A stretch of DNA of 64,000 bases from Candidatus Spongiihabitans sp. (GTDB lineage: Bacteria > Pseudomonadota > Gammaproteobacteria > Arenicellales > Poriferihabitantaceae). Below the pieces are notes generated by a model. The model was not told the origin of the DNA. It did no database searches and saw nothing but the letters and a program-made list of their open reading frames with translations. A program made the translations under genes and the position numbers. The stretch covers positions 2,391,228 to 2,455,227 of the forward strand of contig NZ_OZ250154.1 in NCBI RefSeq assembly GCF_965237845.1. The letters run 5' to 3'. Positions 1-64,000 of the stretch are shown here, in pieces (the stretch's first letter is position 1; the number at the start of each line of letters is the position of its first letter).

Positions 1-1
1 G

Positions 2-397
2 CTGGCGATTGCCGATAACCCAGAAAAATTCCCCCTGTTTTCCTCGGATGAACGAATCGAATTGGCTAAAACGGTTTTAAAGAATTTGGGCGACATTGCG
101 GGTAACATTGAGGTCGTGGGATTTCCCGGCCTGCTTATAGATTTCGCCCGCAGTTGTAAGGCCGATGTCATTGTTCGAGGGTTGCGCGCAGTGTCGGATT
201 TCGAGTATGAATTTCAACTGGCATCCATGAATCGCAAACTGGACAGCGAAATCGAAACCGTGTTTTTGACGCCCTCCGAAAACCACACTTTTGTTTCAGC
301 AAGTTTAGTAAAAGAGATTGCGCGTTACGGCGGGGATGTCAGCCCGTTTGTGCATAAAGAGGTTTATCGGGCTTTGGTTGCAAAATTCCGTGCCTGA
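2..397 (+). CDS. coaD: Phosphopantetheine adenylyltransferase, 5'-truncated by the window edge
   Basis: The frame is open from nt 2. The translation ...[43 protein letters not shown]...[26 protein letters not shown] matches the conserved CoaD C-terminal two thirds. Confidence 0.9.
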
Positions 398-442
398 ATT
401 TTCGTGATGAATTATTGACCCGCTGGAATTCAGTCAGGATAA

Positions 443-700
<258 letters not shown>

Positions 701-754
701 TCAAGAAATCAGCTTGACTTGTCATTCGACATCCAGCGCCCTGCCTAGGTAATT

Positions 755-2838
755 TTGACTGTGCATACCTTTGGCAAGCAACTCCACAACAAAGCGATCG
801 CCGCCCGCCATCGGTTTTGTATTGTTTTGAGCGGCAGCAAGCGCTGGGGAGAGAAATCCGCTTGAACGATTTGCGCTCAATATCCGCGGGATTCAATTGT
901 TCACGTCAGCAATTCCGACCAACGATTGATTGCAGATGACGCCGTTAAAACTTTGAAGATTGACCAGGCGAAACAGGCTTTAGGCAAAGAAATTGCTGCC
1001 GTTGTATATGATTGTTTCAGTGGCTTTGACCCAGATGCTGCGGGCATACTTGGCGGCGCCATAAAAGCGGGCGGGTTAATGGTTCTAATCACGCCTGAAC
1101 TCCCGCTTTGGCCTGAATTTGACGACCCGCAATTTGCCAAAATCACCGCCTACGGAAACCCAAAACCTGAATTCAGCTATTATATTAAGCGCTTAATTCG
1201 TATCATTTCTGAATCTTCAGATTGCATATTGATTCAGCAACATAAAACGCTTCCAAATCTGTCTGCTAATTACCAAACAACACCCGCTAGCCCACCTGAT
1301 TTTTCGGATCAAAACAAGGCGATCGAATCCATCAAGCATGTGGTTTATGGGCAAAGACGTCGACCAGCGATATTGCTATCGGATAGAGGAAGAGGAAAAT
1401 CCGCCGCCCTTGGCATCGCAGCAGGTCAATTGCTACAAGACAAAGCAAGGCGTATTGGCGTAACCGGCAACAGCAAACAGTCGGTTGCGAATGTATTCAA
1501 GCACGCCGCGCTCACGCATAACATTGTCGCAGATTCGTTGTGTTTTTACCCGGCGGATAAATTAATCGAGTCCAAACCTGAGATTGATTTGTTGTTGATC
1601 GATGAGGCCGCATCTATTCCATTATCAATGCTTGGGCGAATCCTGGAAATCTTTCCCAGAATCGCTTTTACCAGCACTGTTCATGGCTATGAAGGTACCG
1701 GCCGGGGTTTTATGTTGCGATTCAAAGAATTGCTCGATAGCCATTGCCGAGGAGCGGAAACCTGCATCCTGTCCACACCCATCCGTTGGGCGCAAGACGA
1801 TCCATTAGACGCATTTTTATTCGATGTATTATTACTCAATGCCGAGCCAGCTGGGATTTCGCTCCGTCACATTAATAAAAGCAAGGCCGATAACAGCAAG
1901 GTTGACACCAGTAAATTTGAGTTTAGCGTGATTGAAAAATCCGACTTGGTGGAAAATGAATCCTTGACTCGCGATGTGTTTGGCCTGCTAACCCAGGCGC
2001 ACTACCGCACCCGACCCCATGACCTTAGACACCTGCTGGATGCTGCCAATATAAGACTATTTGGAATCTGCCAACCAGGGCAACTTCAGCGGCAACTTCA
2101 ACAAAGGCAAATAATCGGGGTTGCAGTGGTTGCAATCGAGGGCGGATTTGACCATGAAACCGCAAACAAAATCTGGGCCAACCAATCGCGACCGAAGGAT
2201 CATTTGCTACCCGAGTTACTCTGTGCGCAACAAGGTCTTATCGATGCTGTGAAGTTAAAGACGGCCCGGATAATGCGAATTGTAGTGCGCCCTGAATTTC
2301 AACGGCATGGCGTTGGCAAAGGTCTGCTAACCCATATTTTCAATTTCTATAATCATGAAGTTGACCTGTTAGGGACAACATTCGGCGCAAATTTAGCGGT
2401 CTTGCAATTTTGGCTGGATAGCGAATTTATGCCGGTGCGAATTGGGCATAACCAAAGCCGCAATTCGGCAACTCACGCCTGTGCGATGATAAAACCCATT
2501 TCACCCCGCGGCAATCAATTAGCAACGCTGGCGGGAAATAAGTTTTCAGGCAACTTTCGCTACCAATTACGCGCAGTTTTTCCGAGCATCGATCCAGAAT
2601 TCGCTTTACTGAAATTACTATGCGATCGAATAGCCTGAGCCACGACGATCAACAGGAGATATTGACGGTTGAACGGATCTTGCTTGGCAAATCATGGAAA
2701 AATTGCACCGCCTTATCAAATCCCAAAGGTAAAAAACAAGGCGTTGCTGAACTAAGGAAAATTGTCGGCGCAATTCTTATAAAATTATACCCAAAACAAA
2801 TCAAACTCATACTGAAACAGTTCGGCCTTAAACCTTGA
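755..2838 (+). pseudogene. tmcA: tRNA(Met) cytidine acetyltransferase TmcA, interrupted by an in-frame TGA (863-865) and probably frameshifted near 2542-2638
   Basis: The body carries a Walker A motif (RGRGKSAALG), HGYEGTGRGF and a GNAT domain (RIVVRPEFQRHGVGKGLL). The same frame upstream of nt 926 is open back to nt 749 and reads (L/V)..HTFGKQLHNKAIAARHRFCIVLSGSKRWGEKSA*TICAQ, which resembles the TmcA N-terminus. ORF 2620-2838 (LSHDDQQEILTVERILLGKSW...GKKQGVAELRKIV) looks like the TmcA C-terminal tail in another frame. Confidence 0.7.
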
Positions 2839-2898
2839 ACTTTGAAACTGCTGCCAGTCGATCATATTTTGTAGGAGCACCCTTGTGGATACACTATC

Positions 2899-4008
2899 TT
2901 ACAAAAATAATAGTGATGATAATGCTGCAATAAAAACCCGGTTTTCCTGCTCTAATCCAATGGTCACACGGAGACAATTTTCAAGTGGCGAAGAGGGATT
3001 ATGCAAGTTTCTAATTAATACTCCTTTCTCCCTTAATCCGTTGAAGACCTCGTCGGCGCTACGCTCCACCCGGAACAAAAGAAAATTTGCCTCGCTGGGA
3101 AAGACTTCAATGCCGGAAATCTTGCTCATCTCCTGGAAAACCCAGCTCCGGTCTTTTCTTATTTGCCCGGCTTGTTGTTGCAGAATGTCGTGGTGTTGCA
3201 AATAAAATTGTGCGCTGGCCTGGCTCAAAATATTGTTGTTGTACGGCAATCGCAATTTCTCCATTTGCTCGATCCACTCAGGATTCCCTAGCATCAAGCC
3301 CAGGCGCAATCCTGCGAGCCCGCTTTTTGACATGGTTCTCAACACGATTAGATTTGGATGAGCAGCAATTTCGTTTATAAATGATTTTTGGCAAAATGCG
3401 AAATAGGCTTCATCAACCACAACCAAGCCCGGTGCGCTGTTTATAACTTGCTTGATGGTGGTCGGGTCAAAGCAATTGCCTATGGGGTTGTTCGGATAGG
3501 CGAAAAAAATACAAGCCGGACTGAATTCCTCCATTGCCTCAAACAAATTTTCAGCCTTGATTGAAAAATCAGCAGTTAACGGTATCCCTGCAAATTGTGT
3601 TGCCGTGGCCACGCTAATCTGTTGGTACATGGAGAATGTGGGCACCGGCGCGAGAAAAGTTCTGCCTACGCCGCCAACCAGCATTGCGATGATCTGAATC
3701 AGTTCATCGGAGCCGTTGCCTAACATCAACCCACATTCATCAGGGATGGAAAAACAACTACGAATCAACGCTTTCAACTCAGTGCTATCCGGATCAGGAT
3801 AGCGGTTAACCGAAACGCCGCCTAAAACCGATAACCATTCCTGTTTAAGCGTAGCGGGCAGCGTATATGGGTTTTCCATTGCATCCAGCTTTATCAACCC
3901 GGTTGAAGACGGCACCCGGTACGCCTTCATGGCGCGCACCTCAGCGGTTACCCATTTATCGATGGATGCTTTTGCGTTGTTGTTTGAATCAGGCATCAGG
4001 CTTCGCAT
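2899..4008 (-). CDS. hisC: Histidinol-phosphate aminotransferase
   Basis: 369 aa, class II aminotransferase. It has LDAMENPY, NGSDELIQ, YPNNPIGN and the PLP-lysine region RTMSKSGLAGLRLG. It overlaps hisD by 20 nt. Confidence 0.9.
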   Translation of the reverse strand: MRSLMPDSNNNAKASIDKWVTAEVRAMKAYRVPSSTGLIKLDAMENPYTLPATLKQEWLSVLGGVSVNRYPDPDSTELKALIRSCFSIPDECGLMLGNGSDELIQIIAMLVGGVGRTFLAPVPTFSMYQQISVATATQFAGIPLTADFSIKAENLFEAMEEFSPACIFFAYPNNPIGNCFDPTTIKQVINSAPGLVVVDEAYFAFCQKSFINEIAAHPNLIVLRTMSKSGLAGLRLGLMLGNPEWIEQMEKLRLPYNNNILSQASAQFYLQHHDILQQQAGQIRKDRSWVFQEMSKISGIEVFPSEANFLLFRVERSADEVFNGLREKGVLIRNLHNPSSPLENCLRVTIGLEQENRVFIAALSSLLFL

Positions 4009-5326
4009 TCCGGGTCAGGCGATATTGTGCTGCTCGCCGATGCGCGGTCAATCCTTCGCAATTGGCAAGAACCGCAGCGATTTTCGCCATCTCGTCCGCG
4101 CCTTCCATTGACGCTTGTATTATGCTGCTTCTCTTTTGAAAGTCATACACGCCCAATGGTGAACTAAACCTCGCCGTCCCTGCTGTGGGTAATACATGGC
4201 TCGGCCCCGCACAATAGTCCCCCAACGCCTCCGCGCTATATTTTCCAACGAAAATAGCGCCTGCATGGCGCACTTGTCCTAGCAGTGCTTGTGCATCTTT
4301 CACCATCAGTTGTAAATGTTCCGGGGCAATGCGATTAGCAATCTCCGCCGCCTGGTTTAACGCATCAACCAAAATAAGCGCGCCTTGCGTGTTCAGGGAT
4401 TTTTCAATGATTTTCCTGCGTTCCATTTCGGGCAACAGTTGCCTGACCGATGCTTGTATTTTCCCGGCCATCGATTGCGATGTTGTGATTACCATAGATT
4501 GCGCCAGCTCATCGTGTTCGGCCTGAGCAAACAAATCCATCGCCACCCAATCCGGGTCAGCGGTTTCATCACAAATAATCAGCACTTCCGAAGGGCCGGC
4601 AATCATATCAATGCCCACATCGCCGAATACCATTTTCTTGGCGGTGGCGACATAGATATTTCCGGGGCCGACGATTTTATCGACTCTGGGAATGGTTTCC
4701 GTTCCATAAGCCAAGGCAGCAACCGCTTGCGCTCCGCCTATGGTGAATATTCGATCAACCCCGGCAATCGATGCTGCGGCAATAACCGCAGAGTTAACCT
4801 CTGCGTTTGGAGTTGGAACAGTCATGATGATTTCCCCAACGCCTGCGACTTTAGCGGGAATGGCGGTCATCAACACCGAAGAAGGATAAGCCGCCTTTCC
4901 GCCAGGAACATAGACGCCGACTTTATCCACGGCGGTGATATTTTGCCCGAGCCGAGTGCCGTTTGATTCGGTATAGCACCATGACTGCTGCACTTCTTTT
5001 TGGTGAAATTCCCGAATACGCATCGCCGCTGCCTGCAGTGCTTCGGTTAATTCATCATCAACGTTTGCGATGTGCGCGTCTATTGCGGCAACGGGCAATT
5101 CCAGTTGAGATGCCTGTGCCACATCTAAATTATCTAATTTACGGGTATAGTCGATAACCGCATTGTCGCCCTGGGCGCGCACTGTTGCGATAATCGTCTT
5201 GACGCTGCTTTCCACGGAGTCATCTCCACCAGAATCAACCTCAAGGTTGCGGGCCAATAATTTTTCCAGTTCGGCTTCGAAATTTTTGTCAGCGAATTGG
5301 AGTTCTAATAACATGGCGGAAATCAA
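3989..5326 (-). CDS. hisD: Histidinol dehydrogenase
   Basis: 445 aa with GGKAAYPSSVLM, IAGPSEVLII, AQAEHD and GDYCAGPSHVLPT motifs. Confidence 0.95.
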   Translation of the reverse strand: MISAMLLELQFADKNFEAELEKLLARNLEVDSGGDDSVESSVKTIIATVRAQGDNAVIDYTRKLDNLDVAQASQLELPVAAIDAHIANVDDELTEALQAAAMRIREFHQKEVQQSWCYTESNGTRLGQNITAVDKVGVYVPGGKAAYPSSVLMTAIPAKVAGVGEIIMTVPTPNAEVNSAVIAAASIAGVDRIFTIGGAQAVAALAYGTETIPRVDKIVGPGNIYVATAKKMVFGDVGIDMIAGPSEVLIICDETADPDWVAMDLFAQAEHDELAQSMVITTSQSMAGKIQASVRQLLPEMERRKIIEKSLNTQGALILVDALNQAAEIANRIAPEHLQLMVKDAQALLGQVRHAGAIFVGKYSAEALGDYCAGPSHVLPTAGTARFSSPLGVYDFQKRSSIIQASMEGADEMAKIAAVLANCEGLTAHRRAAQYRLTRNAKPDA

Positions 5327-5355
5327 TCAGGCCGTATTTTGATTTATGTTTCGAT

Positions 5356-5553
5356 TCATGTAATACGTCTGCACTCGACGAATGTTTGCACCGATTTGCG
5401 ACACACCGGGGACGTATCCCTACCCCTCGGTCTAGAGGGGATGGACCGTAAGTATTCGCAACTCATTTCAAAACACTCGCCGTCAGTGAACGACACCATC
5501 AGAGTTCGGGTCTTGCGATTGAGATTGATTTCGGTGGGAGTGTGTTGGCTCAT
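5356..5553 (-). pseudogene. DUF971-family gene remnant; only about 36 N-terminal residues are intact
   Basis: MSQHTPTEINLNRKTRTLMVSFTDGECFEMSCEYLR resembles the DUF971 N-terminus. The expected VHSPSAEV.GHG continuation is visible only in another frame, broken by stops (VHPL*TEG*GYVPG). Confidence 0.5.
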
Positions 5554-5561
5554 GTTTTCTT

Positions 5562-5980
5562 TTATGTCTTTTTCACCAGTTTTCCAAGTTGATTCATTTT
5601 TCTGTTAAGAAGTCGCCGCTCTTTTAGCTGACACTCCCATATTCGCATTACTTTCCATCCTCTGTTTTTAACTGTGCTGGTTACCAATCTGTCACGTTTC
5701 TTGTTGGCATCTATCTTTCGAATCCAAACTCTCTGTTGCTTTCTGGAACCTCTCCATGTTTCGGACAACCATGCCAGAAACACCCGTCAATAAAAACCGC
5801 AATTTTGCTATTTGGAAATGCAATGTCTGGATTTCCAAAAAACGGATACCTACGCCGCCATCCCGTTAGGTGGTTCTGTTTCAACACTTCAATAAGTTTG
5901 CCTTCGGTTGATTTGTTTCCGGAGGACCAGACACGACTCATAAGCCATGAGCGTTTCTGTTGTGAAAAGACATCACCCAT
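5562..5980 (-). pseudogene. vsr: Very-short-patch repair endonuclease Vsr, split by a 1-nt deletion in an A/T run
   Basis: ORF 5711-5980 carries GNPDIAFPNSKIAVFIDGCFWHGCPKHGEVPESNREF. ORF 5562-5783 continues WIRKIDANKKRDRLVTSTVKNRGWKVMRIWECQL. The frames rejoin if ccaaactc (5724-5731) were ccaaaactc. Confidence 0.8.
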
Positions 5981-7637
5981 TCTTTTTTACATTATCCAAT
6001 CTATACAACAAAAATGAAACCAAACTTAGGATATTGAGACAATCATTTTCAATAAAAAGTTTGTTTAATATTTCTCTAGTTTCTTGAGATTCAGGATTCC
6101 TAAATGCCTGCATCAAACCAACTGAAAGAGATCTTTGACCATGTTGTATATTAATTTCTGTTTCACTGGAAAGTTTAGAGACTTGAAGTTTCGGATAGTT
6201 AGTGATTTCTATTTTTCCTTTTTTCTTTTCATATTTGAAATTAAAAGCCTGATTCATCAAATCTACACCTGACAATTGAAGATTGAGTTCCCTTTTCACT
6301 TTATTGTCGTAAACAACAGTTCCTTCTCTTGCCGCTTCTAAATATTTGCCACTTTTGTAGTCCTCATATAGCCTTTCCTTAATAAGTGGATGCAAGTTTC
6401 TCCAATGATAATAAGGATAAGGGGGTATAAGTTCTTTAAGTTCGGTGAATAATTCAACAGACTTGTCAGATTCTACTTCGGGAAGATCTTCAATAAGTTT
6501 TTTAATAAAAATCTCAAAGTTATTTTTCATATTCTCTGGCATGGATTTTTTCCAATCTTCTATGCCAACAGCACCAAGATTCTGGCTGACCTTTGCAAAT
6601 TTTTCATCTTTACGTTTTTTACGCCAATCCACTTGCACAAACTGAACGCACTGCCCAAGATACTTATGAAGTTCACTCATTTGTAAATGTCCCCAGTTAA
6701 GATTCTGTCTATTGGTGGAAATCACATCCTCAAGAAAATCCTCTATAAAGTCCACTTTTAACCATCCTGTCATATACGAAAAGAAGTGGCTGGATGTGCT
6801 ATCAGCAAATTGATAGGGGGTTTGTACAAGCTTGCCTCGGGCAAACAAAGAAATACCTCTCGAATCAAATCTTGGTGCAATGGGTTTTTCGGGTGTAATA
6901 ATTTTGCCCTGAATTTTGGCAACATGTTCATAATCTGATTCTATATCAGTAAAATCGTCTGGAAAATCCCAAGAAAATTCCTCGCCAAATGCGGAAAAGC
7001 GCATATCATTCGATAACGTTACCGCTTCCCCATCGTTACGACGTATGGTGACGGCAAAATCTTCTTCAAAAATAAAAAATCTCGCTATGCTACTAGCAAG
7101 CAATTCTTCCGAAAAATCAGATGCTCGATTTATATTTGTCAGTGTTATTTTAGTTCCTATGTCATCTCCTTCAACAATTTCATCGACCACTTCCGGGGTC
7201 ATTAGATATTTTCCTTCCGAGGAATTCATTAAATCATTCCAATCCATCGTAAAAATATTTCGCTTCTTTTGCTTAACAGTGTTTATGGTAATTGTCTGAA
7301 CAATCCCAAAAAATGAGAGCTTTCCCAAACCCTTTTTACCAATAACCTCCCGACCTCTATGAGTTATACCCTCTCCATCTTTTCTGCGATTGCGGCCAAT
7401 AATAAGAAATTTGTTATCAATATCATTAAATGACATACCCATACCGTTATCTTTTACAATAATTCTTTTCTCTCCAACATCATGTAACTCCACTTCCACT
7501 CTTGTTGCGTCCGCATCGTATGAATTAGATATTAACTCACTCAAAACCGGCGGCAGGGTTGAATACATCCGAATCCCAAGATGTTCTATAACCTTCGGGT
7601 CAAATGTCATCGTTAATTGTTTGTCGTTTTGAGACAT
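5973..7637 (-). CDS. GHKL (Bergerat-fold, MORC-like) ATPase with a C-terminal Hypoth_Ymh/TIGR02391-like domain
   Basis: N-box ELISNSYDADA, G1 box VKDNGMGM and G2 box GKKGLGKLSFFG. The C-terminus reads YKSGKYLEAAREGTVVYDNKV...GVDLMNQAF...LSVGLMQAFRNPESQ...NILSLVSFLLYRLD. It starts 9 nt after dcm and overlaps vsr by 8 nt. Confidence 0.7.
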   Translation of the reverse strand: MSQNDKQLTMTFDPKVIEHLGIRMYSTLPPVLSELISNSYDADATRVEVELHDVGEKRIIVKDNGMGMSFNDIDNKFLIIGRNRRKDGEGITHRGREVIGKKGLGKLSFFGIVQTITINTVKQKKRNIFTMDWNDLMNSSEGKYLMTPEVVDEIVEGDDIGTKITLTNINRASDFSEELLASSIARFFIFEEDFAVTIRRNDGEAVTLSNDMRFSAFGEEFSWDFPDDFTDIESDYEHVAKIQGKIITPEKPIAPRFDSRGISLFARGKLVQTPYQFADSTSSHFFSYMTGWLKVDFIEDFLEDVISTNRQNLNWGHLQMSELHKYLGQCVQFVQVDWRKKRKDEKFAKVSQNLGAVGIEDWKKSMPENMKNNFEIFIKKLIEDLPEVESDKSVELFTELKELIPPYPYYHWRNLHPLIKERLYEDYKSGKYLEAAREGTVVYDNKVKRELNLQLSGVDLMNQAFNFKYEKKKGKIEITNYPKLQVSKLSSETEINIQHGQRSLSVGLMQAFRNPESQETREILNKLFIENDCLNILSLVSFLLYRLDNVKKNG

Positions 7638-7646
7638 AGAATTGTT

Positions 7647-8690
7647 TCATACTGCACAAATGGACTGTGCTATTCTGTAAGCGAGTTGCGGTGGTACGGC
7701 ATTGCCTATTAGTTTGGAGGCGGCTGTTGAGCTTTCACACACAAAAATATAGTCTTTTTCGAATGTCTGTAATGTCGCGCCCTCTCTTAGAGACAATCCT
7801 CTATCCTCTTCCGGGTGGGTAAAACGGCCGTTGGAAATCCCGTTGAATCTTGTTGTAATGGTCGAAGAAGGTTTATTCCATCTCAACCTTCCGTAAACAT
7901 CTCTAAAAGAATCATCTTTGCCTTTGTAAGCCTTCAGTTGAAGTTCGGGGTCGTCTTTCCATGCCTTTCTCGTTCCGCCATTTTTGGGGGTCAGTTTAAC
8001 GCGTCTCAGATTTTTTTCGGATAAAGATGCAACTGTATCCATGAAATCAGTATCATCTATATGCCCGGCTCGAAGGGCGGGAAAACCATTATGGGTTCCG
8101 ATAAATTCTGCCAGAATCGATTCTTTTTCGGGTTTGGGAAAATTGATCGATTCGTTCATCCTGGAAGCAATCAAAACAAATCTCTTCCTGCTCTGAGGTA
8201 CCCCATAATCCTTGGCGTTCAAAATATTTTCGGTAATCACATGTCCTTTTTCTTTAAGTTTTTCGCAAAAATTATCAAGTCCGCTTTCCGCTTCTTTTCT
8301 TTTCATTCCGGGAACATTTTCTATAATAACATAGCCCGGATTATAGTAATAGACAAAGCGCCAAAAATCTTGAAGTAGCCCCTTGCTTCCTTCAGATGAT
8401 CTTCTATTGGTATTCAAAACGCTCCAATACTGGCAGGGACTACATCCTATAAAAACTAAAGAATCATCATTGCGTTTAACCCCGCACTTTTTTTCCAGAA
8501 ACGTACGGGGAAGTTTCTTTATATCTTTCAGAAAAAATCTAGTCTCAGGATGATTTTTCTCATATGTCTCCTTGCAATCTTCATCTATATCTATACCCGC
8601 AACAACTTTCACCCCGGCCATCTTCATGCCCTGCGTCATTCCGCCCGCACCGCAGAAAAAATCGACGGCTTTCAACAACTTGGCTGTCAT
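7647..8690 (-). CDS. dcm: DNA (cytosine-5)-methyltransferase
   Basis: Motif I FCGAGGMTQG, motif IV GCSPCQYWS, motif VI ENVPGM, motif VIII QSRKRFVLIA and motif X GNAVPPQLA. Confidence 0.93.
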   Translation of the reverse strand: MTAKLLKAVDFFCGAGGMTQGMKMAGVKVVAGIDIDEDCKETYEKNHPETRFFLKDIKKLPRTFLEKKCGVKRNDDSLVFIGCSPCQYWSVLNTNRRSSEGSKGLLQDFWRFVYYYNPGYVIIENVPGMKRKEAESGLDNFCEKLKEKGHVITENILNAKDYGVPQSRKRFVLIASRMNESINFPKPEKESILAEFIGTHNGFPALRAGHIDDTDFMDTVASLSEKNLRRVKLTPKNGGTRKAWKDDPELQLKAYKGKDDSFRDVYGRLRWNKPSSTITTRFNGISNGRFTHPEEDRGLSLREGATLQTFEKDYIFVCESSTAASKLIGNAVPPQLAYRIAQSICAV

Positions 8691-11035
8691 TTGTCACCGC
8701 CCAGTCTTTCAATTAGTGTTACCACATGAGCCGCAATTGCGGATGAGGCCAAACGTAAAACCTTGTCTTCGTCATAGTCTTCTTGTCTGCCGGAGTTTTC
8801 TTTTTCAGCATCATGGATCAGTTTTTTATACATCGCCAAAGTGAGAATACCAACACCGAATCTAAAACGGTGTCTAATAATCTCCCTTTTATCTTCGTCC
8901 CTTTCTCTTAAAACCAGATACAAAAGATATTTGTTGCCTTGGTTCACATATACTGTCAACTCCTCTCCCACAGAAACATGGCCGCCCGATTCTTCTGTAT
9001 AATTGTAGTTATCCCAATCTTCCATTTTCACCCATACAATGTCAGGAAAATTAAGGGAACGCTCCTTTTTCTTCCTTGTATTGGTTTTATCTCCGCCAGA
9101 ATTTGTGGTTGTTTTCTCTTCATTGGAAATTTTTATTGTTACATCGAAAAGTAAAGGAGTGGTTCTCTCTGGATTAGAATCATTGAAGCCAAACTGAACA
9201 GAAATTTCATCCTTCACTTTGGCATTTTCTGGAGGGCTTACCTTTATGCGAAATTTTCCATTACGCAGAGAACCTGAATTTGGTAGTACATCAGGCATTG
9301 GATGCAAAAATTTGCCCTGGTCGGCTTCTCTTATTAAATAGTCGTTTTGAGCATCCGTCTTACATACAATCCATCTGTAAGAATTGATGGGAATACTTTT
9401 TACGTCACCTTCCTCCAAGTTTGTTGGCTTTAAATATGTTGGAAACATTTTTCCTTCATATTTGTCCTCGCCTCCGGACGTTTGGACCGGCTCAACGACA
9501 ATATCCCCAGCATCAAAAAGCTCTTGAAGGTCGAGATTGTTTTTGACAAGATCGGAAAGGAATTCTTTACTGGATTCTTTCTCTATCTGTTCGCTCTGAC
9601 GACGTTTTTTTATTTCTCGCGCATATTTTCTGAGTTCTCTGTCCTCTCTCAGGGAATCTATAACGATTTCCTTTAATTCTCTCGTCAATTCTATTTGCGC
9701 CATTCTTTCCCTGTCCGGCTTAAACACGGCGGAGCGTGCCGTGTTGTCCATGGCATTACAGTCAATTTGAACAAGTAGATGGTTTCTTAGATCATCAAGT
9801 TGTGCCTTGCGCAATAAACTTGCTCTTTCCTTGGCTTGGGATTGACCGTTGATCGTGTAAAACATTCTGTAAGAGTAGTTGCGCAAATACTCCTTCATTT
9901 TGTCCAAGACAAAATAGGATATGCGAATAGTCCCCAAACTGCTATTTTCGGAATTCTCAGTCACGCCTTCAAAGTCGACTCGGCTTGTTTCGCCTTCTTC
10001 ATCATCAGATTTAAGCACTGTCTTCATACCGGAAAAAGTTCTTGGGGCTATACCTTCCGCCCTAAGGCCAACTTTTGTGGGCTTGGCATCAAAATCATAA
10101 AAACGAAGAGGCAAAGCACAGTCAATCAAACTTGTCGTGAGTGCGTCATACAATCCCAAATCAACATTACGGGAACCGGGGCCTATGTCATATTCATATA
10201 GTTTTACAACGCTGCCGCCATCTTTAACAACACCAATGTCCGCCCTGTCGTTGAAAGCTCTAATCTCATCAGCCTCAAAACAGGCAATTTCCCCATTGGG
10301 ACAGAAATACTCAACTACGGGCAGATCCTCCCCCTTGTGCGGACTCCGTACTCTTATTAGAGTCCATCCCCATAGGCCATCCGAATCGTCCAGGTTTCTC
10401 TTCGAGAGAATGAGTTTGTACATTCCACTCCTGATTTCCGCTCGGGTACAAAAAGTTATGGACCCGGTACTACCCATATTAAAACGCCCCTGAACAAATG
10501 GAATGCCGTCCTTGTTCTTCTCTCCGAGAGACAGAAAAGTCTTTTCAAAGTCTCCGTGATTTTGACCTTCACCAAAATCAACTATCGTGTAATTTGGGCA
10601 AGTGTCCCTTTTGGCTTTTCTTTGAATGCCTATCAAAACACTCTTTTCGGCCAATTTTGTCCTTTGCCCTTGACTTAACAGTGTTAATTTTCCTTCTTGA
10701 ACTTCGGGGAAAAAGAGCTTAACCGCTTCGCTCATGCTTTGGGGAACCGCTTCGCTCTCCAAATCCAGCCTCTTCTCCTTCGCCTTCCGCATGAGGATTG
10801 CGTCAATAGAATTAATAATCAGTTCCGCCAACGCACCGACAGGCTCGCTTGTTTGGACACCTACCCTGTCCCAATTCTTTTCAGCACCGCCGTAGGGTTT
10901 CCAATTCTTGTCATCGCTAAACTCGGATCGGCTTTTCAGAATTTCATTGACTTGTTCAGTGGAAAGCGCACGCAGGAAACCCTCCGCCGTTAACTTGGAA
11001 ATTTGGCTATTGGAAAACTTACCTGAATTAGTCAT
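8687..11035 (-). CDS. Large (782 aa) GHKL-like ATPase with about 500 aa of unrecognised C-terminal sequence
   Basis: N-box ALAELIINSIDA, G1 box IVDFGEGQ and G2 box GRFNMGSTGSITF. The rest has no motif I can name. Its stop overlaps the dcm start (ATGA, 8687-8690). Confidence 0.6.
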   Translation of the reverse strand: MTNSGKFSNSQISKLTAEGFLRALSTEQVNEILKSRSEFSDDKNWKPYGGAEKNWDRVGVQTSEPVGALAELIINSIDAILMRKAKEKRLDLESEAVPQSMSEAVKLFFPEVQEGKLTLLSQGQRTKLAEKSVLIGIQRKAKRDTCPNYTIVDFGEGQNHGDFEKTFLSLGEKNKDGIPFVQGRFNMGSTGSITFCTRAEIRSGMYKLILSKRNLDDSDGLWGWTLIRVRSPHKGEDLPVVEYFCPNGEIACFEADEIRAFNDRADIGVVKDGGSVVKLYEYDIGPGSRNVDLGLYDALTTSLIDCALPLRFYDFDAKPTKVGLRAEGIAPRTFSGMKTVLKSDDEEGETSRVDFEGVTENSENSSLGTIRISYFVLDKMKEYLRNYSYRMFYTINGQSQAKERASLLRKAQLDDLRNHLLVQIDCNAMDNTARSAVFKPDRERMAQIELTRELKEIVIDSLREDRELRKYAREIKKRRQSEQIEKESSKEFLSDLVKNNLDLQELFDAGDIVVEPVQTSGGEDKYEGKMFPTYLKPTNLEEGDVKSIPINSYRWIVCKTDAQNDYLIREADQGKFLHPMPDVLPNSGSLRNGKFRIKVSPPENAKVKDEISVQFGFNDSNPERTTPLLFDVTIKISNEEKTTTNSGGDKTNTRKKKERSLNFPDIVWVKMEDWDNYNYTEESGGHVSVGEELTVYVNQGNKYLLYLVLRERDEDKREIIRHRFRFGVGILTLAMYKKLIHDAEKENSGRQEDYDEDKVLRLASSAIAAHVVTLIERLGGDK

Positions 11036-11094
11036 TGATAAATTTCCATAATGCTTTTAACCCTCACGTAAGGACGATACTATACGCTAAATTC

Positions 11095-11515
<421 letters not shown>

Positions 11516-11526
11516 AATAAAATCAA

Positions 11527-12834
<1,308 letters not shown>

Positions 12835-13155
12835 TCAATCCCAACGGTCGTCTTTAACCTGCACAACCCCGTTGACAACTTGTAGCGGAAATGTATCAAT
12901 CGGTTCATATGCAGGGGGTGCAGCAACTTCTCCGGTTTTAATATTAAATTGCGCGCCATGCCGCGGGCATTCAATATTCTCCCCAATCACACAACCGCTG
13001 GCAATTTCACTGCCATCGTGGGTACATACATCTTCAAGCGCGTAAAACTCGCCATCAAGGTTGAAAATGACAATCATTGCATCGTCCACTTCAACGACAA
13101 CGTGTTTTCCGGGTTTTAATTTATCCGCCTTGACGGCGTTAATCCATTCACTCAT
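12835..13155 (-). CDS. Rieske (2Fe-2S) ferredoxin-like protein
   Basis: CTHDGSEIASG...CPRHGAQFNIKTGEV Rieske motifs. Its stop directly abuts the murA start codon. Confidence 0.8.
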   Translation of the reverse strand: MSEWINAVKADKLKPGKHVVVEVDDAMIVIFNLDGEFYALEDVCTHDGSEIASGCVIGENIECPRHGAQFNIKTGEVAAPPAYEPIDTFPLQVVNGVVQVKDDRWD

Positions 13156-13173
13156 TTTGGCACTATATCAGGA

Positions 13174-13632
13174 CTATATCAGGCCCAATTCCAAACGCGC
13201 CGCCTCGCTGATCAATGCCGGGGTCCAGGGCGGGTCCCACACTAATTCCACGGCAGCGCCTTTAATCCCCGGAACCAAGGCCACGGTTCGTTCAACCATG
13301 CCGGGAAAGGTCGCCGCCACCGGACAACCCGGCGCGGTAAGGGTCATATCAATATCCGCAAAGGCATCGTTAATATCCACTTTATAAATCAACCCGAGGT
13401 CATAAATATTCACCGGAATCTCAGGATCGTAAACCGTTTTCAATGCCTCGACTACGCGCTCCGCTAACTCATTTTCGGTTGCTGCGGGTAAATCGTCTGT
13501 ATCGACTGGCGTATCAGTCGGTTGGCCACTCGGTTGGCTACTCGGTTGGACTGGGCCATTATCTGCATTAAACTGTTGCATGATTTCGGTTTTCCTCTTT
13601 TCAAGTTGCGGATCAAAATTTACTCGTTTCAT
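13174..13632 (-). CDS. sufT: DUF59/SufT-like Fe-S assembly protein with a Pro/Gln/Ser-rich N-terminal extension
   Basis: VVEALKTVYDPEIPVNIYDLGLIY...TLTAPGCPVA...VWDPPWTP. Confidence 0.75.
   Translation of the reverse strand: MKRVNFDPQLEKRKTEIMQQFNADNGPVQPSSQPSGQPTDTPVDTDDLPAATENELAERVVEALKTVYDPEIPVNIYDLGLIYKVDINDAFADIDMTLTAPGCPVAATFPGMVERTVALVPGIKGAAVELVWDPPWTPALISEAARLELGLI
13518..13553. repeat. 12-bp tandem repeat x3 (tcggttggccac / tcggttggctac / tcggttggactg)
   Basis: Read directly from the sequence. It encodes QPSSQPSGQPT in the sufT-like gene. Confidence 0.9.
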
Positions 13633-13655
13633 GGCTTAATAATTTGTTCAAATAA

Positions 13656-14975
13656 TTAAATTTCGTGAATTAACTGACTGGCCAGGGTTTTTTCTAAAAC
13701 ATCTCGCAAAGGCTCAATATCAATCTGATTCAATACTTCGTTGACAAAAGCATAGGTTAATAATGTACGCGCATCGGCTTCATCGATTCCGCGCGTCCGC
13801 AAATAGAACATTGAATCCTCATTGAGTTGCCCAATTGTTGCGCCATGAGAACATTTAACGTCATCGGCGTAAATTTCAAGCTGGGGTTTGGTGTCGATTT
13901 CCGCATCCCGGGACAACAGCAAGGTATTGTTAGCTTGATGCGCATCGGTTTTTTGAGCGCCCGAGGCCACTTTTATGCGCCCGTGAAATACCGCTCTGGA
14001 GCGTTGCTCCAGCACCCCTTTGTAAAGCTCATTGCTGGTGCAGTTTTCTGCCTGATGAACCATTGTAGTATGGTTGTCAACATGCTGCTTGCCTGACAAA
14101 CTATATACTCCCAGCATGTCACAATGCGCCCCCGGGCCATTCAAATCAACTCGCAAATCGTTTCTTACCAAGCCGCCGCCCAAGGTAATTGTTCGACAAC
14201 TAAATCGACTGCCTTCTGCCTGTTTTACCCACACGCCACACACCTGATAAGCAGATGAGGATTGCGTTTGAATAATATAATAATCAATTTCAGCTCGCTG
14301 TTCGACAATAATTTCTGTTGTACTATTGCTCAGAGTATGTGCAGTGCTATTCGAAATGTAGCGATCAATAAACTGCGCCCTGCTGTTCTTACCCGCAATA
14401 ATCAGATTTCTCGGTTGAGAAATTGCCATTTCAGTTTGGCTCAGGAATATCAGCTCAATTGGCTTTTCTATTTGGACGTCTGGTTCAATTTTGATTACCA
14501 CACCGTCTTCATTCAAGGCGCCATTCAAGGCGGTAAATCCGTGGCTGTTGTTTTTTACAACGCTGCCAAAATATTTCTCCACTAAGCCGGGGGTATTGGT
14601 TAGAACTTCGGATAGTGACCGGACAGTAATGTCGCCCTTATTCAGGTCCAGCGTTGATTGCTTTTGATCCAAATGACCATCGACAAATACAATTTGATAA
14701 CTATCGAGTGCAGGGATTTTGAACCGGGTTAGATCAACGTTGCGGTGCGGCGTGGTAACCACATTGAAGTTTTTACTGGTAATCAATCGCAACGGCGTAT
14801 AGCGCCAATCTTCGTCGCGCTGAGTTGGAAATCCGATTTTGCTGAATCGCGCCAGATATTTTTTACGCTGGTCATCAAACCAGGCAACATCAATCCCCGG
14901 CAAACCTTTGTTAAGTCGCGCAAATTGGTCGATGTAATGCGCGGTGTCGGCTGCGACAAATGTATCAGGCTGCAT
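13656..14975 (-). CDS. sufD: Fe-S cluster assembly protein SufD
   Basis: SufD-like C-terminal beta-helix region (LLLSRDAEIDTKPQLEIYADDVKCSHGATIGQL). The start is moved to the MQPDTF ATG at 14975, which overlaps the sufC stop by 11 nt. The track's 15068 start runs into sufC. Confidence 0.85.
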   Translation of the reverse strand: MQPDTFVAADTAHYIDQFARLNKGLPGIDVAWFDDQRKKYLARFSKIGFPTQRDEDWRYTPLRLITSKNFNVVTTPHRNVDLTRFKIPALDSYQIVFVDGHLDQKQSTLDLNKGDITVRSLSEVLTNTPGLVEKYFGSVVKNNSHGFTALNGALNEDGVVIKIEPDVQIEKPIELIFLSQTEMAISQPRNLIIAGKNSRAQFIDRYISNSTAHTLSNSTTEIIVEQRAEIDYYIIQTQSSSAYQVCGVWVKQAEGSRFSCRTITLGGGLVRNDLRVDLNGPGAHCDMLGVYSLSGKQHVDNHTTMVHQAENCTSNELYKGVLEQRSRAVFHGRIKVASGAQKTDAHQANNTLLLSRDAEIDTKPQLEIYADDVKCSHGATIGQLNEDSMFYLRTRGIDEADARTLLTYAFVNEVLNQIDIEPLRDVLEKTLASQLIHEI

Positions 14976-15711
14976 CTTCAATCCAACTATAACCTTTATT
15001 TTCCAACTCCAATGCCAACGATTTATCGCCAGAACGAATAATTCTTCCTTCTGCAAGCACATGCACAAAATCAGGCACTATGTAGTCGAGCAAGCGTTGA
15101 TAGTGGGTCACCACAATCATGGCGCGATCCTTATTTCTCAATGTATTGATGCCATGCGCCACAATTTTCAACGCATCAATATCCAGCCCGGAATCGGTTT
15201 CATCGAGAACGCTTAAATAAGGTTCCAACAACGCCATTTGCAGAATCTCATTGCGTTTTTTCTCGCCGCCGGAAAAGCCTTCATTGATCGAGCGATATAA
15301 AAACGCCTCGTTCATTTCCACCAGCGCCGCCTTTTCCTTGATCAGTTTAAGAAACTCAACGGCGTTCAACTCCTCATCGCCGCGATGCTTGCGAATGGCG
15401 TTGATGGATGCCTTGAGTAAGTACAGATTCGTAACCCCCGGAATCTCGACCGGATACTGAAAGGCCAGAAAAAGCCCTTCCCGGGCGCGGATTTCCGGCT
15501 CCATTTCGAGCAAATCCCAACCCTTATAGGCAACCGACCCGGCGGTGATTTCGTAGTTATCGCGTCCCGCCAGCACGTTGGCCAAGGTGCTTTTGCCGGA
15601 GCCGTTGGGGCCCATAATCGCATGCACTTCGCCGGCCGCAACCTCCAGACTGATGCCGTTAAGTATGGCCTTGCCGTCCACGCTGGCGTGGAGTTTTTTA
15701 ACTGTAAGCAT
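14965..15711 (-). CDS. sufC: Fe-S cluster assembly ATPase SufC
   Basis: Walker A GPNGSGKST, signature FSGGEKKR and Walker B LSVLDETDSGLD. Confidence 0.95.
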   Translation of the reverse strand: MLTVKKLHASVDGKAILNGISLEVAAGEVHAIMGPNGSGKSTLANVLAGRDNYEITAGSVAYKGWDLLEMEPEIRAREGLFLAFQYPVEIPGVTNLYLLKASINAIRKHRGDEELNAVEFLKLIKEKAALVEMNEAFLYRSINEGFSGGEKKRNEILQMALLEPYLSVLDETDSGLDIDALKIVAHGINTLRNKDRAMIVVTHYQRLLDYIVPDFVHVLAEGRIIRSGDKSLALELENKGYSWIEDAA

Positions 15712-15772
15712 TTATATGACTCAGATTTGATTAAATTATTAAAAGACTTATCATTTTTCAGGGACGACGAGA

Positions 15773-17008
15773 CTAATACATTGGCGTTAAGTTTTTCTGA
15801 ATTCGCATTCTGTATTGCAGATATTCCATTGGCCTGTCGCCTTTTATGCTGTTGCAATTGCCACAAAGCAATTGGAAATTTTCCATGTAATCGCCACCGC
15901 CCTTTGACTTGGGGACAATGTGGTCAAGGTGGAAATTCGGTAAGTCAAACTCTTTTTTACAGCCGTTACATACACCTTCCTGCTCGTCGAAAAGAATCTT
16001 TTTAATTTGCGGTTTTTTCAGTTTGGTTTTGACAATATCGGTTCGCATCGGCGGCTTGTCGGTGGCCAAAAAATCTGTAAATACTTCCTTCTTAACATCA
16101 TCCGATTTCAGCAATCCCTGCGCGGTGGCATCCGTTAATCTATCCCGCACTAAATCCACCGCAACATCGCTCACATCAATGCCAATCCAATTGCGTTGCA
16201 ATCGATGCGCGGCGACGCAGGTGGTCGCACAACCGCAGAATGGATCCAACACCAAGTCGCCTTCGTTGCTGCTGGCTTTGATGATGCGGTCCAACAACGC
16301 CAGCGGTTTTTGCGTGGGGTAGCCGGTGACTTCCGGTTGATTGCCCCTTAATGCGGGTATGTCCCAAATGTCTCTGCAATGCACGTAGCGATAAGTTCCG
16401 CCATCGTCGGAAAGAATCTCGATGTTTTTAAATCCATATTTATGCGATAAATACGATTTTTCTTTTTGCAAATTAAATACATACTCTCTCCCCTTGGAGT
16501 AAAAGAAAACAACATCGTGTTTTCGCGAGAAATGTCGTTTACTCACCCCGCCCGTTTTATACGCCCAAGCAATTTCATTTCGAAAATTATGCTTGCCAAA
16601 AACTTCATCCAACATAATTTTCAGGTAATGGCCGGCAGTCGGGTCGCAATGCAAATATAAACTGCCTGTTTCTTTCAGCACCCGATGCATTTCAATCATC
16701 CGCTGTGCCATGAAGGTCAAATACGCCTTCATGGGCAAGCCGTGTATTTCTCCGGCGCTGCCAATAAACCTAAAGAGCCGGGGATATTTATCAAGGAACG
16801 CTTCCAAGCGTATGTCAATATCCTCGCTCCAAACCCAAATATCATCGAAACCAGCCTCTTTTTTGCCGGCTGGCGTGCCAATCGGGACGCGATAAATCCG
16901 CTTGGAATTAAACGGCGGGTCAAGGTAAATCAAATCCACCGTGCGACTATTCATACCCATAAGGACGGAAAGATTGTCGCCGACATATATTTTATTTTGG
17001 CTTTGCAT
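15773..17008 (-). CDS. Beta-class N6A/N4C DNA methyltransferase fused to a C-terminal HNH endonuclease domain
   Basis: Motif IV DLIYLDPPFN lies upstream of motif I VLDPFCGCATT, which is the beta-class order. The C-terminus reads CNGC...HLDHIVPKSKGGGDYMENFQLLCGNCNSIKGDR (HNH). The start is set at the MQSQNKIYVGDN ATG (17008), 19 nt after the sufB stop. The track's 17125 start overlaps sufB. Confidence 0.85.
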   Translation of the reverse strand: MQSQNKIYVGDNLSVLMGMNSRTVDLIYLDPPFNSKRIYRVPIGTPAGKKEAGFDDIWVWSEDIDIRLEAFLDKYPRLFRFIGSAGEIHGLPMKAYLTFMAQRMIEMHRVLKETGSLYLHCDPTAGHYLKIMLDEVFGKHNFRNEIAWAYKTGGVSKRHFSRKHDVVFFYSKGREYVFNLQKEKSYLSHKYGFKNIEILSDDGGTYRYVHCRDIWDIPALRGNQPEVTGYPTQKPLALLDRIIKASSNEGDLVLDPFCGCATTCVAAHRLQRNWIGIDVSDVAVDLVRDRLTDATAQGLLKSDDVKKEVFTDFLATDKPPMRTDIVKTKLKKPQIKKILFDEQEGVCNGCKKEFDLPNFHLDHIVPKSKGGGDYMENFQLLCGNCNSIKGDRPMEYLQYRMRIQKNLTPMY

Positions 17009-17027
17009 CGTGGTTCTTCCGGCAACG

Positions 17028-18479
17028 CTATCCAACCGACCCTTCCAAACTAATCCCCAACAGTTTCTGCGCTTCAACCGCAAACTCCATGGGCAATTCC
17101 CTGAAAACGTCCTTGCAGAATCCATTCACGATCATGGAGATGGCATCTTCTTCCGACAGGCCACGTTGACGGCAGTAAAATAATTGGTCTTCGCCGATGC
17201 GCGAGGTGGTGGCTTCGTGCTCAACCACTGCGGTTGGATTTTTAACCTCCATATAAGGAAAAGTATGGGCTCCGCATTTATCGCCCATCAACAATGAATC
17301 GCACTGCGAATAATTACGCGCATTTTCCGCGCCCTTAACCACCTTGACTAATCCGCGATAAGAATTTTGTCCATGACCGGCGGAAATGCCTTTTGAAATA
17401 ATCGTGCTTTTTGCGTTCTTGCCGATATGCACCATCTTGGTGCCGGTATCCGCTTGCTGATAATTATTGGTCAGCGCCACCGAATAAAATTCGCCGATGG
17501 AGTTGTCCCCTTCGAGCAATACGCTGGGGTATTTCCAGGTGATCGCCGAGCCGGTTTCCACTTGAGTCCATGAAATTTTGGCGTTTTCCCCACGGCATGC
17601 GCCACGTTTGGTCACAAAGTTATAAATACCGCCCTTGCCGTTTTCATCCCCCGGATACCAGTTCTGTATGGTGGAGTATTTGATCTCGGCGCCGTTCAAG
17701 GCGATTAGCTCCACCACCGCCGCATGTAATTGATTTTCATCTCGTTGCGGCGCTGTGCAGCCTTCAAGATAACTCACATAACTATCTTCATCGGCGATGA
17801 TCAGGGTTCGTTCAAACTGCCCGGTATTCATCGCATTGATTCGAAAGTAGGTTGACAATTCCATTGGGCAACGAACGCCCTTTGGTATATAAACAAATGA
17901 GCCTTCGCTGAATACTGCGGAATTTAGCGCGGCATAATAGTTATCGCCCGATGGCACCACAGAACCGAGATATTGCTTCACCAATTCAGGATAATCTTTC
18001 AGGGCTTCCGATAACGGACAAAAAATAACCCCTGACTCGGACAGAGTCTTTTTAAATGTTGTGACTACCGACACACTATCAAATACCGCATCCACCGCAA
18101 CCTTGACCCCGGCCAGCATTTTTTGTTCGTCGAGGGGAATACCCAGCTTTTCGTAGGTCTCGAGCAGCTTCGGATCGACTTCATCCAGGCTGTCCAGCAG
18201 CTGTTTCTGCTTGGGCGCGGAATAATAGCTAATTTCCTGAAATTCCACGGGCGGGTAATTCAAATGCGGCCACTCTGGAGATTCCATTTCAAGCCAATGC
18301 CGATAGGCGCCTAACCGCCATTCCAGCAAAAATTCCGGCTCCTCTTTTTTGGCGGAGATAATACGAATTACATCTTCGTTTAGCCCGGGAGGCAGCGTAT
18401 CCGCATCAATATCGGTAATAAAGCCTTCTTTATAGTCTCGCTGAACTAAAGAAGCGATTTCTTGTTCTGTACTGGTCAT
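17028..18479 (-). CDS. sufB: Fe-S cluster assembly scaffold SufB
   Basis: 483 aa with highly conserved SufB blocks ([57 protein letters not shown]). Confidence 0.95.
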
Positions 18480-18517
18480 TTAATTATTCCACGTATTTAA
18501 AATGATTCTTGTTTAAT

Positions 18518-19009
18518 TTATGAAGAGATTACGTTGGTCGAACTTTCCAAAATTGGCAAATTCACGAACTGTGAATTGCTGGATTCATCAGTGCGCTGTT
18601 GACCGACCCCGCTTTGTCGCATCAACTGGCCCAATCGTATGCCTGCCAAAAACCTATATAATTGATCGCTCAATTCACTCCACAAATCGTGCGACAGGCA
18701 GCGCTTGCCATCGTGGCAGTTTTGTGCACCGTCGCATTGGGTGATGTCGAGCGGCTCGTCCACCGCAACCACAATATCGGCCATGCTGATTTGATCAACA
18801 TCTTTTGCAAGAACATATCCACCCCCCGGTCCACGCGTGCCAGTCACCAAATCAGATTTCCGCATTTTAGAAAACAGCTGTTCGAGATAGGACAGTGAAA
18901 TCCCTTGATTATCCGATATACTTTTCAACGTAACTGGCCCATTGCGCTGGTTAATTGCCAAATCAATCATTGCAGTAACGGCATATCGGCCTTTGGTTGT
19001 CAGATGCAT
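18518..19009 (-). CDS. iscR: Rrf2-family Fe-S regulator, IscR-like
   Basis: MHLTTKGRYAVTAMIDLA wHTH N-terminus. C-x5-C-x5-C-x2-H ligand spacing (QCDGAQNCHDGKRCLSH). Confidence 0.85.
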   Translation of the reverse strand: MHLTTKGRYAVTAMIDLAINQRNGPVTLKSISDNQGISLSYLEQLFSKMRKSDLVTGTRGPGGGYVLAKDVDQISMADIVVAVDEPLDITQCDGAQNCHDGKRCLSHDLWSELSDQLYRFLAGIRLGQLMRQSGVGQQRTDESSNSQFVNLPILESSTNVISS

Positions 19010-19129
19010 CGAAAATTATCGGTCGGAGCGCATCGGGCAGCAAATTTACAGGGTCTCATCTACAGGGGCTCATCATGGAAAAACAGGAGTATAAACTAAA
19101 ACCAAGTAATTTAGTAGGTTTTTATGATA

Positions 19130-19302
19130 GCCTAAGGGGCAGACGGTCTCTTGCCGCTTGTGGCATAGTCGCCCAGTGGAGTTAATCCGCAGCACCAACC
19201 GCGAGTTGTCATGACCCATGATTTAATATTGCTACATAATGATAAAGACTTTAGCAAAATAGCAAGCGTTAAATCAGAACTCAAACAACAAGCGGCGCAA
19301 TA
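19130..19302 (+). pseudogene. PIN-domain (VapC-like) toxin C-terminal remnant
   Basis: ...VMTHDLILLHNDKDFSKIASVKSEL ends at TAG 19300-19302. An upstream piece, VELIRSTNREL, is in another frame. There is no intact N-terminus or antitoxin. Confidence 0.35.
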
Positions 19303-19498
19303 GAACTTAACCACGCGAATTTAATCCAGCACTCAAACGCACATTAAGCGCATTAGCGCCAAAAGCCTTAAAACTCAAGACCTCAGGGTTTCATCCGCAG
19401 GCGGTTTTGTAACTACCTATAAAACTGAATTTGAATATATTTTCTACTAAAAAATTAACGATATTTTCTTACAAGTTATTTGAATACTTAGTAAATTA

Positions 19499-22400
19499 AT
19501 GAAACTTGAAATCGCATTTTTAGATATTGAGGTTGGCGCCACCAGCAACAAAATAGATGATTTAGGTTATTTGTCTGAAAAATCAGCACTTGAAACGAGT
19601 TCTGTAAGTCAAATAAAAGACCGTTGTTTGCGTGAAGGAATTAGGTTTATTTGTGGACACAATTTTATTGAACACGATAAAAAATTTCTGGCAAAAACTA
19701 GTTTTAATCCAGTTTTAGAACAGATTAACATTATCGATACTTTGTATCTTTCAATGCTTTTATTTACTACTAAACGCACACACAAACTCGATAAACCATA
19801 TAAAAACAATCAAATCAATATTGAAAATCAGCCGTTAGGAGATGCTGCTCAAACAAAGGCATTATTTGAATTATTAGATAACGAGTTTGATAAACTATCA
19901 GTAAAAAAACAACAAATATTCTATCAATTATTAAAAAATGATAAATATTTTTCAGGTTTTTTTGATTTTAAAAAAGTAGCCAATAAAGAGATTGATATAT
20001 ACGAACAGATAAAAAAGCATATTGTTGTCAACAGTAAAGACTACAAAGAAAATGAAATAAATCATCCAGTAGAGATTGCTTTTATTATTTCTTATTTAAT
20101 GTCAAATGACAAAGGGGCTATATCATCAATTCTCTTAATCAAATATCCTGAAGTTGTAAAGTTATTAAAGCAACTTACTTTTGATAAAGACAAGGTAAAT
20201 ATTGAAAAATTTACCAAAGATGAATTTGGTGTTGATACTTTCAGGGAGTTTGATAAAAATGAGGTTGATGCTTATCAATTTTCCAGAGATGAACTTGCAC
20301 TTACCAACCCGACAGAGATTGAAAAAATATCACAAAAGGACATTATAGAAAGTGCGATTGATACCGATTCATTGCTAGCAATATTGCCAACGGGTGGCGG
20401 TAAAACCCTTGCTTTTCAAATCCCCGCTTTACTTAAAGCACAAAAATATAAAGGATTGAGTGTCGTTGTTTCCCCGCTTCAAGCCTTAATGAAAAACCAA
20501 ATAGATAGTTTCAGGCGTAAAAATAATAATTTTACGGTGCTGGCTATTAGTGGATATTTAAGCCCTATTGAACGCATGAACGCCATTACTGAAGTGGAAA
20601 ATGGGACTGCTGATATTTTGTATTTGGCACCTGAATCATTACGCTCTAATTCTATTTTTAACGCCCTTAAAAAACGCATTATTGAGCGCTTTATTATTGA
20701 CGAAGCACATTGCTTTTCATCTTGGGGGCATGATTTTAGGCACGATTACTATTTTATTGCCGAGACGATTAAGGAATTGGAACAATCCAGTTTTCAACCC
20801 CTTATTCCCGTGTCTTGCTTTACCGCAACAGCAAAGCCAGAGGTTATCAAAGATATAAAAGATTATTTCAAAGAAAAATTAGATATTACACTAAATAAGT
20901 TTATTGCCTCTGTTGAGCGTTATAACTTGCAATATAGCGTGATTGAAAGCAAAACAGCAGAGGATAAATACGAACAATTAATTAAAATTTTACTAGAGCG
21001 CGACAAAGCGAGCAAAAATCCGACCATTATTTATATTCCTCAAAACGCCAGACAATGCAGAGAACTGAGTGAAAAATTGCAAAATGATGAGCGGCTCACT
21101 GAGCTTGATTTGGTCATAGAACCTTTTTATGCCAAACTTGATGATGACAAGGAAGAGGGCAGAAGAGATAAAAACGCCAGAGGAAAATTTGAAATATTAG
21201 CGGATTTTATTGACAATAAAATTGATATTGTCATTGCAACCACTGCTTTTGGGATGGGGATTGATAAGGCGGATATTCAAACCATTATCCATTATCAGCA
21301 ATCGGATAGTTTGGAGTCTTATTTGCAAGAGTCGGGTCGTGGGGCGCGCGATGAAAATTTAATCGCCAAATGTATTGTCTTATATTCAAAAGAAGATTTT
21401 GATCGCTCGTTTACGCAGCTTAACCGCTCAAAAGTTGATATTGCCGAGATTAAAAGAATTGTCAAGGCGCTCAAAGGTTATGGAAACGACAAACTTAATT
21501 TATCGCCAAAAGACATTTCCAGAAAAATAGGGGTGGATACAGAAGACAGCAAAATTGATTATGACCTGATTATTAAAACTGCACTGTTGGAATTAGAACA
21601 ACACAATATTATTAAACGCGGTAGAGATGGTTATAAAATATTTGCAACTTCGCTTGAAAAACAAGAGCAGAAAAACATGTCTTTTGTGCATGAAGTGTTA
21701 GACCCTAAACAACAGCAAGAACCCTATATTGAGCTATATAAAGATATGATCTTGGTGATGCAAAATGTTATCCAACGGTCTAAATTAGACGCGATTGAAG
21801 TTGATGATTTGTCAGATATTGTTGGTGTGGGAAAACCAAGAATTTTTGATGTGCTATATCAGTTGCAAAAAGACGGATTATTGAAATTTAATAATGACAT
21901 TAGCCTCCATATTAAAAAATCAGTTCAAAAAGAGTTTGGGGATCATTTTGAGATGGAACAGAAGATATTTGACGGAATAAAAAATACTCCGGTTTACGAG
22001 AAAAGCATCAATTTACGAAGCCTGAATGATGAGAATAGCAATGATGTAATATTATTTAAGCAAATTATTCAAAGTTGGGGGCATTTATCAAGACTTAAAA
22101 ACAATATTTTTACCGCACGATTTAAAAACGATTTTTGCTTGTTTGAATTACAAGATGAACAAAAACTAGATAAACTCGTAAAAGCCAGAAAAGAATTATC
22201 ACTGTTTATTATTGAGCAATTACTGAACATATTAGGCACAGACATAGCCAAAGAGATTGAATTTTCCAGCAATAAAATAAAAGTGGATTATCACTCACCA
22301 ACACTGACCATAGAGGCGTTTCATCATACTTTTGTTTATTTGCACGATATGTTGAAAAGTTTTGAATTGCGTCGGGGTCGGTTGATTTATCATCACACCC

Positions 22401-23353
22401 TTAAATTGGATTTACAAAAAAAGATAAGGGAGAGAATGCCTTACCAAAACAGCCATTATGATAGTGGATTAAAGCATTATTATGAGCGAAAAATCGAAGC
22501 CATTCATATTCAAATTGCATTTTTAGAACGGTTACTAGCACAAGGTTGGCATGACACAAAAGACTTTGTCAAAAATTATTTTTCGATGGAATACGGCGCG
22601 TTTAAACAAATTTATCATTTTAATGAAAAAGAGATAAAACGACCCGTTACTAAAGAGAAATATCAACAAATATTAGAAAACCTAAACGCTGAACAAAAAC
22701 AAATTTTTAACGATACTTCTTCGCAAGCCATTATGGTTTTAGCCGGTCCAGGTAGCGGTAAAACCAAAACTTTAGTGCATAAAATTGCTTCGTTAATTAC
22801 GATTGAGAACAACAAGGCAGAATATTTTTTGATGCTCGCGCATTCAAGGGTTGCGGTTGCAGATTTTAGAGACAAACTCAAAAAACTCATTGGCAACCAA
22901 GTTTATACGGTGCGTATTCATACTTTTCATTCTTTTGCTTGCTCCCTATTAGGAAAAAATATTAGTGATGCTAATGAGTTACAAAACGTGCTACAAACAA
23001 CCGCCCAAATGCTCAATAACAATAAAATAACGATGCCGTTTATTAGTATGTTGGTCGTGGATGAATATCAGGATGTTGGCAAGCAAAGTTATGAATTTAT
23101 TAAAGCTATTTACACCAATATGGGCGTGAGCAAGACTGATAAAAAAATTATTGCGGTGGGCGATGATGACCAATGTATTAAAAACTATGGTGGTGATAAG
23201 GCTGACATTAAATATATCAAAGAATTTAAGCAATATTTTGGCAAAGACATCGCAGACTCGAGTAAATTTTCATCCTATCAGTTGCTAAATAATTATCGAA
23301 GTGGGGCTAATATTGTTGATTTTTTTACCCAATTTAGCAGTGTTATCGACTAA
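19499..23353 (+). CDS. Multidomain protein: DnaQ-like 3'-5' exonuclease + RecQ-family SF2 helicase + N-terminal half of a UvrD/PcrA-type SF1 helicase. It ends at an in-frame TAA.
   Basis: Exonuclease motifs IAFLDIEV and CGHNFIEHDKKFL. RecQ motifs LPTGGGKTLAFQIPAL, FIIDEAHCFSSWGHDFR, ATTAFGMGIDKADIQ and QESGRGARD. UvrD motifs LAGPGSGKTKT, VVDEYQDV, AVGDDDQCI and NNYRSG. Confidence 0.8.
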   Translation: MKLEIAFLDIEVGATSNKIDDLGYLSEKSALETSSVSQIKDRCLREGIRFICGHNFIEHDKKFLAKTSFNPVLEQINIIDTLYLSMLLFTTKRTHKLDKPYKNNQINIENQPLGDAAQTKALFELLDNEFDKLSVKKQQIFYQLLKNDKYFSGFFDFKKVANKEIDIYEQIKKHIVVNSKDYKENEINHPVEIAFIISYLMSNDKGAISSILLIKYPEVVKLLKQLTFDKDKVNIEKFTKDEFGVDTFREFDKNEVDAYQFSRDELALTNPTEIEKISQKDIIESAIDTDSLLAILPTGGGKTLAFQIPALLKAQKYKGLSVVVSPLQALMKNQIDSFRRKNNNFTVLAISGYLSPIERMNAITEVENGTADILYLAPESLRSNSIFNALKKRIIERFIIDEAHCFSSWGHDFRHDYYFIAETIKELEQSSFQPLIPVSCFTATAKPEVIKDIKDYFKEKLDITLNKFIASVERYNLQYSVIESKTAEDKYEQLIKILLERDKASKNPTIIYIPQNARQCRELSEKLQNDERLTELDLVIEPFYAKLDDDKEEGRRDKNARGKFEILADFIDNKIDIVIATTAFGMGIDKADIQTIIHYQQSDSLESYLQESGRGARDENLIAKCIVLYSKEDFDRSFTQLNRSKVDIAEIKRIVKALKGYGNDKLNLSPKDISRKIGVDTEDSKIDYDLIIKTALLELEQHNIIKRGRDGYKIFATSLEKQEQKNMSFVHEVLDPKQQQEPYIELYKDMILVMQNVIQRSKLDAIEVDDLSDIVGVGKPRIFDVLYQLQKDGLLKFNNDISLHIKKSVQKEFGDHFEMEQKIFDGIKNTPVYEKSINLRSLNDENSNDVILFKQIIQSWGHLSRLKNNIFTARFKNDFCLFELQDEQKLDKLVKARKELSLFIIEQLLNILGTDIAKEIEFSSNKIKVDYHSPTLTIEAFHHTFVYLHDMLKSFELRRGRLIYHHTLKLDLQKKIRERMPYQNSHYDSGLKHYYERKIEAIHIQIAFLERLLAQGWHDTKDFVKNYFSMEYGAFKQIYHFNEKEIKRPVTKEKYQQILENLNAEQKQIFNDTSSQAIMVLAGPGSGKTKTLVHKIASLITIENNKAEYFLMLAHSRVAVADFRDKLKKLIGNQVYTVRIHTFHSFACSLLGKNISDANELQNVLQTTAQMLNNNKITMPFISMLVVDEYQDVGKQSYEFIKAIYTNMGVSKTDKKIIAVGDDDQCIKNYGGDKADIKYIKEFKQYFGKDIADSSKFSSYQLLNNYRSGANIVDFFTQFSSVID

Positions 23354-23401
23354 CGCTTAAAGACCGATAAATTAGTAGCACATAGACAACAGCAGGGAAA
23401 A

Positions 23402-24394
23402 GTGAGTTTAATTCGTTATCAAAATAGTGATTATTACACCAATATACTCAATAGTGTCAAAGCCAATACTTCTAATAATATTGCCATCTTAGCAAGAAAA
23501 AATAAGGAGGTTTTATCAATCTATTCCATGCTAGTTTCAGACAATATAAAAGCGCGTTATATTGCGGATAATAATAGTTTTAGATTGGGTAATTTAGTTG
23601 AATTAACAGATGTTTTACAAAACTGGCGGGAGACAGAAGACTTTGAAAAAAGCAGAAATAATTCAGACACTATTTATGGAAAATCAAACAATAACGCATT
23701 AAAAAATGCGGTGCTTGATAAATTTGAAGATGAGTATCAAGCGGAAATTAAAAAAAGCCAGCAGCATTTTATTGGCGTATTTGAGCAGTATTTACATAAA
23801 ATCACTTTTGATGAATTTGAACTTGGCAAGAGTAAAGTTACTGTCTCCACCATACACAAAGCCAAAGGAAAAGAGTGGGATGAAGTTTATATATGTGCAC
23901 AAGATGACTTCATAAGCACCAACCCACAACAGGCGCAATACGATAAACGCTTAGCTTATGTTGCCATTACTCGAGCAAAAAACAGCCTTTATATTCATTC
24001 TAAAATAACACTATTTGATGGTTTTATCGATTATTTTGATGAGCACAATATCTGCAATACTCAATTTGAACCGCTTAAAACTATTGTCCTGTTAATGGGT
24101 TTGGATGATATAGTATTGACCTATTCATACTCTCAAGAAGGCATTGCAAAAAGTTCTCCTCTGGCTGGCGAAGTTGTGGATGTCATTGACAAACAACAAT
24201 ATATAACTATTGCTAAAGATAATAATCAAATTGCTTCATTGTCACAAAAAATGATTGAAAAGATACGGGATGAAAATGGCTACAGGTTAAACAATAAGGC
24301 GGAAATTGAAAATGTAGTTGAATGGGTGAATAAAGAGGATGGCAAAAAATACAAACAGGTATTATGTAAAATTTATTTGTCAAAAGAACATTAA
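23402..24394 (+). CDS. C-terminal half of the same UvrD/PcrA-type helicase plus about 130 aa of extra C-terminal domain
   Basis: It is in the same reading frame as 19499-23353, separated by one TAA and 16 sense codons. Motifs VSTIHKAKGKEWDEVYI and RLAYVAITRAKNSLYIH are UvrD motifs V/VI. Confidence 0.8.
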   Translation: MSLIRYQNSDYYTNILNSVKANTSNNIAILARKNKEVLSIYSMLVSDNIKARYIADNNSFRLGNLVELTDVLQNWRETEDFEKSRNNSDTIYGKSNNNALKNAVLDKFEDEYQAEIKKSQQHFIGVFEQYLHKITFDEFELGKSKVTVSTIHKAKGKEWDEVYICAQDDFISTNPQQAQYDKRLAYVAITRAKNSLYIHSKITLFDGFIDYFDEHNICNTQFEPLKTIVLLMGLDDIVLTYSYSQEGIAKSSPLAGEVVDVIDKQQYITIAKDNNQIASLSQKMIEKIRDENGYRLNNKAEIENVVEWVNKEDGKKYKQVLCKIYLSKEH

Positions 24395-24561
24395 TTGAGG
24401 CAACTCTTATCGTATTTGCACCATAAATAGAATATTCTATTATTTAGTAGATGAAAAATGCCAATAGTGAAAGAACTGCATGGAGGTCGGTGTGAATATC
24501 CCCACTTTAACGGATACTTTTGGGTGTTAGGAAATGTCGCCTCGCAAATCGTTGTACTGTA

Positions 24562-25173
24562 ATGGCGGCAAGGGTCGGACTCACCGGCGGCATTGGCAGC
24601 GGCAAAACCACCGTTGCCAGCTGCTTTGCCGGGCTTGGCGTTCAGGTTATTGACGCCGACCAGATTGGGCGGGACATTACCGAACCCGGAAGCGCACAAT
24701 CCGAACAAATCCTCGCTCAAATCATGGAACACTTTGGGCGCGCAATAATGGATTCCCAAGGCCGCCTCAAGCGTAAACGACTCGGCCAGATGGTCTTCAA
24801 TTCCCCGCAAAAAAGGAAACTGCTCGAGTCCATTCTGCACCCGCCAATCTTGGACAAAATGTTGGCGCAATGCCGGCAAAGCAAATCGCCCTACTGCATA
24901 CTTGAAATTCCACTGCTCATCGAAAGCGGGCAGCATGAATTAATGGGTCGCGTCGTAGTGGTCACCTGTAATCCCGAAACACGAACAAGTCGGTTACAGC
25001 AGCATCGAAAGATGAGTGTGGATGAAATTAACCGCGTTTTGGACACACAATTGAGCGATCAGGATAGATTAGCCAAGGCAGATGATGTCATTGTTAATGA
25101 CTCAACTATCGCCGCGCTTAAACAGCAAGTAAATATCTTGCACGAAAATTATTGGTCAATGTTCGGGGCTTAA
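24562..25173 (+). CDS. coaE: Dephospho-CoA kinase
   Basis: VGLTGGIGSGKTTVA P-loop and ...ILHPPI.... The start is set at the ATG at 24562 (MAARVGLTGG). Confidence 0.85.
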   Translation: MAARVGLTGGIGSGKTTVASCFAGLGVQVIDADQIGRDITEPGSAQSEQILAQIMEHFGRAIMDSQGRLKRKRLGQMVFNSPQKRKLLESILHPPILDKMLAQCRQSKSPYCILEIPLLIESGQHELMGRVVVVTCNPETRTSRLQQHRKMSVDEINRVLDTQLSDQDRLAKADDVIVNDSTIAALKQQVNILHENYWSMFGA

Positions 25174-25181
25174 GATTCCAA

Positions 25182-25589
25182 TCATAACAACTTAACCACA
25201 TCCAAAATGGGGTGCACTGCTTCAAGCACATCCATTTCCAGGATTTCTTCAATGCTCTTCCAACCAAAATTTTGCTGCTCCAGATTTATTATCTGTTGGT
25301 CGAAATTGTCTGCCAAATAAACATCCAGCCATACATTTGCATGGTCGTAGTCATAGGCGATTTGGGTTAACGGAATTATGTTTTTTATGGAAACGCCTAA
25401 CTCCTCATTCAGTTCTCGAATCAAAGCCTGTTGCGGCGATTCATTTTTCTCGACCTTGCCGCCGGGAAATTCCCACTGCCCGGCGCACGGTTTTCCGGGC
25501 AGTCTTTGCTGAACTAAAAGCTGTCCCTGAGGGTTTCGCAGCACACCCACTACAACATATAGTCGAGAGTCAGGAGCGGTAATCGGCAT
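25182..25589 (-). CDS. mutT: NUDIX hydrolase, MutT-like 8-oxo-dGTP diphosphatase
   Basis: WEFPGGKVEKNESPQQALIRELNEELGV Nudix box. 135 aa. Confidence 0.75.
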   Translation of the reverse strand: MPITAPDSRLYVVVGVLRNPQGQLLVQQRLPGKPCAGQWEFPGGKVEKNESPQQALIRELNEELGVSIKNIIPLTQIAYDYDHANVWLDVYLADNFDQQIINLEQQNFGWKSIEEILEMDVLEAVHPILDVVKLL

Positions 25590-26847
25590 TAATACGGATA
25601 TAGCCGTGAGTTAAATCGCAAGTCCATACCGTGGCTGCACCGCCACCTATGCCGACATCAACAGCAATGAAAATCTCATTATCTTTTAAATGTTTGGCAA
25701 CCCCTGCTTCATCGTAACCCTCTATGACCTGCCCATTTTCAGTAATTAGCATGCCACCGATATTTATTTTTAAATTATCTCGGGCAGCCTGTTCACCAGA
25801 TTTCCCCACCGCCATCACTATCCTGCCCCAATTCGCGTCTTCACCGGCGATGGCGGTTTTGACCAAAGGCGAATTGGCGATGGATTTGGCGATTACTTTT
25901 GCCGCTCGGTCGGATTCCGCTCCGCTAACCGTGATTTCGATCAATTTCGTTGCGCCCTCGCCGTCGCGCACAACTTGCTTGGCCAAATCCAGCATAATTG
26001 TTTGCAGCGCTTTTTTGAATTCAACCAATGATTCATCTGCAATGTCCTGTTCAATATCCCCTTTAATTTCCGTGCTCAGCTCATTGGCTGCCTTGCCTGT
26101 GGCAAACAGCAAACAGGTATCGCTGGTCGAAGTATCACTATCGACGGTTATGGCATTAAATGACTGCTGATTCGCGTCCACAAGCATTCGTTGAAGCAAT
26201 GGCGAGGGAATTTTAGCATCGGTAAATATAAATGCCAGCATGGTCGCCATATCGGGTTCGATCATACCGGAGCCTTTGGCAAATCCATTGAGGCTAACCA
26301 CGACATCGCCAATCGTGGTTTGAGCGCTTGCGCCTTTAGGAAATGTATCGGTTGTGGTAATCGCTTGCGCCGCATCCTGCCAATTGTTCGCGTGCAATTT
26401 ATCCGCCAGTTTTGGTATGGCATTGACTATGCGATCAATCGGTAGCGGCTCACCAATCACGCCGGTAGAAGCAACAAATACATTATCCGTTTTGCAGTCA
26501 ATACTACTCGCCACAGCCGCGCACGTATCCTGGCAATGTTGCTCTCCGATTTTTCCGGTAAACGCATTGGCATTTCCGGAGTTCACAATCAGCGCAGCCG
26601 CTTGGCCACTTTCAAGATGATCTCGGCACAGCAGAATCGGCGCACCGGCCGTGGATGATTTGGTAAAAACGCCTGCCACTGTAGTGCCTGGGCAAAAACT
26701 TGCAAGCATCAGATCATTGCGATTCTGATATTTAATGCCAGCCGCGGTGGCCGCCAGCCGCACCCCGTTTATCGGCGCGAGCGCGGGAAAAGCTATCGGC
26801 GCAAGCGGCGACCTTTTCACGGCGCTCGACTCTCGCTGATAAGCCAA
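25570..26847 (-). CDS. argJ: Bifunctional glutamate N-acetyltransferase / amino-acid acetyltransferase
   Basis: NSGNANAFTG, the self-cleavage site region GMIEPDMATMLAFIFTD and the C-terminus CDLTHGYIRINADYRS. Confidence 0.93.
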   Translation of the reverse strand: MAYQRESSAVKRSPLAPIAFPALAPINGVRLAATAAGIKYQNRNDLMLASFCPGTTVAGVFTKSSTAGAPILLCRDHLESGQAAALIVNSGNANAFTGKIGEQHCQDTCAAVASSIDCKTDNVFVASTGVIGEPLPIDRIVNAIPKLADKLHANNWQDAAQAITTTDTFPKGASAQTTIGDVVVSLNGFAKGSGMIEPDMATMLAFIFTDAKIPSPLLQRMLVDANQQSFNAITVDSDTSTSDTCLLFATGKAANELSTEIKGDIEQDIADESLVEFKKALQTIMLDLAKQVVRDGEGATKLIEITVSGAESDRAAKVIAKSIANSPLVKTAIAGEDANWGRIVMAVGKSGEQAARDNLKINIGGMLITENGQVIEGYDEAGVAKHLKDNEIFIAVDVGIGGGAATVWTCDLTHGYIRINADYRS

Positions 26848-26878
26848 CCTTTCATTCTTACCATCCGCTTTGTGGCAA

Positions 26879-27751
26879 TTAGTTTATGTTTTGTTTCAAA
26901 AATCTAATGACTATCTTTTTTGCTTTCTTGCTTCCAAGCAATCTATGTTTATACCTTAAATATCCATCTGTAAAAACTATGGATTTACTGCCATTTGATT
27001 TGTTCATAAATCTCCCACAATCACCTTTTAGCTGACGGCTTTGAAACCAGGGATCATCTTTTGCAACGAGGCTTAAAACTGGTTCATTATCTGGCGCATT
27101 AAGACCGTGGTATGAATGCCAGCCAGCATGACATGTCCATCCTTCGACAATTCTGGCCTTTACGGACATATCCTCATCTTTTGATGAAAAGGTGGCTGTT
27201 GTTATTCCGCCTTCACTTAACCCCATTAAAAAAACATTTTCACTATCAACCCAATCCAACATTTTTGCCTTAGCAATCGCATACCCGGCATCATTTTGCC
27301 TCATTTTCAAAGTCGGCTGGTATAGCCCTCCTTTATGAGTGCTTGGCTCGCAGGATTTTGGATATTTCTTTCGAGCGAAACTCGCCGGAGCGATTACTGC
27401 ATACCCATTTTTCGCTAAAAAATTGATCGTGTGAAGTGTGCCCTCCCAAATGCCTGTGCAACCGTGCATATAAATCACTGTCGGGTAAGTTCCTTTAATG
27501 GCGGTATTACTGGATGTTAATTTACTTATTGTTGTCCTGATAAATCTAGTCGATCCTGTTTTCGGAATTCTTACCAATGCTGCCTGCCATGTTCTATCCA
27601 TTTCCAAAGAATCAGCCCAGTCTCTTGGGTGCATTTTAAGCCAGTGCGTAAAACTTCTGGTGCTGTTGCCTAATCCGCTTATACCTGTACCGCAACCTGT
27701 TGCCAACGCAACCATTACGATAAAAATATAACGCATGATGATTTTATTCAT
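26879..27751 (-). CDS. Putative lipoprotein alpha/beta hydrolase (dienelactone-hydrolase-like)
   Basis: Signal peptide with a lipobox-like VALATGC. Nucleophile elbow LMGLSEGG. It is AT-rich relative to its neighbours by eye. Confidence 0.5.
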   Translation of the reverse strand: MNKIIMRYIFIVMVALATGCGTGISGLGNSTRSFTHWLKMHPRDWADSLEMDRTWQAALVRIPKTGSTRFIRTTISKLTSSNTAIKGTYPTVIYMHGCTGIWEGTLHTINFLAKNGYAVIAPASFARKKYPKSCEPSTHKGGLYQPTLKMRQNDAGYAIAKAKMLDWVDSENVFLMGLSEGGITTATFSSKDEDMSVKARIVEGWTCHAGWHSYHGLNAPDNEPVLSLVAKDDPWFQSRQLKGDCGRFMNKSNGSKSIVFTDGYLRYKHRLLGSKKAKKIVIRFLKQNIN

Positions 27752-27864
27752 ATCTTATCTCCTGTGTCTTTCTTAATGCAGGTTGTTTTCGGGGACTTGC
27801 ATTCTAGCCCATTCATTTTTCAATTATCCCTGCTCGGCGCAGAAGGAAGTAATGAGACCACACA

Positions 27865-30609
27865 TCAGAGTTTGCCGTGGCATTGCTTGAACTTTTTCCC
27901 GGAACCACAGGGACAGGGCTCATTCCTTCCAATCTTTTTGCCGTCTCTGACAAACGGCTGTTCTACTGATTCATTAACCGGTTGATGCGCGGATTGCCTA
28001 GCGGATTGCCTTCCGGGTTGCTCGCCCCCCGCGGTTGCCTCATTGTGAATGTATTTCACAGACTGCTCGCGCGCTTGTTGTGCGCGCAACCTTTGTTCCA
28101 TTTCCAGCATTTCATCCTGTGACGGCACGTGCACCTTGGCGAGAACAGAAATAACCTCGAATTTCATCGACTCAAGTAATGCGGTGAACATTTCAAACGC
28201 TTCGCGTTTGTATTCCTGTTTCGGGTTTTTCTGCGCATATCCGCGCAAACCAATTCCCTGGCGCAAATAATCCATATTTGCGAGATGCTCTTTCCACTGA
28301 CCATCCAGAACCTTGAGCATGACCTGTTTCTCGAAATGACGCATACTATCGCTGCCAACCCGCTCCTCCTTAGCCTGAGTCATATCCACTATGCTGTGCA
28401 AAATTTTCTTTCGAAGCGTTTCCTGATGAAGCGAATCGTCTTCATCGAGCCATTTGCGAATTTCCAAAGCGATCCCGAATTCGCTTTCAATTTCCTTCTC
28501 CAACTGCTCAACCTCCCATTGCTCCTCCAGCGTTTGCGGGGAAATAGACCGATCTATAACCGTGTTGACAACTTCTTCCCGGTTATCCACTACGTACTCT
28601 GAAATATCCTCGGTTTCCATCAACAGGTTGCGCTGTTCGTAAATTATCTTGCGTTGCTCATTGGCGACATCATCATATTCCAATAGTTGCTTTCGCATAT
28701 CAAAGTTATGGCCTTCCACTTTTTTCTGGGCATTTTCGATCGCACGAGTAACCCACGAATGTTCAATGGCTTCACCCTCCTCCATGCCCAGTTTTTCCAT
28801 CAGCCCGGCAATTTTTTGCGAACCGAAAATTCGCATTAAACTATCTTCGAGTGACAAAAAGAATCGGCTGGATCCGGGGTCGCCCTGGCGGCCGCATCTT
28901 CCTCGCAACTGATTATCCACCCGCCTGGATTCGTTTCGCTCAGTGCCCAGTACGTGCAAACCTCCCGCATCAATCACTTGCTGATGCCTTTTGTCCCACT
29001 GCTCGCGCGCCTCCCGCTTTTTATCGTCATGTGGAATTGCATTCAGTTCAATTTCCAAATTTCCGCCGAGCACGATATCCGTTCCACGGCCTGCCATATT
29101 GGTTGCAATGGTAATGTTGCCCGGGCGCCCAGCTTCAGCAATGATTTTAGCTTCGCTACCGTGATGTTTGGCATTTAAAACCTGGTGTTCAATACCTTTC
29201 TTTCCCAGGATTTGTGACAAATGCTCTGAAGTTTCAATGGAAGCGGTTCCGACCAGAACCGGTTGACTACGGGCACGGCACTCTTCTATACCCTCACAAA
29301 TGGCGGCATATTTTTCATTCGCTGTGCGATACACCAGATCCGCGGAATCGTCTCGCCACATCTCTTTATTAGTCGGGATAATAACCACTTCAAGGTCGTA
29401 AATTTGTAAAAACTCCGGCGCCTCGGTATCCGCCGTGCCGGTCATTCCGGCTAATTTGTCGTACAAACGAAAATAATTTTGAAAAGTAATCGAGGCTAAT
29501 GTTTGGCTCTCCTGTTGAATAGCCACCCCTTCCTTGGCTTCAATCGCTTGATGCAATCCTTCCGACCACCTGCGACCCGGCATCATACGCCCGGTGAACT
29601 CATCAATAATGACGATGGCATTGTCTCTTACAATGTAATCCACATCCTTGTTAAATAAATTGATGGCGCGCAACGCTGAATTGAGATGATGCATCAGGCT
29701 GATATTCGCGACCTCGTATAAACTACTGCCCGATTCGAGCAAACCTGCTCGGGTCAGTAGTTTCTCGGCATGTTCATGCCCTTCTTCAGTTAACGTAACT
29801 TGCCTTGATTTTTCATCAACCGAGAAATCCCCAGGTAAATATTCTGAGCCTTCAGGTTGTTCTTGTTTAACCAGATTGGGGACGATTATATTGATCTTGT
29901 TATACAAATCCGTGCTTTCTTCCGCTGGCCCGGAAATTATTAGCGGCGTTCGAGCTTCATCAATTAAGATGGAATCCACTTCATCGATAATGCCAAATCC
30001 TAAGCCGTTCTGAAATCGGTCTTGCCCGGAAAATGCCATGTTATCCCTTAAATAATCGAATCCAAACTCATTGTTGGTGCCATAGACAATATCGCTTTGA
30101 TAGGCTGTTTTCTTTGCCTCTCGATCCTGGCCTGACAGAATTACACCCACGGTTAAACCAAGAAACGAATAAATTTCCCCCATCCACTCGGCATCACGTT
30201 GCGCCAAATAGTCATTGACAGTGACGATATGGACCGGGCTGCCGGAAACGGCATTGAGATATGCGGGGAGAGTGGCTACCAGGGTCTTGCCTTCACCGGT
30301 TTTCATCTCAGTAATTTTTCCTTCATTCAATACGATGCCGCCAATCATTTGAACGTCGAAATGACGTAATCCCAAGGTGCGCACCGAGGCTTCCCGTACC
30401 ACCGCAAATGTTTCTGCTAACAATTCGTCTTTATCAGCACCCTTAGCAAAACGCGCCTTGAATTCAATCGTCTTGGCTGCCAGTTCATCGTTACTGAGAT
30501 CTTGCAAACCGCTTTCAAGGGCATTGATCTGGTTGACCGTTTTGCCCAGTTTTTTGAGAAGACGCTGGTTTCGGTCGCCAAAAAAAATTTTCAGTACATC
30601 CTGAAACAT
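27865..30609 (-). CDS. secA: Preprotein translocase ATPase SecA
   Basis: 914 aa with [43 protein letters not shown] and a C-terminal zinc motif [14 protein letters not shown]. Confidence 0.97.
27989..28024. repeat. 12-bp tandem repeat (gcggattgccta, gcggattgcctt, degenerate third unit)
   Basis: Read directly from the sequence. It encodes [12 protein letters not shown] in the SecA C-terminal linker. Confidence 0.85.
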
Positions 30610-30715
30610 ATAAAAAGTGCTATTATCTAGTTCGGGTTGCTTTGGGTCTGTTGCGTGCCAGTTGTGGCAGGATTATGCCAGAGTCGTTAACTTGCTATAA
30701 GACCGTTATCAAATA

Positions 30716-31180
30716 ATGAAAGAGTTTAAATCCATCGCCGGGATGATTAAAAACAGTTTACCCATTAGTAAAGACCCGCCTGTCGTGGAACACTTGCAAC
30801 AATCTCTTATCGACTATTGGCGAGAGCAAGTCGGCATTGCAGCTCCTCATACCCGCCCTTTGTTATTTCAATCCGGTCGATTGGTGGTATTTTGTGATTC
30901 CGCAGCGTGGGCCACCCAAATCCGTCACCAGAAGCCTTCTCTGTCACGGCAATTGAATGATAATAATTTCAAAATTTCTGATATAAACATAAAAATACGT
31001 CCTGCATCCTCGTTTCGACCGCTAGCTAATCATTCCAGGAAAAAGATCAATCCAATATCAAAAGACAATGCAAATGCCATTTGCGACCTTGCCACAAAGA
31101 TCGGGCATAGTGAATTAAGGAAATCCCTGTTGCAACTTTCAAAAAGATGCCGCACGAAAACCAATGGGCGGCCATCCTGA
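30716..31180 (+). CDS. DUF721 (DciA-like) protein
   Basis: YWREQVGIAAPHTRPLLFQSGRLVVFCDSAAWATQIRHQKPSLSRQLN fits the DUF721 pattern. Its position between secA and lpxC is typical for gammaproteobacteria. Confidence 0.6.
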   Translation: MKEFKSIAGMIKNSLPISKDPPVVEHLQQSLIDYWREQVGIAAPHTRPLLFQSGRLVVFCDSAAWATQIRHQKPSLSRQLNDNNFKISDINIKIRPASSFRPLANHSRKKINPISKDNANAICDLATKIGHSELRKSLLQLSKRCRTKTNGRPS

Positions 31181-31223
31181 AAAGAGCGAATTGACGGGTT
31201 GCCCCAGATTGAAAATATCCGGG

Positions 31224-32135
31224 CTATACGGTTGCTACAGTGCTGGCAAAGGCGATTGGCACTTGCGTTTCGTCCTCGTAAGACACCAATTCCCAGGCCG
31301 ATTCGTTGGCAAGCAGTTGACGCAGTAATTTATTATTTAATGCGTGTCCGGATTTATGCGCACTAAACTCACCAATCAAAGGATGCCCAAGCAAATAAAG
31401 GTCGCCGATCGCATCGAGCACTTTGTGTTTAACAAATTCATCTTCATAACGTAAACCATCGTCATTCAAAATATGGAACGAATCCATCACAATCGCATTG
31501 TCGACACTTCCGCCTTGTGCCAGCCCGGCATTACGCAACGCTTCCAAGTCATCCATAAAACCAAATGTCCTGGCGCGACTGACTTCCTTCACGAATGAAG
31601 TGGTCGAAAAATCCACCGACGCAATCTGGGTGGAGCTTTTCAAAATAGGATGATCAAAATCAATTATAAATGAAACTTTAAATCCGTTAAACGGCTCAAA
31701 CTTAACCCACTTGTCGTCCTCTTTCACCAAAAGTGGTTTTGTGATTCGTATAAATTGCTTGAGTTTTTCCTGTTCAAGAATGCCTGCGGACTGTAGCAAG
31801 AAAACAAATGGCCCGGCACTGCCATCCATTATTGGCACTTCCGGCGCACTCACCTTGACGTAGGCATTATCGATACCCAAACCCGCAAAAGCAGACATCA
31901 AATGCTCGACTGTGGAAATTTTTACGCCATCCACTTCCAATGTTGTGGATAGCCGAGTGTCGCTGACGTTTTCCGGGCGGGCCGAAACGGTGACCACTGG
32001 GTCAAGATCAACACGTTGGAAAATAATCCCGGTATCGACCGCGGCCGGGCGGAGGGTTAGATATACTTTTTCACCGGTATGAAGACCAACTCCCGTGGCA
32101 CGAATAATGTTCTTCAGGGTTCGTTGCCGAATCAT
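31224..32135 (-). CDS. lpxC: UDP-3-O-acyl-GlcNAc deacetylase
   Basis: [33 protein letters not shown] and [14 protein letters not shown]. Confidence 0.95.
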
Positions 32136-32340
32136 TTAGAGTTCATTCCGGTTTAAATATCGATTCAACTGGTCAACGGGGGAAGGCGAAGTCGCTCTTG
32201 TGGCAAAGGGGCGAATACTACACCAAAACTATTTGATAAATGGCTTTATTAAATTTTTTTAATATTCCCCCCACTTCATACCCCCTGCTGTCTTGCACAC
32301 GATTGAAATGACTTATTACAACTTTTTACAATCCTTTGCA

Positions 32341-33489
32341 TTAGTCCGCCTGCCTCCTTAAATAGGCAGGAATATCATACATATCTAATTGGGTCGCTTC
32401 TGCGGTTCTCTCGCCCATTCTTGCAAATCGCTTTTGCGGCAGGACTCGCTCCATTTTACGCTCTACGCCTTCGACTGCCTGAACCGGTTTCGCCGAGTTC
32501 TCCCCATTCTCAAGTGGCGCGATTTTTGCCTTTGGATCAATCAAACCTGTCGCCACCATGGTAACCCGAAGATCTCCCTGCATGGCCGAATCGAAAGCGG
32601 TGCCAATTACCACGTTGGCATCTTCCGCAGCGTATTCATGGATTGCATTACCCACCGCTTCGAATTCACCGATAGTCATATCTGGGCCTGCGGTTATATT
32701 AACCAACAGGCCTTTGGCGCCATGTAAGTTGATGTCTTCGAGAAGCGGGCTGGATATTGCTTTTTGGGTCGCTTCAATGGCCCGGTTTTCACCGCTCACG
32801 GTCGCTGAACCCATCATCGCCATACCCATCTCGGACATCACAGTTCTGACATCGGCAAAATCGACATTAATCAATCCCGGTCGGGTGATCAGTTCTGCAA
32901 TTCCTTGAACCGCATTGAACAAAACTTCATTGGCTTTGTTGAATGCATCTACCATAGAGGCTTCCTGTCCCATGACCGCTAAAACTTTTTCATTGGGAAT
33001 GGTGATTAAAGAATCAACGTATTCTTGTAACTCTTCAATACCCCGGTCAGCAATGGTTTGGCGTTTACTGCCTTCAAACGGAAACGGTCTGGTGACCACA
33101 GCTACCGTAAGCGCGCCTTTTTCCCGGGCCAGCTCGGCAATCACAGGAGCAGCGCCGGTGCCGGTTCCACCCCCCATCCCTGCGGTGATGAAAAGCATAT
33201 CTGCACCATCAATCGCCGAAGCGATGCGATCGCTATCTTCCGCCGCCGCCTGGCGTCCGATCTCTGGATCTGCACCCGCCCCCAGCCCCTTGGTCAAATT
33301 CTCGCCTAACTGCAAAACAGTGTCAGCCTTTGATCGCGACAGCATTTGGGCATCGGTATTAGCATTTATGAAATCAACGCCTTCAAGATCAGCGGTGAGC
33401 ATATGTTCTACGGCATTGCCGCCGCCGCCGCCCACCCCGATGACTTTGATCACCGCTTGTTGACTAACTGTATCTACTAGTTCAAACAT
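32341..33489 (-). CDS. ftsZ: Cell division GTPase FtsZ
   Basis: [14 protein letters not shown], the [13 protein letters not shown] tubulin signature and the C-terminal [11 protein letters not shown]. Confidence 0.97.
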
Positions 33490-33696
33490 TTTATTTCCTC
33501 CTCGTGTGTACTTCGATTAATATTTGTAAGGATTCGAGCACCGAGCCTTAGAGCGCTTGGTACTATTCTTCTTACAAGGCATGCTCGCGCCCGAACCAAA
33601 AATAACCACTCGAGGCGTAAGAGTAAACATTAAAAAATTAAGTCGTTTGAGACACTTAATCTCCGAAATAGAATTTGCCAATAAAATCTGCAATCA

Positions 33697-34932
33697 TCAA
33701 AAACTGCCCTTAAACCAGCCTTTCATCCGCTCCACCATAGATGTCACAACGCCAGGCTTATGTGATTGTTGTTGCATCTGATTGCGGTTTGCATATCCAA
33801 ATTGTGCAAGCCCTATGCCGGTGGAGTAAATTGGATTGCACACCACTTCACTGAGACCCCCTTCATAATTTGGCAATCCCTGGCGCACCGGCAAGTGAAA
33901 AATTTCTTCGGCCAGATCTATCATCCCTTCAATACGTGAACTGCCCCCGGTAAGCACAATGCCCGATCCAATGACTTCTTCAAACCCGCTTTTGCGTATT
34001 TCGACCTGGATCAACAACAGTAATTCTTCAATTCTCGGCTCAATAATCTCTGCAAGGTTTCGTCGGGATAGTGTTCGTGGTGGACGTCCGCCTATGCTCG
34101 GTGTTTCGATGGTTTGCCCTTCATCAACCAGTTGCACCAGTGTGCAACCAAATTTTTTCTTGATATCTTCTGCCGCCTGAGTCGGCGTATGAAAAGCAAC
34201 GGCGATGTCGTTGGTCACTTGATCGCCGGCAACCGGAATGACCGCGGTATGACGGATGGCGCCTTCGGTAAAAATCGCTATGTCGGTTGTGCCACCACCG
34301 ATGTCGATCATGCAAACACCAAGTTCACGCTCATCTTCGGTGAGCACCGCTTCACTGGAAGCAATTTGTTCGAGAATAATGTCATCAACTTCCAACCCGC
34401 AACGACGGATACATTTCACAATATTTTGCGCCGCACTGACCGCACCGGTAATCATATGCACTTTAGCTTCCATGCGCACGCCGCACATCCCTATCGGCTC
34501 ACGAATCCCGTCCTGCCCATCGATCACAAAATCCTGGGGCAATACATGCAAAATACGCTGATCATTAGGGATAGCCATCGCTTTTGCAGCATCGATCACT
34601 CGCTCTTTATCGCTTTGTGTGACTTCGTTGTCCTTAATCGCAACAACGCCGTGTGAATTGATACTGCGGATATGCGCTCCTGCAATGCCTGCGTAAACAG
34701 AATAGATTTGGCAACCCGCCATTAATTCTGCTTCCTCCACAGCCCGTTTGATTGACTGCACGGTGGATTCAATATTGGCGACCACGCCTTTTCGTAAGCC
34801 TGTTGCCGGATGATGGCCGACACCAATGACTTCCATTGTCCGGGTCGGTCCTACTTCAACCACGACAACCAGAACCTTGGAGGTCCCAATATCCAATCCT
34901 ACCACCAGATTATTATTTGATTTCTTCGGCAT
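33697..34932 (-). CDS. ftsA: Cell division protein FtsA
   Basis: VGLDIGTSKV, DIGGGTTDIAIF and VLTGGSSRIEG actin-fold motifs. Confidence 0.95.
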   Translation of the reverse strand: MPKKSNNNLVVGLDIGTSKVLVVVVEVGPTRTMEVIGVGHHPATGLRKGVVANIESTVQSIKRAVEEAELMAGCQIYSVYAGIAGAHIRSINSHGVVAIKDNEVTQSDKERVIDAAKAMAIPNDQRILHVLPQDFVIDGQDGIREPIGMCGVRMEAKVHMITGAVSAAQNIVKCIRRCGLEVDDIILEQIASSEAVLTEDERELGVCMIDIGGGTTDIAIFTEGAIRHTAVIPVAGDQVTNDIAVAFHTPTQAAEDIKKKFGCTLVQLVDEGQTIETPSIGGRPPRTLSRRNLAEIIEPRIEELLLLIQVEIRKSGFEEVIGSGIVLTGGSSRIEGMIDLAEEIFHLPVRQGLPNYEGGLSEVVCNPIYSTGIGLAQFGYANRNQMQQQSHKPGVVTSMVERMKGWFKGSF

Positions 34933-35017
34933 AATATTGACTAGTCGCGCCTCGTTTAGTTATTTTTTGAACGTGGCATCGAGTATTGGCTATGTTTAAG
35001 TTTGTTCTTAAAAAATA

Positions 35018-35911
35018 TTAAGGGTGCGAGGTAAACCCCGATTCGGTAATATTTTGTGCAACGGATTGAGAGCCCTGCCAGCTAATCGCAAAGCCATTGG
35101 GATAGCGCAGGTCAATGGTTTTCATTTGCGGAAATTGAACGATAAGTTCCTGATTCAACGCTTCAATAAACCGTTCAATGCGGGGAAATGCATTGGCTTT
35201 GTCCACCACCATAGTCACTTTAGCGGGCCGGTCGATTATTTGCCCCGAACCTTGAGTAGATTGCCCCCCACTCAACGCCAGCGCTCCCATAGAAAGTTTC
35301 AGCCGCCATAAATCTCTTGAATCCAAACTCAGTTGTTCGAGGGCTAAGCCGTTGGAAGAAAATTGTTCTGACCATTGCTGAAACGCTTTCCAAACGATCT
35401 GTTTTTGGTCGGCGGAACCATACAGCAAAGGCAAATCATGGTTGCTTTTGTTCCCGCCCCCGTGCTGACGATCAACCAGGTCTCCGGTAAAATTAAGCCA
35501 CTTGCCCTCTCCCCACCTGGCCACGGGTTGAACTTCCACCACATCAACCATAATGGTGGATGGCCATTGTCGCCGCAGCGATGCGGAAAATACCCAGGGA
35601 ATTTGCTTTATTTCGTTTTCGAGCCGACGCAAATTAACGGAAAAATAATTGCCTTCGAGTGTTGCTTCAGCAATCTGTTTCACTTGTGCGCCATCGACAT
35701 GGTTAAAGCGCCCATGCACTTCGATTTCTTTAATCTGAAATTTTTGCGGATCAAACAATCGATCAGCGACAAACAGCACCACGAGCGAGGTCAGTAATAT
35801 GACTGCCATTAGCATTATCCAGCGTGGCCGTGTGTTCACAACCAGGTCGGCAGGGGTCTGTTGCAACTCGGAAGCCCTATCCGAAAGATTGCGGGAAGAT
35901 AATGAATTCAT
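35018..35911 (-). CDS. ftsQ: Cell division protein FtsQ
   Basis: TM segment followed by a POTRA domain (FQIKEIEVHG...IPWVFSASLRRQWPSTIMVDVVEVQPVARW). Confidence 0.8.
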   Translation of the reverse strand: MNSLSSRNLSDRASELQQTPADLVVNTRPRWIMLMAVILLTSLVVLFVADRLFDPQKFQIKEIEVHGRFNHVDGAQVKQIAEATLEGNYFSVNLRRLENEIKQIPWVFSASLRRQWPSTIMVDVVEVQPVARWGEGKWLNFTGDLVDRQHGGGNKSNHDLPLLYGSADQKQIVWKAFQQWSEQFSSNGLALEQLSLDSRDLWRLKLSMGALALSGGQSTQGSGQIIDRPAKVTMVVDKANAFPRIERFIEALNQELIVQFPQMKTIDLRYPNGFAISWQGSQSVAQNITESGFTSHP

Positions 35912-36852
35912 TTTTCTCCCCCGATAATTCGGACTTCAAGGTCCAGTTCTATACCGCTGTGTTGGTTCACCCGGTCTCGAGCAATGTTGATTAATTGTTC
36001 GATGTCCGCGGATGTTGCATTGCCCTGGTTCACAATAAAGTTAGCGTGTATTTCTGAGATTGCCGCATCGCCTACTGTGTGCCCTTTGAGCCCGGCATCT
36101 TCAATTAATCTTGCCGCGAAGTCCGCGGGCGGATTTTTAAACACTGAACCGGCGTTTGCACTTTGTATCGGCTGCGATGCACTGCGTTTTTCCAGCAGAC
36201 TGCGAATTTTATCCTTGCCACTGTACCCGCTATCCGCTAACCCTAATGCGAGTGTGCCGCTCAGGATCCAGCAGTCTTCCGGTAACGCAACTTGGCGATA
36301 ACCGTAACTCAGGTCTTTAGTTTGAATCTTTTTGCACTGCCCGTGCCGGTCCACACATTCCACCTGCTCAACCCATTGCCAGGTCTCTGTGCCAAACGCA
36401 CCGGCATTCATAGCCAGTGCGCCGCCAAACGAGCCAGGCACCCCGGCTAAAAATTCCACGCCGGTTAAATTATTGCGCGCTGCGACCCTGGCGACTTTGG
36501 CGCAAGATACACCTGACTCAAGGCACAACCGATCAGGCGCAATTAATTCGTACTCACTCAGACCCTTGGAGGTTCGAATCACCATCCCTTGCACACCCTC
36601 GTTACGCACCAATAAATTACTGCCCAAGCCAATCCAGTGCAGCGGAATCTGTGGCGGTAATTGTTTAAGCAACTGTATTAAATCCGCTTTATTCTCCGGG
36701 GTATAAAAATAGTCAGCGATGCCGCCAATGCGCCAACTGGTATGCCGCGACATGGGCTCGTCGATCAATAACCGACCCTTCAACCCGCGCATTATTTTAA
36801 GTATCCCCTTGCGGGAGAAATCTGGCAGATTGCTGACTTGCCTATTTTTCAT
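35908..36852 (-). CDS. murB: UDP-N-acetylenolpyruvoylglucosamine reductase
   Basis: MSRHTSWRIGG, GLGSNLLV, GSFGGALAMNAGAFG and GSVFKNP. The start is uncertain: ATG 36852 is chosen and ATG 36795 is also possible. The track's start at 36924 lies inside murC. Confidence 0.88.
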   Translation of the reverse strand: MKNRQVSNLPDFSRKGILKIMRGLKGRLLIDEPMSRHTSWRIGGIADYFYTPENKADLIQLLKQLPPQIPLHWIGLGSNLLVRNEGVQGMVIRTSKGLSEYELIAPDRLCLESGVSCAKVARVAARNNLTGVEFLAGVPGSFGGALAMNAGAFGTETWQWVEQVECVDRHGQCKKIQTKDLSYGYRQVALPEDCWILSGTLALGLADSGYSGKDKIRSLLEKRSASQPIQSANAGSVFKNPPADFAARLIEDAGLKGHTVGDAAISEIHANFIVNQGNATSADIEQLINIARDRVNQHSGIELDLEVRIIGGEK

Positions 36853-38275
36853 TGGCGGCATCATTGGCTGCCTCCTTTGTAATTGGAATCGGCGGCGGTG
36901 ATCGGTCTGCCAACGATTGGGCAAATCGGCCGATGTCCCCAGCGCCTAAAGTCAACAACAAATCACCGCTTTGAACCATATTCGGCAACACCGCGTTCAA
37001 CTCTTCCAATGTTTCCACAAAAACCGGATCGTTGCCTCGCTTGCGGATTGCTCGACAAAGAGAACGACCATCACTTCCGCTAATGGCCTGCTCACCGGCG
37101 GGGTAAACTTCGGTGATGATTAAATGGTCAACCCCTGCCAGCAACTGAACAAAATCGTCGAATAAATCTCGGGTACGGGAAAATCTATGGGGTTGAAACA
37201 CCACTAGAATCCGCCGCTCAGGCCAGCAATCCTTGCTCGCTTGCAGGGTTGCGGCCAATTCGGTCGGGTGATGCGCATAGTCGTCAATGACTTCCACTCT
37301 ATGACTGCCAATCCGAACCTCGCCCAGTGGTTGAAAACGTCTGCCGATGCCCTGAAAACCAGACAACGCTGTGCCGATGGACTGAGCCGATAAACCCAAC
37401 TTGTATGCGATTGAAATTGCCGCTAAAGCGTTCAACACATTGTGCCTGCCTGGCAGAGCCAAATTGAATTGGCCGATTGATTGGCCGAAACGAATCACTT
37501 CAAAGGCGCTTTCCCTACCGTTGTGAACAATGTTGGTTGCACGATAGTCAACCCCCTCCGAGGTGCCATAACTCACAATGGGTCTTCGTATCGCGGTTGC
37601 GATCTCTCTGATATTAGGGTCGTCGAAACACAGGATTGCCAGGCCGTAGAACGGTAAATTATGCAGGAAATCGAGATAGGCCTGTTTCAGGCGATTGAAA
37701 TCTCCGTCATAGGTTTGCATATGGTCATGGTCGATATTGGTCACCACTGCTATCTGCGGTTGCAAATGTAAAAATGACGCATCGCTTTCATCCGCTTCAG
37801 CAACCAAATACTCGCCCCGACCCAGACACACATTGCTGTTAACACTATTGACCACACCGCCGACGATGAAAGTCGGATCAAGGCCGGCGCTGGCAAGCAC
37901 CGTTGCAACCAAACTTGTGGCAGTGGTTTTTCCATGCGTGCCGGCAATGGCAATCCCCTTTCGAAAACGCATCAATTCACCCAGCATTTCCGCCCGTGGA
38001 ACCAACGGGATTCTGTTGTCTCTGGCCGCGACAGCTTCGCTATTGTTGTCGTCAATCGCGCTGGAAACGACGACCGCATCAGCGCCTTTGATATTCATTC
38101 CATCGTGACCGATATATATGGTAGCGCCGGCCTGGCGAAGTCGCTCCAGGATTGCGGTGTCTGATAAATCAGACCCGGAAACCTGAAAATCCAGATCAAG
38201 CAATACTTCGGCAATGCCACTCATGCCGATGCCACCGATGCCGACAAAATGTATATGTTGGACAAAGTCACGCAT
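36842..38275 (-). CDS. murC: UDP-N-acetylmuramate--L-alanine ligase
   Basis: IHFVGIGGIGMSG, AIAGTHGKTTTS and DDYAHHPTE. The start is set at the MRDFVQH ATG (38275), just inside the murG 3' end. Confidence 0.93.
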   Translation of the reverse strand: MRDFVQHIHFVGIGGIGMSGIAEVLLDLDFQVSGSDLSDTAILERLRQAGATIYIGHDGMNIKGADAVVVSSAIDDNNSEAVAARDNRIPLVPRAEMLGELMRFRKGIAIAGTHGKTTATSLVATVLASAGLDPTFIVGGVVNSVNSNVCLGRGEYLVAEADESDASFLHLQPQIAVVTNIDHDHMQTYDGDFNRLKQAYLDFLHNLPFYGLAILCFDDPNIREIATAIRRPIVSYGTSEGVDYRATNIVHNGRESAFEVIRFGQSIGQFNLALPGRHNVLNALAAISIAYKLGLSAQSIGTALSGFQGIGRRFQPLGEVRIGSHRVEVIDDYAHHPTELAATLQASKDCWPERRILVVFQPHRFSRTRDLFDDFVQLLAGVDHLIITEVYPAGEQAISGSDGRSLCRAIRKRGNDPVFVETLEELNAVLPNMVQSGDLLLTLGAGDIGRFAQSLADRSPPPIPITKEAANDAANEK

Positions 38276-39395
38276 GCATCGCCTCCAAGCATATTGTCGC
38301 CACATCATCGGTTGCCCGGGGTTTTGCCAGTTTTCGCGCGGCTTTGGCCATGGCAATCAGCAGTTTTCGATCGCTATCAAATCGAGTCAAAATTTTTAGC
38401 CAATGACCCTGAACAAACTGCTCCTCAAGCACCATATAGGCTGCATTATTGCCAACCAAATAGGAAGCATTCCTGGCTTGATGGTCATTTACGGCATAAG
38501 GATAAGGAACAAAAACGGCCGCGGCTCCTGCGCAACAGACTTCAGAAACGGTCATTGCACCACTTCTACAAATGACGATATCGCACCATTCGTAAGCGGC
38601 CTTCATATCATCAATAAATTCATTTATTTTAAGTATCCCCTTGCGGGAAACCTGACAGCCTATTCCTGCTTCCAAATAAGCCGCGCCAATTCCATTTTGA
38701 TCTTTTTTACCGCTTTGATGCCAAATATCAACATCGGGCATCGGGTGAGTGGCAAATAGTTTTGGAAGCTGCTGGTTAAATACATCGGCGCCCTGACTAC
38801 CGCCAACGATCAATAACCGCAACGGCTGTTTGCGATTGGCCAGTCTGATTTCAGGGGCCGGAATATTTGAAATCTCCGGCCGCACCGGATTGCCGGTCCA
38901 TTGAAACTGCCTAAACCCGTCGGCAGAAGGAAACCCGGTTAATATTCGATGGCTAAATCGGGACAACCAACGATTGGTTAGCCCGGCCACTGAATTTTGT
39001 TCATGCAGGACAATCGGCAGTCTCAACGCCGCAGCCACTAAGCCACCCGGACCGGAAACAAATCCCCCCATCGCTAAAATTGCTTTTGGCCTGCGCTTTA
39101 ATATGACGTACAGCGTTTGTACGATGGCCTTTACCAGCATAAACGGCATCAATATTTTTCGCATCACACCGCTTTTGCGCAGCCCTTTTATATTGATGGG
39201 ATCGAAGGTGATGCTGGCTTCTGTAACCAACCTGGCTTCGAGGCCCTGCCGAGTTCCAATCCAACTCACTTCCACCCCTTGATGCATCAGTTCTTTAGCG
39301 ACTGCCAATGCCGGGATGACATGGCCTCCGGTTCCGCCTGCCATAATCATCATTCGACTTGCCTCGGTCCTTATTTTTGATCGGGCGCTTCGCAT
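38268..39395 (-). CDS. murG: Lipid II GlcNAc transferase MurG
   Basis: MIMAGGTGGHVIPALAVA, GGSQGA and RSGAMTVSE. An alternative start lies at 39353. Confidence 0.93.
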   Translation of the reverse strand: MRSARSKIRTEASRMMIMAGGTGGHVIPALAVAKELMHQGVEVSWIGTRQGLEARLVTEASITFDPINIKGLRKSGVMRKILMPFMLVKAIVQTLYVILKRRPKAILAMGGFVSGPGGLVAAALRLPIVLHEQNSVAGLTNRWLSRFSHRILTGFPSADGFRQFQWTGNPVRPEISNIPAPEIRLANRKQPLRLLIVGGSQGADVFNQQLPKLFATHPMPDVDIWHQSGKKDQNGIGAAYLEAGIGCQVSRKGILKINEFIDDMKAAYEWCDIVICRSGAMTVSEVCCAGAAAVFVPYPYAVNDHQARNASYLVGNNAAYMVLEEQFVQGHWLKILTRFDSDRKLLIAMAKAARKLAKPRATDDVATICLEAMHA

Positions 39396-40603
39396 CTTCG
39401 ACCTCCGGGCTGTGGCCTGCTTTGTCGATCAACTGCAAACAACAATCCCACAGCAGCCATGCTGATTAACATACTGCTGCCGCCGTGACTCATCATCGGC
39501 AAGGTTATTCCTTTGGTCGGCAGTAATCCGGTATTCACGCCGATATGCACACCCGCTTGCAAAGCGAACAGCAGGCCGATACCCTGTGCCAGAAAGCCTG
39601 AAAACCGCTGCCCCAACTGCAGTGCTCTATGGGAGATAGCAAACGCACGAAACAATAACAACGTGAAAAGCGTTAATACGCCGAAGATACCTACCGCCCC
39701 CAATTCTTCACCGATGATGGCAATCAGGAAATCATTGCTTGCGTGTGGAAGATAGAACAATTTTTGAATGCTGCTGCCGAGGCCGACGCCAAACCATTCA
39801 CCCCGACCAATTGCGATTAGCGCCTGAATCAATTGAAACCCATTACCATATGGGTCGGCCCAGGGATCCCGGTAACTTAACAATCGTGCTACCCGATAGG
39901 GCTCCATCCACATAATGGAAGCCAGTAGCATGACAACCATACTGAGACCGATCAGGAAATGCCAGAAACGAACCCCTGCTAAAAACATCATTCCTGCAAT
40001 GGCAGTGGTTATCACCACAGCGGTGCCAAAGTCAGGTTCAAGAAGAAGCAATACTCCGATTGCCCCTACTACCAAACCAGTATTGATAATGCCGACTTTG
40101 AATAGATGCAAATCTTCGCGCTTCCTCGCTAGGTAGTCGGCGAAATAAATAATCCCGGCGATCTTCATAAACTCAGACGGTTGAAATCGGATACCCCCTA
40201 AATCGATCCATCGAATACTGCCGTTGACCTCCACGCCCACGCCAGGGAAAAGCACTACAACCAATAACAGCAATCCAATCAGCAACAATGCCTTGCTCGC
40301 TGCGGCAAGCCAATTCATTCGAATCGAGGCGGCCATGAAAAGTAGTACGCTCCCCAGGCCAATATGCAATAGATGTTTAATAAGAGGGTTGAAGTTGATA
40401 TCCAAAGTGCGGCTGTCAACCGTTATGGTTGCGGAATAAACCATGACCACGCTCAGGGACAGCAAGGCAATCACCGTAAACATTAACCATTGGTCATAGG
40501 ATGAAACTTCGCTTACACGATTCGCTTGAAACGCGGTTGCCCTGGTGTTCATTGCGGTGCGGTTCATTGCGGTGCGGTTTATTGCGGCCTGGTTAGCTAA
40601 CAT
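39371..40603 (-). CDS. ftsW: Lipid II flippase / SEDS protein FtsW
   Basis: Multi-TM protein with QPSEFMK, YLPHASNDFLIAIIGEELG and LPTKGITLPMMSHGGSS. The start is set at ATG 40603. The track's 40708 start is also possible. Confidence 0.9.
   Translation of the reverse strand: MLANQAAINRTAMNRTAMNTRATAFQANRVSEVSSYDQWLMFTVIALLSLSVVMVYSATITVDSRTLDINFNPLIKHLLHIGLGSVLLFMAASIRMNWLAAASKALLLIGLLLLVVVLFPGVGVEVNGSIRWIDLGGIRFQPSEFMKIAGIIYFADYLARKREDLHLFKVGIINTGLVVGAIGVLLLLEPDFGTAVVITTAIAGMMFLAGVRFWHFLIGLSMVVMLLASIMWMEPYRVARLLSYRDPWADPYGNGFQLIQALIAIGRGEWFGVGLGSSIQKLFYLPHASNDFLIAIIGEELGAVGIFGVLTLFTLLLFRAFAISHRALQLGQRFSGFLAQGIGLLFALQAGVHIGVNTGLLPTKGITLPMMSHGGSSMLISMAAVGLLFAVDRQSRPQPGGRRCEAPDQK
40551..40595. 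repeat. 15-bp tandem repeat x3 (attgcggtgcggttc, attgcggtgcggttt, attgcggcctggtta)
   Basis: Read directly from the sequence. It encodes INRTAMNRTAMN at the FtsW N-terminus. Confidence 0.9.
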
Positions 40604-40729
40604 GTTGTTTCCTGGACTCACTTCGCAACCCTGATATTTTGGGGAACGAGCACGAGCATGAATTAAACAACGAACTTTTAATAAACCTATACTCGGTGTC
40701 ACGTTCAAAGAATTTATAAACGGGGCGAT

Positions 40730-42103
40730 TCAATGCACCAGCTCCCAAACCAGTTGTTTGTAAACATTGCCGCGATGTTCGTAGTTGTCGAACATGTCGA
40801 AACTTGCACAAGCCGGAGAAAACAAAACCACCGAGCCTGATTGCGCTAATTTTCTCGCATGAACTACCGCTTGTTCCAATAAATCAACCCGGGTGCTGGG
40901 CACTGATTGATCAAGGCTTTCGAAAATTATTCCTGCGTCCTCGCCAAACAAAATGGTGTGCTTTACACGCTCTTTGATGACCTGGGCCAATTGCGAGAAA
41001 TCAGCCCCCTTGCCTTTGCCCCCGGCGATTAAAATGAGGTCCTGCGAAAAGCCTGTAATCGCCGCTATGGTTGCACCGGCATTGGTGCCTTTGGAATCAT
41101 TAATCCACTTTACCCCATTGACTTCAGCAACAATTTCACAACGATGGGGCAGCCCGCCATAATTAAGCGCGGCATTAATCACCACCGGATTCAACTCAAC
41201 CCCGGCAGTTTCCACCAGCGCCATCGCGGCCAGAATATTGGCAATGTTTTGCTCGCCCTGGAGAGTAATTTGTTCTACCCGCGCAAGCAGGGTTTCACCG
41301 TGCAACAGCGATCGTGAATTGCCTGACTCCGCCACACCGAATTGATTGGCCGCCTGGGGAGCATCCAAACCAAAGCTGGTCATTGAAGTATTCTGCGAAG
41401 TATTCTGGCATGGCCGGGGATTTGTGAGTACATCATCCCGATTAACCACTACCTTGTTGGCGTTTTCAAATATTCTTTTCTTGGCATTAATATAATCATC
41501 CAGAGTGGGGTATCGATCCATATGGTCTGCGCTAATATTCAGCACCGTAGCTGAACAGGCGTTCAACGAATAAGTCGTTTCCAACTGGAAACTGGACAAC
41601 TCCAGGACATAATAATCAGGGACATAATAATCGGGTAATGCATGGTCGAGTAAATCCAGAACCGGGGTTCCAATATTGCCGCCGGTTTTTACTTTCAGCC
41701 CCGCGGCTAACATCATTTCGGCAACCAGCATGGTCACGGTGGATTTGCCATTGGAGCCGGTTATCGCAATGATCGGGGCTTCGGCCTGTTTGACAAACAA
41801 TTCAATATCACCGATTAGCGCTCCCCCATTGCTGAAATTTTGCCGCTCTATTTCAATGCCGGGACTAGTGACTATTTGATTGAAACTCCCAAACCACGCA
41901 TATGGTATCTGTCCGGTGATAATTTCCACACTCGGAAATTCATCTTTGACCTGTTTCAGATACGGCGGCAACTCCCGCGAATCCGCCACAGTAACCTGCA
42001 TCCCTGATTTCACCAGATATTTGACCACCGAGTAACCGGTTGACCCAAGTCCTATCACCAGAATCCGATCATTGTTCGGTTGAATGGAATTTGCCATGTT
42101 CAA
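40730..42103 (-). CDS. murD: UDP-N-acetylmuramoylalanine--D-glutamate ligase
   Basis: VIGLGSTGYS, ITGSNGKSTV and DSKGTNAGA. Confidence 0.93.
   Translation of the reverse strand: MNMANSIQPNNDRILVIGLGSTGYSVVKYLVKSGMQVTVADSRELPPYLKQVKDEFPSVEIITGQIPYAWFGSFNQIVTSPGIEIERQNFSNGGALIGDIELFVKQAEAPIIAITGSNGKSTVTMLVAEMMLAAGLKVKTGGNIGTPVLDLLDHALPDYYVPDYYVLELSSFQLETTYSLNACSATVLNISADHMDRYPTLDDYINAKKRIFENANKVVVNRDDVLTNPRPCQNTSQNTSMTSFGLDAPQAANQFGVAESGNSRSLLHGETLLARVEQITLQGEQNIANILAAMALVETAGVELNPVVINAALNYGGLPHRCEIVAEVNGVKWINDSKGTNAGATIAAITGFSQDLILIAGGKGKGADFSQLAQVIKERVKHTILFGEDAGIIFESLDQSVPSTRVDLLEQAVVHARKLAQSGSVVLFSPACASFDMFDNYEHRGNVYKQLVWELVH
41385..41408. repeat. 12-bp tandem duplication (gaagtattctgc / gaagtattctgg) in murD
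   Basis: Read directly from the sequence. It encodes QNTSQNTS. Confidence 0.9.
41605..41634. repeat. 15-bp tandem duplication (ggacataataatcag / ggacataataatcgg) in murD
   Basis: Read directly from the sequence. It encodes PDYYVPDYYV. Confidence 0.9.
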
Positions 42104-42115
42104 TACCCCAACTCC

Positions 42116-43198
42116 TCAGCGCACCTTCAATGTGGCTAATCCGATCAATACCAGGATCAGGCTTATAATCCAAAAACGCACAATAATCTTTGGCTCAGGC
42201 CACCCTTTCAATTCAAAATGATGATGGATCGGCGCCATGCGAAACAGTCGGCGACCTATCAATTTAAAAGAGACGACCTGCAAAATGACCGACACGGTTT
42301 CCATGACAAATATCCCGCCCATCACCATCAGCACAATTTCCTGGCGCACAATTACCGCGACAATACCAATCGCAGCACCGAGGGAAAGCGCGCCGATGTC
42401 TCCCATAAATACCTGAGCCGGATAGGTGTTGAACCATAGAAACCCGAGACCTGCTCCGACCAGCGCCGAACAAAATATGAGCACCTCTCCTGCGCCAGCA
42501 ATATAAGGAATTCCAAGGTATCCCGAAAAATTGGCGTTTCCGGTGGTGTATGCAAATACCCCTAAGGCCCCGGCCACCATGACGGCCGGCATAATCGCCA
42601 AGCCATCTAATCCATCGGTCAAATTCACGGCGTTACTGGTTCCAACCACAACCAGGTAAGTAAGTACTATGAATCCCCAACCCAGTGGAATTGCCACGTC
42701 TTTAAACAGCGGAACCAGCAACGCGGTTTCCGCTGGAGACCGCGCGGTATAAAATAGAAAAAAGGCGGTTATCAATCCAGAAACGCTTTGCAGCAGAAAT
42801 TTATTGCGCGCTCCCATCCCCTTGGGATCTTTGTTGATTAGTTTTTGATAATCGTCAACCCAACCGATCAAACCAAAAGCAATGGTGGTAAATAAAATCA
42901 CCCATATATATCGGTTGGTCAAATCCGCCCATAACAACGTGGCAACGACTACGGCAATTAATATCATAGCGCCGCCCATTGTCGGGGTGCCGACTTTGCT
43001 GAAATGCATGGGCGGCCCGTCTGCCCGGACAGTTTGGCCAATTTTGTGGTCACTCAGTTTTCGAATCATCGTCGCCCCAAAAATAAAAAATATCCCAATG
43101 GCAGTGAGTACGCCGCAGATGCCGCGAAATGTCAGATATCGAAATACATTGAAGAAACTATAGTCCTGAGAAAGATTGTTGAACAGCCAGGTCAGCAT
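42116..43198 (-). CDS. mraY: Phospho-N-acetylmuramoyl-pentapeptide transferase
   Basis: [33 protein letters not shown] and APIHHHFE. Confidence 0.95.
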
Positions 43199-44790
43199 GG
43201 TTTAGTCCCTTCTCGATGATCCAATTGCCCATGGTCCTGTCCATAATCCTGTCCATAATCCTGTCCATATTCAAAATCTTCGGCTTCGATAATTTCGGCA
43301 ACCACTCGCTCCATCATCGACGACCTCGACCCTTTGACCAAAACCGCCACGCCGTCACTTAAATTGCCCTTCAATTCAGCCACTAAATCGTCCAAACTTT
43401 CAAAAACCTGAGCGCCCTTGCCGAAACCATGCGCGTAATCCCTGGCATTGTTATCACTCCCATTATTATCTTGGGAGACCAGACACATGAGAATATCCAT
43501 GCGCTTTTTATTGGCATAGCGACCCACTTCATTGTGTCGTTGCTTGCTCATTTTTCCGAGTTCTGCCATAGCACCCAAAACCAAAATCCTTACCCCGTCG
43601 AAATTTGCAAGCACATCAATGCCGGCCTTAATCGACTGGGGATTGGCGTTATAACTATCGTCGATCACCATGCACCCCATAAGCCCCTGCTTCGGATTCA
43701 GCCGACCACTCACTGCCTGCATGTTTTCAAGCCCGGTTTTTATGGACTGTATCGTGGCGCCGGCGGCGTAACAGATTGCGGCGGCGGCCAGGGCATTCAT
43801 TACATTGTGGCGACCCGGCAAGGTTAGATTGATGGCGATGTGTTGTTCATCATGCTGTTCATCAACAATGTGCAAATCGAAACGGCTTGTCAGCCATTCA
43901 GATTTCGCTTCGGATAATATTTTTTGGGTCGAGCGCCGAGTCTTTATTTGTTTGGACCCTGTTTGGTGCCTACGGCTTGGCGCCCGGTCTAAACTTTTAT
44001 AACTCCCGAGGCGCAAATTAGTTACGGTCAGGTCTGCGGGTTTTTCCATCGCAAAAGAAATCACTCGACCGGTTTTTAACTGAGGCTTGACCTGAGCCAA
44101 CCATTGATCGCTGAATTGGTCGTCTGCGTTAATCACCGCAGTCCCGTTTTCCTTTAATCCGGAAAAAATTTCTGCTTTTGCCTGAGCAATTTGTTGCAGG
44201 TTACCCAGTCCCTCAAGATGGGCTGGGGCAACATTATTAATTAACGCAATCGTCGGCCGGGTTAAGCGACTGAGGGTGGCGATTTCCCCAATGTGGTTGG
44301 CGCCCATTTCGATGACCGCAAAATCATGGCTCTCATTTAATTTAAGCAATGTCAACGGTACGCCCCATTGATTGTTAAAACTTCGCTCCGGGAACAAGCA
44401 ATTTCCGCATTGATTCAATATCGATGCGGCCATAGCGGTGACTGTGGTTTTTCCATTGCTGCCGGTAATCGCCAGCACCGGAATATCGAAGCGCAAACGC
44501 CAGTGGCTTGCCAGTTGCCCGAGTGCTTGCGTGGTATCCGAGACTTTGATTTTGGGCATATCAATTTGAGCGAAATCGGTATTCACGGCAGCGGAAACCA
44601 TGGCCCCTACCGCCCCTTTCTTTTTCGCCTGGGCGACGAAATCGTGACCATCGAATTTTTCTCCCGGGATGGCAACAAATAAGTCTCCCCGATCGACAGT
44701 TCTGGAATCCGTGGCAACCGTCGTGAACAGCGCATCCGCACCGTATAGTTTTCCCTGAACGATATTGGCGGCTTCCGATAGCGCCATCAT
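43192..44790 (-). CDS. murF: UDP-MurNAc-tripeptide--D-Ala-D-Ala ligase, unusually long (532 aa)
   Basis: [35 protein letters not shown] and DDSYNANP. It carries a roughly 39-aa basic insert (aa ~263-301) and a repeat-encoded C-terminal tail. Confidence 0.9.
43235..43270. repeat. 12-bp tandem repeat x3 (tcctgtccataa x2, tcctgtccatat)
   Basis: Read directly from the sequence. It encodes [12 protein letters not shown] in the MurF C-terminal tail. Confidence 0.9.
43841..43864. repeat. 12-bp tandem duplication (tgttgttcatca / tgctgttcatca) in murF
   Basis: Read directly from the sequence. It encodes DEQHDEQH. Confidence 0.85.
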
Positions 44791-46385
44791 GTCAGCTCCT
44801 CAAGAAGTTCTGGAACCATTGCCCGGTCGCTCAATGGGTTAACAGCATTGCCGATTGTCTGAGTGTGTTCATGACCTTTTCCCGCCAGCAAAATTAAATC
44901 ATCTTGATTGGAAGATTTAATCGCTTCCGCCATTGCTTGTCTACGATCATGAATGACCGTAATGGGTTGGCTCAATCCTTGTTTTATTTGTTCAATAATT
45001 TGTGCGGACGGTTCGGTACGCGGGTTGTCATCGGTTACGATGATTCGGTCAGCGATTGATTGTGCAATCCGGCCCATTTGCGCTCGTTTGTCTTGATCGC
45101 GGTCACCGCCGCAGCCAAATACCACGACCAGATTTCCGCGACACAGTGATTTGAGGGATTTAAGCGCACGCTCCAGTGCGTCCGGTGTATGCGCATAATC
45201 CACCACCACCGCAGGCTGGGCCGGACGATTGCTAAACACTTCCATTCGCCCTGGCGGCGCAGCGATGTGGGCAACAACTTCTGCTATTGCACCCATTGCA
45301 TAACCCATTGCGAACAGACAACCGATAGCGGCAAGAATATTCGGTACATTAACTTCTCCTAACAGCCTTGAATGAATCTGTTGGCGGCTCCGCTGGCCCT
45401 GAAACGCCAATTTAAACCGTATTCCCTGGTCATCCGTTTCCAATTCAACCGGTTGCAACTCTCCAGACTTCATGCCGTAGCTAACGCAGGTTAGTCCTTG
45501 ACCCCGCCAATTGCATAATTGCAGCAGCTCACGGCCAAAATTATCGTCACTATTTATTACCACGGCGTTGAGCGAGGCGAATTCAAACAACTTTTGTTTG
45601 GCGTCGCCATAGCGGGTCATGGATTGGTGATAGTCGAGATGGTCCTGGGTTAAATTTGTGAATATGGCAATATCGAAATCGATGCCATTGGCTCGGCCCT
45701 GCTCCAGTCCATGAGAAGAGACTTCCATACTGACCGCGCCAGCCTGGTTGGCTAAAAATTCGAACAACTGTTCATGAATGGATATCGCATCCATAGTCGT
45801 CAATTCCGAATGTTGCAGATCGCTAACGAATCCACTGCCGATGGTTCCAGAATAACCACACCGTATGCCGAGCAATTCCAATGCCTGGGCGATCAAATAA
45901 GCGGTCGTGGTTTTGCCATTGGTACCGGTAATTCCAATCATTTTCAGATTCTTGGACGGATTACCGAAATACCGCGCCGCAATTATCCCGAGTTTTTGTT
46001 GCAGGTTTTCTATGCCAATCACCAGCGCGTCCTGCTTGACCGAGTCCTTTAGCAAGGCACTACGGCTGGCACCGATCTTTTCGAACAACACAGCCGCCGC
46101 GCCATTAGCCAATGCCTGATCGATATACGCCCGCCCGTCGGTTATCATTCCCGGCAGCGCAATAAACATATCGCCAGACCCGACCCTTTGACTGCTGAGT
46201 TGAAGCGCCGCAATCAGACAATCATGGCCTTGCTCCACTTCAGCATATCCCGCCAACAATTCACTTAACCAAATTGTTGCCGACGGATTTGCCAGGCCCG
46301 CTTTATGCAGGCCCGCTTTATGCAGGCCCGCTTTATGCAGACCAGTTTCATGCAGACTGGCTTTTTGATGATTAATCATCGGCAT
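44787..46385 (-). CDS. murE: UDP-MurNAc-L-Ala-D-Glu--meso-DAP ligase
   Basis: GITGTNGKTTT, the DYAHTPDALE region and DNPRTE. The start is set at ATG 46385 (MPMINHQ), because the track's 46457 start overlaps ftsI. Confidence 0.92.
   Translation of the reverse strand: MPMINHQKASLHETGLHKAGLHKAGLHKAGLANPSATIWLSELLAGYAEVEQGHDCLIAALQLSSQRVGSGDMFIALPGMITDGRAYIDQALANGAAAVLFEKIGASRSALLKDSVKQDALVIGIENLQQKLGIIAARYFGNPSKNLKMIGITGTNGKTTTAYLIAQALELLGIRCGYSGTIGSGFVSDLQHSELTTMDAISIHEQLFEFLANQAGAVSMEVSSHGLEQGRANGIDFDIAIFTNLTQDHLDYHQSMTRYGDAKQKLFEFASLNAVVINSDDNFGRELLQLCNWRGQGLTCVSYGMKSGELQPVELETDDQGIRFKLAFQGQRSRQQIHSRLLGEVNVPNILAAIGCLFAMGYAMGAIAEVVAHIAAPPGRMEVFSNRPAQPAVVVDYAHTPDALERALKSLKSLCRGNLVVVFGCGGDRDQDKRAQMGRIAQSIADRIIVTDDNPRTEPSAQIIEQIKQGLSQPITVIHDRRQAMAEAIKSSNQDDLILLAGKGHEHTQTIGNAVNPLSDRAMVPELLEELT
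46296..46340. repeat. 15-bp tandem repeat, three perfect units (gcccgctttatgcag) flanked by degenerate units (46281-46370)
   Basis: Read directly from the sequence. It encodes LHETGLHKAGLHKAGLHKAGLANP at the MurE N-terminus. Confidence 0.92.
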
Positions 46386-46401
46386 TGCGCTATTCGTTTC
46401 C

Positions 46402-48147
46402 TCAAACCTTATTCTCTTTTTTGGGTATGGAAGTAATTTTGGATGCGTCAATATCATCCGGCTTAACGTTATACAAACGCATCAAATCCGCCATCAAACT
46501 TGAAAACACCGGCGCGGCAACATCTCCTCCGTAGTAAAATTTTCCTCTGGGATCATTGATAGCAACCACCATCACAAATTTAGGGTCGGTTATCGGCGCC
46601 AAGCCTGCGAACAGAGAAACATAGCGTTTATTTTTGTAGCTGCCGTCTATTATTTTAAGGGTGGTTCCGGTTTTTCCGCCGATACGATAACGCGGGATTT
46701 GTGCTTTTCGCGCAGTGCCATTCGGCGTCGCAGCCTGCTCCAGCATTGCGCGGATACTGGCTACAGTTTGCGTATGAAAAACCCGCTTGCCGATTGCGCG
46801 ATAGCCTGGTTTTCTCGGTTGCAGCGTTACCGGCAGCAACACGCCGTCCGTTGCGAACACCGTGTAGGCTCTGGCTAACTGCAATAATGTCGAGGAAAAT
46901 CCATAGCCATAAGCCAACGTTGCATGCTCAATTTTTCGCGTGCGTTTTTTCAACACCCCGGAAATTTCCCCTGGCAAACTTCCGGTTCGACTGCCAAACC
47001 CGACATCCTCAAAGGTGTTGTATAAATCATCAAACGGAAACGCCAATGCCAATTTGGCAGAGCCGACGTTGCTGGAATGGACCACAACATCAAACACCGA
47101 TATCTCGCCGTAATCATGCACATCGCGTATGGTATGATCGGAAACCTGATAGCGCCCCGGCGAAGTGTCCACCATGGTATCCGGGCCAACTTCGCCGCTT
47201 TCCAATGCCATGGCAATGGTAAATGGTTTGACAGTGGAACCCGGCTCCAGAACATTAGTAACGGTGCTGTTTCGAAACACGCCCGGGGTCATTGAACTGC
47301 GGTCATTGGGATTGAACTGGGGTGAATTGACCATTGCAATTATTTCCCCGCTCGGAATCCCAAGCACAACAACGCTGCCGCCGACGGCATCGTGTTTCTT
47401 GATTGCAGATTCAAGGTAACGACTTGCCTGAGACTGCACTCGTTGGTCGATAGTAATTACCAGATCCTTGCCATGCCGAACCTGCTGAATACTTTCCTCG
47501 ATTTCAACATAGTGTCCGGCTAAATCCTTAAGCACCCGTTTACGGCCTGCCCTGCCTTTCAATTCAGTATCGAAAGCAAGCTCCAAACCTTCCTGCCCAT
47601 TGTCATCGATATCGGTGAACCCGATTAAATGTGCGCTTACTGGCCCTCCGGGATAGTAACGCTTGTATTCCCTGCGTACTTCCACGCCCGGAATTTTCAT
47701 AGCCATAACCTGTTCCACTACAGCAGGCGGCAGCTGTCTTTTGACGTACATAAAGCTGGCATCAGCAAATTTTTCGCAATTTTGCTGTAAATTCTTTTTG
47801 GCAAGATTGATGGTTTCCAACATCGGTTGCCACAATGATTGATCCGTGCAAAATATACCGGGTTCCGCCGCAAGAGAATCTACTGGCGTGCTTACCGACA
47901 ACACCCGCCGGTTACGATCCAGAATTCGCCCTCGTTGCGGGGAGATTTTTACTGTCCTCATATATCGTTTATCGCCCTGAACCCGTAAACTTTCATTTTC
48001 CTCGGTATGCAACTGCACTACCCGCAGCGCCAGAACAGTAAAAGCAGAAATCATCAACGCAAGCACCACATGCCGACGCCAGCTTCGCATGCATGACTCT
48101 CTTGGTGCTACGCATAACCCTCTGTAATGTTTATTTTTTTTATTCAT
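46402..48147 (-). CDS. ftsI: Peptidoglycan D,D-transpeptidase FtsI (PBP3)
   Basis: N-terminal TM segment. Motifs GSTVKPF (SxxK), HSSNVG (SxN) and GKTGT (KTG). Confidence 0.9.
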   Translation of the reverse strand: MNKKNKHYRGLCVAPRESCMRSWRRHVVLALMISAFTVLALRVVQLHTEENESLRVQGDKRYMRTVKISPQRGRILDRNRRVLSVSTPVDSLAAEPGIFCTDQSLWQPMLETINLAKKNLQQNCEKFADASFMYVKRQLPPAVVEQVMAMKIPGVEVRREYKRYYPGGPVSAHLIGFTDIDDNGQEGLELAFDTELKGRAGRKRVLKDLAGHYVEIEESIQQVRHGKDLVITIDQRVQSQASRYLESAIKKHDAVGGSVVVLGIPSGEIIAMVNSPQFNPNDRSSMTPGVFRNSTVTNVLEPGSTVKPFTIAMALESGEVGPDTMVDTSPGRYQVSDHTIRDVHDYGEISVFDVVVHSSNVGSAKLALAFPFDDLYNTFEDVGFGSRTGSLPGEISGVLKKRTRKIEHATLAYGYGFSSTLLQLARAYTVFATDGVLLPVTLQPRKPGYRAIGKRVFHTQTVASIRAMLEQAATPNGTARKAQIPRYRIGGKTGTTLKIIDGSYKNKRYVSLFAGLAPITDPKFVMVVAINDPRGKFYYGGDVAAPVFSSLMADLMRLYNVKPDDIDASKITSIPKKENKV

Positions 48148-48152
48148 GTCGG

Positions 48153-48176
48153 TTTATGCCCTTTATGCCCTTATGG
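48153..48176. repeat. 9-bp tandem repeat (tttatgccc x2 plus a partial unit) in the ftsL-ftsI intergenic region
   Basis: Read directly from the sequence. Confidence 0.8.
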
Positions 48177-48241
48177 TTTGGGTATATCCAAAAAATAAAC
48201 AACAGAAGGGTAAAACCGATGGAGCCTTTGTGGTTGTATTC

Positions 48242-48589
48242 CTAGCCACCCTTCGCCCCCATTGCCTTTATTGAGCGCGTGCCTTTATTGAACATGCCTT
48301 TATTGAAGGCGCTGTTCAATTGGTCCCCCGCCATCTGCACAGTAATAATTTGCTCCGGCGGTGGCGGCAGCATCCCCAATCTAGTGCCAGCGTCATCAGC
48401 GATGTTATTCTCCATGGCCCAGGTTGCTTTTTCCAGCATCAGCCTGCCCCACTCGGATTGTAACTGATTGCGCTGATTCTCCATTTCTTGCAGGTCAATA
48501 AATGACAACCGATTTTCGTGGCGGACGGTGACCACGAACAACGCACTGGCCAGCACCACAATCAGCATAAAAACAGATGGTTTGCTCAT
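48242..48589 (-). CDS. ftsL: Cell division protein FtsL
   Basis: Small bitopic protein, VVLASALFVVTVRHENRLSFIDLQEMENQRNQLQSEWGRLMLE. Its position between rsmH and ftsI fits. The C-terminal tail carries a thrice-repeated 11-mer, gcctttattga (48264, 48281, 48296). Confidence 0.7.
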   Translation of the reverse strand: MSKPSVFMLIVVLASALFVVTVRHENRLSFIDLQEMENQRNQLQSEWGRLMLEKATWAMENNIADDAGTRLGMLPPPPEQIITVQMAGDQLNSAFNKGMFNKGTRSIKAMGAKGG

Positions 48590-48613
48590 AGTGGCTTCTA
48601 GTTAATCCCCGCC

Positions 48614-49582
48614 CTATGCAACCTTTTGAGCGGTGCGCATAACCGCGCTTCTTGCTCTGGGATTTTGTTTTAATTCGCTCATCCCCGGCTTTATCGGTTT
48701 GCCGACCAATCTTAATCGCGGTTTTAGCATGTCATGGGTAACCGGCAAATCATGGGGATAGGGGTCGCCTTTGGACTGGTTGCGAAAAAACCGTTTCACC
48801 AGTCTGTCTTCCAGGGAATGAAAACTGATCACAACCAAACGCCCTCCCGAAGCCAACGCCTCCAGCGCATCGGGCAATACAGATTCAATTTCCTGCAACT
48901 CCTGATTTATCGCAATACGAATAGCCTGAAAGGTTCGGGTTGCAGGGTGTTTATGCCCTTTGTGGTATGGGTACTTGCCTTTTTCCCTTGCAGGAACAGC
49001 TTCGCACACAAGTTTCGACAATTGTCCAGTAGAGCTAATTTGGTTTTTCAACAAAGTTTGTTTAATTCTTCTGGCGATTCTTCGGGCAAATCTTTCTTCG
49101 CCAAACACTTTTAATACTCGAATTAGCTCACTCTCTTCGACCTGTTTTATCCAGGCAGCCGCAGTCATCCCGACACTACGATCCATTCGCATATCAAGCG
49201 GCCCATCATGATTGAAACTAAATCCTCGCTCGGCCACATCAAATTGAGGCGAGGAAACACCGAAATCAAACAGGAGCGCATCCACTTTTCCGATCAAATT
49301 ACGTTCTCCCAGAATTTGGGAAAGCTTCGAAAATGGAGCATGAATAATTTCAATGCGATCTTGGTTTTGCCATTTTGACAATGCCTGGTCAATCGCGTCT
49401 TGATCACGATCGATAACAATTAATCGGGCGTGGCTGGCAAGCGCGCCGAAGATCGCCCGGGCATGACCGCCACGACCATAGGTGGCATCCACAACTATTT
49501 TACTGTCGGGAATATTGAGCGCCTGCACGACCTCTTTTAACAACACCGGGATGTGGGCTGATGCGTTCATGTTGGCTATCAT
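48614..49582 (-). CDS. rsmH: 16S rRNA (cytosine1402-N4)-methyltransferase
   Basis: HIPVLLKEV, DATYGRGGH, DFGVSSPQ and SFHSLEDR. The start is set at ATG 49582, just after the mraZ stop. Confidence 0.93.
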   Translation of the reverse strand: MIANMNASAHIPVLLKEVVQALNIPDSKIVVDATYGRGGHARAIFGALASHARLIVIDRDQDAIDQALSKWQNQDRIEIIHAPFSKLSQILGERNLIGKVDALLFDFGVSSPQFDVAERGFSFNHDGPLDMRMDRSVGMTAAAWIKQVEESELIRVLKVFGEERFARRIARRIKQTLLKNQISSTGQLSKLVCEAVPAREKGKYPYHKGHKHPATRTFQAIRIAINQELQEIESVLPDALEALASGGRLVVISFHSLEDRLVKRFFRNQSKGDPYPHDLPVTHDMLKPRLRLVGKPIKPGMSELKQNPRARSAVMRTAQKVA

Positions 49583-49587
49583 GCTGA

Positions 49588-50046
49588 CTATAGGGAAAGT
49601 TGCTCCATCTCCACCGATAAATTTTCCAGATCCATTTCTTCTTGCAACCACTGACTCCGACGAGCATTCCACAGCTGTTCGCTCCAAATCTCAAATTTGT
49701 TTCCCTGACCAACAAGCAGCACCGCTTTTGTCATCATTGCGAATTCCCGCAATGGAGCTGGCAATAATATTCTGCCGCTGCCATCCATTTCCACATCACT
49801 GGCATAACCCAGTAAAAATCGTTTTAGCCGTTGGTGATTTGCATCGAAACTGGGCAATGCCACAATTTTTTGTTCAACCAATTCCCATTCGTCCAAAGGG
49901 TATAACCATAAGCAATGCTCTTTGGTATTATTCACTGTAACAATCATTTTGCCGCCGCAACGATCCATAAGGGCATTGCGGAATCTACTTGGAATTGCCA
50001 GTCTGCCTTTATCGTCGAGATTGAGTGTATTTGCGCCGCGAATCAT
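49588..50046 (-). CDS. mraZ: Transcriptional regulator MraZ
   Basis: MIRGANTLNLDDKGRLAIPSRFR and a second DGSGRILLPAPLR half (duplicated SpoVT/AbrB-like fold). The start is the ATG at 50046. Confidence 0.9.
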   Translation of the reverse strand: MIRGANTLNLDDKGRLAIPSRFRNALMDRCGGKMIVTVNNTKEHCLWLYPLDEWELVEQKIVALPSFDANHQRLKRFLLGYASDVEMDGSGRILLPAPLREFAMMTKAVLLVGQGNKFEIWSEQLWNARRSQWLQEEMDLENLSVEMEQLSL

Positions 50047-50077
50047 AGTTATCAACCCTGGATGATGTGAAAAATTC

Positions 50078-50092
50078 CCCACAATTTCCCAC
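50078..50092 (-). promoter_or_regulatory. Possible MraZ operator: two GTGGG direct repeats 10 nt apart
   Basis: The minus strand reads GTGGGaaattGTGGGg, 32-46 nt upstream of the mraZ ATG. MraZ operators in E. coli are spaced TGGGN repeats. Only two repeats are seen here. Confidence 0.35.
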
Positions 50093-50463
50093 TTTTCAAC
50101 ACTATATGGGCGAGTGCATACTCTGTCAAGAAAGAAATAGGGGGTTTAGAGGGTAAAAATCGTCTATTTTTAAGGGAAATGAAGGTTTTCGCGCCCTTAT
50201 AAGTTAATGTAAATTCTTGATTTAGTGTATAACAATTCGTTATGCTTGAATAAACTGACACCAAAATTCAAAAGTATCCTTGAATTATGCGCTTGAATCC
50301 TCCCCCATTAAGTCGTTGAGTAAAAATTATAATTTTTCAAATTTTATGCGGAAATAGTCAATGTCATCAGCATCATCCAATTGATTCAGGCGAGCCAGGA
50401 TCTTAAAAATGTTAGTTCCGCAGCGCATTCGGCTAAATAACCAACCGGGCTGAATAAGGCAGA

Positions 50464-51063
50464 TCACGAATCAATGGCATCGAGAAACATTTTTACGAAA
50501 CGATAGGTGAGTCCCCATAATACTTTTCCTGACCGAAACTGAATGCCGGGATATGGTTTTTCCGCGCAGACGGTTTGGTATTGGATTTGGGCGGATAATG
50601 CTGGCGGGTGTAACAGGTCATCAACCTTGATCCAGAAACTATCGCCCACCTCCGGGCTATGACTGACCACTTGGGGCGAGTCGAGATTAAAAACGAAACA
50701 ACTGATAATCAATGAAATATCCCGATTATTATTCCTGCCCGGTTGGTCATCCAGACGCCCCAGCAGCGCATTAGCCGGTAACCTTATCCCAACCTCCTCA
50801 TCGGTTTCCCGCCGTGCGGTTGCGGCGATATCTTCGTCCCAACGGTCGCAGTTGCCACCTGGGAAAGCGATTTGCCCTGACCATGGGTCATTTTTATTTT
50901 CCGCTCTTTGTATGAAGAACATTTCAGGATCGGTATCCAGATTACGTAATATGAGTGCCACCGAAGCTGATTTGTTGTCGCCGATTTTGATTAATTTGGG
51001 GCGGTATTCCCTAATCCTTGGCACTATACGCCTTGGCGCTCTCAACTTTGGCGAATGGTTCAC
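50464..51063 (-). CDS. NUDIX hydrolase, CoA pyrophosphatase-like
   Basis: GQIAFPGGNCDRWDEDIAATARRETDEEVGI Nudix box, with the upstream RAENKNDPWSG typical of the NudL/CoAse subgroup. Confidence 0.7.
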   Translation of the reverse strand: MNHSPKLRAPRRIVPRIREYRPKLIKIGDNKSASVALILRNLDTDPEMFFIQRAENKNDPWSGQIAFPGGNCDRWDEDIAATARRETDEEVGIRLPANALLGRLDDQPGRNNNRDISLIISCFVFNLDSPQVVSHSPEVGDSFWIKVDDLLHPPALSAQIQYQTVCAEKPYPGIQFRSGKVLWGLTYRFVKMFLDAIDS

Positions 51064-51069
51064 AACAAG

Positions 51070-51789
51070 CTAACTTTCAGGAACGCCTTCAACCAATTCA
51101 TGCAATCGTTTACAATCCTCAATAATAAGCCGTTTTCGATGACGCTTAATTAACCCCGCTTTTTCCAGTTTTTTTAGCTCGCGGCTTACCGCCTCTCTGG
51201 TGCAACTTACTCGACTGGCGAGTTCTGCATGAGTGGGAGGATTATTGATTCGAGCGACACCATCAAAGTCCAAATTTTCTTTTGAAATACGCAGCAGTTG
51301 TGCGTGAATCCGCTTGCTTACATCCAAAGTGGCATACTCAAAAATTCGATCGCACAATTGTCGCACTATCCCGGTCAGTTGCTGGAGCATTTCAATACAA
51401 ACAGCCGGATATTTTTGCAATATCTTGAGAAAGTCGCTCGGCGACACAATGGTTATTGTTGTGTCGGACAACGCAATCACGTTAGCCGATCGCGGTTTTC
51501 CATCGATCGCTGAAAACCCCCCGAAGTTGCCGCCAGCCGCAATGTCAATGAAACTGACTTCCTTGCCTTCATTGGAAAAAAGGGTAACTCTTACACGTCC
51601 AGCATTGATTAGATATAAATTGGTATCGCGATCCATGACCCGAACGATGTACTTGCCTTTCTTGAACTTCTTACTGACAGATTTTTTCAATAGCCGTTCG
51701 CGGTCTTCCTTGGTGAGTAGTCTAAGAAATAATTTGCACTGTTTTTTATTGTATTCAACCATGGTTATTTTTATTCGATTCGTGTTCAA
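51070..51789 (-). CDS. Crp/Fnr-family transcriptional regulator
   Basis: cNMP-binding beta-barrel (GNFGGFSAIDGKPRSANVIA) and a C-terminal HTH (THAELASRVSCTREAVSRELKKLEKAGLI). Confidence 0.8.
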   Translation of the reverse strand: MNTNRIKITMVEYNKKQCKLFLRLLTKEDRERLLKKSVSKKFKKGKYIVRVMDRDTNLYLINAGRVRVTLFSNEGKEVSFIDIAAGGNFGGFSAIDGKPRSANVIALSDTTITIVSPSDFLKILQKYPAVCIEMLQQLTGIVRQLCDRIFEYATLDVSKRIHAQLLRISKENLDFDGVARINNPPTHAELASRVSCTREAVSRELKKLEKAGLIKRHRKRLIIEDCKRLHELVEGVPES

Positions 51790-51946
51790 AAATTATCATT
51801 GCATCAACTTAATCATGGTATTGTTTTGAGGTGCTGGGCTAAACGATTTTATCGTTTAGCCAAAATAATGATATCGAAACAACACACTACCGAAAATAAA
51901 CCATTACTTCAACAGCGTTTGGACGCTCGGCTGTGAAAAAACCATA

Positions 51947-52915
51947 ATGAAAGGCGTGATTCTCGATAAAGACTCATTCGACCGAGGGGATATCGACTTG
52001 AAAAAACTTCTGCAACATCCAGTTGAATGGACCGATTATGCCAGCACATCGCCCGCCCAAATTAAACACCGGATAAAGGGGCGTGAAATAATAATTACAA
52101 ACAAAGTTGAACTGAATAAGGATTTGCTCGAATCAACAAATTGTTTGAAACTAATTATGATCGCCGCAACCGGCACCGATAATGTTGATCTCGACGAATG
52201 TCGCGCAACAGGCATCACCGTTTGCAATGCCAGACATTATGCGACCCCTGCTGTCGTTCAGCACACCTTTGCGCTGATGCTCAATTTATTGACCAATCAA
52301 TTTCGATATCATCAAGCTGTAGCAGCGGGCGCATGGTGCAACAGCAATGTATTTTGTTTGCTCGACTATCCGATCGTCGAAATCCAGAATAAAACTTTGG
52401 GAATAATTGGTTATGGCGCTTTGGGCAAAAAAGTCGCTGAGATCGCTAAAGCGTTTGGAATGTTTGTCCAAATATGTCAAAGGCCAGGAGGTAAAAAGGA
52501 GTCCGGCAGGATTTCATTTAAGCAAATACTCGCTGATTCCGATGTGCTGACGATCCATTGCCCGCTCACGCCGGATACGCTGAATTTGCTTGGGGAAAAT
52601 GAATTTAATCGCATGAAATCCAATGCCATTATTATTAACACCGCGCGCGGGGCAATCATAGACTCGGAGGCGTTGGTAAATGCGCTGAAAAAAGGGCAAA
52701 TTGCAGGCGCGGGAATCGATGTTTTAAGCGAGGAACCGCCTCCAAGTTCTGAGCCATTATTACAACCGGCCTTATTGCAACAAGATGCCCCAAACCTGAT
52801 CGTTACACCACACAATGCCTGGGCAACCAGAGAATCCCGACAGCGTCTGGTCGATCAAATTACGGAAATTTTAGGTAAATGGTTAAGCGGTCACCCGATA
52901 AATGTTGTCAGCTAA
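51947..52915 (+). CDS. D-isomer-specific 2-hydroxyacid dehydrogenase (glycerate dehydrogenase / hydroxypyruvate reductase-like)
   Basis: GIIGYGALGKKVA NAD-binding motif, INTARGAIID and VTPHNAWAT. Confidence 0.85.
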   Translation: MKGVILDKDSFDRGDIDLKKLLQHPVEWTDYASTSPAQIKHRIKGREIIITNKVELNKDLLESTNCLKLIMIAATGTDNVDLDECRATGITVCNARHYATPAVVQHTFALMLNLLTNQFRYHQAVAAGAWCNSNVFCLLDYPIVEIQNKTLGIIGYGALGKKVAEIAKAFGMFVQICQRPGGKKESGRISFKQILADSDVLTIHCPLTPDTLNLLGENEFNRMKSNAIIINTARGAIIDSEALVNALKKGQIAGAGIDVLSEEPPPSSEPLLQPALLQQDAPNLIVTPHNAWATRESRQRLVDQITEILGKWLSGHPINVVS

Positions 52916-54087
52916 TGCTCGCTCCTCCCCTGTCCCTGTACATTCATTTTCCGTGGTGCATTAAAAAATGCCCGTATTGCGATTTCAACTCCCACGCACT
53001 GAAGGGCGCGCTCAATGCGAAAAAACATGAGGAAAAATATATCAAGGCATTGCTAAGTGACCTTGATGCCGATCTTGATGTCGATGTTGCGGCTGCAACC
53101 AAAGACCGAAAATTGATTTCCATTTTTATAGGCGGCGGCACGCCGAGTTTGTTTTCGGCAAAATCGTTTTCAATGCTTTTGGATCAAATCAAGCAGCGCA
53201 TAGCATTGGATGCCAATATTGAAATCACGCTGGAAGCCAATCCTGGGACGCTTGAACACGATCAATTTGAGGCTTATCTGGAATCTGGCATTAATCGGCT
53301 TTCCCTCGGCGTACAAAGCTTTGATGACCGACAATTAAAAACCCTCGGCCGGATTCATGATTCCAGCGCTGCCGAAAACGCGATACAAGCGGCCAAGACC
53401 GCGGGGTTTAAAAACTTTAACCTGGATTTGATGTATGGCTTACCTGATCAATCCGCGCAAATGGCGGTACAGGATTGTCTGCGCGCCATCAGCTACTCAC
53501 CAACGCATTTATCTTTTTATCAACTGACCATCGAACCTAATACCTATTTTTATCAATTCCCGCCCCGACTCCCTGACCACGATCAGCAAATCGAAATACA
53601 AACTGCATTGCAAAATACATTACACCAACACGACTACCGACAATACGAAGTCTCGGCATATGCCCAACCCGGCCGCGAATGCAAACATAATTTAAACTAC
53701 TGGCAGTTTGGCGACTATCTCGGCATCGGCGCTGGCGCCCACTCTAAATTAACCGGCGATGGCAGCGTTGTGCGCAGCTGGAAACAAAAACATCCTGAAA
53801 CCTACATGGCGCATATTGAAAACAATACGCCGTATAAAATGGAAAACCCAGTGCCGCAAAAAGAGCTCCTGTTCGAATTCATGATGAACGCCCTGCGCCT
53901 CAAAGACGGCATCAAATTAACGGCATTGCAACAACGCACCGGGCTTCCCGGCAATTTGGCTATCACCGCATTGCAACGCGCAATTAACCAAAAATGGGTG
54001 GAAATAACCGATGAAACTATTCGATGCACTGAGCCGGGCTATTTATTTATCGATGAAATATTGCAAGACCTGTTGCCGGCGTCGTGA
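52915..54087 (+). CDS. hemW: Radical SAM heme chaperone HemW (HemN-like, oxygen-independent coproporphyrinogen oxidase family)
   Basis: LYIHFPWCIKKCPYCDF radical-SAM CxxxCxxC motif, GGGTPS and LSLGVQSF. The start ATG overlaps the preceding stop (TAATG). Confidence 0.85.
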   Translation: MLAPPLSLYIHFPWCIKKCPYCDFNSHALKGALNAKKHEEKYIKALLSDLDADLDVDVAAATKDRKLISIFIGGGTPSLFSAKSFSMLLDQIKQRIALDANIEITLEANPGTLEHDQFEAYLESGINRLSLGVQSFDDRQLKTLGRIHDSSAAENAIQAAKTAGFKNFNLDLMYGLPDQSAQMAVQDCLRAISYSPTHLSFYQLTIEPNTYFYQFPPRLPDHDQQIEIQTALQNTLHQHDYRQYEVSAYAQPGRECKHNLNYWQFGDYLGIGAGAHSKLTGDGSVVRSWKQKHPETYMAHIENNTPYKMENPVPQKELLFEFMMNALRLKDGIKLTALQQRTGLPGNLAITALQRAINQKWVEITDETIRCTEPGYLFIDEILQDLLPAS

Positions 54088-54151
54088 GTCCAGATAAATC
54101 ATTTTCTCTTTAATGCCAACAATCCGGAATACCGCAGACCGCATCGACGCG

Positions 54152-55093
54152 CTAGGCGCACGAGTCGAATAACACGACGCTGCGGATAGATTCACCGGAG
54201 TGCATCAAGTCAAAGGCGTGATTAATCTTATCCAGCGGCATGGTATGGGTAATCAAATCATCAATATTAATTTTTCCGTCCATATACCAATCAACAATTT
54301 TTGGCACATCGGTTCGTCCGCGCGCGCCGCCATTGGTAATGTCAACAATATTAGCGACCAAATCACCTTCGACCTGCTTCGGATTGACAAAGTGTGTCAT
54401 ACCAAATTTTTCTGCAAGCGGTTGACGTTTGGGATTGATGTCAACGCCAACAATCTTATCCGCGCCAGCAAGCCGCGCGCCTTGCACAACATTCAACCCA
54501 ATGCCGCCGAGACCAAAGACAACCACATTGTCGCCCGGCTGCACTTTTGCGGTATTGATGACCGCACCGATTCCAGTAGTTACACCACAACCAATGTAAC
54601 AAACTTTATCGAACGGGGCATCTTCGCGAATTTTTGCTACGGCAATTTCCGGCAATACCGTGTAATTAGAAAACGTCGAGGTACCCATATAATGGAAAAT
54701 CCTTTGTTTGCCCATGGAAAATCTGCTGCTGCCATCGGGCATCAGCCCCTGCCCCTGAGTAACGCGGATTGCTTGGCAAAGGTTAGTCTTACCGCTAGTG
54801 CAATAGTCGCACTGGCGACATTCCGGCGTATATAGCGGGATGACGTGATCGCCTTTTTTTACACTGGTAACGCCCTCGCCAACCTCGACAACAATACCCG
54901 CGCCCTCATGCCCGAGGATGGCTGGGAACAAGCCCTCGGGGTCGGCGCCAGAGCGGGTGAATTCATCGGTATGACAAATTCCCGTAGCCTTAATCTCTAT
55001 CAGCACCTCGCCGGCTTTGGGGCCGTCGAGTTGAACCGTTTCAATTACCAGCGGTTTCCCCGCTTCGTAGGCAACCGCCGCTCGTGATTTCAT
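54152..55093 (-). CDS. frmA: Class III alcohol dehydrogenase / S-(hydroxymethyl)glutathione dehydrogenase carrying a roughly 58-aa internal in-frame deletion
   Basis: [33 protein letters not shown] and FGLGGIGL. It is 313 aa, against about 370 aa for the family. The sequence jumps from DITNGGA directly to [13 protein letters not shown], so the block between the two conserved GGV motifs is missing. Confidence 0.85.
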
Positions 55094-55137
55094 CTAAACT
55101 ACCCTCTAGTCCGCCCTACAGGAATTCTAATTTTTTG

Positions 55138-55156
55138 TCCCGATAATTTATCGGGA
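55138..55156. promoter_or_regulatory. Perfect 9-1-9 palindrome tcccgataa-t-ttatcggga upstream of frmA (candidate operator)
   Basis: Read directly from the sequence. It lies 45-63 nt upstream of the frmA ATG (55093). Confidence 0.35.
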
Positions 55157-55476
55157 TGTTTAATTACGTGATCGGCATCAAAGTCAAATAATCCCATTTC
55201 ATTCTCCACCGATTCTACATTATCAAAAGCCAACTTTAACATTCCAAATTGATATTTTCTATCCATTGTATAGGTTCATAACATCTGGCACTCCGGGTGG
55301 CTGATAAACAGGGATTGTACAGGGGAGCGCAGGGCCAGGGCTTGGCGAGGCCGCTCAGTGTTGTAAAACACCAGCAACGCCTATGCGCCGAACTCCTTGC
55401 CGTTTGATGTTCCCATTGAATTGGCGGGCGCAGCCCACCCTGCGGCCGGTCGGCGACCGCCTGCTGACGCCGAAGG

Positions 55477-55988
55477 TTAAAACCGCATCTCGCCCTTGAT
55501 CAGGATGGCATGTTCGGCCGGGCCGCCGCCCTCGCCATTTTCCTGTCTGATAAATCTGAGATGCGCCTTCATCAGGATTGGTCATAAGCATATCTGTGCG
55601 ACCATTCTGCAGATCGATATACAAGGCTTCACTTGTATCGTAAAAAACAACTTCGGCTTCGGGCAACTTGGCTTCAAACAAGCTGGCATAGACGGAAGCG
55701 CGCTCAACTCCAACTTTAAGGTCCTTGAAATTAACCGCTATTGCCATGCCTGCACTGGAAAACATATGCAAGATCTGCGCCAACCAGTTCGGCCATATCT
55801 TTTGCTACGTCAACACCGTAACCGGCGAGTTCGCCTTCCGCCGTTTTATAGTTAAACGGCGCATAGGCGCACACCATCCCAACACGCAGAGTTTCCGCGG
55901 ATACGGTGCCAAAGCCAATACAAAGAAAGCAAGCAGGTAGTCTCGAATAGCAATTGCCTGAGCCTGGACAGTACTGAGTTACATACAT
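55477..55988 (-). pseudogene. Periplasmic substrate-binding protein (family-3 / MxaJ-like) pseudogene with frameshifts and an internal deletion
   Basis: Signal peptide plus ETLRVGMVCAYAPFNYKTAEGELAGYGVDVAKDMAELVGADL in one frame. MAIAVNFKDLKVGVERASVYASLFEAKLPEAEVVFYDTSEALYIDLQNGRTDMLMTNPDEG is in a second frame, and the ending ...GEMRF* is in a third. Confidence 0.6.
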
Positions 55989-56031
55989 GTACCATATTCA
56001 TCGATACACCGCATCCGGGATACAAGCAGCT

Positions 56032-56163
56032 CTGGGGGCGGTTGTTGGTGGCGAAGCGTTCACGCCAGGCTTTACTCGAATGTAATGTGCGCCCATCATT
56101 CTTTATCCTCCAATCATTGGCATGTTTGAGTGATTTAATGTTTGGCACAAAAAGCGTTTCATC
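56032..56163 (-). mobile_element. Remnant of a transposase (rve/DDE integrase C-terminal end)
   Basis: ETLFVPNIKSLKHANDWRIKNDGRTLHSS aligns position-for-position with the common GEIFYSLREAQ..IE.WRR.YN..RPHSS tail of IS3/IS481-type transposases. No catalytic core or inverted repeats are present. Confidence 0.45.
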
Positions 56164-56189
56164 TACTAATTTTATCTGCTTCATTGCGA

Positions 56190-57269
56190 CTATTCCCACT
56201 CTAACTCCTGGTAAGCGCGCAAGATATTGCGTGGGTGAAAAATCTCCATCAACCGCCAATCGCCAAACGATGTCGCGTTGTTTGAGGCGTCTTTGTTTTT
56301 AATTGTCTGTTCAGCGTCCACTAGGGCGGATTGCAAAGAGATTCCATCGGAAATTTGCTGCCGAATACTGTTCATCAAGGTGGCAAAATACTGCCATTGC
56401 TTTTGCCATTTCCCTTGCCAGTCAGGCTCTGGTCGCCCATGTCCGGGTACAATCAAATTTGCCGAATACTCCTCGATCACATTGCGGCTGTTTAGAACCC
56501 CTTTCAGACTCGCCTCAAAGGTTGGCACATGGTCCACAAAAAACATATCACCCGCCCATAGTGTTTGGTTTATTTCATCCCAGAGTACCAAATCATTATT
56601 AGTGTGGGAGACTGGCAATGTACTAATGCGTAAATCGCGCCCACCAATACTGACCATCACCGTCTCATCAACGGCTTGTATGCGATTAGCATAATTCTCA
56701 AGCGAGAATGTGGAAAGATTGTTTGCCTGCGTTGTTTCCCCTCCAAGCGCGTCATTTAGCCCCGCAATATCCTTGACCATCCGCTGAGCAAGCGCGGGCA
56801 CTAAAGCATGATTTACGAGCAGTTGTGCGTCGGTTTTCTCAAGCAGGGTCGGCAAACCCATCCAATGGTCTGGATGGGCATGGGTGATGATAATGTGGCT
56901 GATGGGTAATTCAGAAATGTGTTGGATTTCGCTCAACAGCTGTTCAGCAACGAACGATGAGCCTCCTGAGTCAATAATCGCAATGGAATGCTGGCCAATT
57001 AATACTCCTATGTTTGCTATATCTCCTTGATTACTCGCATTAAGCAAGGCCACCTCTCCATAGTGAATATAGCTAGCGCTCGACTCAGGAGATGCTTCTA
57101 CAACATTATTTATTTGTTGGAGCGGTTGTAAGAAAGAGCCTGCTTGAACCAATCCGGGCAAACAGAATAAACCCATTATTAACCCGGCCCTGTGTAGCTT
57201 TCGTATGTGAACAAGGAGGAAATTTACGCTACAACGAGTATGAATATCTGGATAAATCTTGGCTATCAC
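56190..57269 (-). CDS. MBL-fold metallo-hydrolase (quinoprotein-relay-system zinc metallohydrolase-like), secreted
   Basis: IITHAHPDHWMG (HxHxDH), a later VPGHG, and an N-terminal signal-like GLFCLPGLVQAG. The start may be an internal Met. Confidence 0.7.
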   Translation of the reverse strand: MIAKIYPDIHTRCSVNFLLVHIRKLHRAGLIMGLFCLPGLVQAGSFLQPLQQINNVVEASPESSASYIHYGEVALLNASNQGDIANIGVLIGQHSIAIIDSGGSSFVAEQLLSEIQHISELPISHIIITHAHPDHWMGLPTLLEKTDAQLLVNHALVPALAQRMVKDIAGLNDALGGETTQANNLSTFSLENYANRIQAVDETVMVSIGGRDLRISTLPVSHTNNDLVLWDEINQTLWAGDMFFVDHVPTFEASLKGVLNSRNVIEEYSANLIVPGHGRPEPDWQGKWQKQWQYFATLMNSIRQQISDGISLQSALVDAEQTIKNKDASNNATSFGDWRLMEIFHPRNILRAYQELEWE

Positions 57270-57751
57270 TGTATTTACTGAATCATCGGCTCTATATTGA
57301 ATGGGTTAATACACGTCACACGACTATGGATATGCAGTATTTCCCGCTAACTTTAATTTGGGGGGGGGTTATTCGATATTTGCTGAAACATCTGCGTTTA
57401 CAGGGGCTCAACGACATCTGTGCAATGCATATTCCAAGGAAGATCCTGCTCATTCTCTACCAGACAAAAAATCACACGCCTTTCAACCGATTGATTATGG
57501 TATGCTGTTCCCTAGTAGAATTTCTGGTGGGGATTATCTGTAGGCATGGTGAAATTAATTAAGCATTACGTAACTGTTTAATCATTTCGTTACAAATGCT
57601 TAAACACAAGATACCACATAGTAATCTGATACTGTATGCATTTTGGTTTAATACCGAAGCAGTATGTCGGCTGCTCGTGCGGCATTATAAACCACTATAT
57701 CAAATGTGTCATTAACAAAACAGTTGGTAACCATTAGAGCCGCCTGCATCC

Positions 57752-58225
57752 ATGCAGAGAGAAAACATGCATACTAAAATAACACCCCTTGCCTCGGACC
57801 TCTCTCGTCAGTACATTGTGATTGTTATGATTTTCCTTATGGCAATAGTTTGGGTATTTAAAGTCACTGCCCAAGAGACCTCAGCGGCGGAAAAAAACAA
57901 CGCTGTTAGTGAAGCATTTAAATACCCCGGCGAATACGTCAACCCCAATGGTGATGGTTATCCGACAGCGGTTAAAGTAGAATATGTAATGGGTTGCTTA
58001 GCCGCTAACGGAATGGATCTTGGAAATTTGGTAAAGTGCTCTTGTAGTATCGATTATATAGCCGCACAACTTTCATTTGAAAAATACACACAGGCAGACA
58101 CGGTGTTAAGGGCGCAGCTTGATCAAGGCACCAAAGGCGCAGTATTCCGGGAATCCGGGTGGGCTAAAGACATGGTGAATGAATTGCAAGAGATACAATC
58201 GGCATCATCATTAGAATGCTTCTAA
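57752..58225 (+). CDS. Hypothetical membrane-anchored or secreted protein
   Basis: 157 aa with an N-terminal hydrophobic segment, IVIVMIFLMAIVWVF. No motif recognised. Confidence 0.4.
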   Translation: MQRENMHTKITPLASDLSRQYIVIVMIFLMAIVWVFKVTAQETSAAEKNNAVSEAFKYPGEYVNPNGDGYPTAVKVEYVMGCLAANGMDLGNLVKCSCSIDYIAAQLSFEKYTQADTVLRAQLDQGTKGAVFRESGWAKDMVNELQEIQSASSLECF

Positions 58226-58444
58226 AGTGCCAATATCCTCTTATATACCAGCACTTACCCATTGGCATTCCTTAACTAATCTGGAAAAATGTGATTTTAG
58301 GTTGTGTATGCAGGACCTCAGTAAAATTTGAGGTCACCATTGGTGATCAGGCAATTTACTGGTTTTCTCAGGTGCGCCCAACTACTCTTTTTAGGTTTAA
58401 CCCAAAAGCATGCGGACATCAACTCCTGTGGGGTGCTCAGGTGT

Positions 58445-59371
58445 TTACATTTGGTACACTGATGACCATTGTCGTTCAAAAAGTTTGAGCTTTGAATCAA
58501 CTGCATAGATATCAATCGCGCCACCCGTTTTTTTTGGAATGAAATCAAAGCGCAAGGTCGGGTTTTCGCTGAGAGAGAAGTTGGTTTCAAGCTTGAGTAT
58601 CTCCTCTTCATCATATTTCACACCGATTGTGTGAATAAAATAGGCGGGAATATAAAGCCGATTAATCTGATCAAACTGCATACCAGAATTATTGGGGTGC
58701 TTGATCTGGAAATTAAGCTGTATACGTTCGCGATTTTCACCCGTTACCGGACTGGATTCGAGTTTAAGTTTAAATTTGCCCACATTTGCCAATGCTGCTT
58801 CAGCATCACCTGAGGCCGGTGCTGAACAACCGCCAGAAGCCTTGACATATCGAGTTACCACATAAGCCTGGTCTTCATTGGTAATCGCTACGACCCTTAC
58901 ATAGGTATATTCATTAATTCGGATGCGCGTTTCGAGGTTTTGCCAGCCAGTATTGGGTGGAAACGTAAATTTACCTGCCAAGGGCGCCGGGTTGTTATCG
59001 GCGAAAAGATACAACGTTTTAATATATTGCCCGGTGGTCTGTGTTTGCAATGCCTTGATTGAAATAGGCACGAGCGCCGCATCATAGGCTCGCTCGGGCG
59101 CCTCCAGGCTAATCAGCGCGCTACCATCCTGTATTTCACGATCTCCCAGCACTGCACGCTTAACCGTCAGCCAACGCTGATTGACATTCACACCTTCATT
59201 AACACCTGATGAGTCACTATGGCCACTCAATGGGCTGTTCAATGGCGTCACGCTGACCGCCAACACTAATTCACTGCCTGTCAAGCTCAGCAACAATACG
59301 AATACGCCGCACCAGATACGATACACTGTAAACAGACAAATGCTTTGTTTAAATACCTGGATTGCTGTCAT
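58445..59371 (-). CDS. Fused SoxY-SoxZ-like carrier protein (quinoprotein dehydrogenase-associated type)
   Basis: Signal peptide, a mid-protein VKASGGCSAP (SoxY-type GGC carrier motif) and a SoxZ-like C-terminal half (IKHPNNSGMQFDQINRLYIPAYFIHTIGVKYD...SLSENPTLRFDF). The start is set at ATG 59371. Confidence 0.6.
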   Translation of the reverse strand: MTAIQVFKQSICLFTVYRIWCGVFVLLLSLTGSELVLAVSVTPLNSPLSGHSDSSGVNEGVNVNQRWLTVKRAVLGDREIQDGSALISLEAPERAYDAALVPISIKALQTQTTGQYIKTLYLFADNNPAPLAGKFTFPPNTGWQNLETRIRINEYTYVRVVAITNEDQAYVVTRYVKASGGCSAPASGDAEAALANVGKFKLKLESSPVTGENRERIQLNFQIKHPNNSGMQFDQINRLYIPAYFIHTIGVKYDEEEILKLETNFSLSENPTLRFDFIPKKTGGAIDIYAVDSKLKLFERQWSSVYQM

Positions 59372-59466
59372 CGGCTGCCTCCGAATAATTTCTGCTGCGT
59401 TAATCAAATTTATAACTCAAACAATTGTGAAAAATAGATCAAATTACTTACACCGAAGCTTATTAA

Positions 59467-60138
59467 TCACTTTACGTACTCTGCAATCGCGCGCGCCACA
59501 ACCCCCAGATTCTCTTCTATCCGAACAGGTTGTTCGCATAAGTCTATCAGAATATTTTCTCGATTGCGGAAGATTTGCTCAACCACTGCTATCTCTTCAG
59601 TCAGCTGATCAAGGGATGTTTCTGTCGCTAACAAATTATCTCGTTGTTCCAGTAAAAAGGTCAAATGATGCGCCAGGCCTTTTTGTTTTTTCGTGAATTT
59701 CTGGATGCCCTTTATATATTTTTGTCGCATTAGATTAAACTCGTTAAGTGTTGCCATAAACAAACCTGTTGCTGCTTCTGGTCGATTAGCCAAACTCGTG
59801 TCACCCAGAAATTGCTCAATCAGCGCGATCTCATTGTCACCAGCAGAAAACTGACCAGCCACTTTAGTGGCAAGGGTTTTAATTTTCGCATTTGATAACC
59901 ATCGGTCAGCGAGTTTCTCATCAAGCGGATAGGGCCAGACCACGGCAGCAGTAACTGTAGCCACTAATATTTGTGCACAGGGCCAATCATTTTCCTGCGC
60001 TTGCACATTCGCTTGCGCAGCAATCATCATCCCCAGCAATAATGTGCCGGCTTTTAGTGATGGAATTTGTTTCTGTTCAAGGTTCAAATCTTTTACAACT
60101 CTATTTATGACGGGCTTACTGAAGATACATTCGTTCAA
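59467..60138 (-). CDS. Hypothetical exported protein inside the quinoprotein accessory cluster
   Basis: 223 aa with a signal-like LLLGMMIAAQANVQA. It is predicted helical and has no recognised motif. Confidence 0.4.
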   Translation of the reverse strand: MNECIFSKPVINRVVKDLNLEQKQIPSLKAGTLLLGMMIAAQANVQAQENDWPCAQILVATVTAAVVWPYPLDEKLADRWLSNAKIKTLATKVAGQFSAGDNEIALIEQFLGDTSLANRPEAATGLFMATLNEFNLMRQKYIKGIQKFTKKQKGLAHHLTFLLEQRDNLLATETSLDQLTEEIAVVEQIFRNRENILIDLCEQPVRIEENLGVVARAIAEYVK

Positions 60139-60220
60139 TAGCGATAGTTGCGCTCTAGTCTTAGGTTATGACTTAATCACAGTAAGGCGTCTGTCAAATT
60201 ATTCCATAATCCGACGCACC

Positions 60221-61024
60221 TTAGGCTCGTTCCATCTTTGTGTTGCCGTTTCGTTTGGGGTCATAACCCATAAACGCTAAAAACATGAAAATCATGGCAC
60301 AGACTGTTACGATAATAAGCGCCTTTGCGCTGAATTGCCCGTATAGGGAAAACCGAATCAATTCAACGACGTAGGTAAAAGGGTTCCAGCTACACAGTTT
60401 GAATAGCCAGGGGGAAACGTCCTCAATTTTCCACAATGGATACAATGCAGATGAAGCAAAGTACATGGGGAAAATAACAAAGTTCATGATTCCTGCAAAA
60501 TTTTCCAACTGCTTGATAAATGAGGAGAGCAACAAACCCAATGCACCGAGCATTATTCCACCAATAAAGATCGCTGGCAGCACCGATAAATAGCCGATAG
60601 CGGGGGGCTGGATATTCCATAAATAAGCAATAATTAGAAAAACAGCGCATTGAAACAGCGCGATAACCACGCTGGCAAACAGGCGACAGCACAGCAAAAT
60701 CCAACGTGGTAATGGTGTGGTGAGCAATATTCTCATACTTCCCAATTCGCGGTCATAGACCATCGATAAGGAACTTTGCATGCCGTTAAATAGCAGAATC
60801 ATCCCCAGCAATCCCGGTGTGATGTACTCCTCGTAAAGTATATACGTTTCATAAGGTGGGATAATTGATACACCCAATATCGAGCGGAAACCCGCTGCGA
60901 AAATAAATAACCATACCAGTGGGCGAACCAATGCACCGAAAAAGCGCCCTTTCTGATTCAGAAAACGTAAAAACTCGCGTTTTATTACTCCATTGAAACA
61001 GCGCCAAACGTGAATAAAGCTCAT
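60221..61024 (-). CDS. ABC-2 type exporter permease
   Basis: 267 aa with about 6 TM segments. Its start overlaps the stop of the ATPase gene (61021-61024). Confidence 0.75.
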   Translation of the reverse strand: MSFIHVWRCFNGVIKREFLRFLNQKGRFFGALVRPLVWLFIFAAGFRSILGVSIIPPYETYILYEEYITPGLLGMILLFNGMQSSLSMVYDRELGSMRILLTTPLPRWILLCCRLFASVVIALFQCAVFLIIAYLWNIQPPAIGYLSVLPAIFIGGIMLGALGLLLSSFIKQLENFAGIMNFVIFPMYFASSALYPLWKIEDVSPWLFKLCSWNPFTYVVELIRFSLYGQFSAKALIIVTVCAMIFMFLAFMGYDPKRNGNTKMERA

Positions 61025-61908
61025 CTGGTTATCTCCTCTTTCAAACCATGCCGTTCTAATGTCTGGGACAAACTCATGCGCGCTTTTGCTTGATCAGGCT
61101 GTCCGGTGATTTTTAAAAAAGCGGCTTGAATGGAATTACAATCCTGCGTCTTAATGACTGTATTTGCTCTATTATCGGCCAATATTCGCCCTTGGTGCAG
61201 GATTGCCACGGGGTCATCATCAAGCACTTCATCAACCAGGTGTGTTGCCCATAGGACACTGACATTGTGCTGGCTGCAAAGCTGGCGGATAGTTGCAATA
61301 AAGTTGTATCGGCTTTTAACATCCAAACCTGTTGTGGCTTCGTCCATCAACAATAACTTGGGTGAATGGAGCAGGGCTCGCGCTAATTCTACGCGTCGTT
61401 TTTGGCCTCCACTCAGTTTTACCACCGTCTGTCTGGCATGCTCCGAAAGAGAAACTAAAGCCAGCAGTTCTTCAATTCGCCTTTTAGTGTGAACTTTAGA
61501 TAAGCCTTGCAAGGCGGCATAGTATTGTAGATTTTGCAATACGCTCAAACCGGGTTCCAGCGTTTGTTGTTGAAACACAATTCCCAAATGTTGCAAGGCC
61601 GACATAGGCCGTTTGTTGATATCTTCACCAAAAATACGGATTTGCCCCAGGTTACACGCAAATAAATAACTTAGCAGCGAGAATAGTGTGGATTTACCCG
61701 CGCCGTTGATGCCCATTAACACTTTGAAACTGCCCACTTCAACCGTTAAGCTAACATTATCCAGCGCCCGTTTTTGTGCCGTCCCATCACCATAGGAAAA
61801 ACAAACATCACGAATAGAAATTGCCACTGGGCTTTGCTCATTCGAATGCTTCAACTGTTTTCTCTGGTTATTTAATGGTACGAGCGGGAATTGGTAACCA
61901 CCGCCCAA
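61021..61908 (-). CDS. ABC transporter ATP-binding protein
   Basis: Walker A GINGAGKST, signature LSGGQKRR and Walker B LLLMDEATTGLD. Confidence 0.9.
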   Translation of the reverse strand: MGGGYQFPLVPLNNQRKQLKHSNEQSPVAISIRDVCFSYGDGTAQKRALDNVSLTVEVGSFKVLMGINGAGKSTLFSLLSYLFACNLGQIRIFGEDINKRPMSALQHLGIVFQQQTLEPGLSVLQNLQYYAALQGLSKVHTKRRIEELLALVSLSEHARQTVVKLSGGQKRRVELARALLHSPKLLLMDEATTGLDVKSRYNFIATIRQLCSQHNVSVLWATHLVDEVLDDDPVAILHQGRILADNRANTVIKTQDCNSIQAAFLKITGQPDQAKARMSLSQTLERHGLKEEITR

Positions 61909-62870
61909 GGCGAGCGGCCAACTTTGATGGTTTTAATGACTTTGAGTTTATCAACATCCACAACTGATACATCGCTACTCACGCCATTAGTCGTGAAAAG
62001 TAAGCGTTCATCGGGCGAGAAATCCAAGTTCCAAACTCGTTGTCCGACCAATAGATATTTTTCTACCTTAAAGGTTAGAGCATCGACCACCGCAATTCTG
62101 GCGGCTGGTCCCAGCGCAACGAAAGCTTTATCTCCGGCCCGGTTAATTGCAACACCAACGGGTTGTATAGCAGACTTATCGATGCCTGGAATCTCAAAGC
62201 GAATGACATGAACAATTTTGCGTAGTTCACTGTCGATGACACTCACAGTACCCCCAATTTCTGAAGACACCCACACTTGCCTGCCGTCAGGTGTAAACTG
62301 AGCAACACGTGGACGACTATCAACCAATACGTTACTGACAATATCCAGATTTTCCAGGTCGATAAAATGCGCCATATTCGTCGTTTCCGAAGTACTCACC
62401 AACCACTTGCCATCAGGGCTTATTCCCACCCCTTCTGGCTCAATACCCACCGGGATTTCTTTAATCTTTTGCGCACTTTGGACATTGACAACCGTGACCA
62501 TATTATCATCTTCATTAGCGATATAAAGCCGCTGACCATTCGGGCTGAGGGCCATAAGTTCGGGGTCGGGCCCGGAGGGTAGTGTGCCCACTAATTTACG
62601 CGTTTTCAGGTCGAGTATCTGAATGATGTCGTCCTCGCCTGCAGCAATATACAATTTGGTTTTATCCTGGCTGAGCGTCAAACCTCTTGGACGCTCACCG
62701 ACTGCTATTTTATCGGTCACCTTAAAAGTTTCACCATCAATCACTTCAATGGTGTTGTCTTTTTCACTCGAAACATAAACCTCGAAAGGTTCCGCTACTG
62801 TTGGAATCAATAACAGCATACTGGAGAACAGTACGCCCGACACAGCTTTTCTAAATATTGTTTTAGGCAT
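61872..62870 (-). CDS. YVTN-repeat beta-propeller protein (PQQ-dependent catabolism-associated type), secreted
   Basis: Signal peptide and repeated G..P.G...SPDG..L(Y/W)V units (GERPRGLTLSQDKTKLYIA, SGPDPELMALSPNGQRLYIA, GIEPEGVGISPDGKWLVS, RVAQFTPDGRQVWVS). Confidence 0.75.
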   Translation of the reverse strand: MPKTIFRKAVSGVLFSSMLLLIPTVAEPFEVYVSSEKDNTIEVIDGETFKVTDKIAVGERPRGLTLSQDKTKLYIAAGEDDIIQILDLKTRKLVGTLPSGPDPELMALSPNGQRLYIANEDDNMVTVVNVQSAQKIKEIPVGIEPEGVGISPDGKWLVSTSETTNMAHFIDLENLDIVSNVLVDSRPRVAQFTPDGRQVWVSSEIGGTVSVIDSELRKIVHVIRFEIPGIDKSAIQPVGVAINRAGDKAFVALGPAARIAVVDALTFKVEKYLLVGQRVWNLDFSPDERLLFTTNGVSSDVSVVDVDKLKVIKTIKVGRSPWAVVTNSRSYH

Positions 62871-63105
62871 TAGTCTTTTGTCTTTATTGGTTATATCAAA
62901 TGCTAAAAACCCTGCAAAGCCACCGCGTTTGACAATACGGTGTTAAAAACAAACTCAAATTTCTCATTTATAAACATAAAACTGCGCTTTCTCGCTTGTT
63001 TTTGTCTTGTCTTGTCTGCGCTCGTAATGCTTTGCAGAGACCCCATGTTTATGAATGAACCGTCGGTATAGTACAGGTTCCGCATTAATGTCTCCTACGG
63101 GGATG

Positions 63106-63135
63106 GTTGAAATCCCTCGCTTTTAGGCGGAGGGA
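63106..63135. repeat. Hairpin repeat, copy 1: gttgaaatCCCTCGCttttagGCGGAGGGa
   Basis: It shares the gttgaaa-CCCTCGC-loop-GCG(G/A)AGGG architecture with copy 2. Confidence 0.6.
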
Positions 63136-63229
63136 AGAGAGTGGAATGTTGCTATGCGACATTACAGACAGGGTGCCCATATGAAACGGATTTGAAGGTG
63201 CATTTGGTGCGGATTCCAAAATACCGTAA

Positions 63230-63260
63230 GTTGAAACCCTCGCCTTACAGGCGAAGGGTG
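63230..63260. repeat. Hairpin repeat, copy 2: gttgaaaCCCTCGCCttacaGGCGAAGGGtgg. It probably also serves as the fpr terminator.
   Basis: It lies about 30 nt downstream of the fpr stop (63289). On the minus strand the stem-loop is followed by TTTCAAC. Confidence 0.55.
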
Positions 63261-63288
63261 GTTAGTTTAGTGGTTAAAAATCGGTACA

Positions 63289-64000
63289 TTATTTCTCCAC
63301 AAAAGCTCGTTCAACGACATATTCGTGGAAATCGCTTTTACGGGTTTCGGTGAATCCCAGGTCATCTAATATTCTACTCAGGCTGTTCAACATACTGGGG
63401 CTGCCGCACAGCATGAACCGATCATCCTCGACGTTTAGTGGCGGCATTCCGATGTCTTCGATCAATTTTCCGGTTTCCAACAAAGTGGTGATGCGACCAT
63501 AATTTTTATAAGGCTCGCGGGTGACAGCGGGGTAGTAGATTAGTTTATCTCTGACGGTATCACCAAAATATTCGTTGTCGTGCAGTTCATGGTCAATCAA
63601 TTGCTGGTAGGTCAGTTCATTGATAAAACGGCAACCATGAACCAGGATTACTTTTTCAAAATTTTCGTAAACCTCAGGGTCCTTGATAATGGACAGAAAT
63701 GGTGCCAGCCCGGTGCCGGTGCTAAGCATATATAAATGCTTGCCTGGGCGCAGATGATCCCAAAGCAATGTTCCCGTTGGCTTTTTGCTGACCAACAGTT
63801 TGTCGCCCACTTTGACGTGTTGCAGCTTTGAGGTCAGCGGGCCATCCTGGACCTTGATGCTGTAGAACTCAAGATAATCTTCATAGTTTGAGCTGGCCAT
63901 GCTGTAGGCGCGTAATAACGGCTTGCCGTCAACTTCCATGCCCATCATGGCAAAATCGCCGTTGCGGAAACGTAACGAAGGGTCGCGGGTGGTTTTGATG
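63289..64000 (-). CDS. fpr: Ferredoxin--NADP+ reductase, 5'-truncated by the window edge
   Basis: RAYSMAS (FAD RxYS motif), LSTGTGLAPF (NADP GTGxAP motif), MLCGSPSM and the C-terminal ERAFVEK. The frame stays open to nt 64000. Confidence 0.85.
   Translation of the reverse strand, partial: IKTTRDPSLRFRNGDFAMMGMEVDGKPLLRAYSMASSNYEDYLEFYSIKVQDGPLTSKLQHVKVGDKLLVSKKPTGTLLWDHLRPGKHLYMLSTGTGLAPFLSIIKDPEVYENFEKVILVHGCRFINELTYQQLIDHELHDNEYFGDTVRDKLIYYPAVTREPYKNYGRITTLLETGKLIEDIGMPPLNVEDDRFMLCGSPSMLNSLSRILDDLGFTETRKSDFHEYVVERAFVEK

What the first reader, a model, noticed from the sequence alone, without database searches (positions are those of the whole stretch)
19499..24394. Giant three-engine protein (DnaQ-like exonuclease + RecQ SF2 helicase + UvrD SF1 helicase) on an AT-rich island
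A strongly AT-rich block (about 19.3-24.4 kb) lies between iscR and coaE and encodes essentially one product. From N- to C-terminus it contains:
- A DEDD-type exonuclease (DIE; GHNFIEHDKKFL; the third motif looks degenerate, QPLGDAAQT).
- A complete RecQ core (GGGKT, DEAH, the arginine finger QESGRGARD).
- A roughly 400-aa linker.
- A complete UvrD/PcrA core (GSGKT, DEYQD, NYRS, TIHKAKGKEW, ITRAK).
- A roughly 130-aa extra tail.

Two helicases of different superfamilies and (canonically) opposite structural classes, fused to a nuclease, is not a housekeeping architecture. The solitary AT-rich context next to a toxin remnant suggests an acquired anti-mobile-element or DNA-processing function.
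Basis: partly seen in the sequence, partly recalled or inferred. Interest (0 to 1): 0.75.

Follow-up and report, generated by a model that had tools for sequence, protein, structure and literature searches.

The report
Broken exonuclease–RecQ–UvrD giant helicase gene
The AT-rich block holds a horizontally acquired gene for a 1,631-residue protein that joins a DNA-end-trimming nuclease to two different DNA-unwinding motors; the family is widespread but unstudied, and this copy is cut short by one premature stop codon.

Summary
Window 19499-24394 (+) is one 1,631-codon reading frame, at GC 0.28-0.39 against 0.44-0.49 in the flanks. HMMs confirm a RecQ-family SF2 core and a UvrD-type SF1 core.

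The N-terminal exonuclease is invisible to Pfam. A confident structure model, weak profile matches and invariant D9/E11/D60/D115 support it. The usual catalytic His is an invariant Asn.

The 400-residue linker models as about four winged-helix-like modules plus a helical bundle. The tail matches nothing.

The frame is interrupted at codon 1285 (CAA to TAA). The syntenic gene in Ca. Spongiihabitans thiooxidans is intact. There is no sign of decay after the stop, so the lesion is very recent or an error.

Full-length relatives (about 1,600 aa) occur in at least 581 species genomes across many phyla, on some plasmids and in a Tn7-like element, but in no phage. No neighbour is conserved, so this is a patchy, mobile, stand-alone gene and not clade-wide housekeeping.

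Its role is not shown. Defence-type genes among immediate neighbours are suggestive, and the wider neighbourhoods are mostly housekeeping. I found no paper on this architecture. I rate it a new variant of the helicase-nuclease kind.

The parts
19499..24394 (+). Whole gene: one frame of 1,631 sense codons plus the terminal TAA, interrupted by one in-frame TAA (a pseudogene or split gene in this copy)
   Evidence: The intact 1,631-aa orthologue lies at L008:10001-14896.
19499..19891 (+). aa 1-131: divergent DEDD (DnaQ/PolB-exo-like) 3'-5' exonuclease fold. Exo I is D9-x-E11, Exo II is H54-N55...D60, and Exo III is N110-x-P-L-x-D115, with Asn in place of the usual His/Tyr.
   Evidence: AF2 model with pLDDT 88. 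Foldseek PDB hits are all DEDD exonuclease domains: S. aureus DinG E 8.8e-4, Pol II, RNase T, epsilon, RNase D. 23 of 76 family members touch PF03104 at E<=1. The profile aligns the three Exo motifs to PDB 9l8b at E 0.022. The residues are invariant in 77-78 sequences.
19892..20314 (+). aa 132-272: all-helical domain between the exonuclease and RecQ; no named family
   Evidence: Secondary structure of the model. No Pfam or PDB sequence hit. Partly covered by PADLOC model C3a193 'poss. alt. Cas3', residues 163-686.
20324..21448 (+). aa 276-650: RecQ-family SF2 helicase core (motif 0, PTGGGKT, DEAHC..WGHDFR, TATA, ATTAFGMGIDK, QESGRGARD)
   Evidence: Pfam DEAD and Helicase_C. TIGR00614 scores 235.9, above the 219.8 cutoff. 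The closest solved structures are BLM 4.5e-41, bacterial RecQ about 1e-38 and WRN 1e-33.
21449..22648 (+). aa 651-1050: linker, modelled as about four winged-helix-like units followed by a helical bundle. No RecQ Zn-binding, RQC or HRDC domain detected.
   Evidence: AF2 model with pLDDT 85 and pTM 0.55. Only weak matches, all to multi-WH proteins: RPC62 E 0.033, CodY, SmtB. MarR E 0.02. Weak TrmB and HTH_Crp_2 hits. No RQC, HRDC or RecQ_Zn_bind.
22649..23350 (+). aa 1051-1284: UvrD/PcrA-type SF1A helicase, N-terminal half (Q motif, GPGSGKT, DEYQD, GDDDQ, NYRS)
   Evidence: Pfam UvrD-helicase 4e-24 and AAA_19 2e-17. The closest solved structures are UvrD1 2e-19, UvrD 4e-19 and PcrA.
23351..23353 (+). 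Premature stop TAA at codon 1285. Relatives have CAA (Gln).
23354..23998 (+). aa 1286-1500: UvrD C-terminal half (motif V TIHKAKGKEW, motif VI YVAITRAK), downstream of the stop
   Evidence: Pfam UvrD_C 5.9e-17 and UvrD_C_2 1.5e-10.
23999..24391 (+). aa 1501-1631: family-specific C-terminal tail of unknown fold
   Evidence: Conserved in the family. No Pfam, PDB or PADLOC match.
23402..24394 (+). Mechanical ORF B (GTG start, 330 aa). It could be made separately only if translation restarts.
   Evidence: No evidence of expression.

Best explanation
Identity (shown): this is a freshly inactivated copy (Gln1285 to stop) of a horizontally acquired, stand-alone gene. It belongs to a widespread, uncharacterised family of about 1,600-residue proteins. 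The domain order is DEDD-type exonuclease, helical domain, RecQ-family SF2 motor, winged-helix-rich linker, UvrD-type SF1A motor, C-terminal tail. Also shown: conservation of all helicase motifs and of the four exonuclease acidic residues, the patchy distribution, the lack of any partner gene, and the nonsense codon.

Mechanism (inferred from what the parent families do):
- The intact protein is an ATP-driven DNA-unwinding and 3'-end-degrading machine.
- Both motors are expected to walk 3'->5' on single-stranded DNA. Tethered together on the two antiparallel strands of a fork, gap or end, they would pull the duplex apart from both sides.
- The winged-helix array would hold duplex DNA.
- The N-terminal domain would trim the released 3' end.

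Role (inferred more weakly): it is an accessory function directed at foreign or aberrant DNA, such as plasmid or phage replication intermediates, rather than core repair.

Status in this genome: the SF1 motor is cut after motif IV, so the full machine is not made.
For: Architecture and motifs:
-.

Exonuclease:
- Fold and residues.

Linker:
-.

Family:
- 114 of the 120 listed hits exceed 1,500 aa.
- At least 581 species genomes hold a relative, and each of the 80 best loci matches the query over most of its length.
- 77 of 84 loci have an intact ORF, median length 1,612 aa.
- The N-terminal module gives 960 hits at 50% clustering. About half of the best 150 are 1,560-1,880 aa.

Stand-alone gene:
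- No neighbour family is shared by more than 7 of 84 loci.
- 166 and 200 different Pfam families occur among 147 and 149 neighbours.

Mobility:
- It lies beside Tn7-type transposition genes (TnsB, an AAA_22 ATPase, TniQ/TnsD), read here as cargo of a Tn7-like element, in Methylotenera.
- It lies beside a type I R-M system in Sulfurimonas gotlandica.
- It lies between panB and panC next to an IS3 element.
- It is on plasmids of Aliarcobacter, Bacteroides, Nostoc and Thiothrix.
- It is absent from phage genomes.
- Gene GC differs from the flanks, lower in 53 of 67 loci and 14 points lower here.

Defence-type immediate neighbours:
-.

Inactivation:
- The window has TAA where L008, L001 and P0001 have CAA.
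- dN/dS is 0.27 upstream and 0.26 downstream of the stop.
- 205 of 210 family-conserved columns are retained.
Against: - No experiment or paper ties this family to any function.
- Second and third neighbours are mostly housekeeping genes, so there is no clear defence-island signal.
- No PADLOC model matches beyond the generic helicase cores.
- In the Campylobacter ureolyticus clade the gene sits in conserved synteny, which looks vertical.
- The gene persists in small-genome symbionts, which would fit a maintenance role.
- The exonuclease lacks the canonical His/Tyr, so activity is unproven.
- The polarity and cooperation of the two motors are extrapolated from distant relatives.
- The TAA allele could not be confirmed in any independent assembly.
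Confidence: 0.45

Rival explanations
1. Same enzyme, different role. It is an accessory genome-maintenance helicase-nuclease: a bacterial WRN-like exo-RecQ unit coupled to a Rep/UvrD-like accessory motor. It would process stalled or reversed forks, replication-transcription conflicts or gaps. It would spread by horizontal transfer as many repair genes do.
For: - Purifying selection, with dN/dS 0.27.
- Strong full-length conservation across phyla.
- Mostly housekeeping neighbourhoods.
- Apparently vertical synteny in a Campylobacter clade.
- Presence in reduced symbiont genomes such as the Catillopecten gill symbiont and Thioglobus.
- Position next to parAB/rep on an Aliarcobacter plasmid and near ssb and par genes on a Bacteroides plasmid.
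- The closest solved relatives are all repair helicases.
Against:
- Its composition is foreign to the host.
- It is carried as transposon and plasmid cargo.
- It is readily lost: three closely related Spongiihabitans-type genomes carry three different lesions, namely a nonsense codon, a frameshift, and an IS fragment about 15 bp upstream of the ATG.
- Defence-type genes occur among its immediate neighbours.
Confidence: 0.33
2. The stop codon is a sequencing or assembly error, or a minority allele. The organism then makes the full-length protein.
For: - There is no excess of non-synonymous change after the stop.
- Only one window-specific change falls at a family-conserved column.
- The orthologue in L008 is intact.
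- The break in relative L001 lies in an A6/A7 homopolymer in a 3x long-read contig, so errors of this sort do exist in these data.
Against: - The lesion is a C-to-T substitution, not a homopolymer indel.
- Lesions of other kinds occur in both close relatives.
- No independent assembly could be found to test the allele.
Confidence: 0.2
3. The truncated 1,284-residue product remains useful. It keeps the complete exonuclease, RecQ motor and winged-helix linker (a WRN-like enzyme) and loses only the SF1 motor. The C-terminal piece might be made from GTG 23402.
For: - The stop falls after UvrD motif IV, leaving aa 1-1050 untouched.
- A GTG preceded by AGGGAAAA exists 49 nt downstream.
- Broken multi-ORF versions exist elsewhere, such as Nostoc pNPUN02.
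Against: - 77 of 84 loci keep one ORF.
- The fragmented versions look like decay, with IS elements nearby.
- Half an SF1 core attached to the protein is more likely to misfold than to be neutral.
- There are no expression data.
Confidence: 0.15
4. The N-terminal domain is not a nuclease. It would be a DEDD-fold 3'-end or metal-binding sensor that regulates the motors.
For: - The canonical general-base His/Tyr of Exo III is replaced by an invariant Asn.
- Sequence HMMs score below threshold.
- From general knowledge, degenerate DEDD domains without activity are known.
Against: - All four metal-binding acidic residues, plus H54, N55, D80, H95 and K99, are invariant across phyla. This is what an active site looks like.
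Confidence: 0.2

Closest known systems
WRN (human Werner syndrome protein): N-terminal 3'-5' exonuclease plus RecQ helicase
   Same: It has the same order of a DEDD-fold exonuclease followed by a RecQ-family motor in one chain. The RecQ core matches WRN structures at about 1e-33.
   Different: From general knowledge, the WRN exonuclease is of the RNase D / DEDDy type and WRN carries RQC and HRDC domains. Here Exo III has Asn, no RQC, Zn or HRDC domain is detected, and a whole second SF1 helicase is attached.
Firmicute DinG (S. aureus / B. subtilis): DEDD exonuclease fused to an SF2 helicase
   Same: It is the best structural match of the N-terminal model (8zef, E 8.8e-4). It is also a bacterial single-chain exonuclease-helicase. 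B. subtilis DinG degrades ssDNA 3'->5' (PMC12525004, abstract).
   Different: The DinG motor is XPD-like, not RecQ. It has no second motor, no winged-helix array, and 15% identity over the aligned region.
RecBCD / AddAB / AdnAB dual-motor helicase-nucleases
   Same: They combine two helicase motors and a nuclease in one machine that processes DNA ends. RecBCD also destroys foreign linear DNA.
   Different: Those are multi-subunit, use SF1 motors only (of opposite polarity in RecBCD), and use RecB-type PD-(D/E)XK nucleases. Here one chain holds SF2 plus SF1A motors of the same expected polarity and a DEDD nuclease. No Chi-type recognition is known.
RecQ-like and UvrD-like helicases of defence systems (DpdF, PsyrT/RqlH, GajB)
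   Same: They are the best PADLOC scores for the two cores: DpdF 256 bits, PsyrT 218 bits, GajB 98 bits.
   Different: Only the generic cores match. NCBIfam DpdF scores 179 bits against a cutoff of 550. No dpd, GajA or PsyrA partner is present. RqlH has a ComF-type C-terminal domain (PMC3378886) that is absent here.
Mycobacterial UvrD2 (UvrD motor plus HRDC of RecQ type)
   Same: It is another bacterial protein that mixes UvrD-family and RecQ-family parts (PMC3378886, introduction).
   Different: UvrD2 borrows only an HRDC domain. Here two complete motors are fused.

Membership tests
RecQ family (NCBIfam TIGR00614 recQ_fam) | Whole-protein score above the curated cutoff, with helicase motifs 0-VI present | tested here: met
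   235.9 bits against a cutoff of 219.8. The motifs are located.
Canonical bacterial RecQ (TIGR01389 / PRK11057 equivalogs) | Equivalog score, and RecQ-C (Zn-binding plus RQC winged helix) and HRDC domains | tested here: not met
   244 bits against a cutoff of 640, and 186 against 1015. No RecQ_Zn_bind, RQC or HRDC Pfam hit. Only one conserved Cys follows motif VI.
UvrD/PcrA/Rep SF1A helicases | Pfam UvrD-helicase and UvrD_C above gathering score, with motifs Q, I, II, III, IV, V and VI | tested here: met
   86.2 bits against a gathering score of 23, and 62.5 against 25.6. The motifs are located.
UvrD, PcrA, Rep, HelD/HelIV equivalogs | NCBIfam equivalog cutoffs | tested here: not met
   51-85 bits against cutoffs of 543-1,144.
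DEDD (DnaQ-like) 3'-5' exonuclease superfamily | RNase H-like fold of the DEDD exonucleases | tested here: met
   pLDDT 88. The listed Foldseek matches are almost all proteins that carry a DEDD-type 3'-5' exonuclease domain.
DEDD (DnaQ-like) 3'-5' exonuclease superfamily | Four conserved acidic residues in Exo I, II and III | tested here: met
   D9, E11, D60 and D115 are invariant in 77-78 sequences. They align to the Exo motifs of PDB 9l8b.
DEDD (DnaQ-like) 3'-5' exonuclease superfamily | Fifth residue His (DEDDh) or Tyr (DEDDy) in Exo III | tested here: not met
   An invariant N110 sits at the His position. Position 111 is Q or N.
DEDD (DnaQ-like) 3'-5' exonuclease superfamily | Significant match to a curated exonuclease HMM | tested here: not met
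   No hit for the window protein. The family gives only sub-threshold PF03104 hits, best 1.9e-4.
DEDD (DnaQ-like) 3'-5' exonuclease superfamily | Exonuclease activity | not testable with these tools
   This needs biochemistry.
Dpd system helicase DpdF | NCBIfam NF041063 cutoff, and location in a dpdA-K cluster | tested here: not met
   178.9 bits against a cutoff of 550. The neighbours are IscR, SufB, CoaE and MutT.
Gabija (GajA + GajB) | An adjacent GajA OLD-family nuclease partner | tested here: not met
   No such neighbour exists here or as a conserved neighbour in 84 loci.
PsyrTA / RqlHI | RecQ-like core with a ComF-type C-terminal domain, and a PsyrA partner gene | tested here: not met
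   The PADLOC PsyrT match covers only model positions 25-432 of 689. There is no partner gene.
Any named anti-phage defence system | A full-length match to a defence-system model, or demonstrated protection | tested here: not met
   PADLOC v2.0.0 matches only the helicase cores. There are no hits for the N-terminal part, the linker or the tail. Protection itself cannot be tested here.

The most novel reading that the evidence does not exclude
The family is a previously unrecognised single-gene immune or anti-plasmid system. One polypeptide carrying two 3'->5' motors of different superfamilies and a non-canonical 'DEDD-N' exonuclease would recognise replication or entry intermediates of foreign DNA through its winged-helix array. 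It would then unwind and degrade them without any partner protein.
Probability: 0.3. Interest if true: 0.75.

Novelty: new variant of a known kind. Interest (0 to 1): 0.5.

Why it matters
Helicase-nuclease machines such as RecBCD, AddAB, WRN, DinG and Cas3 are central to repair and to immunity. Here a conserved single-chain design combines an SF2 RecQ motor, an SF1A UvrD motor and a DEDD-fold nuclease. It occurs in hundreds of species, including human- and animal-associated Campylobacter, Helicobacter and Bacteroides. Genome annotation labels it only 'RecQ family helicase'.

If the two motors do cooperate on one substrate, this would be a compact model for motor coupling, and possibly a new defence or plasmid-control function.

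For this genome the practical message is smaller. The sponge-symbiont lineage acquired the gene from a low-GC donor and is now losing it.

Tried and rejected
- Sequence detection of the N-terminal domain failed. Pfam at E<=10, phmmer against PDB and a 31-sequence profile against PDB gave nothing relevant. Only the structure model and a broader profile helped.
- The tail (aa 1490-1631) gave only chance-level hits in profile-versus-PDB and per-member Pfam scans.
- The linker has no significant Foldseek match. 'Winged-helix array' is a reading of the model's secondary structure plus weak hits.
- I searched 84 loci for a conserved partner gene and found none. A class-I SAM methyltransferase directly upstream is confined to the Campylobacter ureolyticus clade and to Sulfurimonas/Sulfuricurvum. 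I rejected it as a general partner.
- Fic neighbours occur in at least three lineages, on either side of the gene. I read them as co-travellers, not partners.
- Flanking repeats or att sites, tRNA genes, Rfam families and promoter or terminator scans gave nothing above chance.
- My first dN/dS estimate for the part after the stop (1.6) was an artefact. A gap column had shifted the reading frame. The corrected values are 0.26 downstream and 0.27 upstream, so the 'relaxed selection' claim is withdrawn.
- I could not find the TAA allele elsewhere. The pattern scan of JGI metagenomes found nothing, and the exact 1,284-aa product is not on record.
- Five literature searches found no description of a RecQ-UvrD fusion.
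Full report
**Observation**

Window 19499-24394 on the + strand is one reading frame of 1,631 sense codons, ending in TAA at 24392-24394. GC is 0.28-0.39 across it and 0.44-0.49 on either side. This is the deepest trough in the 64-kb window. The neighbours are SufB and IscR upstream on the minus strand. CoaE (plus strand), MutT and ArgJ lie downstream.

The frame is not open, however. A TAA at 23351-23353 replaces codon 1285, leaving ORFs of 1,284 aa and, from GTG 23402, 330 aa.

**Domain anatomy**

- **Helicase cores.** Pfam finds DEAD (279-452, 2.9e-34), Helicase_C (490-617), UvrD-helicase (from 1062, 4e-24) and UvrD_C (5.9e-17).
- **RecQ membership.** NCBIfam places the first motor in the RecQ family: TIGR00614 scores 235.9 bits against a cutoff of 219.8. 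It falls far below the equivalog cutoffs for RecQ, DpdF, UvrD, PcrA and Rep.
- **Closest solved structures.** For the SF2 core these are BLM, bacterial RecQ, RECQ1/5 and WRN, at 1e-33 to 4.5e-41. For the SF1 core they are UvrD1, UvrD, PcrA and Rep, down to 2e-19.
- **Missing RecQ accessories.** No RecQ Zn-binding, RQC or HRDC domain is detected.

**The N-terminal exonuclease**

The N-terminal 270 residues give no significant Pfam or PDB sequence hit, even as a profile. Other evidence supports the call:

- An AlphaFold2 model built on 31 homologues is confident (pLDDT 88, pTM 0.80). It shows an alpha/beta domain (about 1-131) followed by an all-helical domain.
- Its Foldseek matches in the PDB are almost all proteins that carry a DEDD-type 3'-5' exonuclease domain. 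They include S. aureus DinG (E 8.8e-4), E. coli Pol II, RNase T, Pol III epsilon, RNase D and family A/B polymerases.
- With a broader 76-sequence set, 23 members touch PF03104 (PolB exonuclease) at E<=1.
- The profile aligns to a 189-residue DEDD-type exonuclease (9l8b, E 0.022). The alignment pairs FxDxE with Exo I, GHNxxxxD with Exo II and NxPLxDA with Exo III.
- D9, E11, H54, N55, D60, D80, H95, K99, N110, P112 and D115 are invariant or nearly so in 77-78 sequences from many phyla.

The 'degenerate' third motif is a family-wide substitution of the usual His by Asn.

**Linker and tail**

The 400-residue linker models at pLDDT 85 (pTM 0.55) as repeated helix-helix-helix-strand-strand units followed by long helices. 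It has no significant structural match. The weak ones are multi-winged-helix proteins and winged-helix repressors. I therefore describe it, with caution, as a winged-helix array plus a helical bundle. The tail has no recognisable relatives.

**The stop codon**

The window is 90-95% identical in DNA to a contig of Candidatus Spongiihabitans thiooxidans (Arenicellales, a sponge symbiont) over the syntenic region. It is 98.4% identical to an ENA metagenome contig.

- The Spongiihabitans copy is an intact 1,631-aa ORF with CAA at codon 1285.
- The ENA contig also has CAA. It carries an extra A in an A6 run at codon about 1333, in a 3x long-read assembly.
- The Spongiihabitans copy has a degenerate IS30-like fragment inserted about 15 bp upstream of its ATG.
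- dN/dS between window and orthologue is 0.27 upstream and 0.26 downstream of the stop. An earlier value of 1.6 was a frame artefact and is withdrawn.
- The window copy keeps 205 of 210 family-conserved columns. Four of the five differences are shared with the intact orthologue.

The nonsense change is therefore very recent, or an error. I could not find the allele in other assemblies.

**The family**

A protein search returned 120 listed hits. Of these, 114 exceed 1,500 aa, and the full-length ones carry the same Pfam set. They come from Thioglobus/SUP05, a Catillopecten gill symbiont, Sulfurimonas, Sulfurospirillum, Arcobacter, Campylobacter, Helicobacter and Methylophilaceae, at 41-85% identity.

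In the 80 best loci the match spans most of the query, at 31-33% identity. These extend to Bacteroidota, Clostridia, Verrucomicrobiota, Lentisphaerota and others. Of the 84 loci, 77 have an intact ORF with a median length of 1,612 aa.

The N-terminal module alone retrieves 960 clusters at 50% identity. About half of the best 150 are 1,560-1,880 aa and the rest have scattered fragment lengths. That module is therefore a signature of this architecture. All named members are annotated only as 'RecQ family ATP-dependent DNA helicase'.

**Genomic context**

No neighbour is conserved. The largest neighbour cluster covers 7 of 84 loci and is a generic ABC ATPase. The 147 immediate neighbours fall into 166 Pfam families, and the 149 next neighbours into 200, mostly housekeeping.

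Immediate neighbours include Fic/SoFic (5), HNH (3), type I and II methyltransferases, AbiEii, IetA and a DRT reverse transcriptase.

Individual cases point to mobility:
- It lies beside Tn7-type transposition genes (TnsB, an AAA_22 ATPase, TniQ/TnsD), read here as cargo of a Tn7-like element, in Methylotenera.
- A position beside a type I R-M system and an MTase-HNH gene in Sulfurimonas gotlandica.
- An insertion between panB and panC next to an IS3 element.
- Plasmids of Aliarcobacter (next to parAB), Bacteroides, Nostoc (one intact copy, one fragmented) and Thiothrix (near Cas6 and a WYL gene).

No phage genome holds a full-length copy. Gene GC is below the flanks in 53 of 67 loci and occasionally well above. 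The Spongiihabitans locus, at -14 points, is the extreme case. No att-like repeats, tRNA or RNA elements flank the gene here.

Only two species representatives have a relative above 60% identity. The nearest relatives belong to other orders and phyla that share a sulfur-oxidising marine lifestyle.

**How it most likely works**

- **Shown:** two complete helicase motor cores, a DEDD-fold domain with all four metal-binding acids, a long structured linker, and conservation of the whole arrangement.
- **Inferred from the parent families (established knowledge):** RecQ and UvrD/PcrA/Rep both translocate 3'->5' on ssDNA, and DEDD nucleases remove nucleotides from 3' ends. Two such motors joined in one chain cannot both track the same strand productively unless they work in tandem. 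On opposite strands they would move apart, or reel both strands in, opening a fork, gap or end. The exonuclease would be placed to digest a released 3' end, as in WRN or Firmicute DinG. The winged-helix array is a plausible duplex clamp.
- **Biological role:** I put an anti-foreign-DNA role slightly ahead of accessory genome maintenance (about 0.45 against 0.33). The reasons are patchiness, mobility, foreign composition, ease of loss and some defence-type neighbours. The lack of a clear defence-island signal and the apparently vertical Campylobacter clade argue the other way.

**Comparison with known systems**

The protein works like WRN or DinG (exonuclease plus SF2 helicase). At the level of 'two motors plus a nuclease', it works like RecBCD, AddAB or AdnAB. 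It is not a member of any of them:
- The exonuclease subtype differs and RQC/HRDC are absent.
- The nuclease is not RecB-type.
- The motors are of two superfamilies in one chain.

It is not DpdF, GajB or PsyrT, because scores fall below cutoffs and no partner genes are present. Five full-text searches found no paper on a RecQ-UvrD fusion. The nearest published cases of RecQ/UvrD domain mixing are mycobacterial RqlH and UvrD2 (PMC3378886).

**Verdict**

The finding is real, correctly located, and largely correctly dissected. It is a broken copy of an uncharacterised but common three-module helicase-nuclease, acquired horizontally. I rate it a new variant of a known kind with interest 0.5. The family deserves experiments. 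This particular locus is a decaying copy in an uncultured symbiont, and its function remains inferred.

Noticed in passing
window 5973-8690 (- strand): A second low-GC block (GC 0.35-0.41) holds what looks like a type II restriction-modification pair. One gene is a C5-cytosine DNA methyltransferase (7647-8690, PADLOC MTase_II 3.7e-91). The adjacent ORF is REase_II-like (5973-7637, 2.1e-27). The next ORF, 8687-11035 (782 aa), has no PADLOC hit.
   Followed up: partly
window 15773-17125 (- strand): A 450-aa ORF combines an N4/N6 DNA methyltransferase with a C-terminal HNH domain of the IscB/Cas9d type. Window 15711-17029 has no counterpart in the otherwise syntenic Ca. Spongiihabitans thiooxidans contig, so it is a strain-specific insertion next to sufB.
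   Followed up: partly
window 19211-19303 (+); L008 8683-8775: A 30-aa ORF (MTHDLILLHNDKDFSKIASV...) looks by eye like the C-terminal end of a PIN/VapC toxin. It is conserved in the relative but was not tested with any model.
   Followed up: no
L008 8955-9988: In Ca. Spongiihabitans thiooxidans, a degenerate, frameshifted IS30-like transposase fragment of about 1.03 kb sits about 15 bp upstream of the helicase start codon. It is absent from the window and from L001.
   Followed up: partly
L001 around 6560-6600 (codon about 1333 of the gene): The 98.4%-identical ENA contig has an A7 run where the window and L008 have A6, which splits its gene into 1,335 and 288 aa. The contig is a 3x long-read assembly, so this may be an error and not a second independent pseudogene.
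   Followed up: partly
L005 7245-8000; L010 6556-7290; L014 2957-3757; L003 5914-7659; L011 8742-9896: A class-I SAM-dependent methyltransferase lies directly upstream of the helicase gene and on the same strand. In Campylobacter ureolyticus relatives it is 245-267 aa. In Sulfurimonas gotlandica it is 581 aa and fused to an HNH_4 domain, with a related ORF in Sulfuricurvum. It may be a clade-specific partner.
   Followed up: partly
L009 5689-6588; L034 1314-2384; L038 8780-9850; L063 15723-16727: Fic-domain genes (matching PADLOC SoFic/mad2 models) lie next to the helicase gene in a gammaproteobacterial MAG, two Bacteroidales and a Clostridiales genome. They sit on either side of the gene.
   Followed up: partly
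window protein residues 163-686 (window 19985-21556): PADLOC model C3a193 ('possible alternative Cas3') aligns from inside the helical domain through the RecQ core (4e-37). That helical domain may therefore be shared with a CRISPR-associated RecQ-like family. A Thiothrix plasmid homologue lies about 4 kb from Cas6 and a WYL gene.
   Followed up: no
L090 (Nostoc punctiforme pNPUN02) 4965-9983 and L091 (pNPUN01) 4731-9758: The same strain carries one intact 1,675-aa homologue next to an IS701 on one plasmid. On another plasmid a copy is broken into three ORFs next to an ISNCY transposase. This shows that decay of the gene recurs elsewhere.
   Followed up: partly
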